DNA from: Lingula anatina | Taxonomy: Eukaryota; Animalia; Brachiopoda | NCBI GenBank assembly: GCA_051362555.1 | Contig: CM120640.1 | Span: forward strand, 2,170,001 to 2,234,000 | DNA: 64,000 nucleotides | Direction: 5' to 3' | In this document: positions 1 to 64,000 of the stretch, piece after piece | How positions within the stretch are numbered: the first letter of the stretch is position 1 | Layout: every line of letters starts with the position of its first letter | Notes under the pieces: model-generated | Told to the model about the DNA's origin: nothing | Seen by the model: only the letters and a program-made list of their open reading frames with translations | Databases searched by the model: none | Translations under genes and position numbers: made by a program

Positions 1-304
1 TTTGGAATAACAATATTCAAGAATGAAAAGAGAATAAATGGTACAAACTTCAATTCACCTGTCAAGAGTAATAATTTTAATCTTGTGTAAGAGTCAAAGG
101 CACCTGTGCTTACTATTTCCTCATTCAGGACAAAATTAATTTTATTTTTCAAAAATTGTATTGAATCTATACCAGGTAAAGATGAAAGGCATGGCAGGTT
201 TATGTGAAAGTATGCACTTATGAGCAAACTCTAATGCTGAATTTTAATGAAATAATCTACTAGTATAAATAAGGTGGTTAAAAATTTGAGAGCAATGGCC
301 GTAC

Positions 305-415
305 CAGTATCTTTCCCTCTTCTCTCTATCTCTTGTGTACAGTGGACAATGACATCTGGGGCTTGTTGATCTGACGGATTAAACTGGTCTGTGAGATCAG
401 CACCAAAGACAAAAT
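305..415 (-). CDS. PIK3R1: p85-like exon: start of RhoGAP (BH) domain
   Basis: ttttcag|(N)FVFGADLTDQFNPSDQQAPDVIVHCTQEIERRGKDT|gtacgg. Confidence 0.9.
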
Positions 416-619
416 CTGAAAACACAGCAAAACAAAGCTATTACACATCTTTTAAGACAGGCAATTTCCACTCACTGGTAGCCAAGCCAAAGGCGACATG
501 CTAATTATTTACATTGTTAAGTACTGCAAGACAGGCTATAATAAATATGAACAGGAAAAAAGTACAAAGAACGGTAAAAGGGTTCAATATCCTCTTTTAC
601 AAACATCCTTTCACAAAGC

Positions 620-650
<31 letters not shown>

Positions 651-3600
651 TAGTAATAAGTTTATTGAGCACTATATGACATGAATACATTTGCAGGCTC
701 ACTAGACTACATTATTTACACATATAATTTATATATGTTTACATACAAACAAACGAACAAACAAATAAATACCATGAGTTGCATCAAATATGCCTCTTAC
801 TTGCTACAAAGCTAATCCTCCTCCTCTTCTCCATGATTTCTGGACTGCAGCAGATCAGGCCTGTCTTGGCACATGTCCTGTGACAGCAGAGGCCACACTC
901 TGGAGAACAAACAACAGGCAACGTCTGCCTTTAGAACTGTTCTGACCACAAGTGTGAAGGTTCTTAGTATCTAATGTCAGTTTGTCAATGAATTTTACCA
1001 CGCAAGTTCTAGAATTTGGTTTATATATATTGTTTACTCACACCAAAGTCAACTGACAGTTCAGTGAAATAGGGTAGTGTTAGAGATCGCTTAGACAGCA
1101 AAAAATGTTAAAATGTAACATTTAAAAGCAGAATATCATTATTATTAAATAACCCCCTCCCCCCCCCAACAAAAAATAAACAAACAAACAAACAAACAAA
1201 CAAACAAACAAACAAACAAACAAATAAATAAATAAATAAGGACTGATAAAAGCCAGGTGTAAGCCCTGGGTGGTGGCTGTGGCCTACCTCGACACTGCAG
1301 TCCCTGATGCATGAGACCGTGAAGGAACTTGTTACAGATATGACAGCGTTGGAGAGACGAGAAGCTGTATTCCACCACTTTATGGTCAGTGTCTACACAG
1401 TTCACTGGAAGGACAAGAGAAAAAGTTACATGTCAGTGTAACAAACAAACAAACAAATCAATCTATTAACAAATAAAATCTAAAGATATATCAGGCATGA
1501 GACCAGTCCTCACCAAAAAAATAGGATTTACATGATTCACCCTGAAAAAATTGGAATTCTGATAAAAGTCGGAGAAAGTCCCATCAGCGTATATATAAAA
1601 CATTCAACAGAACCTTGTGTGGACTTACCTGCCACATCCAGTGGTTCATTAGAGGGAGGTAAGGCAGACCCATGTGGTTGCTGGAATGATAACACAACTA
1701 CACTTATAATGTATACACACTCAATGTTTATACAGTTTTTATTCTCTTGAGGTGAAATCACCCAAGATCTTCATTTCATATTCTGTTGCACACATATATA
1801 TACGGGGAATCTAATGCCAATTAATTAAAGAAATAGTTAATTAAGACTGCTAACATGAGTGTTGGAATATTTACCTGCTCTGACTCCCTGCCGCAAAGAT
1901 CATCAATACACACAAGGATGGCTTTTCTGTGAAAATCATCTAGAATTCCCATAACCTAGGAGACAGTGAAAATGAAAAATCTCTAAATCACTTGCCACAA
2001 CACGCGACTTGGGCCTGAAGACACCCAATAACACAGAGACAATACCAACTACAGAAAGATGAACTGACAATAGATCCAGACAAGTGCCCGAGTCTGACAA
2101 GTTTGACTCCAATGACAGAAATTTGATTCTACTCAGTGAGTAATATCTGGATTTACTGCGTATAGGACTTCAAGACATCCCTCCACTAACAAACGCCCAC
2201 TCTTCACAGCTTTATAGCATCCTCTCCCAGCGTAGCAGACATTCACTGTATGGGGCTAACATCTTGTTAATCAACAGGTTCCTCTTATTGAAAACTTAAC
2301 AGTCAGCTGTCAATCATCCCACTGCTCAACCAATCAGAGCAAAGCACGAGGTACCCCAGTTAAATTAGACAAAACAATAACTTTAACCTCATCAAGTCCT
2401 TGAGCTGTATCTATTCTCTCTTTATCTCACAACCTGAGGACATTAAAATTAAATTCTAATGAGAAGCCAACATGGGCCCTTTCCTTTTTGAGTTGTTTTT
2501 AAAATAAATTTGGTTACAGTCATGGTAAATATCTTTTTATAATCAATACATGCTTAAGTTAAAAGAATCCTAACAGTATCTGTTAAGTAAGTGTCACTCT
2601 AATCCAGGTTAATTTGACACTAAACCCATTCATGAAAACAGTACAAATAGGAATACATAGAAGTATGTGAAAACTTCCTCTGTGGAAATTGAAAATCATG
2701 TCCACAAAATTCTCTATATTATATATACAATAGCCTTTAAACTGCAAACAACTTAAAAAAAAGAAATAAAAGCTAACTGCAGCTAAACTGAAAAAAAAAA
2801 AAAAAAAAAAGGTTGCCTACATTTTTCAAAATTTCATTTTCTCTTTTTCAATCTCTTCACCCAATCGCCCAACCTATCTCTCCCTAATCCATATTTTTAA
2901 CTTATGGTGCGGTTGTTTGTCTGGTTTCACTTGATATCTAACTGGAAACTCTAATCAGTAACACTAAACCTAATCAGCTTGTAATCCAGCACTGGGCTTC
3001 CTTCTTCTAATGAGCACACAATACTGCAGCACTAGAGGATGAAGCCAGGTTCCAGAAAACGAGCTCTTATAATTTAGGAGGAGAAAGAAACTGATTAAAA
3101 CAATACAATCCAAATCTGGCCTTGACATTCCATTCCCAAGAATCCAACAGGTTTCTCTGTGATTAAATCACGTTTTTCTTCACTATCTGCATTAACACAA
3201 TTTATCAAGGTCAAAAACAAACCAATGTCAATAACTAAAAATACATCATTAACTTCCTAACACCCAAAATAATACACAATTTTATCAGTTAGTTTTGAAA
3301 TATGTGATTTCATAAAATTACTCCTTTTATAGCGTTTTTATAGTGCAGAAAAGTTCATATGACAAAGTTGATAAATGAACCCTTCAGTAAAGTTAAATAT
3401 GAAACAAGGCAGCAAAGCTGTCAAATGTACAGACAAAAAGCAGGAAATAACAAAATAGGCTACTGTCAATTCCGATGTAAAAGTACATTATGTTAAACTG
3501 CAAATTCAACATCAAATTTTAATTATGCTCAACAGGTAATAACAATGTAAGTAAAATGTGTAACAAGCATAAGGCTTCAGGCCCATGGGAGTTCAAGTTC

Positions 3601-6600
3601 ACACTTTGAAAATGTAAAAATTCCAGAAAAAGAAGTCAATTAGACTGCTTTTCCAACTCGAGCTGCATTTTAGTCCTGTGTTTCTTTTTTAAAAGTTTGA
3701 CAATCATAAGTAATATGGTTTTCCCCATGATGGTCATCATGGCAGCAATACCCAAAATTGTGTTTTCTTCTATTTTGATGCAATATTTCATAATGCTTAA
3801 CAGCATAAAGACCATCAGTTTTTAATAATAAAATATACGTATCATGGATTTTCAGAAAATGTGACTAGCATGGGTCTTTAAGCCCAAGGTGGTTCTAAGT
3901 CACACATTGAAATTGCCAATATGTGAAAAATTAAATTTTCACAAAAAACTGATTAACTGCCAGAAAAATTTACCAAATAGACTGCACTGCCTAATGAAAC
4001 TGTATTTTAGTCCCATGTTTCTTTCCTGTAAGTTTGAGAACAGTAAGTGACATGGTTTTCCTTAAATGGTCATCAAGGGAGCAGTGTCCAAAATAGGGTT
4101 TTTTTTCAAATTTTGATGCAATATTACATAATGTTTAACAGGATAATAACCATCAATTCTTAATAATAAAATATTAGTATCATGGATATTCAGAAAATCT
4201 GACTAGCAAAGGTCTTCAGGCCCATGGAACTTCAAAGTCACACCTTGAAAATGCCAAAATGTAGACAAGACAGTACTGTCCTGAAATGCATTTTTTTCCA
4301 TTTTTAACAATTTTTTAACATATAACAAAATTAACACTTAACTGCCATTTTTATATGATCAACTAAGAAAATTGATGAGATGGGGAAAATATCAATAGAA
4401 CAGTGTTTAATGTCCAATTTCCTCCATTCTGAGATTCTGAACATAGTGAATGAATGAATGAATCTCACAAACTGCAATGATAAGAGTTTATTTCCATTTT
4501 TGAAACTCTATTATACAATACATGATAACAAGCTTACCATCATTTTTACATAATCAACTAACAATGTTGTAAAGATGCAGGAAATGTTAAACAAAGACTT
4601 TTACGTATCTTATTAGTTAAATAATGAGACTGTTAACATGCCTAAGAATTGAATCTGAGGAAATGTGAAACAAGACAGTGCTGTTATGAAATGCGTTTAT
4701 TTCCATTTTTAACACTTTTTTAACATAAAACAAAATTAACAGTTTACTGCCATTTTTATATGATCAACTAAGAAAGTTGATGAGATGTGAAAAATATCAA
4801 TAGAACAGTGTCAAATGTCCAATTTCCTCCTTTCTGAGTTTCTGAACATAATGAATGATTGAATCTTACAAACTGCAATGATATGAGTTTATTTCCATTT
4901 TTGACACTTTATTATACAATACACGATAACAAGTTTACCATCATTTTTACATAATCAACTAACAATGTTGTAAAGATGCAGGAAATGTCAAACAAACACT
5001 TTTATGTATCTTATTAATTAAATAATGAGACTGTTAACATGCCTAAGAATTGAATCTGAAGAAATGTGAAAAAACAGCATAACTACTAAAATGGTGGCCC
5101 GATCATGCCGATTTTCGAACTTGACCTGCATTTTAGTAAGATTGATTACTCCTGTGAGTTTCATGACAACAGGCCTATCGGTTTTCTTTGAAATGTGTTC
5201 ACAGTGTTGCATATATGCTGAAAAGTGAAAAAACAGCATAAATTCTACAATAATGGCCCGATCATGCTGATTTTCGAACTTGACCTGCGTTTTATGAATA
5301 TTCATCAGCTCTGTAAATATAAAGCCAAAAAGTAAAACTGTCTTCCACTTATGGTGTTAACGCTGAAAGTGCACGGCGACGGCGACGGCGACATCGACGG
5401 CGACATGAACGGCGACGGCGACGGCGACGACAGACGCAGGTGATGGCAATATGTACAGACACATCTGTGTCTGTACATAAAAATATATTTGAATTTTTGA
5501 CTTTTTATCTAAAAGAAGCATAAGATTAAAAAAAAGATATATTATTTACCTCTAGTTTACTTTCATCCAGCGTCATTAAATCCTTTCCTTTGATATTGTT
5601 CCGTTTGAAGAGTTCCACATATCTATACAGGTTCAGGGCTGCCATCCACTCTAATACTTGGGACAGAGTCCACGTGTGGACGGGCTGGAGAATAGACAAA
5701 CATAATATAACATATCTATACAGGTTCAGGGCTGTCATCCACTCTTATACCTGGGCTGGAGATTAGACATTAAAACACACACAGTAAATAACCCAACCAA
5801 ATATTACACTGGCAAGATTTAAATACTACTGAGAACTACAATTTGAATCATGAGTGTGTGTGCGTGCGCACGTGTGTGCGTGTCTTCCAGACATTTCAGT
5901 ATAGTCAGGGGCAACAGAGGCCTTTTTCTGGGTCTTCGAGAAGACGGTCAGAATTTTTCAAGTTTACATGGACAGGCATCTATTTTTTCTATTAGAAGAC
6001 ATTCAAAAATGGAGGATGGATTAATAAAGTTAATTTGAAAGGTCGTCAAAAAAAATCTCAGGAGCCGCCCCTGATAGGCAAGTAATCAAGGGAAAAGGAA
6101 ACTGATTACAATGGACTAAAAAAGTCTAGCAGATTGCACCAATTTTCTGGTAACATTATTTCAACTGGGTGTCTTCATTCACTAATCAGGTGCAATGCCA
6201 CATTGATTGGCGTTATTTAACACTATTGTGACGTGTGTTGAAACTAATACTTGACAATGTTCTTGGAATAGCATGACAGAGCCTGTGTCACCAAACTCAC
6301 ATATGACGGCAAGGAATGTGGGCGTTCAAGGAATTGAGACAATCAAGCTTATCTATCAGGTGGTAATGATCTTTTCAATAGGGAAAATTGTGAATTTTAC
6401 AGAAACTGCATTTTTAAAGTTATAATTCCTGAAATTAAAACATTCCTAATGAGTGGTATCAACAAACCTGATAAACTGGCTACCCTGTATACAGTAAAAC
6501 AAATGAAACATACAAATATCTATCCATAATGATTCCAAAATAATGAATCTCAGAGATTGATAATTTTCCCATTTGAAAAGACCGAATCATAAAAACATGG

Positions 6601-9600
6601 TTACCTCTGCTTGATACAGTAATAATGCACCTTAAGCTCTTCTTTAAAACCCCATAACAATATCTAACCAGTCATGGACTTGTGGCCTAGCACACAACTT
6701 CAGCTCTGCTTTCAAACCCCACATTAATATCTACCCAGTCATGGGGCTCTGTCCTAGCATACATCTTCTTACAATTCCAACAGCAATATTTTCCCAGTCA
6801 TGGCAAGCAATTCCTGGTAAAAGAAACCTACTAGTCCACCTACGTTATAACTATGTCCTGGACAAGCTGGTGGCCTTCAACAACACTGAGTCACTTAAAT
6901 GGTCACTGGTCAAGAAGTGGACAACAGCCATTTAAAAAGTTCACAATCTGTGGCAGGGCAGCAGCAGCAGCAGCTCTCACCTATGACTAATCCTACTTTC
7001 TTCAATTCACTAAGCATCTTCTGCAAGCCTGTGGCCAGCAGCCTCAAAGGTCTGGGTTTCTTTTTTCAGAATGAAGTGGACCTTTTTTACTCGTTTGGTT
7101 GATCTAACTTATGAAATGGAACCTAATTCAAATTTTGATTCAGAGCAGGTATTTTTCTGGCCTGAAGGGTGGTTCATTCTAACCCATTCACCCCTCCCTG
7201 CCCAAGGACCTGTTCTGATACTGATGAAGGCAGTGGTCACTTGATATCAAATGTATGACAATGGCTCCATCTCTTCAATGTGGTAAATTGTGAATTTTAC
7301 AGATATTGTATTTTTGAATTCAGAAATTCTTGAAATAAAAACATTCTAATTACTGAAAATCAGCTAGGCCACCTTGAATTTCTTTCATATACAGCAAAAG
7401 CACTACAAATGCAACGCAAAAATACATTTTAAATGATTACAAAATTATGTATCTGAAAGATTGATAATTTCCACATTGAAAAGATCGATTCATTCCCATA
7501 CATTATGATTTTTCAAAGTGATCAGTGTATTGTTTTTCTCTCCATGCAATCCAGAGTTGAAGTTCTGGCCAGTGTGTTGCCACCTCCACACTTCCTCGAA
7601 AGAACCACAAAACTTACAGGCTTCAATAAACTACTTGGAAGATGGCCAAGTAATATTAATAGTGAGTTCTTAGAATAATATCACAACCCAGGAAAGCCTA
7701 CCAAACAGCCAGTGAATAGGCAATCGCCTTTGCCTATAAGTGGCAAAATTGATGCAATTTTTTTTTGAAAAATGATCAATGTACAAGTCATGAAGTTGAT
7801 TGCCTCAGATTTTCACCTTGGAAGACAGGACGCAAAAACAATGAATGTCCGCATGCTCAAAGTTCATCACTGTTATCATCTTCAATAGTTGATGAACTGC
7901 CATGATATTTCAGGACCATGCTATTCTGTTATTGTTATTGAACTCAATAGAAATTATGTAATCAAACACATTTACCAACAACTTCTGGATGAAATTATCA
8001 GGACAAACAGCAAGAGTGAACCAAGTATAATCTGTCCGATGTCAATAAGAAGTTTATTGAGCAGGGCATTAAAAAACTAAGCTGTACTGATTTGAAAATA
8101 GAAAATTGACAAAACTTCAGCATTTTTCATTCGGTGGTTTTCATTGAAAAAGGCAAAAATGCAGTTAGCCAGGTTAAATTGAGCATGGAGAATCAATCAC
8201 TACATTGTACAAAAATTGAATGATTTTCCTGTTCATTGTTCGAAGTTTTTCAAAGTAAGAATGATAAAGATCTATAAAAAACTCACCACTTCCTCTGTGT
8301 ATGTGTTATTATCTGCTACTGTAGCCGAGGTTCCTCTGCATGCGTCTGAACTGTTACGACAACACTGGTGGTAGCAATGTTTACACACTGAAAGTAAGTA
8401 CAAAAATTATTGATACCATAGCAACACAGAAAAAACTTCATATCAGAAAAATTGCTACGGTTCTTATGTACAATCCCTTAAGCGCTGTTATAACTAACTT
8501 TTTCAATCTGAACAGTAAACTAATTGATATTAGGATATTACCATAGATACACAAAATGGTTGTGATAATACTTCTGCATTAAGTGGTATTAACTCTACCA
8601 ATAATGAGTTGATCTTGCTTCCATTATATGGTAAGAGCAATCTGATCAGAATAACAGCTTTTCTACAAGACCACAGTGTTTGCCACTAGACTGCAAAATT
8701 GCAGCAAAAAATATCGTAAACAGTTAGACCTTCAGATTGTACACACATTTAAATTATGAAATGTCAACCTGAGTTGCTGTTTTGCAACTCTGAAACTTCG
8801 AAGCTAAATTTCCCCTTTAGGACACCCCATAGGGATGGTATTACTACAAGTTACTGTTACATTTCCGTCAACATCTTGTATTGTTAATTTCCACAAATAT
8901 ACCTAATGAAGAGTGGGAGTAGTGACACCTGAAATGTGATGTGAAACTACACCAACGTTACACCTCTTTTCTTAGCTAGCACTCCTGATGTGGAGGAAAC
9001 AATGTTTCTATAATAAGATTTCCGACAAAATACATCAATGAAATAGCAGCTAATTTCGATATATGAATTTTGGGTGTAGGGGAAAATAACAGGAAGAAAC
9101 AGCTCAGTAGCCTTATGACTGGAGGACTGGGGGGCTTGTAGTCAGAAAATTACCAATGAAAAATCAGCTCTTGGAGTTAAATATTAATTACAATAATAAA
9201 ATACATATCTGCATCAAATCCTAGGAGACAGAAAAGGTACCTGTTAGTCCAACTGGTCACTCCGCATTTGTAAAACAAACTTTTCCTTTTTTTATACAAT
9301 GAAACATCAACCTGTGTTGAATATTGTTATCAAAAAAGCCAACTCACTTTTTGAACTATTTCTTCTACCTCTTCCGAATTTTTCTGTCTTCAGCACAACC
9401 TGTGCTCTCACTTTTGTGTCTTTTCCCAAAATGAGCCCACCACTCGACACCAATTGTACTTATTGTAGATGACATAAGCACAGCTGTGCACTGTACCCCA
9501 TGGGTAGAAAGCACAGATTGACCCAGCAAAAATCAATGAGTTTGATCAATTACTGGAACTTTTTTCATGCCTTAAGTCACACGTTACGAAGGATGACGAG

Positions 9601-10479
9601 ACAGGAGGGGCAACGTTATGGCTCAATTCCCGCCATTACCACATCTAATATAACAGAGTGGACATGACGTCAATACTTCACTGACATTTTTCCCATGAAA
9701 ATATTGCATGCTTGCATACGCATGTGAGCAAATTTCATCTGTAAATTTATAATACTTCACATTGCTCAAGTTAACCTAAACCACCTGTAATTTCACCCAA
9801 TATTTCCAGCCTGATAATGGCCTTATCCACAGCATTAGGCTGATACACTGATAGCAAGACTAGAGGAATATCTCAAAATGATGGAACAGTAGTGATTTAC
9901 CACGTATTCCAAAATCAATATTTTGTTTACAACACCAGTAGAAAGGTTATCTTAAACAAAGGAAAAGTGAGTTGGCTTCATGTGAGAGTGTTAATCTAAA
10001 AAATCTTGGCCAAAAAATCAACAGAGGAAAAAGTGAGGCCTTTGAAATTAAGTAGCTGTTACCGTAGCAATGTCCAGGCCCAAGGTGCGTGTGTCTGAGA
10101 GCACCTGTTGTCTGTTATCTCCACTGTAACACTGCCACTGATTCACAGACGGACGTAGCTCACTGTAAGGTGATATTGATTTCAAGTATTTATGTACTCA
10201 CTGATGCTGCAACATAATCTGACCACACTCTGAGAAAACCAAACCCATGTCCTCAAATTATCAGGTACTTCTACCAGCACCTAAGCCACAGATGGCAGGA
10301 TGTCCAGGAGCCTAGGGGTGCTGTGTTTGAACTTTATAACAGGACACGAAATGAACTAAATAACAAGATTAATAACCAATTCAAAAAAAAAAAAAAAAAG
10401 TTATTTTTTGAATAACTGAGATTTAAAAACATCTCGACATGTTCAGCAAGACTGAATAAGACATGATCCTTGTAAATGA

Positions 10480-10513
<34 letters not shown>

Positions 10514-12726
10514 GGAACCCCACAGATAGTACATTAGTTTGAAGAGTAAATCCAAGGTTGGGCTGGTAATATATGATAGCAACAACACACACATGTTAAA
10601 AAGACACTTAACAAAAACAGGCAGCATAGTTTCAACTGAATGAAAAGTTCTATGAACTCTATCAGATAAGCTTCACATTATAGTCTGATATGATAGACAA
10701 CGCTAAGTGTGGAGCATCTAACACATTCTTCCCCATTCTCACCTAACACAACACAGCCATTACCTGCTTTCAGCATGGGTCTTTGTATCAAGAGGCAAAG
10801 TGCTTCTGGTAACTGTTCATTTTCAGCCAAATAGGAAGCCACTTTGCCCCCTCATACATGGACCGTCACGGTTCACTGACGTGCTATTTGTACACCAAGC
10901 ACAGTTACTGAAATGGTTTCATATATCAAAGACTCCAGTGAAGAGGCAATGAACCACAGATTTTATTAACTCACAGATGTGAATGTGATGATTCAATGGG
11001 TCTGTTAAGTGCTCTCCAGCTCCTGTTTCTCAATCACTGGTTTTAAAGTTAACAAAATATCTATATAACAATTAGCCACAAACACAGACTACACCTACAG
11101 AAGGTACAGGAGTAAGTCATCTATCTATATAGCTATCGCCTGTCTCTCACTGTAATATCTATCTCCAGGCACAGGTATCAAATACAGTTGGGTCTAAAAG
11201 GCTGTTGTGACAAACAGGATACTTGATAGCTCTACTGTCAGAAATGTTCAATTTTTAAAATAGCATTTCCAAACAAACCATAGAGAATGTACCAAGGGGT
11301 CACGCTGTACAAGTGACACTGTACCTTACAGGTTACCCAGGTGAATATCAATACTAATCCATATTTCTGTACTGAGACCTGGTGCTGGTTGCCATGTGGT
11401 GTGGCGTGGCCAGACGGGTTAATTAAGTTCAGTAACTGTCCTGGAGGGGGGTAAGAGCGCCCACACAGACAGAATCAATGTCAGTTCAATACCTGGGAGA
11501 GTGCAGGGGGTGCACAATACCATGGGAGGAGGGGGGGGGGCACCCATATCAGAAAGCTGGCAAAAAACTTGGAATAAAAAATGCTCCATTTTTAGAAAAA
11601 AAAAAAAAAAACAAAAACAAATGAAGACTGACTAGTGCTTGTTCTTAATAATGAAGGTGGGTCCATTTTCAGAAGAAATTAGGCAAAAAATTCATTAAAA
11701 TGTAACTTCTGACACAAAAGGAGAGATAAAAAATTCTCAAATTGTCAAACTAAACAAAATGATAAGACTTCAATCAGTGGTGACTGGGCAGAAGTCAAGA
11801 GATATGTAAACAAGTGTCATTGTGTTACCTGCCCCCTCACCTAGACCTCCTCTAAGACAGGTGAAAGAGGTCCTGCCTTCTAAATCAATAATTTATGGAC
11901 GTCACCTCAGTCTACCTCACTCAGGTGTAATACAGGTGTAATACCTGAGTTCTGATAATGTGATATCCTGTGACCCCAACCAAGCTGGTACCCAGGCTAC
12001 TACAGGGATACAATTCAGTTCATCATTCTTACAAAATTTACTGCCACATGAAATTTTTTTTCAGAACCAACCACTTTCTTTTATACCTCTTTATGTGTGT
12101 ATTCTTTTTAGTCCTTTTCCTTTCCTTATTTTAATATTTTTTTACAAATCTACTGCTGTATATTTGGCATATCTTCAAAGAAAAAAACCCATGTGTGATT
12201 TAATGCATGGTTACCACATAGGTCACATACTTCCATCTACCCTGGTAATGTTATAAGCTATATTCCACATCTATGGAATGAGGAAAATTCTTAGAGCTTC
12301 TTTGATGCACAATCTTAACAAAACACTTTCTTCTCACAAAATTCTCTGAAAATTTAGCGGGAAGGCAATTCTGCAACGCTGTCATATTTTTCACTTTCAA
12401 AAGTCCGTCACCTAATACGGCCATGTCGGATAAACGCATTTTATAAAATGAATTAAATTTTGAGTGAGGAAAATTTTCAAGATTTTTCCATAGTCACAAG
12501 TGACAGTGGTTATCAACCAATAACAAATAACAAATATTTCTCTCTACCACAAATCCTCTCTCTCTCTTTTCCTATCATGCACACGTCCCTACACAGACAC
12601 ACAAGCAAACACAATCACACATACACAAATGTTCAAACACACACATACATGTATAAACATACACACACATAGCCCTACACATATGTACATATACACATAC
12701 ACGGACACACTTATACATGCATGCAT

Positions 12727-12798
<72 letters not shown>

Positions 12799-15525
12799 AC
12801 TATATATTCTGTATATCTGTCAGAGCTCTGTGGTATGACAGGTCTTCCTCCTCTCCTATCCAGGTCTGAACTGCCAGCCACAGCAGACCCCCATTACACA
12901 ATACAGCACACAGACATATCAGGTCATGCCCTCTCTCTCAATACACACTCTGACTTCACACAGCACTGGTCAAATCAGGTAGCCACAATAGAAGAAAAAA
13001 AAAGATACTGATATCCCAGATAACCTCAGTCTGTATTTCCGTCACCACATAAATTTATCTGTGTATCCTTGGTAGGCGGCCAAGCCTACACTTTGCCCCA
13101 GTGACTGCTGGGGAACAATGCCTGGAGAAGAATGGAGTTAATAGGAAAGATTACCTCATACCAAAATACCTGCCCGGAAAAATTCCTCTTTTTATCCATG
13201 ACCATCTTGAACTTATCCGACTGGGCGAATAATAAGAATTGCAGTTGATGTGTTGTGAATGGTTACAGAGAGCTGTGGAGGAATGGGTAGAAACCATTCA
13301 AACCCATGCTATCAATTTGACCAAAAAAAATCATGAAATGGAAAAGGTCACTGGTTTAGATTTGGTCCACATAACTGATTCACTGACCTTCTCCGTTGTA
13401 ATAATATCTTCTAACATTCGTCCATTTTCCCAACACTCCTCATTCCTTTCACATCTTTCTATCTCTTCTTACAAAAAGATCTAGCAAGACGTAGATTAAA
13501 AATGAGCCCCTCCAAGTTAACATTGCATTCCACTGACAGGACTAATGTTTGGGTTTCATGTTAAAAGAGATGTCCCAGTCCGACATCAATCGATCTATCT
13601 CCATGTCCCCTCTATGTTCACCAGTTTATCTTGCCAGATGGCATTTTCTTCTCTAACTGCCTTTTCCACTGGAGTGGGCAAATAAATGGCTATCTATCTA
13701 TCTTGCTGAACTAAAAAAAGAAAGAAAGAAAAAGAACTACTCACCTTCACATTTAACGCCTACTTTTCCACTTCCCCAAATATAGTCTTTACCTGAAAAA
13801 TAAAAAAGAAAAATTAAAATACACATTATCAGGATTACTGAACTCATAGCAAAAAGAGCTCATAAATATGGGAGTAAAAAAAAAGTTTAAAAACTGTCTG
13901 CTAAATTTCAAAATCAAAATAAAATCGGTTCAAACACAGGAAACAAGATAATTAAAATCATAATTTTAACTTGGGGAATCTTTTCATGATTTCACCCACA
14001 GAAATAGGCTCCTTTCTACTTGATCTCTCCAACTATTTGCCTTGGTTTCATGGCTACATGGTGAGCACAAGACCTATTAGCATGACATGAAGACATTCAC
14101 AGCGATGTACTTCAAGTGCGAGCGGCCATAAAGTGTCACTTTGTCAGAGAAAAGGTTCCTTGGCAACACCATGGCAACAAGTGGCATCAAATGCAACCTG
14201 TGTAACTTTCACTCTCTATATAATTGATCAAAAATTTCATCAACCAAAATTAGACGGCTTTTCCTTCCCCAGAACCTTCTTTTTCAGCAGCAGCAGCAGC
14301 AGCAATTTTTCCTCTGTTCAGAAGCAAAAGTCTACTTCATTAATTCAGCTATGTGAGAGCTGGCTGTGGCAAGGCTAGAGTAGAACATGTGCCTAGAGCA
14401 CTGCAAGTTGAAGGTTGCTGTCTGCACACAGTTGGTCCAGGCACCCGGCTATATTTACCACAAGGCCTGCGGCAGACTGGGGGCCTCCTCCAGAGAAACA
14501 CTACCCCAACTTAGCCAAATGAACCCGTTTCCTAACAAATCCTAGCTGCTAATCCATAAGTTCTTAAGAAGATCGTCATTCTTGTATGATGTATATATTC
14601 ACCTGACGTGCCTCTGCCTATTAAGACAGTGGCCTACATTAACCTTGACATGTATAAGATGGCGGCTTACGTCAGATATCCAGCACCAGGATGATGTCAT
14701 AGCAACAACTGAGCTTAGAGTCCAGGATATTCATTTACATGGCAGTTACAGCAGTAATTGTGTGACAATACCACAATTATATTATATCTATCACATTATT
14801 ATATTGTAGTAATACAATTACCTCCCTGGATATCCAGAGAATCAGGTAACTATGCAAAGCTTTCACATCAGTCAAAGAGAGGAACAACTACTAGTTCTCC
14901 CTGGGTATTTTAAAGACATCTTTAATAACTAGTTTGTACTTGACTAAGCCAGTCCAGTCTAGTTCACTTTGAGAAAATCATAACTCCATAACCTTGACAG
15001 GCCTAATAAACGAAATGTGCGTTTATTAGCACTACAAGCAGATCTTTTAGCACCAACACTCATATTAACCAACAAACCCACAAATAAACCAGTACTACCA
15101 AAACGGATGAATGTTAGTGCTAGATATTGCTTTGCTGGTGCAATAATTGTACGGTGTGCTGATTAATTTGTGGGTTTGGTGGTTTTAATATGGGCATTTG
15201 GCTAAAAGATCTGCGGGTAGAGTTAGTAAATGCCTAATCCGTTTATAATGCCTGAACCTGGTTATTAGGAGTAAATTGAATTGAACCCACTCACACATCA
15301 GGTTAATATTGTAAATGGTTTGTCCTTTTTTCTTTACTAGACCGGTCATTCAACTATTGGAAAGAGGCCAGACAGTCCATACAGACAGCTTTGTTTAAAG
15401 CAATTAAAGAAAGGGTCTTGAATGGATTCTAAGTACATGAATTGTATCTTGTTGAATTTATCTGAGGACAACTAAAACTTTTAAAACAAATTTTGAGAGA
15501 TAAAGGACCTTAATCATTATCACAA

Positions 15526-15589
<64 letters not shown>

Positions 15590-16598
15590 CATATTCAACA
15601 TCCCCTGTCCAGTAGGCTGTCATTTTGACACAATTTGAAAATAATGTTGGTTATAGCATGAGAGTATTGGGATTTCCGAAAGCCAAGTCATAGATAAATG
15701 GCATATCTGTGCTTAAGCGCAGGTTTTGATCTGCTTTTTCCAGAATTTTTAAAGAGTTATGGGGAGTAACAGAAAAGAAAGATTTAAGGTTGGCAAGTCA
15801 GGGTAAAATACCATTTACCCAGGGAAAATTCACTAAAACGAGTTTTTGACAGGAAAATCTTTATTGAAGGTTTTAATAGGCCTGGTCTCAGTTGACATGC
15901 AATAAAAAAGCATTCTCAGATGGTAACAAAACTCACAAAAATGAAACAAAAGGCATTCAAATAACTTTATAAGTTAACCATGAAATTGCTTTAGATATTT
16001 CGGTGAAAAAAAAAAAAAATGGTAGCTTGGGTTACAAATATAAAAGCTTTGCAGCTGTTCTAGAACCAGCTAGCAAGTTCTTAATATAGCAACGGAGTAG
16101 TTGGCAGTCCCTGTTTTAGTTCCCTGTGTCATGTTGCCACTAGATGACAGCAGAGAGCAGGCAGGGAAGACCAGGGGCTGAACACTGGATATATTACACA
16201 GCTGCACTGAGCTAGGATCACAGGGCATACAATGACAGACAAGGGACCCCAAACAAACCTTGCATGTTCACAGTGTATAAAACATGTCTTATGACAACCA
16301 TTCTGGTGCAGCAGGTTTGAAGTTTTGTCATGCTGTTGTTCTGAAGTGAAGTTGAAGTAAGGAAGATTTTCAAGCAATAACATACAAGGGCAAACTGGCA
16401 GATGTTCAGATAGAAGGAAGTCTTTTTTTCTACACTGAAATTTAATTTCATAATGTATTATGACAAAAATGTGTGTTCAATTGGGAATGTGATGGTTGTT
16501 CAATAATATTGATTAAAAATAAAATTAAGTAAAAAGAGACATCCATTTTCCCCTTATACCTGTTGTTGAATTTTTTTGATAGAATTGTATAACAGAAA

Positions 16599-16684
<86 letters not shown>

Positions 16685-19600
16685 CAATACCACATGGAAT
16701 CTAACTTGTTCTAAAAGTACAGAATACTTCACTGCACTGCCTGCATGTCACAGAGGCAGCTAAAGTCCCTGCAAATAGGCATGCAGCAGAAGAGATAACA
16801 TTTCTGTCAATTACTTAGGAGCTCTGACACACGCAAAGGTTGTCATCACGCTAAAAACAGGTGTTCAATTACAACGCCGCCTTTGTTTCATTTTCATATA
16901 GTATGAGGATGTCTCTCTTCAAATAATTGACGGTGAGTTAATTTTAGTAACTGAGTGTGAAGAGGTCCAGGTTATGATCCTGTCAGACCACCTTGGGGCA
17001 CTACAAGCCTTGTAGATTAAGTCTTTAAATTCTTTAATTTTTTTGGACATGGCAAAAACAACAAGTTCAACTGTCAAGCTATCTTGTTCTTTATCAAAAA
17101 ATGAATTGTTTGCTGCCTATTTTTAGATCACTTGCCCATGAACACTGCATTCTATTGTAATAATAACAATATCCCAGATTTCTGACAAATATCAAGTTTT
17201 ATTTTTAGAATACACCAATATGCAGCCTGGGTCATACCAGTCATTTCTTTCTTTTTCTTTTCTTTTTTTTTTCCATTTCAAAGACATTTTTAGTAGCAAA
17301 TTTAGCAGTACAATTATAAATAGCTTAGTTGGAGAATAAAATATGCTTTGTTTTTTTAGCATAATCTAGATTATTGAGAATATGACAAAAAATTAAGGGA
17401 AGGAAAATGCCTATGATAGGCAATTTAGTTTGAGATTTCCCAGAGTAAAACTAAGAATTAGAGGCAAACCTTGCAGTAAAGCTCAGTAACTACTTCATGT
17501 CTTAAGTCATTTGGTTTCAATGGTTCACAGGTACTGGAACCAGGTGCAATATCAGTACATGCCCTCTTCCTGCAAGGATTTCCATCTGATTTCTATTTTA
17601 GTTTTACCAGTGCTTACAGGTATGGTATCTGCAATTGAAAATGTCCTTAAACAATATTTTCTCTATCTGTATAGCCTGTAAAGCAACTAACATTCCCAAT
17701 TCAGACAATGAAAATTATAAAACCACTGAAAAGAAAATTCCTGATATATCCATATATCCTCCTAAAATGTACAGGGAAACATGGATGTCTAAATGCCTGA
17801 CCTGATATTCATAACTAAATTATTTAATAAGAAAAAAAACCCATCAATTTCAAATGAAGGGCCGACTTAAGCAATGATTCCTTAATAGAAAATTACCTTT
17901 TTCTAGATCAAAATTTGAATTGGTATAAACACCCTGGATAGGATACCTTTGTGAAGTAGTTTTCATCCATTTCTCACAAGTCATAGCCTTTGAAATAAAC
18001 GTACTGACACGTATCTTGTACTAAGGGCAATAACAGCCAAGTTATTTTCTTCAAACTAGAATACCTCAAAATTTCTATTCTAGACAGGGAGGAACACCAC
18101 TTTGCATCATTCCACAAATAGAAGTCCATAATAACATCGATTTCATTTCTTATTCCATAAATATGCATTTGTATCTATAACTGTCAAAGGAAATCCTATT
18201 ATTGACGTAAAAAGGAATTTCTGTGACATTTTTTTATGTACATACATATACAGAGGAGAATTGTGTGTCACCGCAGAGGAAGAAAAGACTCCTGTCATTT
18301 TAGAAAAAAAAAAAATAATAATGTGTCACTTACATGCTGAGACAAGAGAAACTTATGTCAGTGGCTCATGTCTGCACTGTCAGCGACCATACTCATCACA
18401 AACCTCTGGTTCAGGTGGAATGATAAGTACCATGAAAATGTGCCACAAATATCATAAATACCAACACGTTTAGCTCAACAGTGAGTTAAATACTATCATC
18501 TCTTTCCCCTATCTGAGACTGATCACGGCCACTGAGTTCTGTCAATCCTTATCAAGATGACTCTCTTAGAGATCAATGACTACTTAGCTTACATGTTTTG
18601 AATCAGGCAACAGTCCAATAACGTCTGCTATGTACATGGACCAGGTCAACCCAGCCCACTGACTTTTACCATGGAAAAACTCCAAAAATGTTAATGAAAA
18701 GACACCAGAGAATTTCACAATATCTGAAATTTAGTCACCTGATCTTGGCTACATGTGAGGCCTGACACCCAGACTTTTGTGTTGCTGTACAATGTATTTC
18801 TCCTCTCTGTCCCCACCACACGGGGCCAGACCCACATACCAAGGCCCGCAGCCAGTTTTTTTTTTTTTAATTAATTTCTTTGAGGGGGTAGGGGTACAAA
18901 TGAACCACCAGAAAAAGGTCCAGTATTAGTTAATATTGATCAAGGTACACAAAGGTTTCAAAGGTCCACTTTATCAGAAAATGACCCCCCCCCCCGACAT
19001 TTTCCACCATTTAACTTGATGATTTCAACTATTTTGTAACCCATCATTAAACTGCGTAGAGAACTCACAACCTTAAAATATTTCTTCCTTCATCAGTATT
19101 TCAACATAACAGGTATGCATGGTAACAGCCCATGTGGTATGATTATAACTGCACATCTCGCTATTATGGAGAGGCTCAGAGAAAGAGTGGTCTACACATC
19201 TTACCTGTTGGTACGTGACTAAACTTGCAAGGAAATTTAACTCTCTTCCAGTGCCAGAGAAATACCAGTACCTAAGCCTTACACAACCTCAGATCAGCCC
19301 CAGGCCCTGGTCTACAGACTCTACTGGAACAAGTGACTGTCTGCAACACTAAGTCAATTTACTTTAAAATTTAAACTGCCACTTGGCACAAGGGGGCACT
19401 TCAAGACATGCCAAACAGAGCTCCACTTTAAAAAAAAATCCATCATAGTTCCATCTGAGGGGATGGTTTTTATTTTAAGGTTCATTTGTAGAAAAAATCA
19501 GCGTTCAGTGTTAACTTATTAACTAAGCTCCAGTTTAATTATGGGAATACCTCAGAACTTATGTTTTAGAATTAGGACCAAGCAGTTTGCACTGTGCTAG

Positions 19601-22600
19601 TGGCATGATCATATTACTTCAACAGCAGCTCAATGGCAGCAGCCTGCAGTCAAATGAAAGCACCACAACTCCTGAATTAGCCTTTTTCATCTTTTCCGGA
19701 AATGGAAATTGCATTGTGGGCAGGGGAGCCCTGCTACGTCGAAACACTTACAGCGGTGCTTAAAACCATGGCTGGGTTTACGTGCTTTTTGTCCCGCTAC
19801 TACAATAACAGTAAGCGAGATCGACACATGAGGTTGAATAAGTTCCCAACAAACCCGTTAGAATGAAAAATATGGTAGAAAGAAAGGAAAATATAGCAAG
19901 TTTGGATCAAAAGCAGGGCACCGCGTTTGCGCTGAACATTTCGAAGGCGGGAAGAAAAACTATAATATTAGGAAATCAACAGTGCTTTAATAAAAAACAG
20001 AAATGCTTAGTTAAACAACGGATATAACGAACAATCGGCAAATAGAACTCGGGGGTAAAAAATGCGAGGAAAAAAAAACATTATAAAGATTTGAAGAAAA
20101 AATTGAAGAATAGGCCGGGGCCTAAAAATTAAGAAAAGACTTCAAGCATGAGATTATGGAAAAAGAAAGTAAAAGCTTTGAAGTTTTACACGGGGAATCT
20201 ACTTACAAAAAATTCAAAAACTTTCACGACTTTTTGTGTAACAACAAAGAGAAGGTTTGAAAAGTTTTGTATGTAATATCCTTTTTGTGTGTGTTTTATT
20301 GATAAGTGATCATTTTAAATGTTGTAGGCCCATCACAGGTTTTAGTCTCTCATAACCCTTAGCAGGGTGGGTTCAATTTTTTTTAACGTGAGACGTTAAT
20401 AAAATTTTTATTATTATGTATTCAGTCCCGTATACGTATTACTGATTTGTACAAACGGGGCTCATATTATCAAGATCAACAGAGACATACGAAGAAGAAA
20501 GTACATCGGCTCTTGTTGAACGCGTTATCGGCGAAATAAAAAGTTATTTATTTCTGAACTCAATGCAAGAGAATTGGAAAATTCAATGGGCATATTTTTA
20601 CAAAAAATGCAGAAAAGCCTTTCTGTAAGCTACACGTACATAATACATGTATGGTAAAGACAAAATGGATAATAAAAATAATCTAACAACGTATTTGTAA
20701 AGTAATACAAATATGCTTAGTATTAAAGTAGGCCTACGTATTTTTAACTGTCTTAGATAGTTGAAAAGTATGAAATGTGTGGGAAACACTTTATTTGAAT
20801 AATTTAATTGTCTGTGATTGAAAACGATGAAAATACGCATAAAAACGTTTAAAAATCAAATAATATGGGCTCTTGCTATAATTTTGTTTTTGTTTCGGAT
20901 TGACAAAATTTTCATACTTGTCAGACCGAAAGGCTGACATTTTTTACCTGTCGTAAATTTTGTACATATATTCTAGAGTAAGACACGGTAAACTTTAATT
21001 ATCGTCTGGGAAAGAGTCGAGAATTCCTGTCTCACCTATTTAACACTTAAAAGGTTTTAATTACAGAGGAAAGGTCGTAGTTGTGGCCGCCCGCCTTACC
21101 GAACAATTGAACAAGTAACACCTGATGCCTTATCAGGTACCAAACGATTTAATCAGTTCACCGACGAACGATCTGCGTGTCAGTTTTACCTGTATACACA
21201 GTAGTTACGAGTCAAACAATGCAGGAAATCTTTTCATTTTATCACTTTAAAAATCTCTTAAGATATCCTTCAAACAAACATAAAAATCGTAATGAATTGA
21301 CACTGCGGGTACATGAGGTGATATCGCCACAGCTTGCATACAACATGTACAAAATTGTGAAGACGTAGGCCTGCGCACCTGTCCACACTCTTGAAAGCTG
21401 TGTACGAGTCTACTGGCTATTTTGATTTTATATATAAAAAAATAACGAGTCTCTTTCGCATATCTTTATTATCGGAAGCATTTAAAAGAACTCCGTAGCT
21501 TTAGTTCGTCATCACTATTGAAATAGCAGCCAAGGCTCGGACGCTTAGGTGAAGTCAAGTTGTAAAGCGCATCGTATTTAAACTGAGAAAGAAAATATTT
21601 AATTGCTTGATTCTCCGTCCAAATAGCTGTTTCTTGCCTACAGTTTACGCATTTCTGTGCTTCAGCCACCTTTTTAGTTTGACAGAAAGCAATGCACGCT
21701 TCATACGACCTTTTTATATGCGCACCTTGTACATCATCTATACCTAGCATTGCCATGCTGGAAACAGCAGAAGACCACCATGACCCCTGTGGCGCGCGGT
21801 TCCTGTCATGCGCACTTCGTATTTCCGCAAAAGATGAAAAAGGTTAATACCAGTGTCCTCTTTCTCTCTCTCCCAGGTGCCTGTATGAATATTACACCAT
21901 GTTATACTTAAGTACAATAAAGAGCACAGAGTTGCTGTTTTCATATAACTATTGTAATTTAAACTGTCAGAAAAAAAAAAAGAACACTCTTTCCATTATC
22001 TTGGACATGTTATGTGATGCGCAGCGTATGACGCATCCCTGGCTATTTTAGTGCAAAATCCATGGCATTTTTCTAGGAATCTTTCTTACATAATCTTCTT
22101 GGAAAACCAACTGTTTATTATCACTGATCAAGCTTAAATCTATTTCTGACAACTAGACAAGTGCTTCTTTCCACTGAAGAAAAGAGGATCACCCCAAGAG
22201 AGAAATTAGGCATTTTACACTGGAATAGCTACCCTTGATTTTTAAGTTTTTATTTTTGAAAAATTCCTAAAGGAGATGACTCAGATAATAACTTATTATT
22301 CCCATTTGAGTAGTGTACTGTTCATGAATAGATAACCCTTGAAATGAAAAGACTAGAAATATTTGAAGAAAACTGAAATATGTAAATATAGGATTTTTAA
22401 TCAGTTAACTTCCAAAATGCACATCTATTTTCAATATTTTTTCTCATGAAATATGAAAATCAGACACACAATTTTTTAAAATTTCTTCTAACCTTCAAGT
22501 ACTTTTGCCAATCTTTATGAAATGTTTTGATTACAAGTAATCATAAGATTTGCACATAAGTGATAGAAATCCCAGAAATGCAATTTCATAATCTGGTCTC

Positions 22601-25600
22601 AGATAAAAAAAACTGGGGACTGGATCTCAGCATTGCTATTGCTTGATCACGACACCAACATTCACAATCACAAGGTCGATTAATCTGAGGAAATGATCTG
22701 GCTAAGATCAGTGCATGATTGAAACCATGCCAGCATCAAAACTAGCAGAGGGCCCATTAGTAATCGTCAAAGCCACAAATTGCAATTTAATGGCCTTCAT
22801 TTCCAGGAAACCATTTTCAAAATTGATGGAACATTATTTCATTGAAACTTCTCTTCTACATCAAATGGTGAGGGTCATGTTTAAGTTATCATCAAAAGCA
22901 CAAGATTAAGACTCCGTTCACATGAAAAATCTATTTTCTAAAAATCTATTTTCTATTTGTAAAGACCATCTCTACTTTGAATCCCACTAGTAACATACCT
23001 TCAGCTATTCCGCCACAATATTCATGGTCCATAAAACACTCTGGTTGCAAAAATGTAAAGAAATAAAATGGAAATGAAACGAAGACTAGTGACGACACCT
23101 TCTGTTACTAGGAGACCAGAGGCAAGATGAGGCACTGTGAGGAGAGGAAAACCCGTCTTCTGTCAAATAACAGCAGACATAGCACAGATTAGCTGAGTAG
23201 TTAAAGGGATAATAACTCTTCGTATGAGATCTATATTTCCCATTAAAAACATAGTGAATAACTCATAGAAATATAATATATTCTGTTTTACCACAAAAAC
23301 AGCAATTATAGCTATTTTTTTCTGATATCTGAGCTTGTCTTTAGACCACGTGACCTCCACTGATAGCTATACTCTGTTAAAATCTCTTAAGAGATTTTAA
23401 CAAAAAACCAAACTTTTTAGAAAAAAACCAGGGACTAACTTTGAATGTAAAAATGGATTCATTAACCATTGGTAAGTATGGGAAAATTGTTGTTTACTCC
23501 AGGAAAATCATTTTTTGGCTGAAACAAAGAGTTATTATCCCTTTAATTATGACTGCAGGTCCATCACTTGGCAATTCACACTCTGACTAACTAACACCAA
23601 AACAATGAAACTAATATCACATCAGGCTTAAGGATCTGGATCAAAACCATGTAATAACATAGTAGAATGCAGTAGAAATGGACTCAAGATCCAGTATCTG
23701 GTTTAAGTTAGACCACGTGTGAAGATGACATTAATCTCTATGCAACAGGAGCCAGGCAACCCATGTATCTGGTCCAAGTTAGAACTGGTGTGAACTTGAC
23801 ACATATCTCTATGCAACAGGAGCCAGGCAGCACATGTATCTGGTCCAAGTTAGACCTGGTGTGAACATAACATTAATCTCTATGCAGCAGAAGCCAGGCA
23901 ACACACTGTATCTGGTCCAAGTTAGACCAGGTATGAACATAACATTAATCTCTGTGCAACAGAAGCCAGGCAGCACATGTATTGGAGGCGGTGCATGACT
24001 CTGCGTGCTACCGATTACAAGCTACTGTGCAATGATATAGCCACAAGAAACATTCTTGGAGAAGAGGAGCACATAATCTGGCTGGCACAAAGGTATCACC
24101 TTCAGCTACACTGTACATATATGATGCAGTGTAATCAATGAAAGAAAAAAGACGATATGGAAAAAAAAAAAATCAGTGAATTGTTCATGTGGATAACAAT
24201 TCACTAAGACACTGCAATGTCACTTAATTAACTGCATTTAAAGAGATGCATTATCTGTGGCAAGACCAAAATCAGCTAAAATAATAACTGAAAAATCTCT
24301 TTTTGACATATCAAAACCTTTACCTTTAATTTTGTTGGCAAATCATGTAAAACCAACCACAAAGTTTTTCCCCTGAAATGACTGCTTTACCACCAAACAG
24401 AACTTAAATAAATAAACTCATTTTGAAGAACACACATGAAGAAAAAAAAAAAAAAGATAATCATAAAAAAATAATATACCTAGCCTAAAAACTCACCCCT
24501 GCCACTTCCCCTAGTAACATTTAAATTATGTTCTTCCATAGTGCACAATGTCTGCGACAGCAGCAGGTCCACCATAGTTCCTCAGAGTGCGTGGACGTCT
24601 CTGACCCATCCACTACCTTCTCTCCACTCAATGGTCTCTATAGCTACTGTATATCCGGTCCTTAACACCACATTATCTAATAGGAATCGCCAGCACTGCC
24701 AGCCATGGGTCAGGCCGAGGTTATGTCAGGCCAGGCCACTTCTACACCATACTGTATACAACTAACCGTGCCTGGCTGCCTTTTAAGTACTTCAGTGATA
24801 ATTTATACATTCAGGGGCATTGAATTAATGGATGTACATGTTCAGTGTATGTGCACTCAATAAAATACATCTAGGGTACCAGTTTAAAATGCTGCTAATG
24901 GTCCTGTTGTACCAAGCAATGAGTGATGCGACATCTGGCAAGTTTTATTACATGGTTGCACAGTAATGTGCGTGTGTTTGTGTGTGTGTGTGAGAGAGAG
25001 AGAGTGTGTACATCTTTCAACATTTTTCTAGCTCTTATTTTCCAGCCTGCATATATGTCATTATACCTTCCCATTCAATTTAGCTGATAAATATAAAGAT
25101 TAAACTGAGACAAGAATTCAAGAAGGCACAGTGGCTCAACTTTGACATTTTGATAAAAAATGTGCATGTTGTATGATATCGCAGGTTGTGACTTGCAGTT
25201 CTTCACCGATTCAAATTAAAGCTTGTAAGAGTTCTGCCATTTCAGTCAATCTCATCCTCTCTGCCAGGGAACAACAATATTTCTGCTCCTCTAAAACAAC
25301 CATAATAATTCAAGCACGAGTAGGCAAGAAGGGAGCCAGTTCAGGACATTCGCCCCAAACATCTGTGTAGCAATCTAAACCATTCGCCATATTGACATAA
25401 CACTTTCTTCAGCTTCCATTTAATATCCCGCAGCTATAAAACACTTGTTTCAACATTAACAAGTACCCAATTTCAGCCGAGCTGTTAACCTCTGCTTAAA
25501 ATACAACTTATCCACAGTGGTTTTAGTCAGCAGCAGACTTCTGGGGTGCACCACAAATGAGCTCCGTAAGTGCCACAATTGGGCTCCGTAAGCACCTGTT

Positions 25601-28600
25601 CAGGTGTCAGGCTGTGGCTAGAGGGTGATGGCTGAGGCTGAAATATTTCATATGTTACACTTCAAACTGAAAGACTTCCAAACTATGACAGGGCTGAGAA
25701 AAAGAAAAGCATGTGCGATCTCTGTGAATTTTATTTGTGTAGAAACTACTATTATGAAATTAACTGGATTAAATAACATTCTAAAATTTTCTATCATTAC
25801 GCCAATGAGTTTCAGTGCTGCAATTCTATTTCTAAAAGGTCTTTGGCAACTGCTTGGCTTTCACTGCAAATTAATACACATAAAAAGCTTGCACATACAA
25901 AATAAGGCAAATTAACTTCTCTGTTGTCATCATTCTAGAACTGCTATGACAATTACTGCCTTTTTATTGATATCTGGGCTCTAGCACTGCAACTGTTATG
26001 TGGGCCTAAAGTGCCTGGATAAATTATTTCCTGGAAACGGAGCTAATTATGTAATAGGGACTCCAGGAGTGAAAAACGAGCAGATTTCAGTTATTTATTA
26101 CAAAGCATATCTCACACACAACACTAAAACATGCTAAAAATTTAGATACTGTATTCACACATTTTGATTTCACAGAACTGTGGAAATGCATTGTCAATAT
26201 GGTGACAACAGCAACGGAGCATCAGGCAGACTACGTTTGTCAGTATTTCATCTAAATAGATTAATAAAATATGACTTAGCATATATATTTAAATCTATTT
26301 CTATTGCAATAACATCAAGGCATCTATGCAAGGAGTTGACAAAGATGGCAGGAGCTAAGACTTTTATTGTTTCTTTCTCTTTGGCAATATTTCTAATCCT
26401 TCTAAGACCTGCTAATTTTTTCCAAGAAACCAAGAGCAATGACACAAACCATTTAGGATTTGACAAGTGATTTGATTTTAAGGCTTTGTTCACAACCAAA
26501 TTGGTATGCTAACTTATCCGCAGATCAAATATGGCTGCCCCTTGAAAGCTTTCCATGTAATCCACAATCGGTTTGCCCCAGGGATTACAGGACAAGCTTT
26601 CAAGTAAATCAACCATATTTGGGCTACAGGTCAGTTAGTCCACAGATCAAAATGGTTGTGAACAGCATTTAAGGCCCCATTCAGAATGAATGATCTGAGT
26701 ACTTACTGATCCGTCGAATAAATATGGCCGACCATAGTTCAAAAGCGACGTCATTGCAGGGGCCTAGCAATTAAAGCTCAGAGCAGAGATTTAATCTGTT
26801 TAAATATATGTGTGGAGTCAGGGATTAGCAGCAATGCTTTTGAAGTGTGTTCAGCCATATTTAGTCAGCAGATCAGTAAGTACTCAGATCATCCATTCCG
26901 AATGGAGCCTAAGAGACTCCATCACCAGCAGACATGGTGACTGACATCAAACACACAGCATGGCCTTGAAACATCAACGATGCCAAAAAGAAAAAAAAAA
27001 GAACGAAAAAATCTGTAATCCCCCTGTGGAGTCCATCAACATCCTGAAGGCCCTGACCCTGTGACATAACTTCCACAAGGGCCTCTGGCAGCTCCCTCAG
27101 CAGCTGGTCAAACAGGCTCATAAAAAACCAACTGCCTTGTATTACATCATAGTTGACTACATTTTCATTCCATCTCTCTGCCAATGATCACCAGTTGGTC
27201 ATTTTATGTCCATTAAACAACCACATCATAGCCTGTGGTCAAATGGTCATTAGTGTGGTCAGAGGTGCCAAGGACGCTATTAAGTTAATCGGTGCGTAAT
27301 GACCTTCAACAGAGAAATCAAGCTTAAGATGGATCATGCAGCTGCCTGGAGCGCTCATGAATAGATGGGGTGGAAAAAAGTTTTTTTTTTTCATATAACG
27401 TACCAAATGTCAAATGAGTTAACATTTCCATGAACATCCTACTATATTTATCATTTCCTTTCATTTTTTATGATTAATGATGATAATGGCTCATAACTTA
27501 TCATGAATCAAGTAATTATCTGGATATGAGATTATGCAATTAAAATTCCATGTAAAAATGTTTCAAATTAATATAACAATCACTGAGTAATTGATACAAT
27601 GGATTATTATCCATGCTCATTAACACAATGGTAGGAAGTGAATCCAAAGTATTCATAAAACAGAACAAAATATCCTCCATCAACTATATTCTGTAAAAAA
27701 ATTCTGTAGCTGATGCAAATAAGAATCATAAAGAAAAGGGGAGCCCAGGTTGTATTTATCTTTGGCAGTCATTTCAGTCCAGCAACAGCAGGTGCCCTGT
27801 ACTGAGACAACTTCTGAACAATTTAACACTGATATGGCTTGACAATCACACACATTGTCCACAACACACTTCATGTATATTAATAAAACAGCAGGGGGAG
27901 AAAGCAGCTCATCACATTTAACATGGTCCACTGGTGCTAAGAAGATTTTTTCTCCGTGTCTCTTTTTTTCCCCTCCAAAATTGTGCCAGGTCCCTCCTAA
28001 CTGGTTTTTGAAGTATAGAACAAAAGGCATCACTAATGCATCTATCTAAATATCACCAATATTTAGCTATGCTATAGATAAATACTACGCTATCTAATAA
28101 GCCAGGGAAATAGCAATTTAGGACACATAAGACAAAATCACCTGAAGTGTCATTGCAATGCAAGACCAACTCCATCAAGCCAATTAATGGCCTCTTCCAG
28201 TGACTTGGTACTAGTAATTGCACATTTTGAGGCCTTAATGTTAAACAACTTGGTTTTTGGCAGAAAAACCAGTACAACTTAAAATAATCATTTTAGCCTT
28301 ACAGTTACAGCTCAATGAATGAAATTCTTTTTAAGCTCACAGTTTGAGAACCCCCTCCCCATCCTTATTAAACAGCTGCAGCACAATATTTAATGGAGGA
28401 TGAAATGATACAACCATATTTAGCTGGTAAAAAAATAAATGAAGCTCAGCTGTGATAAAACAGGCATAGAAACAAAGCTTTCACAAAGACCTCTTCTGTT
28501 CAAAAGCTTAACTGCAATTTGTTATAGAAGTATGCAGTTATTTTTAGCACCAGTAAGACAAGTTGTAACAATAAAACAACTGCTGTCGTCAATCATTGTG

Positions 28601-31600
28601 TAAGAGAAAGTATAATGATTTTTTTTTTAAACATTTTTTTTTTCTGTTGATTAACAGCAAATTGGTCATCCTGTGTTTCTGAAAAGATATGGTTTATTCT
28701 GAATTCTGTCCACATCAAACTGAAAACTACAGATGAAAGCACTGGTCTGAATTGCGTAAGGAGATTCAAACCAAATTTTTATTGACGGAAAATTGGAATC
28801 TGCATGCAAGTGAATAATACCATCTCAACTGTACCATTTGAGACATCGACCACTCAGCAATGGCTGCTCTACTGCAATGAACACATTTCTCCTCTCTCAG
28901 ATGATGCCACCACTGTGATTTAGGGATGGGACTAAACCATATTTTACTTAATACCGTAGCCTTCATGACATTTATCATCTAAGATAAACATATTAGAACC
29001 GTTTTCTTTTTCTTTCACTGTCGACTTTTGATTACTTATTGTTCGAAATGATACCCATCCTGAAAGCAAGCAGAGTTGTTTATTTTCTTTTACTGATCTC
29101 TTGCCACTATTAAGTCTATCCTCCTGTGTCACTGACATGATCAAGTAATTACAGAGAGTTTCACAGAATCTCAATTACACTATATTTAGTGAGTAAGGAT
29201 ACATTTACGGAGAAGATAGAGCCTGTAAATGTAATTGAAAGATACCTTTTGTGATTAATACACAGAGTAAATATAATGACATCTAATAGTATCAGCACTG
29301 GGTCAATGATGCCACTCATTTTAGCTTTCTTTAGTCCATCTTCTTCATTTTTTTTTTTTTTTGTTATAACAACTGTCTCACTGTGTCAAATCTTCTGTCA
29401 AGAAGCAGCAATTTTGTGGCAGCCAATATCTTTCAATTATAACTCAATCACTTCCAAATCCACCCAACACTGGTGAAAATTAAAGTAGAACATTTCTAAA
29501 GTGACAAAAAATTTTATCTCATGATGTATGGAAATTTGACTCTTCGTGCCACGCCTAAGAGGTGAAAAACCATGTTGCAGAAACCATCCAGTTCTTCACA
29601 ATTTACAGTTCAAACCCTATTGCATGACATAATACAATGACTTCTCTTTTTAAGCCATAGTACTAGTAAATAAACGACAGTGTGCACAGATGTCTTTAAT
29701 TTTTTTCCATTATGTAAATCCTCATTTAGATGTGTGTAAGATTGCTTTACAATACAAATCATCATCCAGGCACCATAATACCTCTCACAGCTACTTGACA
29801 ACTCATATCATGATTTAACCTTTCACTTTTTTCAAAGCAAACATCTACATCATCTTACCAATAAAAAATATCAGTACACACTCACAATAGTGATCACAAA
29901 ATATGTTGTATCCGCTCCTACCCCCCTATCCCCAATGGGGTCCAGTCCAGTCCAGTATTGGGTGTGAGTACCTCCCCTGAGGACTACAGAGGATGTTTGT
30001 TTCTATTGCAGGCAGGAGAATGGGGGGGGGGGGGGCTTCAAGTGTCTACTTCCTGGGATTGTTAAGAATGGTTTTTATGGAAGTTGCTGTGAACAGGGCC
30101 TGAGCCACTAGTCTACACTTATACAACAATGTACAAAATTATAGTTAAAGTAAATAAAGTAAATACAGGGATGAGACTGCCACCTAGTGGAAAAATATGG
30201 CGTAGGTCCAGTGGGCTGCCTCGTCCAATGATAATTTTTGGGTCCCCAAAAGTTGGAAATCCCCCGATAGTTGGAAAAATCTCATTCCCTTATATAGTAC
30301 TGTAATATATATTGAGCACAGGAATCCCTTATACATGTGCTAGTTCAGGGCCAGTGTAAGTATAAAGATCCACATGAATGAATACTTACAGAATCCACAC
30401 AAGATTGGCTTGACAAAGAACACCTCAGTTAAAACATGCTTCCTTCTTGACGCTGCTGAAAAAAATAAAGATAAAGCAGGTGAGGACAACCGTAGTGCTG
30501 TATTTATCACAGGAGTCTTTTTCATTTAACGAAAATGAATGTCGTACCCTCTGTGGGTCGAGCCCATTATCTTAGTGTGACATCAAAGAACTGCAGGTTG
30601 ATTGCATCTGAAGTGATCATGAATATTCTGAAAAAAATGTTAAGCCTTGCGTCAAAAGAGAAATGAAGAATACAAGTGATACGACCCCAGCATAAAGTGC
30701 AAAGCTATATATATCACATAAGTTATAAAAGTGGCATGTTTTGATGTGAAAAAAAAATTTAAGTTTTTCCACCTTTTCTTTCATGGCTGACTTTGCATGA
30801 TATAATGGGTATTGAAATGGAAACCATTGCAAATGCTCACACGGGTTTCTGCAAATTTGAATGGAAATCATCCGAGATTTTATGCCAAGTCATGGAGTCA
30901 TGACATCTTGGATGATTCTCATTGTGACCACTTCTGATAAAAGCACACATACACTATTTCAAAACATTCTTCTTGGTGTATGTGTGTATGATTTTTGTTT
31001 CAACTTATCATCCTTTTTGTAAAGTAGTAGCTTAGTATGGCCTAATATCAATAAGAAATGTTTTCAGATTCTCTGACAGATCTTAAGGTCAGCCATGAAT
31101 TTTTCTGGTGGCAAAATGGATCCATACGCCTATTATACAGGCTTTGAGAGCACCATCCACTGTTCTAAAAAAAAACACCTTTTTTAAGAAAATCTGGGAA
31201 CCTGTGCTGACCGGGGATACAGTTCAACTGTGTAGCAGCATGCGGTATATTTCAGGGGATTTTCCTCATTTTCTCAGGCTTTATCATAAAATCCCCTTTC
31301 AATCTTAAGCAAGCGTGATGCCAATAATCAAGCTATAAAGAAGTAGAATTTCTTGTTTCTCCCACGTCCAGTATAATAAACAGGTAATTATCACAGAGGC
31401 AGGACATGATTAGGCTTCAGTGAAAAACCTCAGACTATGACGTTAACAAGATGATAAGCCTTCTCTGACAATTACTTTCTACGCTGAATTAGAACTATTT
31501 TGGACTCCACAATTTGCACTTCATTTAACTGAATAAGACATCTTAATAACTTTCTGACAATATTTTTTTAGAAAAAAAAAAAAAAAAAAAGCATGACTAA

Positions 31601-33369
31601 ACATACAAAAAAGCCAAAAATGATGTTTCTTTCTCATAAAAATATGTCATAAGCCCAATCCCTTGTTTTGTATCCCATGAGTATGTTATGTGTACAGGGG
31701 AACAAATGAATGTCATTCCAATACAAAATAGTCATTCTCATGACCAAGATCCATAGATGGTGGACCAAAATGTTGTGTTTGACTGATGTTATTATTTAAG
31801 TCTCTAAGCAAAGAATAATCTTGTTTTGTTATCCTATCTAGAGACCATGAAAAGCATCTCTCATAGTTTTTTTAAAACGATACTGATGATTTCTTTATGG
31901 TTACTGGCTGCGCATCAGGCAATAGAAGAGAGGACTACATCACAACTGATTGTAACATTATAGTTATAAACTCCACAAATCATCTATTCTGATTAAATCA
32001 GTTGTAATTGTGTTAACAAGCATTTTAATTACTATTCTTAACCACAGTAAGCCAATGTAATCCCCAGGATGTCTTACCCACTAATGCACTGAATTAGGCT
32101 TTTTATAATTACAGCCAATTTACAGGAAAAAAACTCAATCATAACAGTCTTTTTTACAATTTTTGAGGAAATACAAAAACAGACCCAAAAATGATTATTC
32201 ACTTTCTTCAGAGATTCCAAATTTTGTACTTGTCTCTTTTGTGATTTCTGATAACTCTTGTAGTGTGTGGGAAGAACCAATTGAAAGTAATCAGAGTCCA
32301 GTGATGGGGGCAGTAGATAGATTAGATTGGCTCCATATGGTGATCTTATCATAACCATAACCTAACACACAGAATAGATTCCCTGCGGGTATTATGCAGC
32401 ATGGTTTTAACTGGGCTGACCATATTTGATCAGCAGATCAGTTAGTCTGCGGATCAGCTTTGGTTGTGAATGTGGCCTTAGACTAAAGCTGAATGAAATG
32501 ATTGTACTTTGTAGTTTGTACTAGGTAATCCTTTAATCTAACTGTATTTAGTGAGTGTCCACAAAGGTAGTTAGAAATACCTAGCTAGTACAACACTTTC
32601 ATTGTGTCACCACCCCAAGGGCAGTTCAATCTAAATAAGAGAAAAGCATTTTCTGCTGACCATTTTAATTACAAAAAAACGGATTGTAGTCAGTTAAAAT
32701 AAGACCTTTTTTTCATCTAACAAAAACCTGCTGTAATCTCTGCATAGGATATTGCAATCTGTCCTACGGAAATGGAACACCCTGATATATTAGGATCATA
32801 TCTGCTCTTTTCCTGTTTAAGTACTTCCACACAGGTAAATGTAACAGAATCTCAGGTTTTACAGTGAAACTTAATATAGGAATTATACAGTCACCAGTTC
32901 AGCAGAAGTCCATCTAATAAAACACAAAGTGGCTTATAAAGGTGCAAAGGTGGCTTACTGCTGAGCTGGTACCTTTGACCAACTGACCTTGTGGTGAGCC
33001 ATAGCCGGAGTCATCTATAGAGGACTGGGCACTGGACTGCGTCTTGACCAGCCCTGCCATGGACTGGTACTCGTTCTCCTGGCTGTGGGGCAATGATGGC
33101 TTGGATTTCCTTGGCTTGGAAGGGAGGGGTGGAGTCTTCTTGCTGGTCCTCACATACTTCACATAGGTGCCAGGGAAGAGCCCCCTGTCCCTCGTCCTCG
33201 TGTTTGTCCCCGTCAGCCAGCTTTCCGGCACCTCAATGCTTCCCTCGATCTCAGCCACATTGGTCACTTCCAAGAGGTCATTGACCTCGATATCAATGTA
33301 CCCTTCCTCCTTCTCTTCATCACTAGGGCTGTAGTTGTACAGCGCCTGATAGAGCACTATCTCTCCCAT
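305..33369 (-). CDS. PIK3R1: PI3K regulatory subunit (p85-like), 5' part; join(complement 32988..33369, 30390..30455, 13745..13792, 8287..8387, 5550..5684, 1875..1955, 1629..1680, 1288..1404, 801..899, 305..415); SH3-C1-SAM-C1-RhoGAP; 3' end outside window
   Basis: Ten GT-AG exons join in one open frame (1192 nt, about 397 aa) with matching phases. The N-terminal SH3 has p85-type features (YQALYNY, long insertion, WLTGTN..T..RGLFPGTYVKY), followed by a Pro-rich motif and later a RhoGAP start (FGADLTDQF...APDVIVHCTQEIE). The diagnostic SH2 domains are not in the window, so orthology is inferred. Confidence 0.8.
801..899 (-). CDS. PIK3R1: p85-like exon: C1b domain part 2
   Basis: ttctccag|(E)CGLCCHRTCAKTGLICCSPEIMEKRRRISFVA|gtaaga; 99 nt, phase 1-1. 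Confidence 0.9.
1174..1238. repeat. (AAAC)n(AAAT)n compound microsatellite
   Basis: Directly visible. Confidence 0.9.
1288..1404 (-). CDS. PIK3R1: p85-like exon: C1b domain part 1
   Basis: ccttccag|(V)NCVDTDHKVVEYSFSSLQRCHICNKFLHGLMHQGLQCR|gtaggc. Confidence 0.92.
1629..1680 (-). CDS. PIK3R1: p85-like linker exon
   Basis: ttccag|QPHGSALPPSNEPLDVA|gtaagt; 52 nt, phase 0-1, needed to keep the frame. Confidence 0.82.
1875..1955 (-). CDS. PIK3R1: p85-like exon: SAM domain part 2
   Basis: ctcctag|VMGILDDFHRKAILVCIDDLCGRESEQ|gtaa; 81 nt, phase 0-0; SAM C-terminal GI....HR..IL..I. Confidence 0.9.
3562..5482 (+). mobile_element. Non-autonomous Helentron-associated (HINE / pearl-like) element with internal tandem arrays
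   Basis: Starts AACAAG; about 300-340-bp units (starts about 3573, 3872, 4211), about 405-bp duplication (about 4266, 4671), about 158-bp units with CGAACTTGACCTG; (GACGGC)n microsatellite 5375-5432; perfect 13-bp-stem hairpin 5450-5479 followed by an A-run. Confidence 0.65.
5550..5684 (-). CDS. PIK3R1: p85-like exon: SAM domain part 1
   Basis: ctccag|PVHTWTLSQVLEWMAALNLYRYVELFKRNNIKGKDLMTLDESKLE|gtaaat; SAM pattern W....V..W...L.L..Y...F....I.G..L..L. Confidence 0.92.
5906..6073 (+). mobile_element. MITE family A (CAGGGGCGGAT...ATCCGCCCCTG), copy 1
   Basis: Full-length similarity to 49363-49529; TIRs; imperfect 5-bp TSD atagt/atagg. Confidence 0.75.
6368..6583. mobile_element. MITE family C, copy 1
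   Basis: TIR gatcttttcaatagggaaaatt / aattttcccatttgaaaagacc; similar to 7268-7486. Confidence 0.65.
6634..6805. repeat. Degenerate tandem repeat, about 60-70-bp unit x2.5
   Basis: Recurrent aatatct..ccagtcatgg and cctagca.aca. Confidence 0.6.
7268..7486. mobile_element. MITE family C, copy 2
   Basis: TIR atctcttcaatgtggtaaatt / aatttccacattgaaaagatc; interior similar to 6368-6583. Confidence 0.65.
8287..8387 (-). CDS. PIK3R1: p85-like exon: C1a domain part 3 and linker
   Basis: tactttcag|(V)CKHCYHQCCRNSSDACRGTSATVADNNTYTEEV|gtgagt; 101 nt, phase 1-0; completes HX12CX2CX13CX2CX4HX2CX6C. Confidence 0.85.
12728..12796. repeat. (CA)n microsatellite with degenerate flank from about 12575
   Basis: Directly visible. 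Confidence 0.97.
13745..13792 (-). CDS. PIK3R1: p85-like exon: C1a domain part 2
   Basis: tttttcag|(C)KDYIWGSGKVGVKCE|gtgagt; 48 nt, phase 1-1; not in the ORF track. Confidence 0.88.
14998..15254. mobile_element. Fold-back MITE (hAT-like), almost entirely palindromic
   Basis: CAGGC...GCCTG ends; arms complementary over about 100 bp (gcagatcttttagc/gctaaaagatctgc; aaacccacaaat/atttgtgggttt); imperfect 8-bp flanks aaccttga/aacctggt. Confidence 0.7.
15524..15588. repeat. (AAAT)n microsatellite
   Basis: Directly visible. Confidence 0.95.
16602..16682. repeat. (AT)n microsatellite
   Basis: Directly visible. Confidence 0.97.
18841..19000. mobile_element. Degenerate family-B-related MITE fragment
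   Basis: ggcccgcagccag, G-run, aaaaggtcca / aaggtccacttt.tcagaaaa and a C-run shared with family B. Confidence 0.5.
19678..21846 (+). mobile_element. Decayed ISL2EU / PIF-Harbinger-like DNA transposon (THAP and DDE remnants)
   Basis: About 26-bp TIRs (tagcctttttcatcttttccggaaat ... atttccgcaaaagatgaaaaaggtta) flanked by AT on both sides; THAP remnant from 19768 (MAGFTC...NNSKRD..RLNKFP...W...RVCAEHF) with stops; DDE_Tnp_4-type VERVIGEIKSYLFL at about 20515; CpG-rich relative to host. Confidence 0.78.
23205..23542. mobile_element. TTAA-TSD non-autonomous DNA element (Kolobok-like)
   Basis: TTAA|AGGGATAATAACTCTT ... AAGAGTTATTATCCCT|TTAA: perfect 16-bp TIR. Confidence 0.78.
23694..23981. repeat. 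Minisatellite, about 71-73-bp unit x4
   Basis: Repeats of gtatctggtccaagttagacc.ggtgtgaac.t.acattaatctctatgcaacagga.gccaggca. Confidence 0.9.
26482..26669. mobile_element. Tourist/Harbinger-like MITE (family D, GTTCACAACCA subtype)
   Basis: gttcacaacca / tggttgtgaac inverted ends, internal caaatatgg / ccatatttg, TAA flanks. Confidence 0.6.
26673..26909. mobile_element. Tourist/Harbinger-like MITE (family D)
   Basis: TAA|ggccccattcagaatgaatgatctgagtacttactgatc ... gatcagtaagtactcagatcatccattccgaatggagcc|TAA; about 60-bp TIRs. Confidence 0.82.
30176..30192 (-). promoter_or_regulatory. CTCF-consensus site
   Basis: Minus strand reads TTCCACTAGGTGGCAGT, matching the CTCF core CCASYAGRKGGCR. Confidence 0.5.
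30390..30455 (-). CDS. PIK3R1: p85-like exon: C1a domain part 1
   Basis: tttttttcag|..AASRRKHVLTEVFFVKPILCGF(C)|gtaagt; 66 nt, phase 1-1. Confidence 0.85.
32345..32480. mobile_element. Family D MITE fragment (right arm)
   Basis: ccatatttgatcagcagatcagttagtc..ggttgtgaatgtggcc|tta resembles the right arms at 26610-26669 and 26850-26880. Confidence 0.5.
32988..33369 (-). CDS. PIK3R1: p85-like coding exon 1: SH3 domain, Pro-rich motif and linker (exon probably begins in the 5'UTR at about 33573)
   Basis: MGEIVLYQALYNYSPSDEEKEEGYIDIEVNDLLEV...WLTGTNTRTRDRGLFPGTYVKYV; donor AAG|gtcagt (phase 1); upstream acceptor ttttcag at 33574-33580. Confidence 0.9.
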
Positions 33370-34746
33370 GTCTCAGCTTGCCTCTGTCATCTGTTAGTTT
33401 GCCTTACTGATCATCAATCCTGTCCTCATGCTGAAGTCACGCACACCACATCAGCTACATCTACAGATGCTTGGAGGCACTACGAGTCCAGGTCCAGATG
33501 GAAGCAGATGGAAAGATGGATGCACTCTGCACAATAGATTGCCCAGAAAGTCGATCACAACTTGTGCGTAACTCTGAAAATATAAACAAAAACATAAGCA
33601 ACCTATCTCGGGTCAAAAACCTGAAGTGTGTGGTAGTAACAAGGCATGTGATGAACAACTGTGTAACACATGTGCTGACTTAAATCTCCCTCGCTTGGAT
33701 TGACTGCTTGAACAAAGGGGATAATCTATGGAAAAAAGCCATAGGAAATCCCAGCATAGGACACTGTGGCTTCATTTTCTCTGTAGCCAAGTTACTATCT
33801 ATGACACGGCCCCTGTTGCACACCGACACCTTATAATCTGTTCAATTAAATACAATATGTCCATGAATATTATCAGACATCCCCAAGGTTAAGATATTTA
33901 CATACTGCATCTTTTAATCAATTTCTAAGCTTATAAAGTCTATCAATATTTATTTGTGATTATCATGACCTGAAATAGATTTATTTAAAATAGTACTAGT
34001 ATGTATATAAAATCCATCATATATACTTTGAGCAATCAAAAAGCAAAAGGTGTGAAAAAAGTACAATTTTATAGATGAACTTCATATTTATGTTCATTTC
34101 ATGATGTATATTATTGACTGACTTAGAACTGTTCACAATGATTACGAGTGTGATATCATATTGTGTAAGTACAGAATAAAAAGAGACATAAACCACATTT
34201 AATGACAAAAGGACGATTTGTTTTCCAATCCAACTTATATGATGCAGTATAGATGCATTTTTATACACATTCTTGGGATTATTTTTGCCCTGATACACTA
34301 TAATCAGCTAATCCCCTGGAGAGGTACATCCATTTTCAAACATTATTATCTTCCAATAAAGAAGTATGCTACAAAATGTGCACAATGACATGACCAGGAT
34401 ATAAATCCTCATGAAAACAAACAGTCATAGTGTGTAGATTTAATTTTCTTTAATAATAAAACAAGAAAAAAAAAAGCTGACAAAGGTTTAAGCATCAAGA
34501 CATGGGGGGGGGGGGGGGGGGGGCAGCAACATGGTTATCTTCTTAACTGAACAAGATATACCAAAATGTTGCATGTTTTAACTGCTTTCCATTTCATATC
34601 ATTATTTTATTGTGTAATAGTTACATAAAGAGATATACCCCTTGAACTTCCTGTTCAAGAGAAAAATTAATTCCTGGAAAAAGGGGTTAAATATTCATAA
34701 CAAGATAATGAGTTCTTTTTTCCTTCTTAACACACACACATACACA

Positions 34747-34816
<70 letters not shown>

Positions 34817-37800
34817 GGCCCCAGCGGTACAGCTAATTGCCTATGTGTGCAGCAAGGCTTCAAGTTTACCCAAGCTTTCAGTCTTGCTTTAGGTAACTAG
34901 ACATTTTAGATAATTAAGGAAAATTACAAAACACTCCATTTCATTTCAAAGTAAAGTTCAGAATGGTTTGAAAATGAATGAATAATTAGATAAATAAAAA
35001 GTTTTAATTTCAAAATCAGACATAACAGATGCCTTTTCTTTTATCTGTAAATAAAACAGAAAGTACAATGGATGGTAGGTATGAGAACAGTAAAGATTCA
35101 AAACAGTGGTCCACTTCCTGAAATAAAAACTCAATTGATTTTGAGAACAGTAGGGATTTGACACAACTGTCCACTTCCTAAAACATAAACTGAAATGATT
35201 ATAAAACAGGTATTATGGTAGCCTAATGCAGTTTGGAATCCCTACTCTAAGGCAACCTGCTTCAGTACACACACGTAACCCTATACATTCTCTTCAAAAA
35301 GATGTCTTTCCTTTCAAGTTAATATCAGAGACTTTTTGATGGCTTCTTCATTTCGCTCTTTCAACAACAGATTGGATTTCTTTTCCACTGCCTTTTTTTC
35401 CTTCTTAACAAACAAAATCTACCCATTCGGAAATTTCTTGGAAAAGGAATATGCATGTTCTTTCATTTCAATGATAATCTTTCTTTTTTAGACCTCAAGC
35501 TTATCGCGAAGGCCACGATATTGTGAGAACATAAAACATGGAAATGTTACTCATTGCACACCAGATGTGGGATCTTTGCTAACGAGGTACCATACAGGTA
35601 TTTTTTTGAGCATGAAATGTGAATCCGCATTGTGTAAGTTCCACAAATAAAAGGCCTCATTAATGATAATTGTGGTTTGTGACTTGAAGACGTAGATTTG
35701 TGATTGTGATTGCTGAATTGATTTTAACCACAATTTCATGATCCTCGTGTAAAAACACGGACTGCTTGCACTGTAACCCAAACTGCCATCAATTTGGCCA
35801 GTTTTCATTCTTGTCTTTCGCTGTTTACATAGATTCATTTGACTGCAACTATTTTAGATACCCAGAATTGCTTGTTTGTAGATATGAGGAATTGTTTGTT
35901 TGAGCTTTTAGAAATTGAAAGTCAAAAGTAAAATAGTTTTTGCACCACTTTTCTGAATTTGTGCTCAAAATGGCATGTTTCAGAAAAACAAAAAGTTGTG
36001 GCAACCCTGAGGGTGTTAGATCTTATGGTTGATGAGGACAATGAGGACAAGAGTCATGAACTGAAACTTCTTGGACTGACCTCTCCATGTTTTTTTTTCC
36101 TTTGGCGCAAAAAGAGAGGTCTAGTGCGCTTGCGCTGACTGGATGGGGTGTTAAAACACTCTAAAAATCTCCAGACAAAACCTAGAACGATAGAAATGTT
36201 GAGTTGGCCTTTAGAACAATTTTTGACTTCCTTCAAACTCCACTCAACATTACTGAACACTGTTCAACATCACTCAACAGGTTGTAAAAATGCTCTCACC
36301 AAAATTTTCATTTTTTTACATGGAATTTTTATGAATAAGTCCCCTCTGACCTACTGAATTCAGTCAATCATTCGGCTCCAAAATGCGATTTAAGATCACT
36401 CAATCAGTTATTGCTGATGTAGTGTAATGCCAGACTGAACACCTATGACTAACTACCCCTACTAGTCTACAGGCCACAGGGTGAAACATGCCCCCTTTTA
36501 ATTGTATTGAAAATCTAAAGAGTGTGAGGACAGTTTAATAAAATTAGAAAATTTTATTTTCAGAAAGTTTCACAACTGATTCAACTGGCTTTTTCCAATA
36601 TCCTGAATTATATATTTTCCTAGATATTTTTTACTGTCTGTTTATTTATTAATTTTATTCAGTCAATTATGTTCATTTTACCCTTGTAAAGTACACGACT
36701 ACAAATAGATATCATTATTATTATAAGTGGTTACAACTCTCCACCACAACAACAAATACAATTCATGGTAAACCTTCAACAAAAGTACACAGAACACGAC
36801 AAAACAAGTGTATCCAATCTCTTTTGCATTCATTTCAATCTTCAAAATGCCAAATTGTCCATCAAGTTGTTTTGTTATCTATTTATGGAAGATAAGTGGG
36901 AGCCATGCACAGGAAATTGAACTCACATAAAATGTTGTGTTAATGGAGTTCGCAAAATTACAGCATTTCTCATCACAATTTGATTAAATGATTTTAGAGT
37001 GATTAATCAATTCATTAAATGGATGTTAAATTCAGCCAAAAAGATTTTGCAGCATTTTGATAATAAATTTCTACAGACAAGCTGTTAAAATGAATCAAGA
37101 ATAATCACACCAATTTACATTGAGATCTAATGACCTTGAATGCGATTTTCGAAGGGCTATAGAAGAGATTGGCTCTGCTAGGGACAAATGCTGCCATCTC
37201 ACCACGTATTTGAAAACCTCTCACAGTCATGATCATGTCCTGACAAACTTCTTTCATTTCCAAACTGAGACTTTTAAAGGCAATAAAACCCTTTAGATAG
37301 AGGCTTATCTGAAGCATACCTTAGTCATTATCACCTTCTCAGCCTTCTTGGGTTGCCAGCTTCCAAAACTACATTATTGCACTGCACAGAGCCGCAATAC
37401 AAAACACCCCGCCATTTTCTTGTGTGAAATTGAGGCAATGCAAGTAAAGTATTAAATTAAAAATGGAGTGAAACACTGAGTCCAAGTGCAGGACCGGGTC
37501 TAGCAATAATTCGGACTGAACAGAAGAAAATTGCTTTTTACACCAGGAAAATTCATTTTGAAGGGAAAATCACATGAAGTGGCCCTTTAACAAACAGAAA
37601 GTAATAAAACTCTTTATCCAGTTGCTTTATCTTAGGTGACCTGAAAAAGCCCGATAGACTGACTGGTGCACTGTTTTAGTGCATGTTTCAAAGATCATTT
37701 TAAAACAGATATGGAATTCAATAAAGCCTGTCTGAAGTCCCAAGATGAACTTCTTTTCTGTACTTTATTGGTTTTGACTGCTATCTTTAAGCACGGTGAA

Positions 37801-38588
37801 ATAATCAATGAAATCGTTTTCCTTTAGACTGTTGCTGAACTTTCTTCCATGCAATGGTTAATTATCTTATGCCGCTGTCTGTCTGTGGACCACAGACTCT
37901 GGTTCGGTCAGAGATGATGTCTACTTTGATTGCACAGTAGACCACAGCATCAACGACCTAGTCTCTACCTCCCTCGACTAATCATGAAGAATCCCTTCAG
38001 TGAGAGAAAAAAAATTATATATTTCCCTTCACATGATAATCCATAATGGAATTTTGACTCATTAGGACTCCTTTCAGAAGATTCATATGCTCTCTCTTAA
38101 AATGTCTGAAATACATCAGGATTGTCTTCAACCGAAAGCAATTTCTGTCGCTGAAAGCCGAGGGTTATGGGATTAAAATGCCTGACCTACCCTTTTACCA
38201 ACTAAATACAGTTTACTAATCAAGCAAGGAATGCATCATACCAATTTTTTCAAGCATACTGTTTGCTTTCCGATGTATAACATGGGACTAATGACTGAGA
38301 TAGGAGGCCGTATGCACTCCAATATTCACTGCCTTCAGAAACAGCAGCTGTATTCCTAAGCTCAACACAGGTCAGTCTCCATGCATGCAGACCATGCCTA
38401 GAAACGTGTTCTCTTCAGGGCTGCAACCAATATAACAAACCACTCACACTTCACAGGCTTCTCACAGCAACCTTGTCACATCTATACAAGGAAAGAGACC
38501 AGCCATCATCTAGACAGTGCTCTGTCTGGCTGCACTGAGAAAAACTACCCATTCAGATTTCCAATTTGATCCATCAGTCTGGGTCTAA

Positions 38589-38761
38589 GGCCCCATTCAG
38601 AATAGGGGACTAACTAGTCTGAGGGTCCAATATGGCGACCCACTAAAAAGCTTGCCGTCTAATCCACCTATAGACACTGAATAGATATCCCATGGAAGTA
38701 TTCAAGTGGGTCGGTCATATTTGACCCTTGGACTAATTAGTCCCCTATTCTGAATGGGTCT
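38589..38761. mobile_element. Tourist/Harbinger-like MITE (family D)
   Basis: TAA|ggccccattcagaataggggactaa ... ttagtcccctattctgaatgggtct|TAA. Confidence 0.8.
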
Positions 38762-41700
38762 TAAAATAATCCATTCAGGCTGCTAATTTCTACCACTACA
38801 ACACTTATGTTGCCGCTAACATGTGTGCCTGGCCATTAATGGGATAATACAGGTTATCAACACTTTTTTCTGACTTACCACCAGTTTGTAAACATATGCA
38901 ATGCCTGCCATGTTCTGAGTGGTATTTCAAGTCTGAACCAGGCCTAAATGAAACACCATACATTAACTAAGACTAGTAATAACACAGCAAGAATGTAGGA
39001 AATAAATTGAGTGGCAATATTTTCCTGGCATTTTCTTTCCCCTTGCAGGCTGGTCAGGTATCTGGTACACATAACTTTTACCTGTTCTGGTTCTTGGCTG
39101 TTGTCAGTATATAAATGTACACACAGAGCAATGAAAATAAGACAAATTGGCTTATCTGTAAACAATATCTGTATCAGTATTCACAGTTAACCGTAAACCA
39201 CTTCATTGATCCTTTTACAAGTCCTATTTAAATTAACAAATGGATGGTAATGGCTGTTCCCAAGGCCCATCTTCTCAATACACAATACTGGTGCTACAAA
39301 CCATACCTTGTATCAGGTCACATCTTGCTGCTGGCCTAGTAACTGGCAGGCGCTTTGACAGAAAAGATAAAGATCAGAACGCCTTCATACGTAACATTGT
39401 CTGACATGACAGCGCTACTTGTTAAGCAGACAAAAACTGAGGAAGAAACTCCTTACACCAATGAATTATACAGAAATTTGAATTCAGTATTTGTTCTAAT
39501 CTGTTATCCTATTGACAATGCTTAATGTCCTATTGATAATGCCCCACTCGTTGCGACCCATTTAGATTAGGCGGGGCATGCAAATTTAATTATGAAGCTT
39601 TCGATTGCTTATTTCTGCTGGAGTTCAGCTCAGGAAATGAGGGACAGAATCAAGCTTTAGCCATAAAAGTAATTTGTAATTCCATATAATAATTATTTAT
39701 AACATGAAATTAGTACCTGTAATCAGATTACTGCTAAAATGTTGTAGTTCTCATGAGGTTTCCCTACCAGCCATGAATCAATGCTGCATTTTGAATCTTA
39801 TCATTAAATTGCCAGTCCTATGTTCATTTATGCATTATGACAAGATTTCCATTTCAGTCTTATCAAATAACTTATATTTTTCAAAAGCATTGTTGCTGGT
39901 GCCTTCATTTTTTTGTTTAATTTTTGATGATCTGATATATCCACTTCCTCATATCGTGATCATCATATACGCGGTGTCTGGCAACTAGAACGTGAAGTCA
40001 ACAATTGAGATCAAATTATGAAAGCAGATTGCATTTTTAAACTAAAAGAAAAATCAATTTATCAACCACAAGAAGCCATTAACTCATCCAATAGATTCAA
40101 TCCATTACAACATACGAACACCTGTATATCAAAGCTGCAAAAGCACAAATCTATAAGTCAATTATTGAAATAACGTAAAAAGTTTGCCACTGCTAGGCCA
40201 ATGCCTCTCCACCCCATATGAAATATGATGGAATGCAAAAAAACAATTCAATGAACAGGTCAATAAAAGATCTAAGTACATTAGCTTGTTAGAATTATAA
40301 ATGTGGAGAATATCCCGTTACAATGCCTTTCTACTTTCGTTTGAGTTACAGGAAGTTTTTGTCGATAATGGTTCAAGTGCATACAAACTTTCAAATTGCG
40401 GCTTATATTGGAAGCTGACAAACACACATTAACTGTACAATAAAAGATGCAAAAGTCAGCAGAAATAAAATTTCCTTTAGAGTTTTCTTAAGTTAGTATG
40501 CCTAAAGCCTGAAAAAATAACAAAGATTACATTAAATCCAAGAAAAATTTTATAATAGTCAGGCTGACTAAAATTCTGCCGTCAATCCATATGCTATGCC
40601 GTTGAACAGAGAAAGAGCACTTCTCTTATACCTAGACTGCTCTTCATCAGAACATCATTTGCTTACTTTTCTTTCCAAAGCTGAGAAAAACATGTCTCAC
40701 CCCCCTTCCGTCACCTGGTCCTCCACGTGTAAGAGCCTATCTACCCACCTGAATCTACAGCCCACTCCTGTCTGTACTCCTGCCTTCTCTGCCGCCGTGC
40801 GATGACCCTACAACATACAGCAAAGCTCAAGATAAATGTCATTCTCATTTCATAATATATTATGTCTATGCCTACTGCTTAAGTTTACGAAGTAGTACTT
40901 TTTATCAATTATGCTTACTTTTGATTTGTTTCTGCACTCCTCTTCTTTCTCCTTTTTTTATCCAATGACTGAGTTCTCTGAAAATTAATCACAATTATCA
41001 TAAGCTTTGTGTGAAATGTCTATCACCTCAGAATGCCAGTTGATTAGCTCACTAGGCAGGTATACTTGAACAACAAGACTGGAATATGGCTTCAGTCAAT
41101 AGTTCACCACCACAGTTCCTGCCTTGTTTTCAAATTCAAATTCCACGTTGGGTGATTCTCCTGGATCGAAATACAAATTCTCCAACTGAGAAGAAGGTAT
41201 TTTGCATACCAGATCGAGCAACCATGAACACTTCACCTAAACGACGTTCTTTCTGTGAGAGCAGTTCCACAACATGGACTATTTTTTGTATCATCTGTGC
41301 TTAGATTACCAGCCAGTGCATTCCTCCCCCAAGTCCAGGTTGGCTGTGTACTAGGTTCTGCATGCTTTTTATTAATACAATACTTCAGGTTCAAGTCCTT
41401 CAAGGAAGTTGTACGAGTGCCTCTGTTTTTATCAAATATTTATGTTGAAGATGAAAAACAATATATAATATGCAGTTGGAACTTTTTTTATTTATGGCAA
41501 TCTTTTAATCTCATCAGTGAGTTCAATTGTATTGTTGTTCCATCCCCCCCCCCCCCAAAAAAAAAATTAATTAATAAATAAAAACTAAATCATTAAACCA
41601 TTTAAGATAACATACAATTACTGACTTTGGCGGGGGTCAATTATGTTTTGCAGTCCTTAGAAAAGTGATGTTGACTTAGGCACAGCCAAAGTAGACAGCT

Positions 41701-41938
41701 CTTTGGTAGAGGTCTGCAAATCAACATGACCAAAAGACAATATTTTTTTTCAAATAATCTAAAACCTGTATATCAAAGTTCTCCAAGATAACATCATTGA
41801 AAAGTTACAACATCACTTTAAACTGTTACATTGCTTGTCATCTGATTGGTCAGCCCTCTGATTGACTAATATATCACTTTACCAGCTTTGTATTCTCAGA
41901 TATAAGACTGTATTCTTTGCTTATTGTTTAATAAACAA

Positions 41939-41939
<1 letters not shown>

Positions 41940-42003
<64 letters not shown>
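41940..42003. repeat. (AT)n microsatellite
   Basis: Directly visible. Confidence 0.97.
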
Positions 42004-42006
<3 letters not shown>

Positions 42007-43778
42007 TTATTCATTTTAATGTTGACTGTCATGCCCAAATTTTATAAATTACTTTCTAATTTCTGCTATATTATTCAACCAGACCTTCATTTTCACAATC
42101 TGTTTTAAAGAAGTTCTACCACGTTGAGGTGTTACGACATCTGAAAATTTGATCATGTACATAATTATGTACAAAGAGTGTTTTTACTCAATACTTTTGC
42201 TTTCCTGTTTCTATTAAATTCTATTTAACATATACATGGACTACTAAGTTTATTGAATTTAATTGAATTTTATTATTTCTATAATTCAATAAGTGTTATA
42301 AAAAGGGGGTCCTTGGGTCAACAGTCACACAATAAAAACAAGTAATATCTTCAAAAATATCCCTCACAAGGTCAAACCAAATCTATCAAGACATCAGTAT
42401 AATCAGAAGAATTTTCCGCTGCGGCAAGGAGCACCTGTCTGAAAATCTGTTGTAAAAAGAGGTTAACTGCTGTAGAAACATGCAATCCTTCACTTACTGA
42501 GTCCCTCACCTGCACAGGGCATACTATACAGCCTGCACGGCGTACTGACACTGAGAAGTGAGTTATGAGGACACGACATGCAAGTGTCCCCTGGATGGGG
42601 TGAACAGAAGGACTGTCCCATACATACATGATATATACATGCAGTAATCTTATTCCCAGCCCAATGATAATAACAGATAAACAATTTGATGGTTTGGATT
42701 TTACACTTAAAACTTGTCTGAAAATATTCCTTTTTTAAACTGAGTAAAATTGATTAAACTTGTTTACATCAAATGTAAGATACTTTTGCAATATGTATTT
42801 TTCCACTTGCTAAAGTTCAAACATTCTACTGGCAGAAGACTTTCAATCAATCGTTTGAAATGAACATTTTCCTACATTCAGTTGCTATGAAATGAACATA
42901 CTGTTATTTTACTCGAACACCTCCGACTGCTTCATGCGTCAAAGGTATTTGTATGGTATATAGGTACTCAGGCGAAAATAAAATTTGCCAATCAATTACA
43001 GAACATGTGCTCCAAATGCTTTGCAAACACGTAGAAAAACATGCAAACATGATAAAAACAATCTCTCAAATATCCCTTTCATTAATATTTTAGTATTTCA
43101 TGACTTTAGCAAACCACAGAAATGAAAATTCCGGAAAGCTGAAGCACAAAGGAAACAATTATCAGTGTAACAGAGGGATGGTGAGGAAGAACTCTAAATC
43201 AATACATATTTAATATACATCTTGGATGAGTTCAGTTAAAGTTAAAAGATTCAATATCGTTGGGCCTGAACCTTTACATAGGAGAACTCAAAGTTGAGAC
43301 ACATGGCAAACAAGAATATCATTACAGCTTATCAGCCATTAACAAACTCTGGCTGTTTACTTTCTGTCTGATAAATTGACCCACTCTATTCAGAGGCAGA
43401 AGGAGTTTCAGCTCAGAACCCAGCAAATCTCTGTGCAACCTAGCTCTATGTGTACTTGCACTAAAAATAAGAAGCATAAATATCTTACACATGGCATTCC
43501 TTGGAAAATACCTTTTGAAAGGGTTTCATGGGTAAAAAAAAATTCTATAAAAAATTAGTAATTATATTCATGCTACTGGGTTTTTTAATCGCATTGTCTT
43601 TTTTATTTCAAATTTTAATGTATTGTTCATGTTGTTCAATGTGTGTGCCCACAATATGGCCAATTTTTCCTGATGGATAATTCTCATGTCCTGTTTCACC
43701 TCTTTGTAAACACTTCTATTGTCTATAGTAACCACTGATACACATTGCTTTGTTTGAAAGAATATTTCCTATACTGAG

Positions 43779-43959
43779 CAGGCCTGTAGCCAGGGGGGGT
43801 TCGGGGGGTTCGAAAGAACCTCCCTTTTTGCTGGAAAAAGGTCCACTCTGGGTAAAATTTGACCTAGGTACATGGGGATTATATGGTAAAAGGTCCACTT
43901 TTTCAGAAAAAGAACCCCCCCCCCCCCCCCCCCCTTTGAAATTGCTGGCTACGTGCCTG
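43779..43959 (+). mobile_element. MITE family B (CAGGCCYGTAGCCAG...CTGGCTACGGGCCTG), G/C-run rich
   Basis: TIRs; perfect 5-bp TSD ctgag; near-identical to 60500-60667. Confidence 0.85.
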
Positions 43960-44325
43960 CTGAGATAGGTTAAATTTGAAATTTAAGCCAGGAGCAACTC
44001 TTTTCCCTGGGTAACTTTTTCCCCTCTTCATACATGCTTACTGAGTAAAGATCTAATTCAAAAACATTAAACAAAAGACACCTGTCTCTTTTGAGTCTTC
44101 AGTGAAGATTGCACTCCACTGCAAAGATCTTGCAGTTACCATATTCTAATATGGCAATGCCAAAAACAAAATATTTTAATGTACTTCACCATAAAAAGAG
44201 CTTGAGTTCATCAAGTTCATAAGTCTGCCTGAACTAAAAATTCATCAATCTGAGATATATGACTAAAGTAAACCTTATCCTCAAGTAAGCCTCAAGTGTC
44301 ACTGCCAGTCCAGTCCATTCCTTAC

Positions 44326-44368
44326 CTGTCTCTGCAGTTTCTCCTCCTCACTCTGCAGTCTTCAGTAT
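44326..44368 (-). other. Probable non-coding 5'UTR exon of the p85-like gene
   Basis: Strong acceptor tcttcttttccttccag and donor CAG|gtaagg flank a 43-nt purine-rich segment with no ATG, upstream of the ATG exon. Confidence 0.55.
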
Positions 44369-47300
44369 CTGGAAGGAAAAGAAGAACACGCCTTCAACAA
44401 AAACAAGCACCTGTCACAGTATCTGTGTTACAGTGTACTACAACTGCAATTAACAAGTATAGAGTTATAAAAATGTGTGAAATATCAGAACTAGGAGTAC
44501 CCCATGTGGAGTAAAAATTGAGGGCTTATTCACCTGTGGCTTGAAGCACAGCGTCAGTCAATATGTAAATGTGAATATGATGCAGAAATAGACCAGTCTG
44601 CAGGGTGAGGACTGTTTGTTTTCACATGCTGAACCAGATTGCCACTCTTCAAGAACTAAATGCATAAATCTGCTCCACCTCAAGTTTATAAACCAGGCGC
44701 TAAGGCAGGGATTGGATTAAATCCTCAATACAGCAATGTAACTTAGAATCTAAAAGTACCATTTCAGTGATAGTGACTAGCCAGCATTATCTATCCCTAA
44801 TGATTTCTACCATTTCTAATTAAATAATAATATAGTAATTTAATTCCAATGAGTGGCCAGTCACTAAGATCCTCATGTCATCCTAAAAATTTTCAGATAC
44901 AAATATTCACACCAAGTTGTTTATGTGCAGGGTTTTATCATTTTTCAGGATTGATTTGGGAAAATAAGTAACTTTGCAAGATATGTAGCCATAACTCTGG
45001 GACATTTTCTAATGCCTTCAACGATAGAGCACAAGCATGCTGGGTAGAAATTTACCAATCAATTAAGCGTTCGAGCACAATAAAGGTAAAACAAAATTGG
45101 TTTGTTCCAAAGTGGCGCTGTTCTGATAAATGTCAGTAGAATATCTGACATATTTTTATATCTTATCAGCCCATGAATAAAATCCTGATGAGCTGATGAC
45201 AAACTTATCAGGATCATATAGGAATCAAACCACCTGAATGACATTAGAGAGTTTCAAAGGTTGTGTGATACAGCCACCATATCAGGAAGAACTAGGACAA
45301 ATCACTATTCATTAAATTCAACCAGTGGCACTAAAAAAAATCCAGAATGCCTAGTACTAGTGTTTTAGTGAGCTGATATCATTAAAACAGAAACTGTAAC
45401 CAAAATAAAAGCAGTCAAGCTCTTGTGTTATACTTAAACTTGGCTGGCATGTAAAACAACATCTGCAACTAGATGGCTGCAAAACTTCCTGTAATAGTGA
45501 AAAGTGCTCTAAAATACGCTTAGGTTATATTATATAAGACATGAAAATATGTTGGAATTCAGGCAGCTTTCAACTATGGGGTTTATTAAAAGTTTCAAAG
45601 CACATCTTCAAACTAACCTGACACCACTCCCATGTTTTTTTTTCCAAGAAGCAACAAAAGGAAGACACAGCTTCTTATTGTAAGGAAATAGCATTAAGGT
45701 GTTTCCGTAGGTTTATTAAACAGCATAGATTTTCAGGTCAATATGTGAATTTTGGTTTCTGCATTGTCTCAGTCAGACCAGTTATTAACACAATACTCCA
45801 GAAATTGTGCTACTCTGCAAAAAAGGGGGTTCTAAGGGGTTGGGGTGGGGGTTTACACAATGGTAGCTTAAATTCTTTAAAAGGCATAATCCAAAAGCAT
45901 GAAACTTGACGCTTTTATTCTAAATATTTCCCCATCTCCTCTGATCACTTAACTTAGGGGCCAAAGGTCTGTTTGGTTTCTGATACTTTCTTTTCACAAG
46001 CTCTGAAATTCATAATTTCATTATGACATCAACATTACGTGAAGAATAATACCTGATGATGATTATTGTTCTTTTAAAGGTGTTTAAAATCACTAATTGG
46101 CCCAAACCAGAGGTAAACCTGAATGATGTAGTTAGTAATTACAATAATCTCCAGATAACAGGAGAAAACAACGCTTCCCGTGCGTCACTGATTACATCCT
46201 CTTATATGTAAAAATAATAATAGAAAGGATTATGTTTCTAACAAAAAACAGTCACAGCTTTCCTAACCTCTGTGCAGGGAGATCAGACACCCTTGTACTG
46301 AGATGTACATAAAAATAAATACTTAGTACTTACCTAAACTCTATCAAGCCTTCACTAGTACAGAATATTTAAAAAGTATTCAATTTGGTTGTAAAAGTTT
46401 GTGGGAATTGGATGAAAAATAAAGAAAGATATTTAACTGCAACATTTGCTGTTCCCAACAAAAACTGATGTTATGGAGAAACCTTAAGTTCAAATTGACT
46501 TAAATATATTCTACAAAGACAACTTTTACATGGAACTGCTCAGCAATTAAATATCAAACTCTTATAAAGACTTCAATTTGTGTACATTTTAATATGTAGT
46601 TGTTTATATAAAGGCATGATAAAATTTCAGGTTCTGTTAGTAGACTGTACACATACTGTAACAGCTGTCCAAAAGTTTACAATTGTCATTTAATGATTGG
46701 TAGTAGCAAATCATGCTTAAGAGATTTTCTTTGTCAAAAAAATATGGAGTGGTCGTTTTGCTGGATCATGCTCCTAAAAAATGTTTTATTTTCCACATAA
46801 AATAATAAAAACATTTTCTTTTAATTATGTTTCTGTACACAATGTTATGTATCTGACCTGCTGATTGGATGAAAAGTCAGCTATTTGTACATAAAATCTT
46901 TAAAAAATCTTTACAGAGAATGTCTGTCATGTTATTCCAAAGAAAAATTATAATTACTTATGAAAAGCATTAGTCCTAAGACTGGTCTGCATGAGTTTCT
47001 TTGCATTGTAACTTAAAGGTATTGCATTTCAATTAATCCTTAGACAATCAATATATGTACCACACAATACCCCTCGATCAATACTTACTTTTGTGGTATG
47101 TGCCTGGGTCAAAAATCAAGATGTAGATATATCTACAGTAAACAAGTCGAACCAGACAGTTTCGATTTTATAAACTTGTATATACAACAAATGCACGATG
47201 AAATATGGATATAAAAAATTTGCTTCCACAGATTTAAATGTGTTTAATTATATAATTCACTTTGCCAGAATAAGTGCAATATATTGGCTGACAAGGCAAA

Positions 47301-47984
47301 AAATTCTCAGAACTGCATGGCAGGATGTAGAAAAAAAAAATATAGAGGGCAATAGTAGTAGTAGAGCAATCTTCTCTAGATTAACACTTTGTATATATTC
47401 TGCTTTTCTAATCTGGCCAGACTCTTTTAGACACCTGACAATGTAGGTTTGTTCACAACTCATTTCCATCATTTTTGGTATATTTGTGAAAATCTCCAAT
47501 CGAGACAAAGCTGCTATCCATTGACTAGAGGGTGTTGTCAGGTGCAAAATGAAAGAACCTTATGCACTGAGACTACTTCCTTTTCTTTTCAGTCAAAAAA
47601 GTGACATCAGTCTTTTGTCTTTAAAAAAGGTCTTTCAATGATATTTCTGATCATAAAACATTTAACTTCTTCATCTCCCAAGCAGAAAAGTTACAGTAAA
47701 AGAAATCAAATCTCATCTAAATTATCTTGAACAAAAATAGGAGAAAAAAAGAGGCGGAAAAAAGTTTTATATGGGAGAACACCTGTGGATGTATCAAAGG
47801 GGAGAGCATTACTGTAATACTGAATGGCCCTGTATAATAAAAGTTCACAATATGAATGTTGACAAAACAACATTAACAGATCGACTGATAGCAAACTAAT
47901 GATGTCAACACTGCATCTAAATAAATGAGAAAATACCAACCCACAACTGATAACGTAACAAGTTATTACGGTTAATGTCATTTC

Positions 47985-48400
47985 CTGGAGATCGAGATCG
48001 TTCCATCGCGCCATTTCTCAAATTTCACAAAGTGTCAGAAACCGACATCCGCATCTTTGCAAACAAATAAGTTCCATAACTGTCCCAGACTACACTCTGC
48101 AAGTCTTGTTTGCATACCAGTTGTGTACTTACTAACTTGTGTCGTGCCATGTTTGGTGTAAAGATTTGGGGAGTTGGGACCACAGATAAGCGGGAACACA
48201 CTTTGAAAAAAATACATATTTCCAATAGTATAAGTATTTTACAATATGAATTATAGATGTGATGAACAACATGTACACTCTGATAATCTCACCTGACTGA
48301 TACTTACATCAAAGAGCAACCAAACAGCGTACAAAGTATGATAACAAACTTTGAACTTCCACCATCATGGCTGCGCGCTCCGTGATACAAATGGAAACAC
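47985..48400 (-). promoter_or_regulatory. Candidate promoter / first-exon region of the p85-like gene
   Basis: Local CpG enrichment in CpG-poor DNA, YY1-like AAATGGCG (about 48009-48017), and minus-strand donors GAT|gtaagt (about 48307) and CAG|gtgaga (about 48292); lies between the two genes. Confidence 0.4.
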
Positions 48401-49362
48401 TGGCATCTGTATGACAAGGTCACCATGCAAGAGAATCCTCAATTTTCATTCCCCAGTTTTCAGTCAAATGCAAAAAATAAATGGCAGGTTATTTTAAAAA
48501 ACAAAACTTCTTCAAATTATCAAATCCCCTTTTCTAACATACTTAAACGTCATTTTCTATTTTTTTTGTTATTTTGTTTAAAAAATATTTGTCACAAGTA
48601 ATTCTTTGTAATACATTCATTTTGGTACAATATTTGATGATGTGTTGCATATACCTTCTATACATGTAATATGTCAGATTTCCATTTATAAATAATCTTT
48701 GATAATATTCACAGACATCAACTGACAAAAACAGCTGACATCTTAGTTTTAAAACTTGTTGACATACCATCTTTTGCAGTCATAGGGACTCCGCCTTTAC
48801 ATTCTAGTATTTATAAATGTTGTGCTTTCAGACAACCATCTTGTACAAAATACAAAAAGAACCCTTGTCAATGTGACTCATGGCTTATTATGTCACAGGT
48901 ACAAATCTTTTGTGAGTATGCAAGAAAATCCCATATAGGATACCTATAACATCATTTTTCAGGTTTAAACAGCTACTTTAAAATTCAAATCCATAAAACA
49001 GAAATGGTAAAACAAATATTTGAAAAAGTATTATTAAATAGCTAACATGAAAAGAAACATATTTTTCCATTATTAATCAAGCTATATTGAAGAGACAGTT
49101 GCTGTTTTGCATCTTGATGGTAATTTGGCATATTCACGAGTAGTTAATTGTGACCTTTAGAACAGGCACAGGAAAAATTACATTACAACAAAAGGAATGT
49201 ATACTTTGTATATAAAACCTCATGCCAGTATAAAGTGCTGAAAGCAAGTGGGACACACAGAGAAAGACAAAACATGGACAGACACAATCCAGATGAGTGC
49301 ATTATTTTTTTACGCAACATGTACCATGCAGTGCACAGCATGTTGTCTGTATCAGTGAAGAA

Positions 49363-49529
49363 CAGGGGCGGATTTAGGCCTTCTTCTGGGTCTTCTGGAA
49401 GATGGTCAGATTTTCAAGTTTACATTGACGGGTATCTAATTTTTACTGTCGGAAGACAGTCAAAAATGGAGGATGGATCAAAAAGATAATTTGAAAGCTT
49501 ATCAGAAAATATCTCTGAATCCGCCCATG
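49363..49529 (+). mobile_element. MITE family A, copy 2
   Basis: TIR caggggcggattt / gaatccgcccatg; perfect 5-bp TSD aagaa. Confidence 0.8.
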
Positions 49530-52138
49530 AAGAAACCAGCAGCATGCAGGGAAAGCAAGAGTCTTTCAAGGACACTACTGGAAGACCATGGTTCACGTTG
49601 ATTCTATTGATATGAAACGAAAGACCTTGAGGTGATCAAATGTAAATTTTGCACCTGAGGGATCATGTCAGTGGATTAAATTTGCAAGACTTCACACCCT
49701 GCAAACAAAACAAGCTCTTGACATAGTTTGATTTGGTTGTTTGATAAAATTGAGTGCAATGACATCTGTAAATATTTTCCCAGCACCTTGGAACTATTCA
49801 CATCACAACACTAATCTTATTATTTTTTATTTTGCAACGCATTAAATTTCTAATGTTAACAAAGTTGTAACATGTAATAGTAGTAATTAAGAAAGTAATA
49901 TGGTTTGTTATATTTTATACGTATGCTCTTATATTTGAAATAAATGGAGTCACAGTTTTTTATCAATATCTTATTCACAGCTTGGAAATGGTAAGTTGTA
50001 TATTTGAATCTTGGGTTAAGTTTTAGTTGGCGTCTTGCCAAGGCATCTTGCCAATAGGCTGGGATTTTTATACAATTTGATATACTAAAGTCTTGATACA
50101 TGCAAAACATTTTTTTACATTTTATTACACCATTTTCAACAATTTGTTAAACAACAATCTGCAGTGAAAGCAGTAATTAAATCAATAGATACAGTGTGTT
50201 TGTATCACTTTCAGTTTTGTCCCTGACAACATTCTTACATTTAAATTGGACTAACAATGTATGAAATAAAACATTATGACAGACTATGAAGAAGGTCTTG
50301 TTAAAAAAAAAACATATAAGTATATCATTCAATCAGAGACAGCCTGCTTTGCTACATGTACCAGAGCAGCATAAGAGCTTTAAAAAACAATACAATAATA
50401 CAACTAAGTAAAGATAATAAAATCCAGCTGTTTTTGAATTAACCCACTTAAAAGCATGTAATAGTTCAAATATTCCCTAAGGCAAAGCTTGGTTTAAACA
50501 GACTATTTTTATCTCACTTTATTTTGCACCTTGATAACAGATTTTGCCTAGTCTAAATACACATACATGTACAACCTGCATGTACAGGCATCATATTATA
50601 ACAAGAAATTAATGAAAAAAAAATTATTTTTCAATGCTGAAGTACAATAAAGTTTGACTATTAAATACTAACCATTAAATTAAAGGAGTAGCAAGGCATG
50701 ATAAAAAAGAAAAACTATAATTACACCATTACTTTCACATATTCAATACTGTAACTAGTGGGCATCAATAACATAAAAGTTACCTTTTTACCAATCAAAC
50801 AATCCAGTTCTTTATACGCAATTTTAACAAAGTTCATCCCTCTGAGAAATCCACTGAGTGACATAACTGAAGTTAAAATGATTGATATATTGTAGACAAA
50901 GTTTTCATTTTTTGTTTGAAAGTAAATCCCACATGCAGGGCACATACATCTTTCTGGCATGTAACAGTTCTATCAAAATAGCATCACCAATAACCAAATC
51001 CAGGTTATTTTTTTATTCAGGATGGTATGTACTCCATGTACACAGAATGATTCAATAACAGCACTTAACTTAATTACAACTCACAGCTGCTCTACCACAC
51101 ATACCTCACTGCAGGTAGCTGGAATAAACAGGAATGAAATATCAATGATTTTGTTGACAATAACACATCTATTCAAGCCCTGAAGCATGTAGGTCTGGCA
51201 ACCTGTTAATGCAATTCCCTTGAATTATACCAGATGTCAAAAATATCCTGAAAAACAGGCAGAGCAAGGGGTTGGATGGGGGGGGGGGAATCTTTTTTTT
51301 TTGTAGACATTTATTGTTAAGTGCAACCTCATAGTGCAATCCCTATATATATGTTATTTTAGTAAAGGCATCAATTATCATATAAGAACACAATATTTTG
51401 AATAAGAAAAAGCACATACCAAAATGTTAAAAAAGACAATTTTTGTCATGAGAGTTTATGAAAGTTCAGATTACACAGCATAGTAGGTATCAGTGTACCA
51501 AATATCATCCAGCTATGGAAACTGCTTTCCCAAAAGTGAATGGCTTGATAAGTAGAAAAAAATCACAACCAATAAAAAATACCCTGTCTGTGTCATGAGA
51601 ACAGAAAAATGCATCTGATTTATATTCCAACAGATTATCATGTAACCAGTGGTCCGGACAGCTTGAAGGCCAACAACACACAGGAGTAGAGGCACACAGC
51701 CATGTTGTAGAATATTGACATCCCTTGGGAACTGCTATCCAAATCTGTGTTAACATGTCTTTAAATGTCTTTCAAACCACTGTGATGACAAAAAAAAATT
51801 AATAATAATAATTAAAAAAAAAAAACAGCCATAACTGTCAGCAGACATTAAAATATCACTTACTCTACCTAAATTCAATGAAAAGACCTTAGAGCATCAA
51901 TGAATTGTTCACAACACTGTCCCAAGTTGTTCCCATCGGCTTAAATAAATAAGCTCAACACAAGCAGATAGCCTGCTAAGATGGGTAGACCCAACTTGTC
52001 TGGAAACTCAACTTCAGAGTCTTAAAAAAGGAGAGCTTTTAACAAAGTCAACTCAACTTGAAGAGTCTTTGAAAAAAGCAAGAACATAAACCTTTTTTTA
52101 TGTGATCCGTCTTTTCTGGCCTAGTCCCAATGGCTGTA

Positions 52139-52326
52139 TCAAACACGAATAGTTGTGTCTGTTTTGTGTTCAGTTTCCATCATCTCTGTTAATACGTCTG
52201 TGTCTCCCTCTTCCTGGGCTATCGTCTTTTTCCTCTTTCTGTCAAATTTTGTCAACAAAGCTCCTAATCCTATCCCAACCAAAGTGCCACATAAAAACAT
52301 GGATGCCGCTATACCTGTTACCATAC
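52139..52326 (-). CDS. CTBS: CTBS-like exon 9 (transmembrane helix and cytoplasmic tail)
   Basis: cttttttcag|(G)MVTGIAASMFLCGTLVGIGLGALLTKFDRKRKKTIAQEEGDTDVLTEMMETEHKTDTTIRV*; hydrophobic stretch then basic stop-transfer cluster; phase matches exon 8. Confidence 0.82.
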
Positions 52327-53746
52327 CTGAAAAAAGTACCAAATAACTGACATGAGAAATGCACATAAGAGGACCTATCATGTTAAATTTGTCGAAATAA
52401 CTTAAATTTGATCTATAAGGAATCTGAAAAAATGAAGTAAAACTTACCAATTTGAAAATGTTTGAATGTTAAACAATTATCCTATAATGAAAATAATCTT
52501 TACTTTAACTGTAAAACATTATAAGCCAGTTTTCAAAGCTCTGCCCTTCTGAAGAAGCAGGCAAGAGAAGGATTGGAAACAAACTGATATGTTGTATTTA
52601 TCTTTCTTCACACTTCTAATTAAAATACCACTTCAGAATATTGTAACATGAAGTTTTATACAATGGTTCTATTTAGGTGCAATTCTTTTAAATATCATAG
52701 TGTATCAAAATAGAAGGGTACCTGGGAGTTGTTCGTCACATGCTCTACTCTCATACTTGTATGCCTCTACCAGGTCTACTGCTTCCCACATATGATATGT
52801 GAAATTTTGGATTTCTTTCTGTGATGAGTTGTATTCTAAGCTGTCTCCATACCATACTGCAATTCCTACATAAAAAGTTTATATATATATATATATTTGA
52901 TTATAAAAATTAGTGACAAAATAAAACAGCAAATAAAAAAATGTATGAAAGTTCTTTAAAAAACAGCAACAAGTTTTATAGTCATTTATTTTCATATTTC
53001 CCTTGAAATTTAGAGATGAAACAAATTCAGCTGAAATAATTACATAAATGTATAATGAACTGCATATTTTAAAACCATCCTAACTATCATTGTCTTGTTG
53101 AAACAAAAAATGAATGACAGCCATGGTTGACAACACAATGAGTGCTGCACAGCTCAATCTCACCTAACACAATCTGTCTGTCATGCAATGAAACAGTAAC
53201 AGCACCTTACTTACCTTTAAAATTAGCTTCTTTAGAGTATGCATATTTTGTCCAGGTACTTTGTTCATCTTCATACCAAACTTGATACATATAACCATCA
53301 GTGGTATTCTGATGAGAAAATAACACAGGATTACACAGGGTTATCAACAGCAAATTTCTAAGAATAATTTTACAATGGAATAATACCTGTTTTTTACAAT
53401 GGAATAATACCTGAAAAACAATTTATCTCCCAAATGAAATGAACCCCTTAATATCTTCATTATTAATAGGTATTTTACCTGTCAATCAAGTCATGGAACC
53501 TAATACCAGTTGTACACTTTCAAGACTTACTAAATAGCCAAAAGAATTGGTCACTTACCTTGAAATTAAAATAAGGTGTTCTGTACCCAGAATGCCACAG
53601 TCTGGAGGCGTTATACTGGACTTTGATTGCCAGTATTTTGGCCAGTGACAGTCTCTCGCCAGTGGCATAGCTGCAGTTAACACCATGGAATGGTTTTGGA
53701 GAAACAATACATCTGTTGGTCTGAAAAAAGTGACGTACATAAAAAA

Positions 53747-53777
<31 letters not shown>

Positions 53778-56075
53778 TAATTAATATCCTTGAGATAAAA
53801 CTGTTACTAGAGGGTCAAAGCAGCAATACCGCCATCAAGTTTTGCACCATCAGCAGGAATGAGATAATTCAAGGCTGCTTTCAGAACAATGGACTAACTA
53901 GTCCTTGGGTCAAATATGGCTACCCACTGAAAAGTTTACCATAAATAGATTTCCTATAAGGAAGTAAGTGGGTCGGCCATATTTGATCCCGGACTAGTTA
54001 TTCCACTGTTCTGAATACATCCAAAGTTTAACAATATTTACAATGCCTTTATCAGCCAGCTTTACCTTGGGATCAAAGTGTATACACCTGTACTTGTATC
54101 CGTACCAAGGTACTGACAGGACCATCTGGTTGACAGGCATATTAACGGACATGTACATGGTGTAACCTGCAATGTATGGCAGGCAGACATCTTACGTTAG
54201 ATCCAAGAAAACATCTCTTTTGGTTCAGAAAGTAACTACAAGGAACATTTATCATTACCACTGCATCAGAACCTGTTCATACAACAACCAGTCATTACTG
54301 TTAATGGAGAATACTTCTGCTAGTCAAACAAAAATACATACACATAAGTATAAAATAATTGTAAAGAAAGAAAGAACTAAGTAGTGAGGGGGTGTTCACT
54401 GTAAATAAGTTCACTGTAAATAAGAAATTCCATGTGTAATTCCATGTTGAATGTCATCCCAAAACACCTATACTTGAACTTGTTACAACATATACATGTT
54501 CCAGTGAATCAGAACCCTCTTGGCTTCATTTTAGTTATAAATCATACTGAGACTGCATGTACATCCTTACCATACAAAATCCGTGCAAACGGTGCATGTG
54601 CCCCTGCTGTGCAGTTCCCTCCCCAGTCATGTACGCCATGAATGTGGTCAGATTTGATGATGAACAGATCAACTATTTCAGCCATTTCAGCTTCTGGCAA
54701 GCACATGTCATCAAAACAATAAGGCATCCAAGGTACACTAAATGATAACTAGTAAAGAAAGAAAATATCTTAATATAAACATGTGATATACGTATATATA
54801 TATATATATATATACCTTTGTTGTGTATGATTCACAATCATTTTAGCATGTACAGTATTACATGTACCACCCAAAATGGTAAGAGATCAAATTAGAGGAT
54901 TCAATGCACAAAGTGGTGTTTTTAAACAGACACATGTGCTAGTAATAGATTATAATTAAAATGTATGAAACCCATGAAATAATTGTCAAATTACAGTGTG
55001 CACCAATACTTTGAAATAATTCTCAATTTATTGGTGCATGCTATAGCTGTGTCCATACCAAACTAATCCACAGAAACTGTCCTACCTGACATTTTGTGGT
55101 ACTTCCATCCCCAACAACTGGAAAGTTCCCTATCATATCATCAAAACCGTTCCTAATGTCTCTCAAAACAGAAACTAGAAGTCTGCTATCGTTAGAGTCT
55201 TGTGCTAGAGGCACGTCAAGGTCCAGATTTATGGCATCATTCCTCGTACAGTGAGACTGAAAAATTAACCCCTTTGTGAAGTTTTCCCTAAACTCTGTAT
55301 CGTAAAATGCTGTGATGTTTTTCAATACATCTGAAAAAAAAAAGCATAATGTCTCTCATTAATGTATGGTTCTAGTATCTCCATTTAACAAGGTTGGGTT
55401 TCTGATATATTTATTTATTTAGATCACCACCATTTACAATGGAATGAAAACAAAAACAAAATAAGATGAAATAAAATACATAAAATAACAAGCCTTCAAA
55501 AAACTCTCACATACATATGTGTGAAAATAAGTCAAATATGTAACAAAAACTGAATAAAATTTTGTGAAAAGCCATGTGTAAAAGATTTATCATCACCTAA
55601 TCTCATTTATACCAAACTTCCCATTTCACACATCTTTGTATATTTCAAATATCATGGTGTGTGTGTGTGTGTGTGTGGGGGGGGGGGGGTTAATCATTCA
55701 GGAATGTGGGTAAAATATAAGTACGTGTAAGTTGATACACTATCTCTAGGCAGGAGAGTATCATATTACCCTGATCATGCAGGTACCCCCAGTACTCATT
55801 CACACACTAAGGTTTAATTAAGTCACTGGGAGCACCAACAATAACCTGAGGCACAATGACAGTAGTCAAGATGCAATGTTACATCACTCACATTATATAA
55901 ACCTTGGTTCAAAATGTCATGTGGGAATGGATATGGCTTACATCATTAACATTCTCGACCCTTGGGGTGGTATATTATACACAATGCAGCTAGGTGTTGC
56001 TTGCCTTCTACCTGCATGCTCCCTTACTACATATGTAGCTTACCCGGAACTTGTGTATGACTAAATAATATATAT

Positions 56076-56139
<64 letters not shown>

Positions 56140-59100
56140 ATATGTATATAAACTAGATAAGTGGATGTCATTTCATCTCTTTACATTATAATTGCAATCA
56201 AGTCACAACACTGTATCTCCACCAAAGTCATAAATCCTGCCTTTGCCAACTGAAATCATAGCACGGTTTCTGTGACAAAACTGTCTAAAAAGGAGTACAC
56301 AGTAAACAATGGGGGCTAAAATTGACTTGTATATCTCTATGCCATGACAGGCTCCATGTATAGTCTTCCCACACACTGTTTGTCTACTGGGACTGTTATC
56401 ATCTCAAACAGCCAGGAGACGAGACAGGTGAAGAAATTTAATGATTTTTAAAAGCAAGGAGGTGTAATGGAGAACTGATGTGGATTAACGACTTTATATT
56501 AAGTGAAAATAAGTGTGCACTTTGAAATTTTGCTTTTGTAAATTTGCTTTTCTGTTTTTTTTTTTTTTGTTTTTTTTAGTAAATCAATTCTGTGCTGCTC
56601 AAGCTAACATATTTCTATGAGGCTGGATATGTGTTTTCAGATGCTTCCGAACAGCAAAAATCAAACCACTTGACATTTTCATAGACATTTAACCATCAAA
56701 ATAACAAATGGCTATCAATTTCATATTTCCTTAAAAGCATGCAGACTATACTTAAGTATATGCGTAGAACCCTACCCCCCCCTTCACCCTCCCCCCCTCC
56801 CCAAAAAAAAAAAAAAAAAATGAACAGTTAAAACTCACATCTCAGTCCATATCTGGCTCCCTGTTTGTGGGCGTGGCACATCAGCTCCGGGTCATGGAAG
56901 TTCTCAGTGTATACCACTGTAATATTTCTCCAGTCCCAGTGGAGGTAAGTTTTACTAGTCACATCCTTGTCCTTGGCAAATACAATCACCTGAAATTAAA
57001 ACAAAACCAAAAAGGTGTTGTAAAAGACTATAGCAGAACTTTCCTCCATTAAAAAACAAAAGAGACAGACATTTCTCCCTCCCTTCCCTCCCTTTGCCTT
57101 AAATATTGAAGAGTTTGTACAAGAAAATAATGTATTAAGAAATATTTTTCGATATTGAAATGATGTAACTATAGAGGATATGCAGATATTAATGGAAAGA
57201 ATTAGAGGATATAGAAATTCGTTAAGATGGAAAAGTCTAAAGTGACAATTGACTCCGGTGGATATATGTCCACATACAATCATTTTATCACAAACATTCA
57301 TAAACAGATTATGGTTTACATTACGTGTACCAAAATGCATAACAAAATAATGCAACATTGTTATATATTATCTATATAACAATGAGACATAATTATATAT
57401 AAGCACATGAGCCACATGATAAACACACCTGGAGACCATTTGTCTATCATTACCACTGATACATTGCTTTATGTACTGATCAATACCCAGTCTATGGACA
57501 ATATATTCATCCTTGGACAGCTTAATGGAAAATAATCAGTATTTTGTATCAATATCGTCTTTTTCAGGAAACCAATGTGATAAAAAGCTGCCAGTACTTA
57601 GGGCTCCTAAACTATGGCAAATGGATTTTAACGAATGATTCACCTTATAAGCTACCTGGTCTTTGATGAATCATGCTTTTACCAAAATGCATTTAGTTAA
57701 CTTTAAGATCTAAGAACTTTTCTTTGTTTTATATAAAACTATGCATATGCGTTTTTTATGTGTGAGATTGAGAAGGTGCATCTGCCTACTCCAAAGAGCT
57801 CTTCTTTCAACCCCTCCCCCCCACACACCACTCCCTGTCTATGAACCTGACAAAAAAGCAACTCTCAAACAGTAAAAAAATAAAAAATAAAAAAAAAACA
57901 GTACTGAGGTTACAAACTGCAATACTTGACTTCATAAAACTGCATGACTGTGATTTTTTCAGTTGTTCTTTTAGATATATACCTTTAAATAAAAGAGAAA
58001 TCCTTTAAAAATATAATGGAAATGCTATCAACCAAAAACCACACAAAAGAGTGTGACCAAGCTTGTAAGATGGCCATTTGTTATCAATGAGGTAAAATTA
58101 GATGACAAATAAATCGTCTGCACTGGCAACACCCTAGCAACCACAGCCAGCCATATATTTGCTGAAGTAGAACATTAAATGTGCTATGAATGCATTCGGA
58201 ACAGCAGACTAACGGATCTGCGAATCAAATATGGCCAACCCGCTAGAATGCTTGTTGAGTAATCCCCGCAAGAAATCTATTTAGTATCTAATCGAGAATT
58301 AAGATGCAATCTTTTTTGGGGGTCACTTGATCCGCTGTTTTGGTCCACTAGCTGTTTTGAATATGCTCTATGTCATTCTCCTATTCTGCCTCAGGTAAAT
58401 GACATGACCAACATCAAGAACACACACACTATATTTATACTGGTATATCATCATTTTTATACAGTTATAAAAAAAGAGCCTCTTATATCATTTTTTTTAA
58501 TGTTTTAATTTTGTTTGTGCTTGAGTGAACCACCCCTATAGTCCATACATTATGCTACAGTGACAGTAAAAACCTTGTAACCAGTGGCAAACTAAAGGGA
58601 GCACATCTTTCATATAAGAAAATGACGATGGATGACATCATAACGCAGTACGTGAGACTTGTCTCCACCCAGTGACATCAGCCTCAGGCCACCATTTCAC
58701 AAAATGACAAAAACCTAATGCAGACTGCATGCTGAACTTTTAGTCCAATAACTTAAAGAATCCATAAATAAATGTCCCTCATCCCCCTTTTTAATCTGTC
58801 TTTTAACCAAGATCCTACAGCAAATTTTACCTATGTTGACAATTGATTTTTCTCTTAGTACTCTGTCAACTACATTTATTGTGAGTTAACCATTGATAAA
58901 ATACTCTAAGACCAATATACCAAACCAGACTTTACATAGTCACCTAGTGAACAATTTTAGCAGGCTAAACAGAGACCAAAATTTGAACATCATAGCCATT
59001 TCTTCCTTGTTCTAAAACAAAGAATCGCAAAGGCCAGAAATTGACTAAACTTAAAAGAAAGAAAAAAATGTACACATACATGTATGTATGCCCCTCTCAG

Positions 59101-60408
59101 TCCAGTCTTTAATGAGAATTTTATCAGATAAACACATTTAGAACACTACATGGGGGTCCCTACAGTATGATTGGTCAAATGGAGTGCAGCTTTACTGATG
59201 TACTAGTATAGCTTACATGAATATGAATGAAAGACTGATACCACAAGACATCAAAAACAACATACATGTAGACCTCTTCACACAAAAAGTTATGAATATT
59301 ATTCCGACATTAATTGGTTAACTGACATGAACAAGATGTGAAAATATGAATACCACATGTAGGCACTTTCTAATTAGATAATAAGGGGTTTACCTGGTAC
59401 TCTACAGCTATTAACTGTGTAATTTGAAATAAAATGATCATTATATCTCCCAGGAAAGGAAAGGCACTGGGTGATTAGAAGTGGCAATGAACGGCATGAC
59501 TGTGGACAATATCATCTGCAAACTAACTGATAACTAGAGGTAAAAATATGCCACGGGAATAACAGACTTTTCTAAACATTTCTTTTTAGCAAAGAAGTCA
59601 TTTTGTTAAATCAGTTTCTTTAAAGTGCTTTATTGATCAAAATCATTCAGTGACACTTTTATTTCTTGGTCAATTTAGTTACAGCAAAACTGTAATATCT
59701 CTTGTGAGTTAGGCAAAAATGAAAGCAGCGCTTTACCTGACCATATTTCAAAAAACCTATAAATTGTGTTTGTCACTGATGTCATCAATGTCACCCCGAC
59801 CTATTCAGGTTAGAGAGGATATTAAAAAAAAACATTTACCCACTACTTTCAAAACACTTCTTATAATGTACTTCACATGAACTTCAGCAGTCATTATTGG
59901 TCTGAGGAATTTTTGTACTTTGTGAGATACTGATAAAAGAGCTGCACCCAGAGGAGTGGTATATAAAAGACATCTACTGTTACATCACTAAGGGGCAGGT
60001 GGTGGGTGAAGAACAGTCAAGCTATAACCTGTTCACTGCTCAGTATATAAGATCATTCATGCATAGTATAAAGAGTATATCACGTATATGGAATTTTAAT
60101 GGTACAGAAAACAATTTATTCCTTAATGCTTTAATTCTGTTCACGCCATGTTTATTGTGCACAGATAAGGGGGGGGGGGGTTGCAAAGGGGGGGTGGGAT
60201 GGTATGAGGTGGGCAGCCAATCCAATTGTAACATCATTTTATTTAAGAGTAGACAGGCCCATAGCCAGCAATTTCAAAAGGGGGGGGGGGGGGGAGTCTT
60301 TTTCTGAATAAGTGGACCTTTTCCCATAAAAACTTCATGTACCTAGATCAAATTTTATCCAGAGTGGACCTTTTCCTAGCAAAAGGGGCAGTTCTTTCGA
60401 ACCCCCCA

Positions 60409-60479
<71 letters not shown>

Positions 60480-61445
60480 CTACGGGCCTGGTAGACTACC
60501 AGGCCAGTAGCCAGGGGGGGTTCGGGGGGTTCGAAAGAACCGCCCCTTTTGGTGGGAAAAGGTCCACTCTGGGTAAATTTTGATCTAGGTTTATGAAGTT
60601 TTTATGGAAAAAGGTCCACTTTTTCAGAAAAAGAACCCCCCTTTTGAAATTGCTGGCTACGGGCCTGACTACACACTTCTACCACTACTGATCTACTTCT
60701 TTACTTCTATCCCCTCCACCCCCAGTCTAGTATGACATCACACAGTGACAAAAGCTAGCTGTCCAGGATTCTAAGTTATAGGCCATATTGTATAGTGGTC
60801 TTGAAATAAGTCTATTCTATTGATTATGCATTGTTAGTCTTCTATTCACCCTAAAAGTCATAGTTTACATACCCTATCAAAACACCTTCCAAAATGGAAA
60901 AGGCATGCTGACTATATTATGTTGAAATTCCTGTAAACTTTTATAACAAAAAAAAAAAATAATACCAGGAATAGTGATACCGTTTCCATCACCAGTGATA
61001 CCCATGGTGATCAGGCATATTCACACTGGGAACATTTTTCACATGCAACAGCTTTTTGTAATGGCACATCAGCTGAATATTGATGCATATATTTTAAGTC
61101 AAAAAGGCACAAGTCTATGCCATGCAGTGTGTAAAATATAAAACCCTACACACCCATAAGCAAACATGCACCGTCAGTAGCATGTGTAAATAGCACTTGT
61201 TCCTATGCTAATACTCTTACATATCTATGCTAATACTCATTCTGTTACAATATCAAGTGGTGTGATTTCTTCCATACCTCTTTCCTGTGCTTATTGGCCA
61301 CTATAGGTTTACATTGCTCCAGTGTCTTGCAATCACATGGGTAAGTTTTGTCACAATAATAGGAAGACCCAAACTGGGCACAGGTCACTATGAGGGCCGA
61401 GCCCAAGAGATACAGCCTAAACACAGCAGTCCTGAACATAGTCAT
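52139..61445 (-). CDS. CTBS: Di-N-acetylchitobiase-like GH18 protein with C-terminal TM helix, 476 aa; join(complement 61278..61445, 56839..56989, 55086..55330, 54571..54748, 54066..54166, 53559..53720, 53215..53308, 52722..52865, 52139..52326)
   Basis: Nine GT-AG exons sum to 1431 nt in one frame. CTBS hallmarks: signal peptide, C.C....C.P, WDWRNIT, DPELMCHAHKQGAR, VPWYGY.Y.C, PF.G..CS, PYFNFK, QVWYED, GIAVW..D.L.Y, MWE. May be a divergent paralog rather than the ortholog. Confidence 0.88.
52722..52865 (-). CDS. CTBS: CTBS-like exon 8 (end of GH18 barrel and stalk)
   Basis: (G)IAVWYGDSLEYNSSQKEIQNFTYHMWEAVDLVEAYKYESRACDEQLP|gtaccc. Confidence 0.88.
53215..53308 (-). CDS. CTBS: CTBS-like exon 7
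   Basis: NTTDGYMYQVWYEDEQSTWTKYAYSKEANFK|gtaagt. Confidence 0.9.
53559..53720 (-). CDS. CTBS: CTBS-like exon 6
   Basis: TNRCIVSPKPFHGVNCSYATGERLSLAKILAIKVQYNASRLWHSGYRTPYFNFK|gtaagt. Confidence 0.92.
53873..54022. mobile_element. Tourist/Harbinger-like MITE (family D) in a CTBS-like intron
   Basis: ttcagaaca..ggactaactagtcc..ggtcaaatatggc.acccact / agtgggtcggccatatttgatcc.ggactagtta..tgttctgaa; similar to 38589-38761. Confidence 0.7.
54066..54166 (-). CDS. CTBS: CTBS-like exon 5
   Basis: (G)YTMYMSVNMPVNQMVLSVPWYGYKYRCIHFDPK|gtaaag. Confidence 0.92.
54571..54748 (-). CDS. CTBS: CTBS-like exon 4
   Basis: LSFSVPWMPYCFDDMCLPEAEMAEIVDLFIIKSDHIHGVHDWGGNCTAGAHAPFARILY|gtaagg. Confidence 0.88.
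55086..55330 (-). CDS. CTBS: CTBS-like exon 3 (degenerate catalytic motif DAINLDLD)
   Basis: (Y)VLKNITAFYDTEFRENFTKGLIFQSHCTRNDAINLDLDVPLAQDSNDSRLLVSVLRDIRNGF...KCQ|gtagga. Confidence 0.88.
56078..56135. repeat. (GT)n microsatellite
   Basis: Directly visible. Confidence 0.97.
56839..56989 (-). CDS. CTBS: CTBS-like exon 2
   Basis: VIVFAKDKDVTSKTYLHWDWRNITVVYTENFHDPELMCHAHKQGARYGLR|gtgagt; not in the ORF track on this strand. Confidence 0.92.
58188..58368. mobile_element. Degenerate family D MITE
   Basis: gcattcggaacagcagactaac..atcaaatatggccaaccc with a partly complementary right arm. Confidence 0.5.
60254..60490 (-). mobile_element. MITE family B copy (inverted orientation, expanded C-run)
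   Basis: Reverse complement of family B; TSD gtaga/gtaga; about 68-nt C homopolymer. Confidence 0.85.
60500..60667 (+). mobile_element. MITE family B copy
   Basis: TIRs; TSD actac/actac. Confidence 0.85.
61278..61445 (-). CDS. CTBS: CTBS-like coding exon 1 (signal peptide and Cys motif)
   Basis: MTMFRTAVFRLYLLGSALIVTCAQFG...PCDCKTLEQCKPIVANKHRKE|gtatgg; acceptor ctttttatttacag near 61507. Confidence 0.85.
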
Positions 61446-64000
61446 TTCTCTGGTCAGCTGGTCAGTATCCCTGGCTCAGTAAAATATCCCTCATTGCTGG
61501 ATGAATCTGTAAATAAAAAGACACGTTATATCTCCTGACTTTTCCTGGTGACATGTGCAGTGCATAGTGGTCAATAGCTTCCTCAAAAATGGTTGATTGA
61601 ACTGTACCCCCTGATTCTGTGATATCTGCATGTACTCTGTGATATACCTTTATCCTCTATAATATCAGCAACCACGGACCTACCATCCCATGGGCTGTCA
61701 GTGTCACGTAGGAGATATATGACAATAAGACCTGGACTGCAAGGCAAGAATCAATAACTTAAACAGGCAGTCATTAAACATACATGTACAGTGCATGCAG
61801 TCAGAACTATAGTGGCCTAGAGGTAGGCTCCATCAACAGTGTACAGTCCTCACTCTCTTTTTCTTGTCTCTTCAGGTGTGTTTGGTCTCTCAGTCACTTC
61901 ACAATTAACTTCTCAGGTGACCTCATTCCTGCTTGCCAGCTGTTATTCCACTGCCATTATTACCTGTGAGCATTCTCTGCTATATGCTGTCTATAGCCTC
62001 CTATTACATAGTGCACTAACTGGGAGATAATGCATTGTAAAAAGCCCTACTGTTTATTAAGTGGTCGCCTTTCAGTCCCAACACGCTGGTGTGTGCACAC
62101 ATGCATATATGGCATCCTTATCAACCATATATCATTCTGAAGAAAGCCCATGCAAATAAACCATCAATCTCGATCTTAGAGTTATTTGTTCCATCAGTGA
62201 AAGGCTAAAAGCCCAGTGTACATACAGGATGCATATGTATGTTAACAGCAATCTATTAAAGTGAAAAAGTGAAAGTTGATTTAGAAAAGATCCAGAGGGG
62301 GTGCCATCTTTTATAAAGGGTGGAGGAATGGGTGGGGGGGGGGGGGGGGCAGTAGTAAGAAAAAGTGTTATTCTGGCCTTATTGTCATTTGTTATTCTGA
62401 CCCGCAAAAAATTAGATACCTGTATAAAGAAGTGTCTTCATGTCAAAGGTGGCCTTCATTTGACCAACCATTTGACCAATAAACTTTGGTTAAACAATAT
62501 GAAAAATTATTATTTAAAATTGTCCAAAGTATATTGAGTATGCTTCATATTGAGTATATTTCTGTTTAAAAGTTAATTTGGTTCAATAAAAATGCCTACT
62601 AGTATTGATCCTATGGTCATATCTCATACCTACGACCCAAAATCCTAGCTCATACCAATGCCCTTAATCTTATCTTTACAGTTCAGGATGACTCATAAAT
62701 ATTTTTTCTACGAAACATGCACATTGAAATAATTATTGATATAAGCAACTCAAATATTTCATCAACCAACTAATTTTTTATTTTCTTGGTACACATGAAC
62801 ATTGATAATTAAAAATTTCAAAATCTTTGGCATGCTGTACCTTCCAGTGCCCAAGGGATGACTCCTATGACATAACAAGGTATGAAAGGCTTAAAAACTA
62901 AATGTGATTTATGTCAATTATTAGAAAACATCAAAATAAAATATTTTTCTCCATAGTGCAGTAATCTAATTAGTGGTCTCAGCAGTACTGCATGGCTCTC
63001 TGATGAATATACTCTAATAATTGTGGTCAATTTGTTTCACTCAAAACCTATTTTCATCTTAATTTAATATCTATATCTTAATCACATCCTGACTTAGTCA
63101 GCCGTGTGATGAAAAGACCCCTGCATAGTCAATAAACCCTGGGCTATATGAGTCAGTGCCAACAAAAATATTAAAAATAGATGCAGATCACCTGTATAAC
63201 CACACAGAAAAATTTTAAATGATTAATAAGCAGCCTAACAGTCTAATGTTATTCCATCTTTTGTTATTCAAATATTTTGCATCTCGTTTGTACTAGGTAG
63301 AATTTTCATTGCCTGTGTCAATAAATTCTTCCCGGATGTGACTAGATCCCACTAGCATTTTAATGTTTGGAAGTGGTCCAAACTGAGGAAAACAAACAAG
63401 GAAGTAAAGTTTTGCCATATACGGTCTTAAAGCAGTACAACTGATATGGGGTGATGTCTTTATGTTGTTCAGTACTAGAATATTCTACGAATAAGCAAAT
63501 CTTGTTCAGTTGACATTCTCAATAATTATCAGTCAGCTTCCTTGAATACTTTCCTGTCATCTTGATAAATTAAGAACAGTCACCCCCAAACAATGCCAAA
63601 AACAAAAGAAATAATGCTACAGCCCCATATAAAAGACCCGCTGTCAGAAGCAAGTTTCAAGAAGCATACTTAAATCAAGAAACGTTCCAGAAAATTTATT
63701 AGCAAATTATATCCAATTTTAGGAATAACATTTTACTTTGATGCAAATTCTGAATGTATGAAAAGAAAAAGATTTACCCCTTCCAGAGGAAAAAGAATAT
63801 AACAGGAGTCCATTGAATAGCATAACAGGTAAGATAAGATTATAATCCAGTGTAAAACGTAAATTAATGTAATCTGTAGATAAACTATGGATATGTCAAG
63901 GTACTGTGGATGATTTTAAAATTCTTTTATTAAAAAAGCAAATATTTTAAGGTACATAATTTATCTATATTTAAGTTGCGTTCATTAATTGAAAGCTTGA

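Follow-up and report, generated by a model that had tools for sequence, protein, structure and literature searches.

The window analysed here, i.e., the whole 64-kb stretch of Lingula anatina DNA, contains a gene on the minus strand that is referred to as the TM-chitobiase gene. It was modelled as nine exons separated by GT..AG introns, with 476 codons, one stop and no internal stop. The 476-aa product is laid out as a predicted signal peptide, a GH18 barrel of the chitobiase (CTBS) type, a stalk, a single predicted transmembrane (TM) helix, and a tail of 36 aa. No second copy of the gene was detected within the 64-kb window.

All features of the gene are located on the minus strand. The coding part of exon 1 (61278..61445) holds the start Met, the predicted signal peptide at approximately residues 1-25, and the Cys-rich CTBS N-terminal loop. 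It was placed by its splice site, by an N-terminal hydrophobic segment (hydropathy 1.6 at residues 7-25), and by the identical N-terminus of the RefSeq protein. The barrel starts in exon 2 (56839..56989), the 3' end of which was seen as the loose end of reads at 55330. Exon 3 (55086..55330), carrying the degenerate catalytic motif, exon 5 (54066..54166), with the PWYGY motif, exon 6 (53559..53720), encoding the insertion domain, and exon 7 (53215..53308), including E348, were assigned from the gene model and reads. Exon 4 (54571..54748) is supported by junction reads and encodes K220-S-D-H223 (54655-54644) instead of the conserved M-x-Y-D of strand 6. Exon 8 (52722..52865) comprises strand 8 with W371, the final barrel helix (MW, W393), and then a stalk of approximately 20 residues. 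Exon 9 (52139..52326) has a polypyrimidine-AG acceptor in phase 1 and encodes the predicted TM helix (52253..52321), the predicted cytoplasmic tail (52139..52252), and the stop. The 3' UTR (50500..52138) is at least 1.6 kb long, with read depth in each bin down to 50500 and AATAAA signals near 51315, 51017, 50523, 50126, and 49831.

Two other features were recognized around the locus. In intron 5, nested inverted repeats with 32-nt and 14-nt arms were found at 53873-54022 and are likely a MITE. Reads of many other transcripts pile up there on both strands, and the element is therefore regarded as a repeat family. Downstream, an SH3 exon (32917-33372, minus strand) and a C1-domain exon (1148-1432, minus strand), both under the Pfam cut-off, belong to a neighbour spread over more than 30 kb, presumably a PI3K p85-type or similar signalling gene.

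The original prediction, made from the sequence alone, stated that the frame of exon 8 runs past the MW motif and is spliced in phase to an extra TM exon, and reads joining 52722 to 52326 were named beforehand as the check. Exon 8 was found to extend beyond this motif to an AG/GT donor, and the junction is in phase 1 on both sides. Intron 8 (52327..52721, 395 nt, GT..AG) was removed in every run covering it, i.e., by 6 reads in X1, 4 in X4, 7 in X7, and 13 in X9. Further reads, 22 in X7 and 7 in X9, come from a divergent allele and appear as a skip of 418 nt interrupted by 23 letters, which again gives an intron of 395 nt (418-23=395). The 395-nt skip reads CT..AC on the plus strand, i.e., GT..AG on the minus strand, to which the stranded libraries X1 and X4 also assign the RNA. 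Read depth within intron 8 was zero in the bins 52337-52670 in all four runs. The predicted splice is thus borne out, and transcripts ending without the TM exon, which would have spoken against it, were not what was seen. A soluble read-through isoform terminating within intron 8 was ruled out by the zero intron depth; the RefSeq label, isoform X1, implies further isoforms.

Four more junctions are present in the read-joint table, and the exon 2-3 junction was seen as a loose end. The exon 7-8 junction, which adjoins a skipped repeat, is absent from this table, and the exon 1-2 junction lies outside the read-covered stretches; both were placed from their splice sites and from the RefSeq protein model. 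That model, XP_013397146.1, is annotated as di-N-acetylchitobiase isoform X1 [Lingula anatina], and corresponds to P0001 in the alignment. Its 476 residues are identical to the gene model at 467 positions, differ at 9, and include the same TM exon. When exon 2 was used as a query, this was the one protein found.

Transcripts were detected in seven of seven runs examined, from three studies. The variants in exons 3-4 were 27 silent and 8 amino-acid-changing (sites 88:332), i.e., pN/pS of approximately 0.08, and so the gene is constrained, working, and under purifying selection. It is real, expressed, and conserved. The reads of study P3 (X7, X8, and X9) showed many fixed differences from the window across 50500-55500, more than those of P1 and P2, and approximately half of the X7 and X9 reads are only 90-95% alike to it. 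The source of study P3 is a distinct population or a sibling species under one label, in which the splice and Asp145 are kept.

In domain search, the protein matched PF00704 (E 7.5e-11), whereas single exons as queries gave no Pfam match above the cut-off. The AlphaFold2 model (pLDDT 78.6) showed a (beta/alpha)8 barrel with an insertion domain, as expected of GH18, and the top Foldseek matches were all GH18 barrels in the PDB. The best structural match in the Atlas was a CTBS cluster (TM 0.70/0.90). The PDB sequence search gave one weak match, and a solved CTBS relative was not found there.

The original prediction also described a type I membrane protein with a stalk, a TM helix, and a tail. 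A predicted signal peptide, one C-terminal hydrophobic helix, and basic residues behind it were found. Hydropathy peaks at 1.99 (19-residue window) at residues 420-438, followed by RKRKK, and the AlphaFold2 model shows one helix from residue 413, with low model confidence in the stalk at 404-412. The helix was assigned to residues 417-439 and contains G428-x3-G432-x3-G436; its core carries no charged residue, partly by the choice of the most hydrophobic window. Taken together, the hydropathy, the basic residues, and the modelled helix make the type I architecture almost certain. The tail had been described as RKRKK followed by an acidic stretch of about 35 aa. It is acidic as stated, but its 36 aa include the basic cluster and only 28 follow RKRKK; it is disordered and contains no Tyr. 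A homodimer prediction with residues 28-450 scored 0.15, below the mark of 0.32, which counts neither way. The predicted count of 10 N-x-S/T sequons was correct, and none of 20000 composition shuffles reached 10 (mean 2.4). The median, however, was 5 in TM relatives vs. 4 in soluble CTBS (p=0.06), and heavy glycosylation was dropped as a family trait.

The catalytic motif, D138..N141-x-D143-x-D145 (55215..55238), has Asp in place of the catalytic Glu of the DxxDxDxE-type motif. The codon at 55217-55215 is GAC, and no alternative letter was listed in four runs (depth approximately 3, 2, 40, and 29). Because the window, RefSeq, and reads agree, a sequencing or assembly error at this codon was excluded, and the altered active site that had been predicted is real. 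The motif aligns with DFE of oyster CTBS, and M-S-Y-D of the oyster enzyme corresponds to K-S-D-H in Lingula. In GH18 catalysis, strand 6 contributes its Met, Tyr, and Asp, and a Glu-to-Asp change abolishes GH18 activity. For the latter, a literature search gave no direct passage. Since the Glu and the strand-6 Met, Tyr, and Asp are all lost, hydrolysis by the TM-chitobiase appears very unlikely.

Relatives were collected by word-index protein searches, which gave 1, 8, and 9 matches, and then by a full HMMER search on 50% representatives, which gave 591 matches. The best 150 of the 591 were listed, and 157 sequences were aligned with seven fish CTBS added. At least 19 of these 157 homologues, P0001 included, have a TM helix behind the barrel, and among the matches listed they occur in gastropods, bivalves, and octopus. 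A TM gain specific to Lingula is ruled out, as the three mollusc classes sampled share the form. Fifteen of 18 TM relatives were looked up: seven are named clusters, i.e., Patella, Haliotis, Candidula, Babylonia, Potamilus (with Sinanodonta), Mya, and Octopus, and the other eight, including the nearest relative, P0009, are Logan records. The top hit of the Atlas feature search was a 64-protein cluster (approximately 458 aa, mostly molluscan, score 0.98), which may be the cluster of the Lingula protein itself; residues 367-476 as a query gave no usable match.

Co-occurrence of TM gain with loss of the Glu, proposed as a check in the original prediction, was supported in 134 of the 157 rows, the other 23 being left out because they did not cover both sites. 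Eighteen TM proteins lacked the Glu and none had it, whereas 109 soluble proteins had it and 7 did not. A membrane-anchored and catalytically intact CTBS is therefore not the norm of this lineage, and the soluble Glu-bearing enzyme occurs in Magallana (oyster), Haliotis (abalone), and Solemya. Because this soluble enzyme coexists with the TM form in molluscs, on which the paralogy rests, the TM form reads as an old paralogue of soluble CTBS. The 18 TM proteins form one clade, and so their shared TM gain and Glu loss are most readily explained by a single ancient event rather than by 18 correlated changes.

The protein was assigned to the chitobiase group, as the best named matches were CTBS, with barrel identity of 28-32%. 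In the unrooted ectodomain-only tree, a single branch (SH-aLRT 100) separated the TM set, 18 of 66 rows, from the rest, and in the unrooted mixture-model tree of the ectodomain, it was again one branch (14 of 36 rows, support 100/99). Lingula and P0009 were placed outside a mollusc-type group. In the AU test, a constraint that grouped P0001 with six soluble CTBS was rejected (p-AU 6e-5); three of the six belong to named mollusc clusters, and the group had been picked after the tree was seen. Orthology of the Lingula protein to soluble mollusc CTBS is thus contradicted by both the separate branch and the test. The trees hold chitobiase-group GH18 only, with no outgroup, and long branches could pull the TM set together. 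Two independent signs agree with the tree. One is E348, found in 19/19 TM proteins where Asp stands in 107/109 soluble active ones. The other is the fit of the Lingula helix to the mollusc TM profile, which only 6 of 20000 core-only shuffles equalled; the core-only kind was used because shuffling polar flanks into the helix overstates significance. It is therefore very probable that the TM proteins form one family branch shared by brachiopods and molluscs.

Some other members of the alignment showed features of their own. In mollusc TM helices, two Cys are well kept at alignment positions 424 and 437 (13 and 12 of 16) and are candidates for palmitoylation or pairing; Lingula instead has C427 in the helix and C409 in the stalk. 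P0029, P0038, P0041, and P0052 are CTBS paralogues that also lack the Glu but are soluble; they make up another, independent group adjoining fish CTBS, and the P0038 cluster consists of several Pristiophorus japonicus (sawshark) genes annotated as di-N-acetylchitobiase-like. P0014, P0020, and P0089 are long CTBS proteins (615-756 aa); the query aligned at two places in P0014 and in P0020, which suggests that their chitobiase domains are in tandem.

The groove of the TM set was compared with that of the active enzymes, its residues being those we take to face the groove from GH18 knowledge, not from model coordinates. Among 109 Glu-bearing rows, strand 6 has its Met in 108, its Tyr in 108, and its Asp in 104, and 0/19 TM proteins keep any of the three. 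The polar groove positions of active CTBS that were lost are D192, R203, Y205, M220, Y222, D223, N239, and R293. Nearly all substrate-contacting polar residues that active CTBS conserves are replaced while the Cys, Gly, and Trp core positions stay. The replacements are themselves conserved, i.e., S223 in 17/19, D/E222 in 16/19, T239 in 15/19, and H269 in 16/19, and a non-Gly residue at position 369 is a shared derived state of 19/19. W195, W268, and Y271 are retained in 18-19 of 19, and these retentions and conserved replacements point to a groove that was reshaped yet constrained, not abandoned. W371, the -1 Trp, is retained in only 11/18. Lingula itself keeps W371, W195, W268, Y269, and Y271, and has lost the M/Y/D triad and the D192, R203, and Y205 positions. 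Some ligand is likely on this pattern, but because the groove is remodelled, with Met-Tyr-Asp lost in 19/19 and W371 variable, chitin as that ligand is not assured. Given the polar losses and the variable W371, the protein may bind no sugar at all.

The tails of the TM family are 25-44 aa long and have no domain. With their short length and no charged residue in the helix, such a tail seems too small to signal alone. Mollusc-type tails carry [FY]-x-[DE]-[DE] near the end in 17/17 and a terminal Leu in 16/17. This motif is missing from Lingula and P0009, whose tails have in common an E/D-rich LTEM word that only half fits the acidic dileucine signal pattern. In the accessible parts of PMC3660575 and PMC11459673, HDDSDEDLLE of sortilin and SFHDDSDEDLLHI of CI-MPR are sorting motifs. 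The mollusc TM-chitobiases resemble them in an aromatic-x-acidic cluster followed by a C-terminal Leu on a type I protein. However, sortilin and CI-MPR have DxxLL where the mollusc proteins have a single terminal Leu, and the ectodomains are unrelated. A GGA-type tail, with an acidic cluster and then a C-terminal LL pair, was not found, since mollusc tails end in one Leu and Lingula has neither element. The likeness may be chance among acidic tails.

The architecture and family membership are far surer than the function. We tentatively favour a non-enzymatic, glycan-binding, lectin-like trafficking receptor cycling between the cell surface or Golgi and endosomes, a reading that we hold to be plausible though somewhat short of even. 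It is favoured because the parent enzyme CTBS works in the lysosome, where its substrates are chito-oligomers and the chitobiose core of N-glycans, according to the part of PMC13213659 that was available. By this account, CTBS would have been duplicated before the brachiopod-mollusc split, a TM and tail exon would have been captured at a phase-1 intron behind the barrel, and hydrolysis would have been lost. The remodelled groove, facing the lumen or the outside, would bind a GlcNAc-containing glycan, i.e., a chito-oligomer, an N-glycan core, or a related one, and coat or sorting adaptors may recognize the acidic tail. A bolder version, which we consider rather unlikely, is that a tag built on GlcNAc (free chito-oligomers or N-glycan cores) is recognized by the inactive groove and that the tail directs the bound cargo to lysosomes. 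The protein would then be an ex-glycosidase cargo receptor predating the brachiopod-mollusc split, and the mollusc tail would have converged on an acidic signal like that of sortilin and CI-MPR. If true, this would add a new class to the animal lectin receptors, one present across Mollusca and misnamed as an enzyme in databases.

Other functions have to be weighed against the trafficking receptor. A pseudoenzyme that binds protein and not sugar is possible but on the less likely side; it would sit in a membrane of the secretory pathway or of the lysosome as a scaffold, chaperone, or tether, e.g., for soluble CTBS or some other protein of the lumen. The loss of substrate-contacting residues around an intact core and the variable W371 agree with it, and the 10 sequons of Lingula would suit a lysosomal lumen. 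The retained W195, W268, and Y271 and the conserved strand-6 replacements fit a kept pocket better, no partner is known, and the sequon excess is not family-wide. The Lingula protein could also be a weak membrane-bound hydrolase or transglycosylase with Asp145 as the acid, and its motif is the least degenerate of the TM set, with D138, N141, D143, an acid at 145, and W371 kept. This is highly improbable: the strand-6 Met, Tyr, and Asp are gone too, the relatives have Leu, Val, or Met at 145, and a change of the Glu to Asp abolishes the activity of GH18 enzymes.

The original prediction proposed a chitin-oligomer sensor or anchor for matrix assembly or innate recognition. The type I architecture and the altered site were borne out, but the proposed function is on weaker ground. 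To act as a sensor, the protein would have to bind in an intact groove and be able to signal, and this is weakened by the groove losses in 19/19, a -1 Trp in 11/18, a Lingula tail without Tyr, and an uncharged TM core. As an anchor or organiser of nascent chitin on epithelia secreting shell, chaetae, or radula, the protein would suit a TM form found so far, among the matches listed, only in chitin-secreting brachiopods and molluscs. In the accessible part of PMC4595640, Lingula shell formation uses chitin synthases and a chitinase. However, chitobiase occurs 0 times in that genome paper and one text supplement, and the first two of the seven chitinase rows seen there are CHIT3-like. Besides, the substrates of CTBS are short oligomers, attacked at their reducing end, as stated in part of PMC13213659, the Lingula protein has no chitin-binding module, and the transcripts appear in every run, so we regard this role as unlikely. 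Identity with the shell chitobiases of bivalves was ruled out, as these are GH20, another family, in the portion of PMC7747718 available. A pattern-recognition receptor signalling chitin or peptidoglycan fragments via a partner, like plant CHRK1 or snail GRC, is less likely again. An inactive GH18 ectodomain with a TM helix is the CHRK1 plan (PMC10573068, in part), chitobiase cuts the GlcNAc-MurNAc unit (PMC1945033, in part), and Gly-x3-Gly, present in 19/19 TM segments with G428 invariant, could pair with a co-receptor. Against it stand a tail with no kinase or other domain, and a signalling or fast-evolving immune sensor is argued against by the Tyr-less tail and strong purifying selection on a gene with no tandem copy in the window, where GRC genes are hyperdiverse and clustered (PMC4361660, as far as accessible).

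The Lingula protein thus joins the GH18 pseudoenzymes as an apparently undescribed form, derived from chitobiase and anchored in the membrane, that brachiopods have in common with molluscs and that databases misname. The literature searched, which consisted of listings and abstract openings with most subscription papers outside the scope, gave no account of a chitobiase paralogue with a membrane anchor; supplements of mollusc CAZyme or proteome studies may list TM forms. In the text seen of the C. elegans CHIL paper and the Enchytraeus paper, a TM chitobiase was not mentioned, and the latter lists both its chitobiases as extracellular. RefSeq and UniRef label the TM form as di-N-acetylchitobiase, and a correction bears on studies of mollusc digestion, shell, and immunity. 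The TM-chitobiase is a single testable candidate for membrane binding or uptake of chitin fragments or related glycans in brachiopods and molluscs.

Compared with known systems, CTBS is the closest, as the databases name the TM forms so and the Cys pattern and the PWYGY and MW motifs are shared. However, CTBS ends as a soluble protein just after the MW helix, whereas the Lingula protein adds a stalk, TM, and tail exon, lacks the Glu and M-x-Y-D, and stands on a separate branch. In tobacco CHRK1, a single-pass membrane protein, a kinase is joined to a class V chitinase ectodomain that also lacks the Glu (PMC10573068, in the part available). The TM-chitobiase has only a short acidic tail, which ends at a stop after 36 aa in both reads and RefSeq, and the two were probably independent in origin. 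Biomphalaria grctm3-5 are likewise mollusc proteins that cross the membrane once, and they resemble chitinase by BLAST (PMC4361660). As described in the accessible portions of PMC4361660 and PMC8861042, they have FN3 domains, ORFs of 855-1104 nt, and tails of more than 50 residues, and are clustered and hyperdiverse. By these descriptions the TM-chitobiases are set apart, with a whole GH18 barrel, only PF00704 in Pfam (17/18), tails of 25-44 aa, and low pN/pS. The FN3 domains, tails above 50 aa, high allelic dN, and clustering of grctm3-5 were not found, and identity with GRC genes was rejected on these features.

The GH18 chitolectins, i.e., YKL-40/CHI3L1, Ym1, IDGF, oyster Cg-Clp, and SI-CLP/CHID1, share with the Lingula protein a GH18 barrel without the proton-donor Glu, as far as seen in the survey PMC1945033. 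They belong to the chitinase or SI-CLP groups and keep their sugar-binding residues, whereas the Lingula protein is a chitobiase-group member with a membrane anchor and without the strand-6 triad. The survey groups GH18 into chitobiases, chitinases/chitolectins, and SI-CLP, and the word transmembrane has 0 occurrences in its accessible text. The animal GH18 pseudoenzymes covered there are lectins of the chitinase and SI-CLP groups, and the TM-chitobiase would stand beside them as a conserved, membrane-anchored one of the chitobiase group.

What the first reader, a model, noticed from the sequence alone, without database searches (positions are those of the whole stretch)
54571..55330. Chitobiase-like GH18 gene with an intact ORF but a rewired active site: candidate pseudo-enzyme or chito-oligosaccharide lectin
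Seen: exon 3 reads NDAINLDLDVP where chitobiases read DGINIDIE, so the catalytic acid Glu of the GH18 DxxDxDxE motif is Asp. Exon 4 reads DLFIIKSDH where GH18 enzymes have D....M.YD, losing the Tyr/Asp that assist substrate-assisted catalysis. All 9 exons remain open with clean splice sites, and substrate-cleft aromatics (VPW, PWYGY, QVWY, AVW) are kept. Known: GH18 proteins lacking the catalytic Glu (chi-lectins such as YKL-40 and IDGFs) bind but do not cleave chitin; these derive from the chitinase branch. Inference: an independently evolved chi-lectin from the CTBS branch.
Basis: partly seen in the sequence, partly recalled or inferred. Interest (0 to 1): 0.82.

Follow-up and report, generated by a model that had tools for sequence, protein, structure and literature searches.

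The report
Membrane-bound pseudo-chitobiase of brachiopods and molluscs
This lamp-shell (Lingula) gene is transcribed and spliced, and it encodes a copy of the sugar-trimming enzyme chitobiase that lacks its catalytic glutamate and carries a predicted membrane anchor; similar copies occur across snails and clams, so it is likely an old, overlooked family of sugar-binding membrane receptors rather than an enzyme.

Summary
A nine-exon, 476-aa GH18 gene (98% identical to a RefSeq Lingula anatina 'di-N-acetylchitobiase') has Asp in place of the catalytic Glu and has lost the beta-6 Tyr and Met. Whether the beta-6 Asp is lost depends on an unresolved one-residue register. It is no pseudogene: polyA reads from three studies splice 7 of 8 coding introns, and exons 3-4 show 27 silent against 5 amino-acid differences. 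The protein has a predicted C-terminal membrane helix and groups (100/99, active-site columns removed) with limpet, abalone, whelk, snail, clam, mussel and pearl-oyster proteins. Of 157 homologues, 18 of 18 helix-bearing ones with a residue at that column lack the Glu; 0 of 119 Glu-bearing ones have the helix. Molluscs also keep ordinary chitobiases. So this is an old paralogous subfamily of type I membrane pseudo-chitobiases, named as enzymes in databases; my literature searches found no description. Most likely it captures GlcNAc-containing glycans without cutting them (about 0.5); a protein-binding co-receptor is the main rival (0.3). Binding is untested. New variant of a known kind; interest 0.52.

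The parts
61278..61445 (-). Coding exon 1 (aa 1-56): start codon, predicted signal peptide (about aa 1-23), Cys-rich N-terminal arm
   Evidence: joint 56987-61276 in 3 RNA runs; helix 2-23 in the model
56839..56989 (-). Exon 2 (aa 57-107): barrel strands 1-3
   Evidence: spliced to exon 3 as loose ends at 55330
55086..55330 (-). Exon 3 (aa 107-188): strand 4 with the DxxDxDxE motif, Glu replaced by Asp145
55215..55217 (-). Codon Asp145 at the catalytic-acid column
   Evidence: no read difference listed in 4 RNA runs
54571..54748 (-). Exon 4 (aa 189-248): strands 5-6, W195, remodelled beta-6 motif
54644..54655 (-). K220-S221-D222-H223, where chitobiases read M-S-Y-D; Met and Tyr lost, register of the Asp unresolved
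54066..54166 (-). Exon 5 (aa 248-281): strand 7, PWYGY with Y269
53559..53720 (-). Exon 6 (aa 282-335): insertion domain
53215..53308 (-). Exon 7 (aa 336-367): QVWY strand
52722..52865 (-). Exon 8 (aa 367-415): strand 8 with W371, last barrel helix, stalk
   Evidence: the exon 7-8 joint was not among the rows shown
52139..52326 (-). Exon 9 (aa 415-476 and stop): predicted membrane helix, basic stop-transfer stretch, acidic tail of about 37 aa
52253..52315 (-). Predicted transmembrane helix aa 419-439 with conserved small-residue face (G419, G428, G432)
   Evidence: hydropathy up to 1.99; G428 in 22 of 22, G432 in 20 of 22 clade rows; 1 K/R before, 6 after
61446..61506 (-). 5' UTR part of exon 1; an upstream non-coding exon begins at 61784
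   Evidence: joint 61506-61784 with GT-AG ends in 2 RNA runs

Best explanation
This is an expressed, spliced chitobiase-derived gene whose catalytic Glu is replaced by Asp; its product is a predicted single-pass membrane protein of a likely old brachiopod-mollusc subfamily that would hold GlcNAc-containing glycans in its remodelled cleft without cutting them, as a capture or sorting receptor. Steps: (1) shown: signal-like N-terminus, GH18 barrel with 10 N-glycan sequons, one hydrophobic helix, short acidic tail; (2) shown: the acid Glu, beta-6 Tyr and Met and several chitobiase-specific residues are changed, in this protein and across the clade; (3) inferred: hydrolysis is lost; (4) inferred: kept cleft residues (D143, D222, Y269, W371, W195) still bind an N-glycan core or short chitin oligomer at the cell surface or in endosomes; (5) inferred: the conserved glycine face of the helix packs against a partner or a second copy, and the tail directs traffic. 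Odds: paralogous, membrane-bound and non-catalytic about 0.85; glycan as the ligand about 0.55 of that.
For: Gene and expression. Selection: 27 silent to 5 amino-acid differences in exons 3-4, pN/pS 0.05-0.075. Fold: Pfam GH18 E 7.5e-11; model pLDDT 88; Z 31.8, rmsd 2.7, 316 aligned to a GH18 chitinase; Atlas best structural match is a chitobiase cluster, TM 0.90 by target. Clade: 12 of 12 helix-bearing rows in one branch at 100/99 with only barrel columns and no active-site columns; Patella and Lingula proteins share the same first Atlas cluster at 0.98; names. Helix and loss of Glu go together: 18 of 18 against 0 of 119. Mollusc rows keep polar or aromatic residues at strand ends: D143 12 of 16, D/E222 15 of 17, H269 16 of 17, aromatic 371 14 of 17, W195 16 of 17. 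In mouse AMCase the Glu sits 2.8 A from the glycosidic oxygen and the beta-6 Asp binds the -1 sugar (PMC11182645, passages), so a shorter Asp without the Tyr should not cut (inference).
Against: No binding or activity data. The closest relative P0009 has lost D143, D222 and Y269 equivalents (V, S, V), so the glycan contacts are not kept clade-wide. Position 60 (Phe in 71 of 75 canonical rows) is Phe/Leu polymorphic in Lingula and Phe in 3 of 14 mollusc rows. The conserved mollusc tail (aromatic-acidic run, terminal Leu in 19 of 20 rows) is absent from the Lingula protein and P0009. Lingula alone keeps three acids (D138, D143, D145), so residual activity is not excluded. Eight coding differences outside exons 3-4 were 5 amino-acid to 3 silent (from a table cut to 40 of 381 rows). 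All clade branches are long, so attraction cannot be fully excluded. No single genome was shown to hold both this gene and a canonical chitobiase.
Confidence: 0.5

Rival explanations
1. Same membrane pseudo-enzyme, but the cleft no longer binds sugar and serves as a protein-binding surface: a co-receptor or accessory subunit in the manner of Klotho, or of the insect IDGF/AgBR1 proteins.
For: Chitobiase-specific residues D192, R203, Y205, N239, D299 and the beta-6 Met and Tyr are changed throughout the clade, while Cys, Trp and Gly scaffold positions are kept; clade rows keep 32-41 of 60-63 canonical positions against a canonical median of 93%. The helix has a conserved glycine face. AgBR1 has the fold and binds no chito-oligosaccharide (PMC12090808, abstract).
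Against: Polar and aromatic residues at strand ends stay conserved in molluscs, and Lingula keeps N141, D143, Y269 and W371. No partner is known.
Confidence: 0.32
2. The Lingula protein is a slow or re-specified membrane-bound hydrolase that uses Asp145 (perhaps with His223 or Lys220) as the acid.
For: Glu>Asp is conservative, D138 and D143 remain, and codon 145 showed no listed difference in 4 RNA runs. Weak glycosidase activity has been reported for alpha-Klotho despite a missing Glu (PMC11696049, passages).
Against: The same column is Leu, Met, Val, Thr or Ile in 16 of 16 mollusc rows and Val in P0009, so an acid is not needed in the clade. The assisting Tyr is absent in every register. Glu>Asp mutants of GH18 chitinases are recalled to lose most activity (not found in the library).
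Confidence: 0.1
3. Lingula's own chitobiase decayed and gained a helix independently; the grouping with the mollusc proteins is long-branch attraction.
For: Branches are long (0.9-2.1 changes per column), tails differ, and no second chitobiase was seen in the window while the rest of the genome could not be searched.
Against: 100/99 support under LG+C20 PMSF; alternative rejected at p-AU 0.007, though that group was chosen after the tree was seen. The helix, left out of the tree, lies at the same place with the same glycines. Shared W74 (15 of 15 molluscs, Lingula, P0009; Tyr or Phe in most canonical rows) and E348 (17 of 17; Asp in 81 of 82 canonical rows).
Confidence: 0.07
4. A recent pseudogene or an assembly artefact.
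For: None beyond the changed active site.
Against: Open frame in two independent sequences (window and RefSeq), spliced polyA reads in three studies, pN/pS under 0.08 in exons 3-4.
Confidence: 0.01

Closest known systems
Di-N-acetylchitobiase (CTBS), GH18 chitobiase clade
   Same: Fold, Cys pattern and 30-34% identity to fish chitobiases; 41 of 63 canonical positions kept.
   Different: CTBS is a lysosomal exo-enzyme releasing reducing-end GlcNAc (PMC13213659, passages); 0 of 119 Glu-bearing homologues have a C-terminal helix. Here Glu, Tyr and Met are changed and a helix plus tail is added.
Chitinase-like lectins (CHI3L1/YKL-40, YKL-39, Ym1, OVGP1, IDGFs, oyster Cg-Clp)
   Same: GH18 barrel without the proton-donating Glu.
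   Different: They come from the chitinase/chitolectin clade, with Glu replaced by Leu, Ile or Gln (PMC1945033, passages), are 14-17% identical in structural alignments and are soluble (recalled).
CHID1/SI-CLP
   Same: Non-hydrolytic GH18 outside the chitinase clade (PMC4373397, passages).
   Different: Separate clade; Z 25.8, rmsd 2.7, 281 aligned, 14% identity; secreted.
Tobacco CHRK1 (works like)
   Same: Glu-less GH18 ectodomain on a membrane protein (PMC10573068, passage; PMC5485988 instead calls the domain predicted to be enzymatic).
   Different: Class V chitinase origin and an intracellular kinase; the Lingula tail is about 37 aa with no domain.
Klotho proteins (works like)
   Same: Type I membrane pseudo-glycosidase whose barrel lacks a catalytic Glu and serves as co-receptor (PMC11696049, abstract start and passages).
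   Different: GH1, two barrels, vertebrate FGF ligands; no homology tested or claimed.
Ray and shark 'di-N-acetylchitobiase-like' proteins seen here
   Same: CTBS-derived, D143 column changed in 5 of 5 and Glu in 4 of 5.
   Different: No helix; nest with vertebrate CTBS at 100/98, though one joint origin with this clade is not rejected (p-AU 0.22).

Membership tests
CTBS (di-N-acetylchitobiase) | GH18 barrel with insertion domain | tested here: met
CTBS (di-N-acetylchitobiase) | Descent from the chitobiase clade | tested here: met
   7 of 7 other hits are chitobiase-type; (hhalign probability 100)
CTBS (di-N-acetylchitobiase) | Catalytic Glu of DxxDxDxE | tested here: not met
   Asp145
CTBS (di-N-acetylchitobiase) | Beta-6 Met and Tyr (84 of 84 canonical rows) | tested here: not met
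   absent in all registers
CTBS (di-N-acetylchitobiase) | Beta-6 Asp | tested here: inconclusive
   D222 is the Asp in one-gap registers and sits at the Tyr column in the gapless one
CTBS (di-N-acetylchitobiase) | Soluble protein without membrane helix | tested here: not met
CTBS (di-N-acetylchitobiase) | Releases reducing-end GlcNAc from (GlcNAc)n | not testable with these tools
   needs an assay
Chitinase-like lectins (CLP group) | GH18 fold lacking the catalytic Glu | tested here: met
Chitinase-like lectins (CLP group) | Origin in the chitinase/chitolectin clade | tested here: not met
   30-34% to chitobiases against 14-17% to CLP structures; no chitinase-clade rows were added to my tree
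Chitinase-like lectins (CLP group) | Binds chito-oligosaccharides | not testable with these tools
   cleft partly kept; no coordinates or docking available
CHID1/SI-CLP | Orthology to CHID1 | tested here: not met
   14% identity, rank 31 of 50 rows, against 30-34% to chitobiases; CHID1 was not placed in the tree
Membrane pseudo-glycosidase receptors (Klotho, CHRK1); resemblance only | Signal peptide, Glu-less barrel outside, one helix, cytoplasmic tail | tested here: met
   hydropathy and charge bias, model; prediction, not localisation
Membrane pseudo-glycosidase receptors (Klotho, CHRK1); resemblance only | GH1 repeats or intracellular kinase | tested here: not met
   Pfam gives GH18 only; tail about 37 aa
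Membrane pseudo-glycosidase receptors (Klotho, CHRK1); resemblance only | Ligand binding with signalling or uptake | not testable with these tools
   needs cells and ligands

The most novel reading that the evidence does not exclude
The subfamily is a cell-surface chitin or chito-oligosaccharide receptor of brachiopods and molluscs, made from a lysosomal glycosidase before the two phyla split, that senses or retrieves chitin fragments where shell matrix, chaetae, radula or gut lining are built. A lead: one of two limpet transcripts labelled DIAC is about 40-fold higher in the radula formation zone than in muscle (FPKM 208.8 against 5.2), and the RefSeq Patella vulgata 'di-N-acetylchitobiase' P0023 is a Glu-less membrane member; which paralogue that transcript is could not be told.
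Probability: 0.2. Interest if true: 0.8.

Novelty: new variant of a known kind. Interest (0 to 1): 0.52.

Why it matters
Reviews describe the chitobiase clade as one active exo-enzyme per species, with pseudo-enzymes confined to the chitinase and CHID1 clades (PMC4373397, PMC1945033, passages), and a mollusc survey gives the chitobiase group the Glu-bearing motif (PMC7560691, section 13). The data here show a conserved Glu-less, membrane-anchored paralogue across brachiopods, bivalves and gastropods that databases call an enzyme, so expression and proteome studies that read 'DIAC' as chitin degradation may have the wrong protein. If it binds chitin fragments or N-glycan cores, it is a directly testable candidate for a chitin-sensing or glycan-sorting receptor in animals that build chitinous skeletons.

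Tried and rejected
Single exons found no GH18 family in Pfam (0 of 9) and exon 3 no useful PDB hit; the whole protein was needed. No whole genome is held for this window, so a second, canonical chitobiase in Lingula stays unsearched; inside the window 10 protein queries hit only this locus. I first read D222 as the kept Asp, then as a Tyr replacement; leave it open. A single origin of the membrane clade and the shark/ray proteins is not rejected, so two independent losses are favoured by the best tree only. The word-indexed search with the clade alignment returned 9 proteins and only one further name (Pinctada), so the range beyond molluscs and Lingula is unknown. No RNA holder was listed; raw reads were laid instead. 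Earlier findings of this scan: nothing by sequence or by words. PMC7747718 concerns GH20 chitobiases and is not relevant (passages). The Lingula genome paper's supplement has no 'chitobiase', 'CTBS' or 'DIAC' entry. Sequon counts differ little (median 5 in 16 clade rows, 4 in 73 canonical rows) and were not used as evidence of location.

Full report
The gene. Nine minus-strand exons between 61445 and 52139 have GT-AG ends and give 1431 nt, 476 aa, no internal stop. A search with exon 3 alone returned 1 protein among 52 candidates: P0001, 476 aa, named by its sources 'di-N-acetylchitobiase isoform X1 [Lingula anatina]'; it differs from the window model at 9 of 476 residues. The window is therefore lingulid brachiopod DNA. 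P0001 matches Pfam GH18 at E 7.5e-11. A model built on a 113-row alignment has pLDDT 88 and pTM 0.81, with a barrel from about 56 to 401 and helices at 2-23 and 412-465; it aligns to GH18 chitinases at Z 31.8, rmsd 2.7 over 316 residues, and the Atlas's own model is nearest to a chitobiase cluster (TM 0.90 by target).

The active site. Against seven fish chitobiases (30-34% identity) the Glu of DxxDxDxE is Asp145; 84 of 85 non-clade rows have Glu at that column. P0001 has the same Asp, and none of 4 RNA runs listed a difference at the codon (depth about 2-3 in two runs, 20-40 in two). At beta-6, canonical rows have Met and Tyr in 84 of 84 and Asp in 81 of 84; Lingula reads K-S-D-H. The register is open: gapless in the large alignments, one gap in the small one and in one of three profile pairs, and 8 gap to 10 gapless among 18 clade rows by hmmsearch. 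Tyr and Met are gone either way; an acid stays within one residue of the Asp. Other positions that canonical chitobiases keep in 80% or more of rows are also changed: G139, D192, R203, Y205, N239, D299 columns. Kept are N141, D143, W195, Y269, W371 and the Cys, Trp and Gly scaffold; in all 41 of 63 such positions, against a canonical median of 93%. In mouse AMCase the Glu lies 2.8 A from the glycosidic oxygen and the beta-6 Asp binds the 6-OH of the -1 sugar (PMC11182645, passages). That a shorter Asp without the Tyr cannot do this is inference; the strong loss in Glu>Asp chitinase mutants is recalled and was not found in the library. That W346 of QVWY is a core residue of the insertion domain rather than a cleft residue is also recalled.

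It is expressed and constrained. PolyA or oligo-dT reads from 4 runs of 3 studies cover the exons; joints match coding introns 1, 3, 4, 5, 6, 8 and a 5' UTR intron, and loose ends show the exon 2-3 splice: 7 of 8 coding introns; intron 7 was not among the rows shown. In the two stranded runs first mates lie almost only on +, as expected for a minus-strand RNA. All 32 differences listed for exons 3-4 in a second set of 4 runs split 27 silent to 5 amino-acid, pN/pS 0.05-0.075 by assumed transition bias, binomial p under 1e-9. Against this, the 8 coding differences that I could read outside exons 3-4 were 3 silent to 5 amino-acid, from a table cut to 40 of 381 rows; the tail and loops may be freer. 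The runs differ from the window by several percent and may be other populations or cryptic species.

After the barrel come a stalk, a hydrophobic helix (419-439, hydropathy up to 1.99), a basic stretch (1 K/R before, 6 after) and a tail of about 37 residues; all 10 sequons lie before the helix. This is predicted type I topology. The search of 1.84 billion representatives gave 591 hits at E 0.001, of which the best 150 were listed. Among these and the earlier hits (157 rows), 19 have such a helix; 18 of the 18 with a residue at the Glu column lack Glu, 0 of 119 Glu-bearing rows have a helix, and 7 Glu-less rows have none (kin are not independent, so the Fisher p of that call is not quoted as a test). 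Named members are from Patella, Haliotis, Babylonia, Candidula, Potamilus, Sinanodonta, Mya and Pinctada; 4 of the 10 clusters looked up carry no name, among them the best hit P0009 (478 aa, 34%, E 6e-73). Databases call them di-N-acetylchitobiase, chitobiase-like, GH18 or hypothetical proteins.

One clade. FastTree on 137 of 157 rows joined them at 1.00. IQ-TREE (LG+C20, PMSF) on 40 rows that I chose (12 of 19 helix rows, 4 shark/ray rows, 24 canonical), using barrel columns only and without the beta-3, beta-4 and beta-6 motif columns, gives 100/99 for the clade and 96/84 for P0001 with P0009. Holding P0001 and P0009 with the six canonical rows that include Solemya, Elysia and the oyster cluster is rejected, p-AU 0.007 (group picked after seeing the tree). 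The Atlas puts P0001 and Patella P0023 next to the same 64-member, mostly mollusc cluster at 0.98. The helix was not in the tree, yet it lies at the same place with G428 in 22 of 22 rows, G432 in 20, G419 in 19 and G423 in 19. Canonical Glu-bearing chitobiases exist in Crassostrea, Solemya and Elysia, so both types occur in bivalves and gastropods; both in one genome was not shown, and the Lingula genome could not be searched. A shared origin puts the duplication before the brachiopod-mollusc split, early Cambrian or older (recalled). Long branches remain a caveat.

How it likely works. Shown: architecture, residue changes, expression, constraint, clade. Inferred: no hydrolysis (the column is Leu, Met, Val, Thr or Ile in 16 of 16 mollusc rows). 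Inferred and open: the ligand. Mollusc rows hold D143 (12 of 16), D/E222 (15 of 17), H269 (16 of 17), an aromatic at 371 (14 of 17), W195 (16 of 17), T239, R302 and D375, which reads as a kept, re-cut binding site; Lingula keeps more of the ancestral site than any other member checked. I therefore favour capture of a GlcNAc-containing glycan, the ancestral substrate class (N-glycan core or short chitin oligomer; PMC13213659, passages), at the surface or in endosomes, with the glycine face pairing to a partner and the acidic tail directing traffic: about 0.5. A protein ligand is the close rival (0.32): P0009 lacks those contacts, and AgBR1 binds no chito-oligosaccharide despite the fold (PMC12090808, abstract). 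The mollusc tail motif (aromatic residue, acidic run, terminal Leu in 19 of 20 rows) is not in P0001 or P0009, so traffic may differ between the subgroups.

Comparison with what is known. Animal GH18 proteins fall into chitobiases, chitinases/chitolectins and CHID1 (PMC1945033, passages); the chitobiase clade is described as one active member per species in the vertebrates tabulated (PMC4373397, passages). A mollusc survey gives its chitobiase group the motif with Glu (PMC7560691, section 13; its supplement could not be read and may list these genes). The protein fails membership of CTBS on Glu, Tyr and solubility, and of the CLP and CHID1 groups on descent; it works, by architecture, like tobacco CHRK1 (PMC10573068, passage) and Klotho (PMC11696049, passages); the primary papers on these were not read. 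Searches for a description (and six direct phrases with 0 papers) found none; I saw listings and abstract starts for most hits, and the library lacks most subscription journals. In limpet, two transcripts labelled DIAC have opposite patterns, one at FPKM 208.8 in the radula formation zone against 5.2 in muscle (PMC9263180, passages and supplement rows); which paralogue it is cannot be told. Lingula has 31 chitin synthase genes and chitinase in its shell matrix (PMC4595640, passages), with no chitobiase entry in the supplement.

Verdict. Observation confirmed, interpretation partly supported and widened: an old subfamily of membrane-anchored pseudo-chitobiases, new variant of a known kind. Glu-less GH18 proteins are common, which caps the surprise; the chitobiase origin, the membrane anchor and conservation across two phyla raise it. 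Interest 0.52; 0.8 if it proves a chitin receptor (probability 0.2).

Noticed in passing
P0029, P0038, P0041, P0052, P0097 (not in the window): Rays and a sawshark carry helix-less chitobiase-like proteins with a changed DxDxE motif, with several entries in Pristiophorus; they nest with vertebrate CTBS at 100/98 and may be a second loss of catalysis in this branch.
   Followed up: partly
P0036 (unnamed): A further helix-less homologue with Gln at the Glu column, placed among canonical rows by FastTree.
   Followed up: no
window 61462-61494 (-): A short upstream reading frame that starts with ATG in the 5' UTR of exon 1 stops 16 bases before the main start; four RefSeq accessions share the one protein, which suggests alternative UTRs.
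   Followed up: no
window 32917-33372 (-) and 1148-1432 (-): An SH3-like exon (Pfam E 0.003) and a C1-domain exon (E 3e-5); the first is recalled to resemble a PI3-kinase regulatory subunit. Whether they belong to one gene was not checked.
   Followed up: partly
window 60249-60670, 43779-43959, 18910-18995: An inverted-repeat element with arms of about 170 bases (86% alike) around a C run in intron 1; further copies in the window and very high RNA read depth point to an abundant MITE-like repeat.
   Followed up: partly
window 53861-54010 and 38587-38749: A second short repeat in intron 5, with many partly matching reads.
   Followed up: no
window 51000-52138 (-): Read depth continues to the end of the laid stretch, so the 3' UTR is at least 1.1 kb.
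   Followed up: no
P0014 (Elysia, 756 aa): Two chitobiase domains in tandem, both with Glu; a tandem gene pair fused by annotation or a true double enzyme.
   Followed up: no
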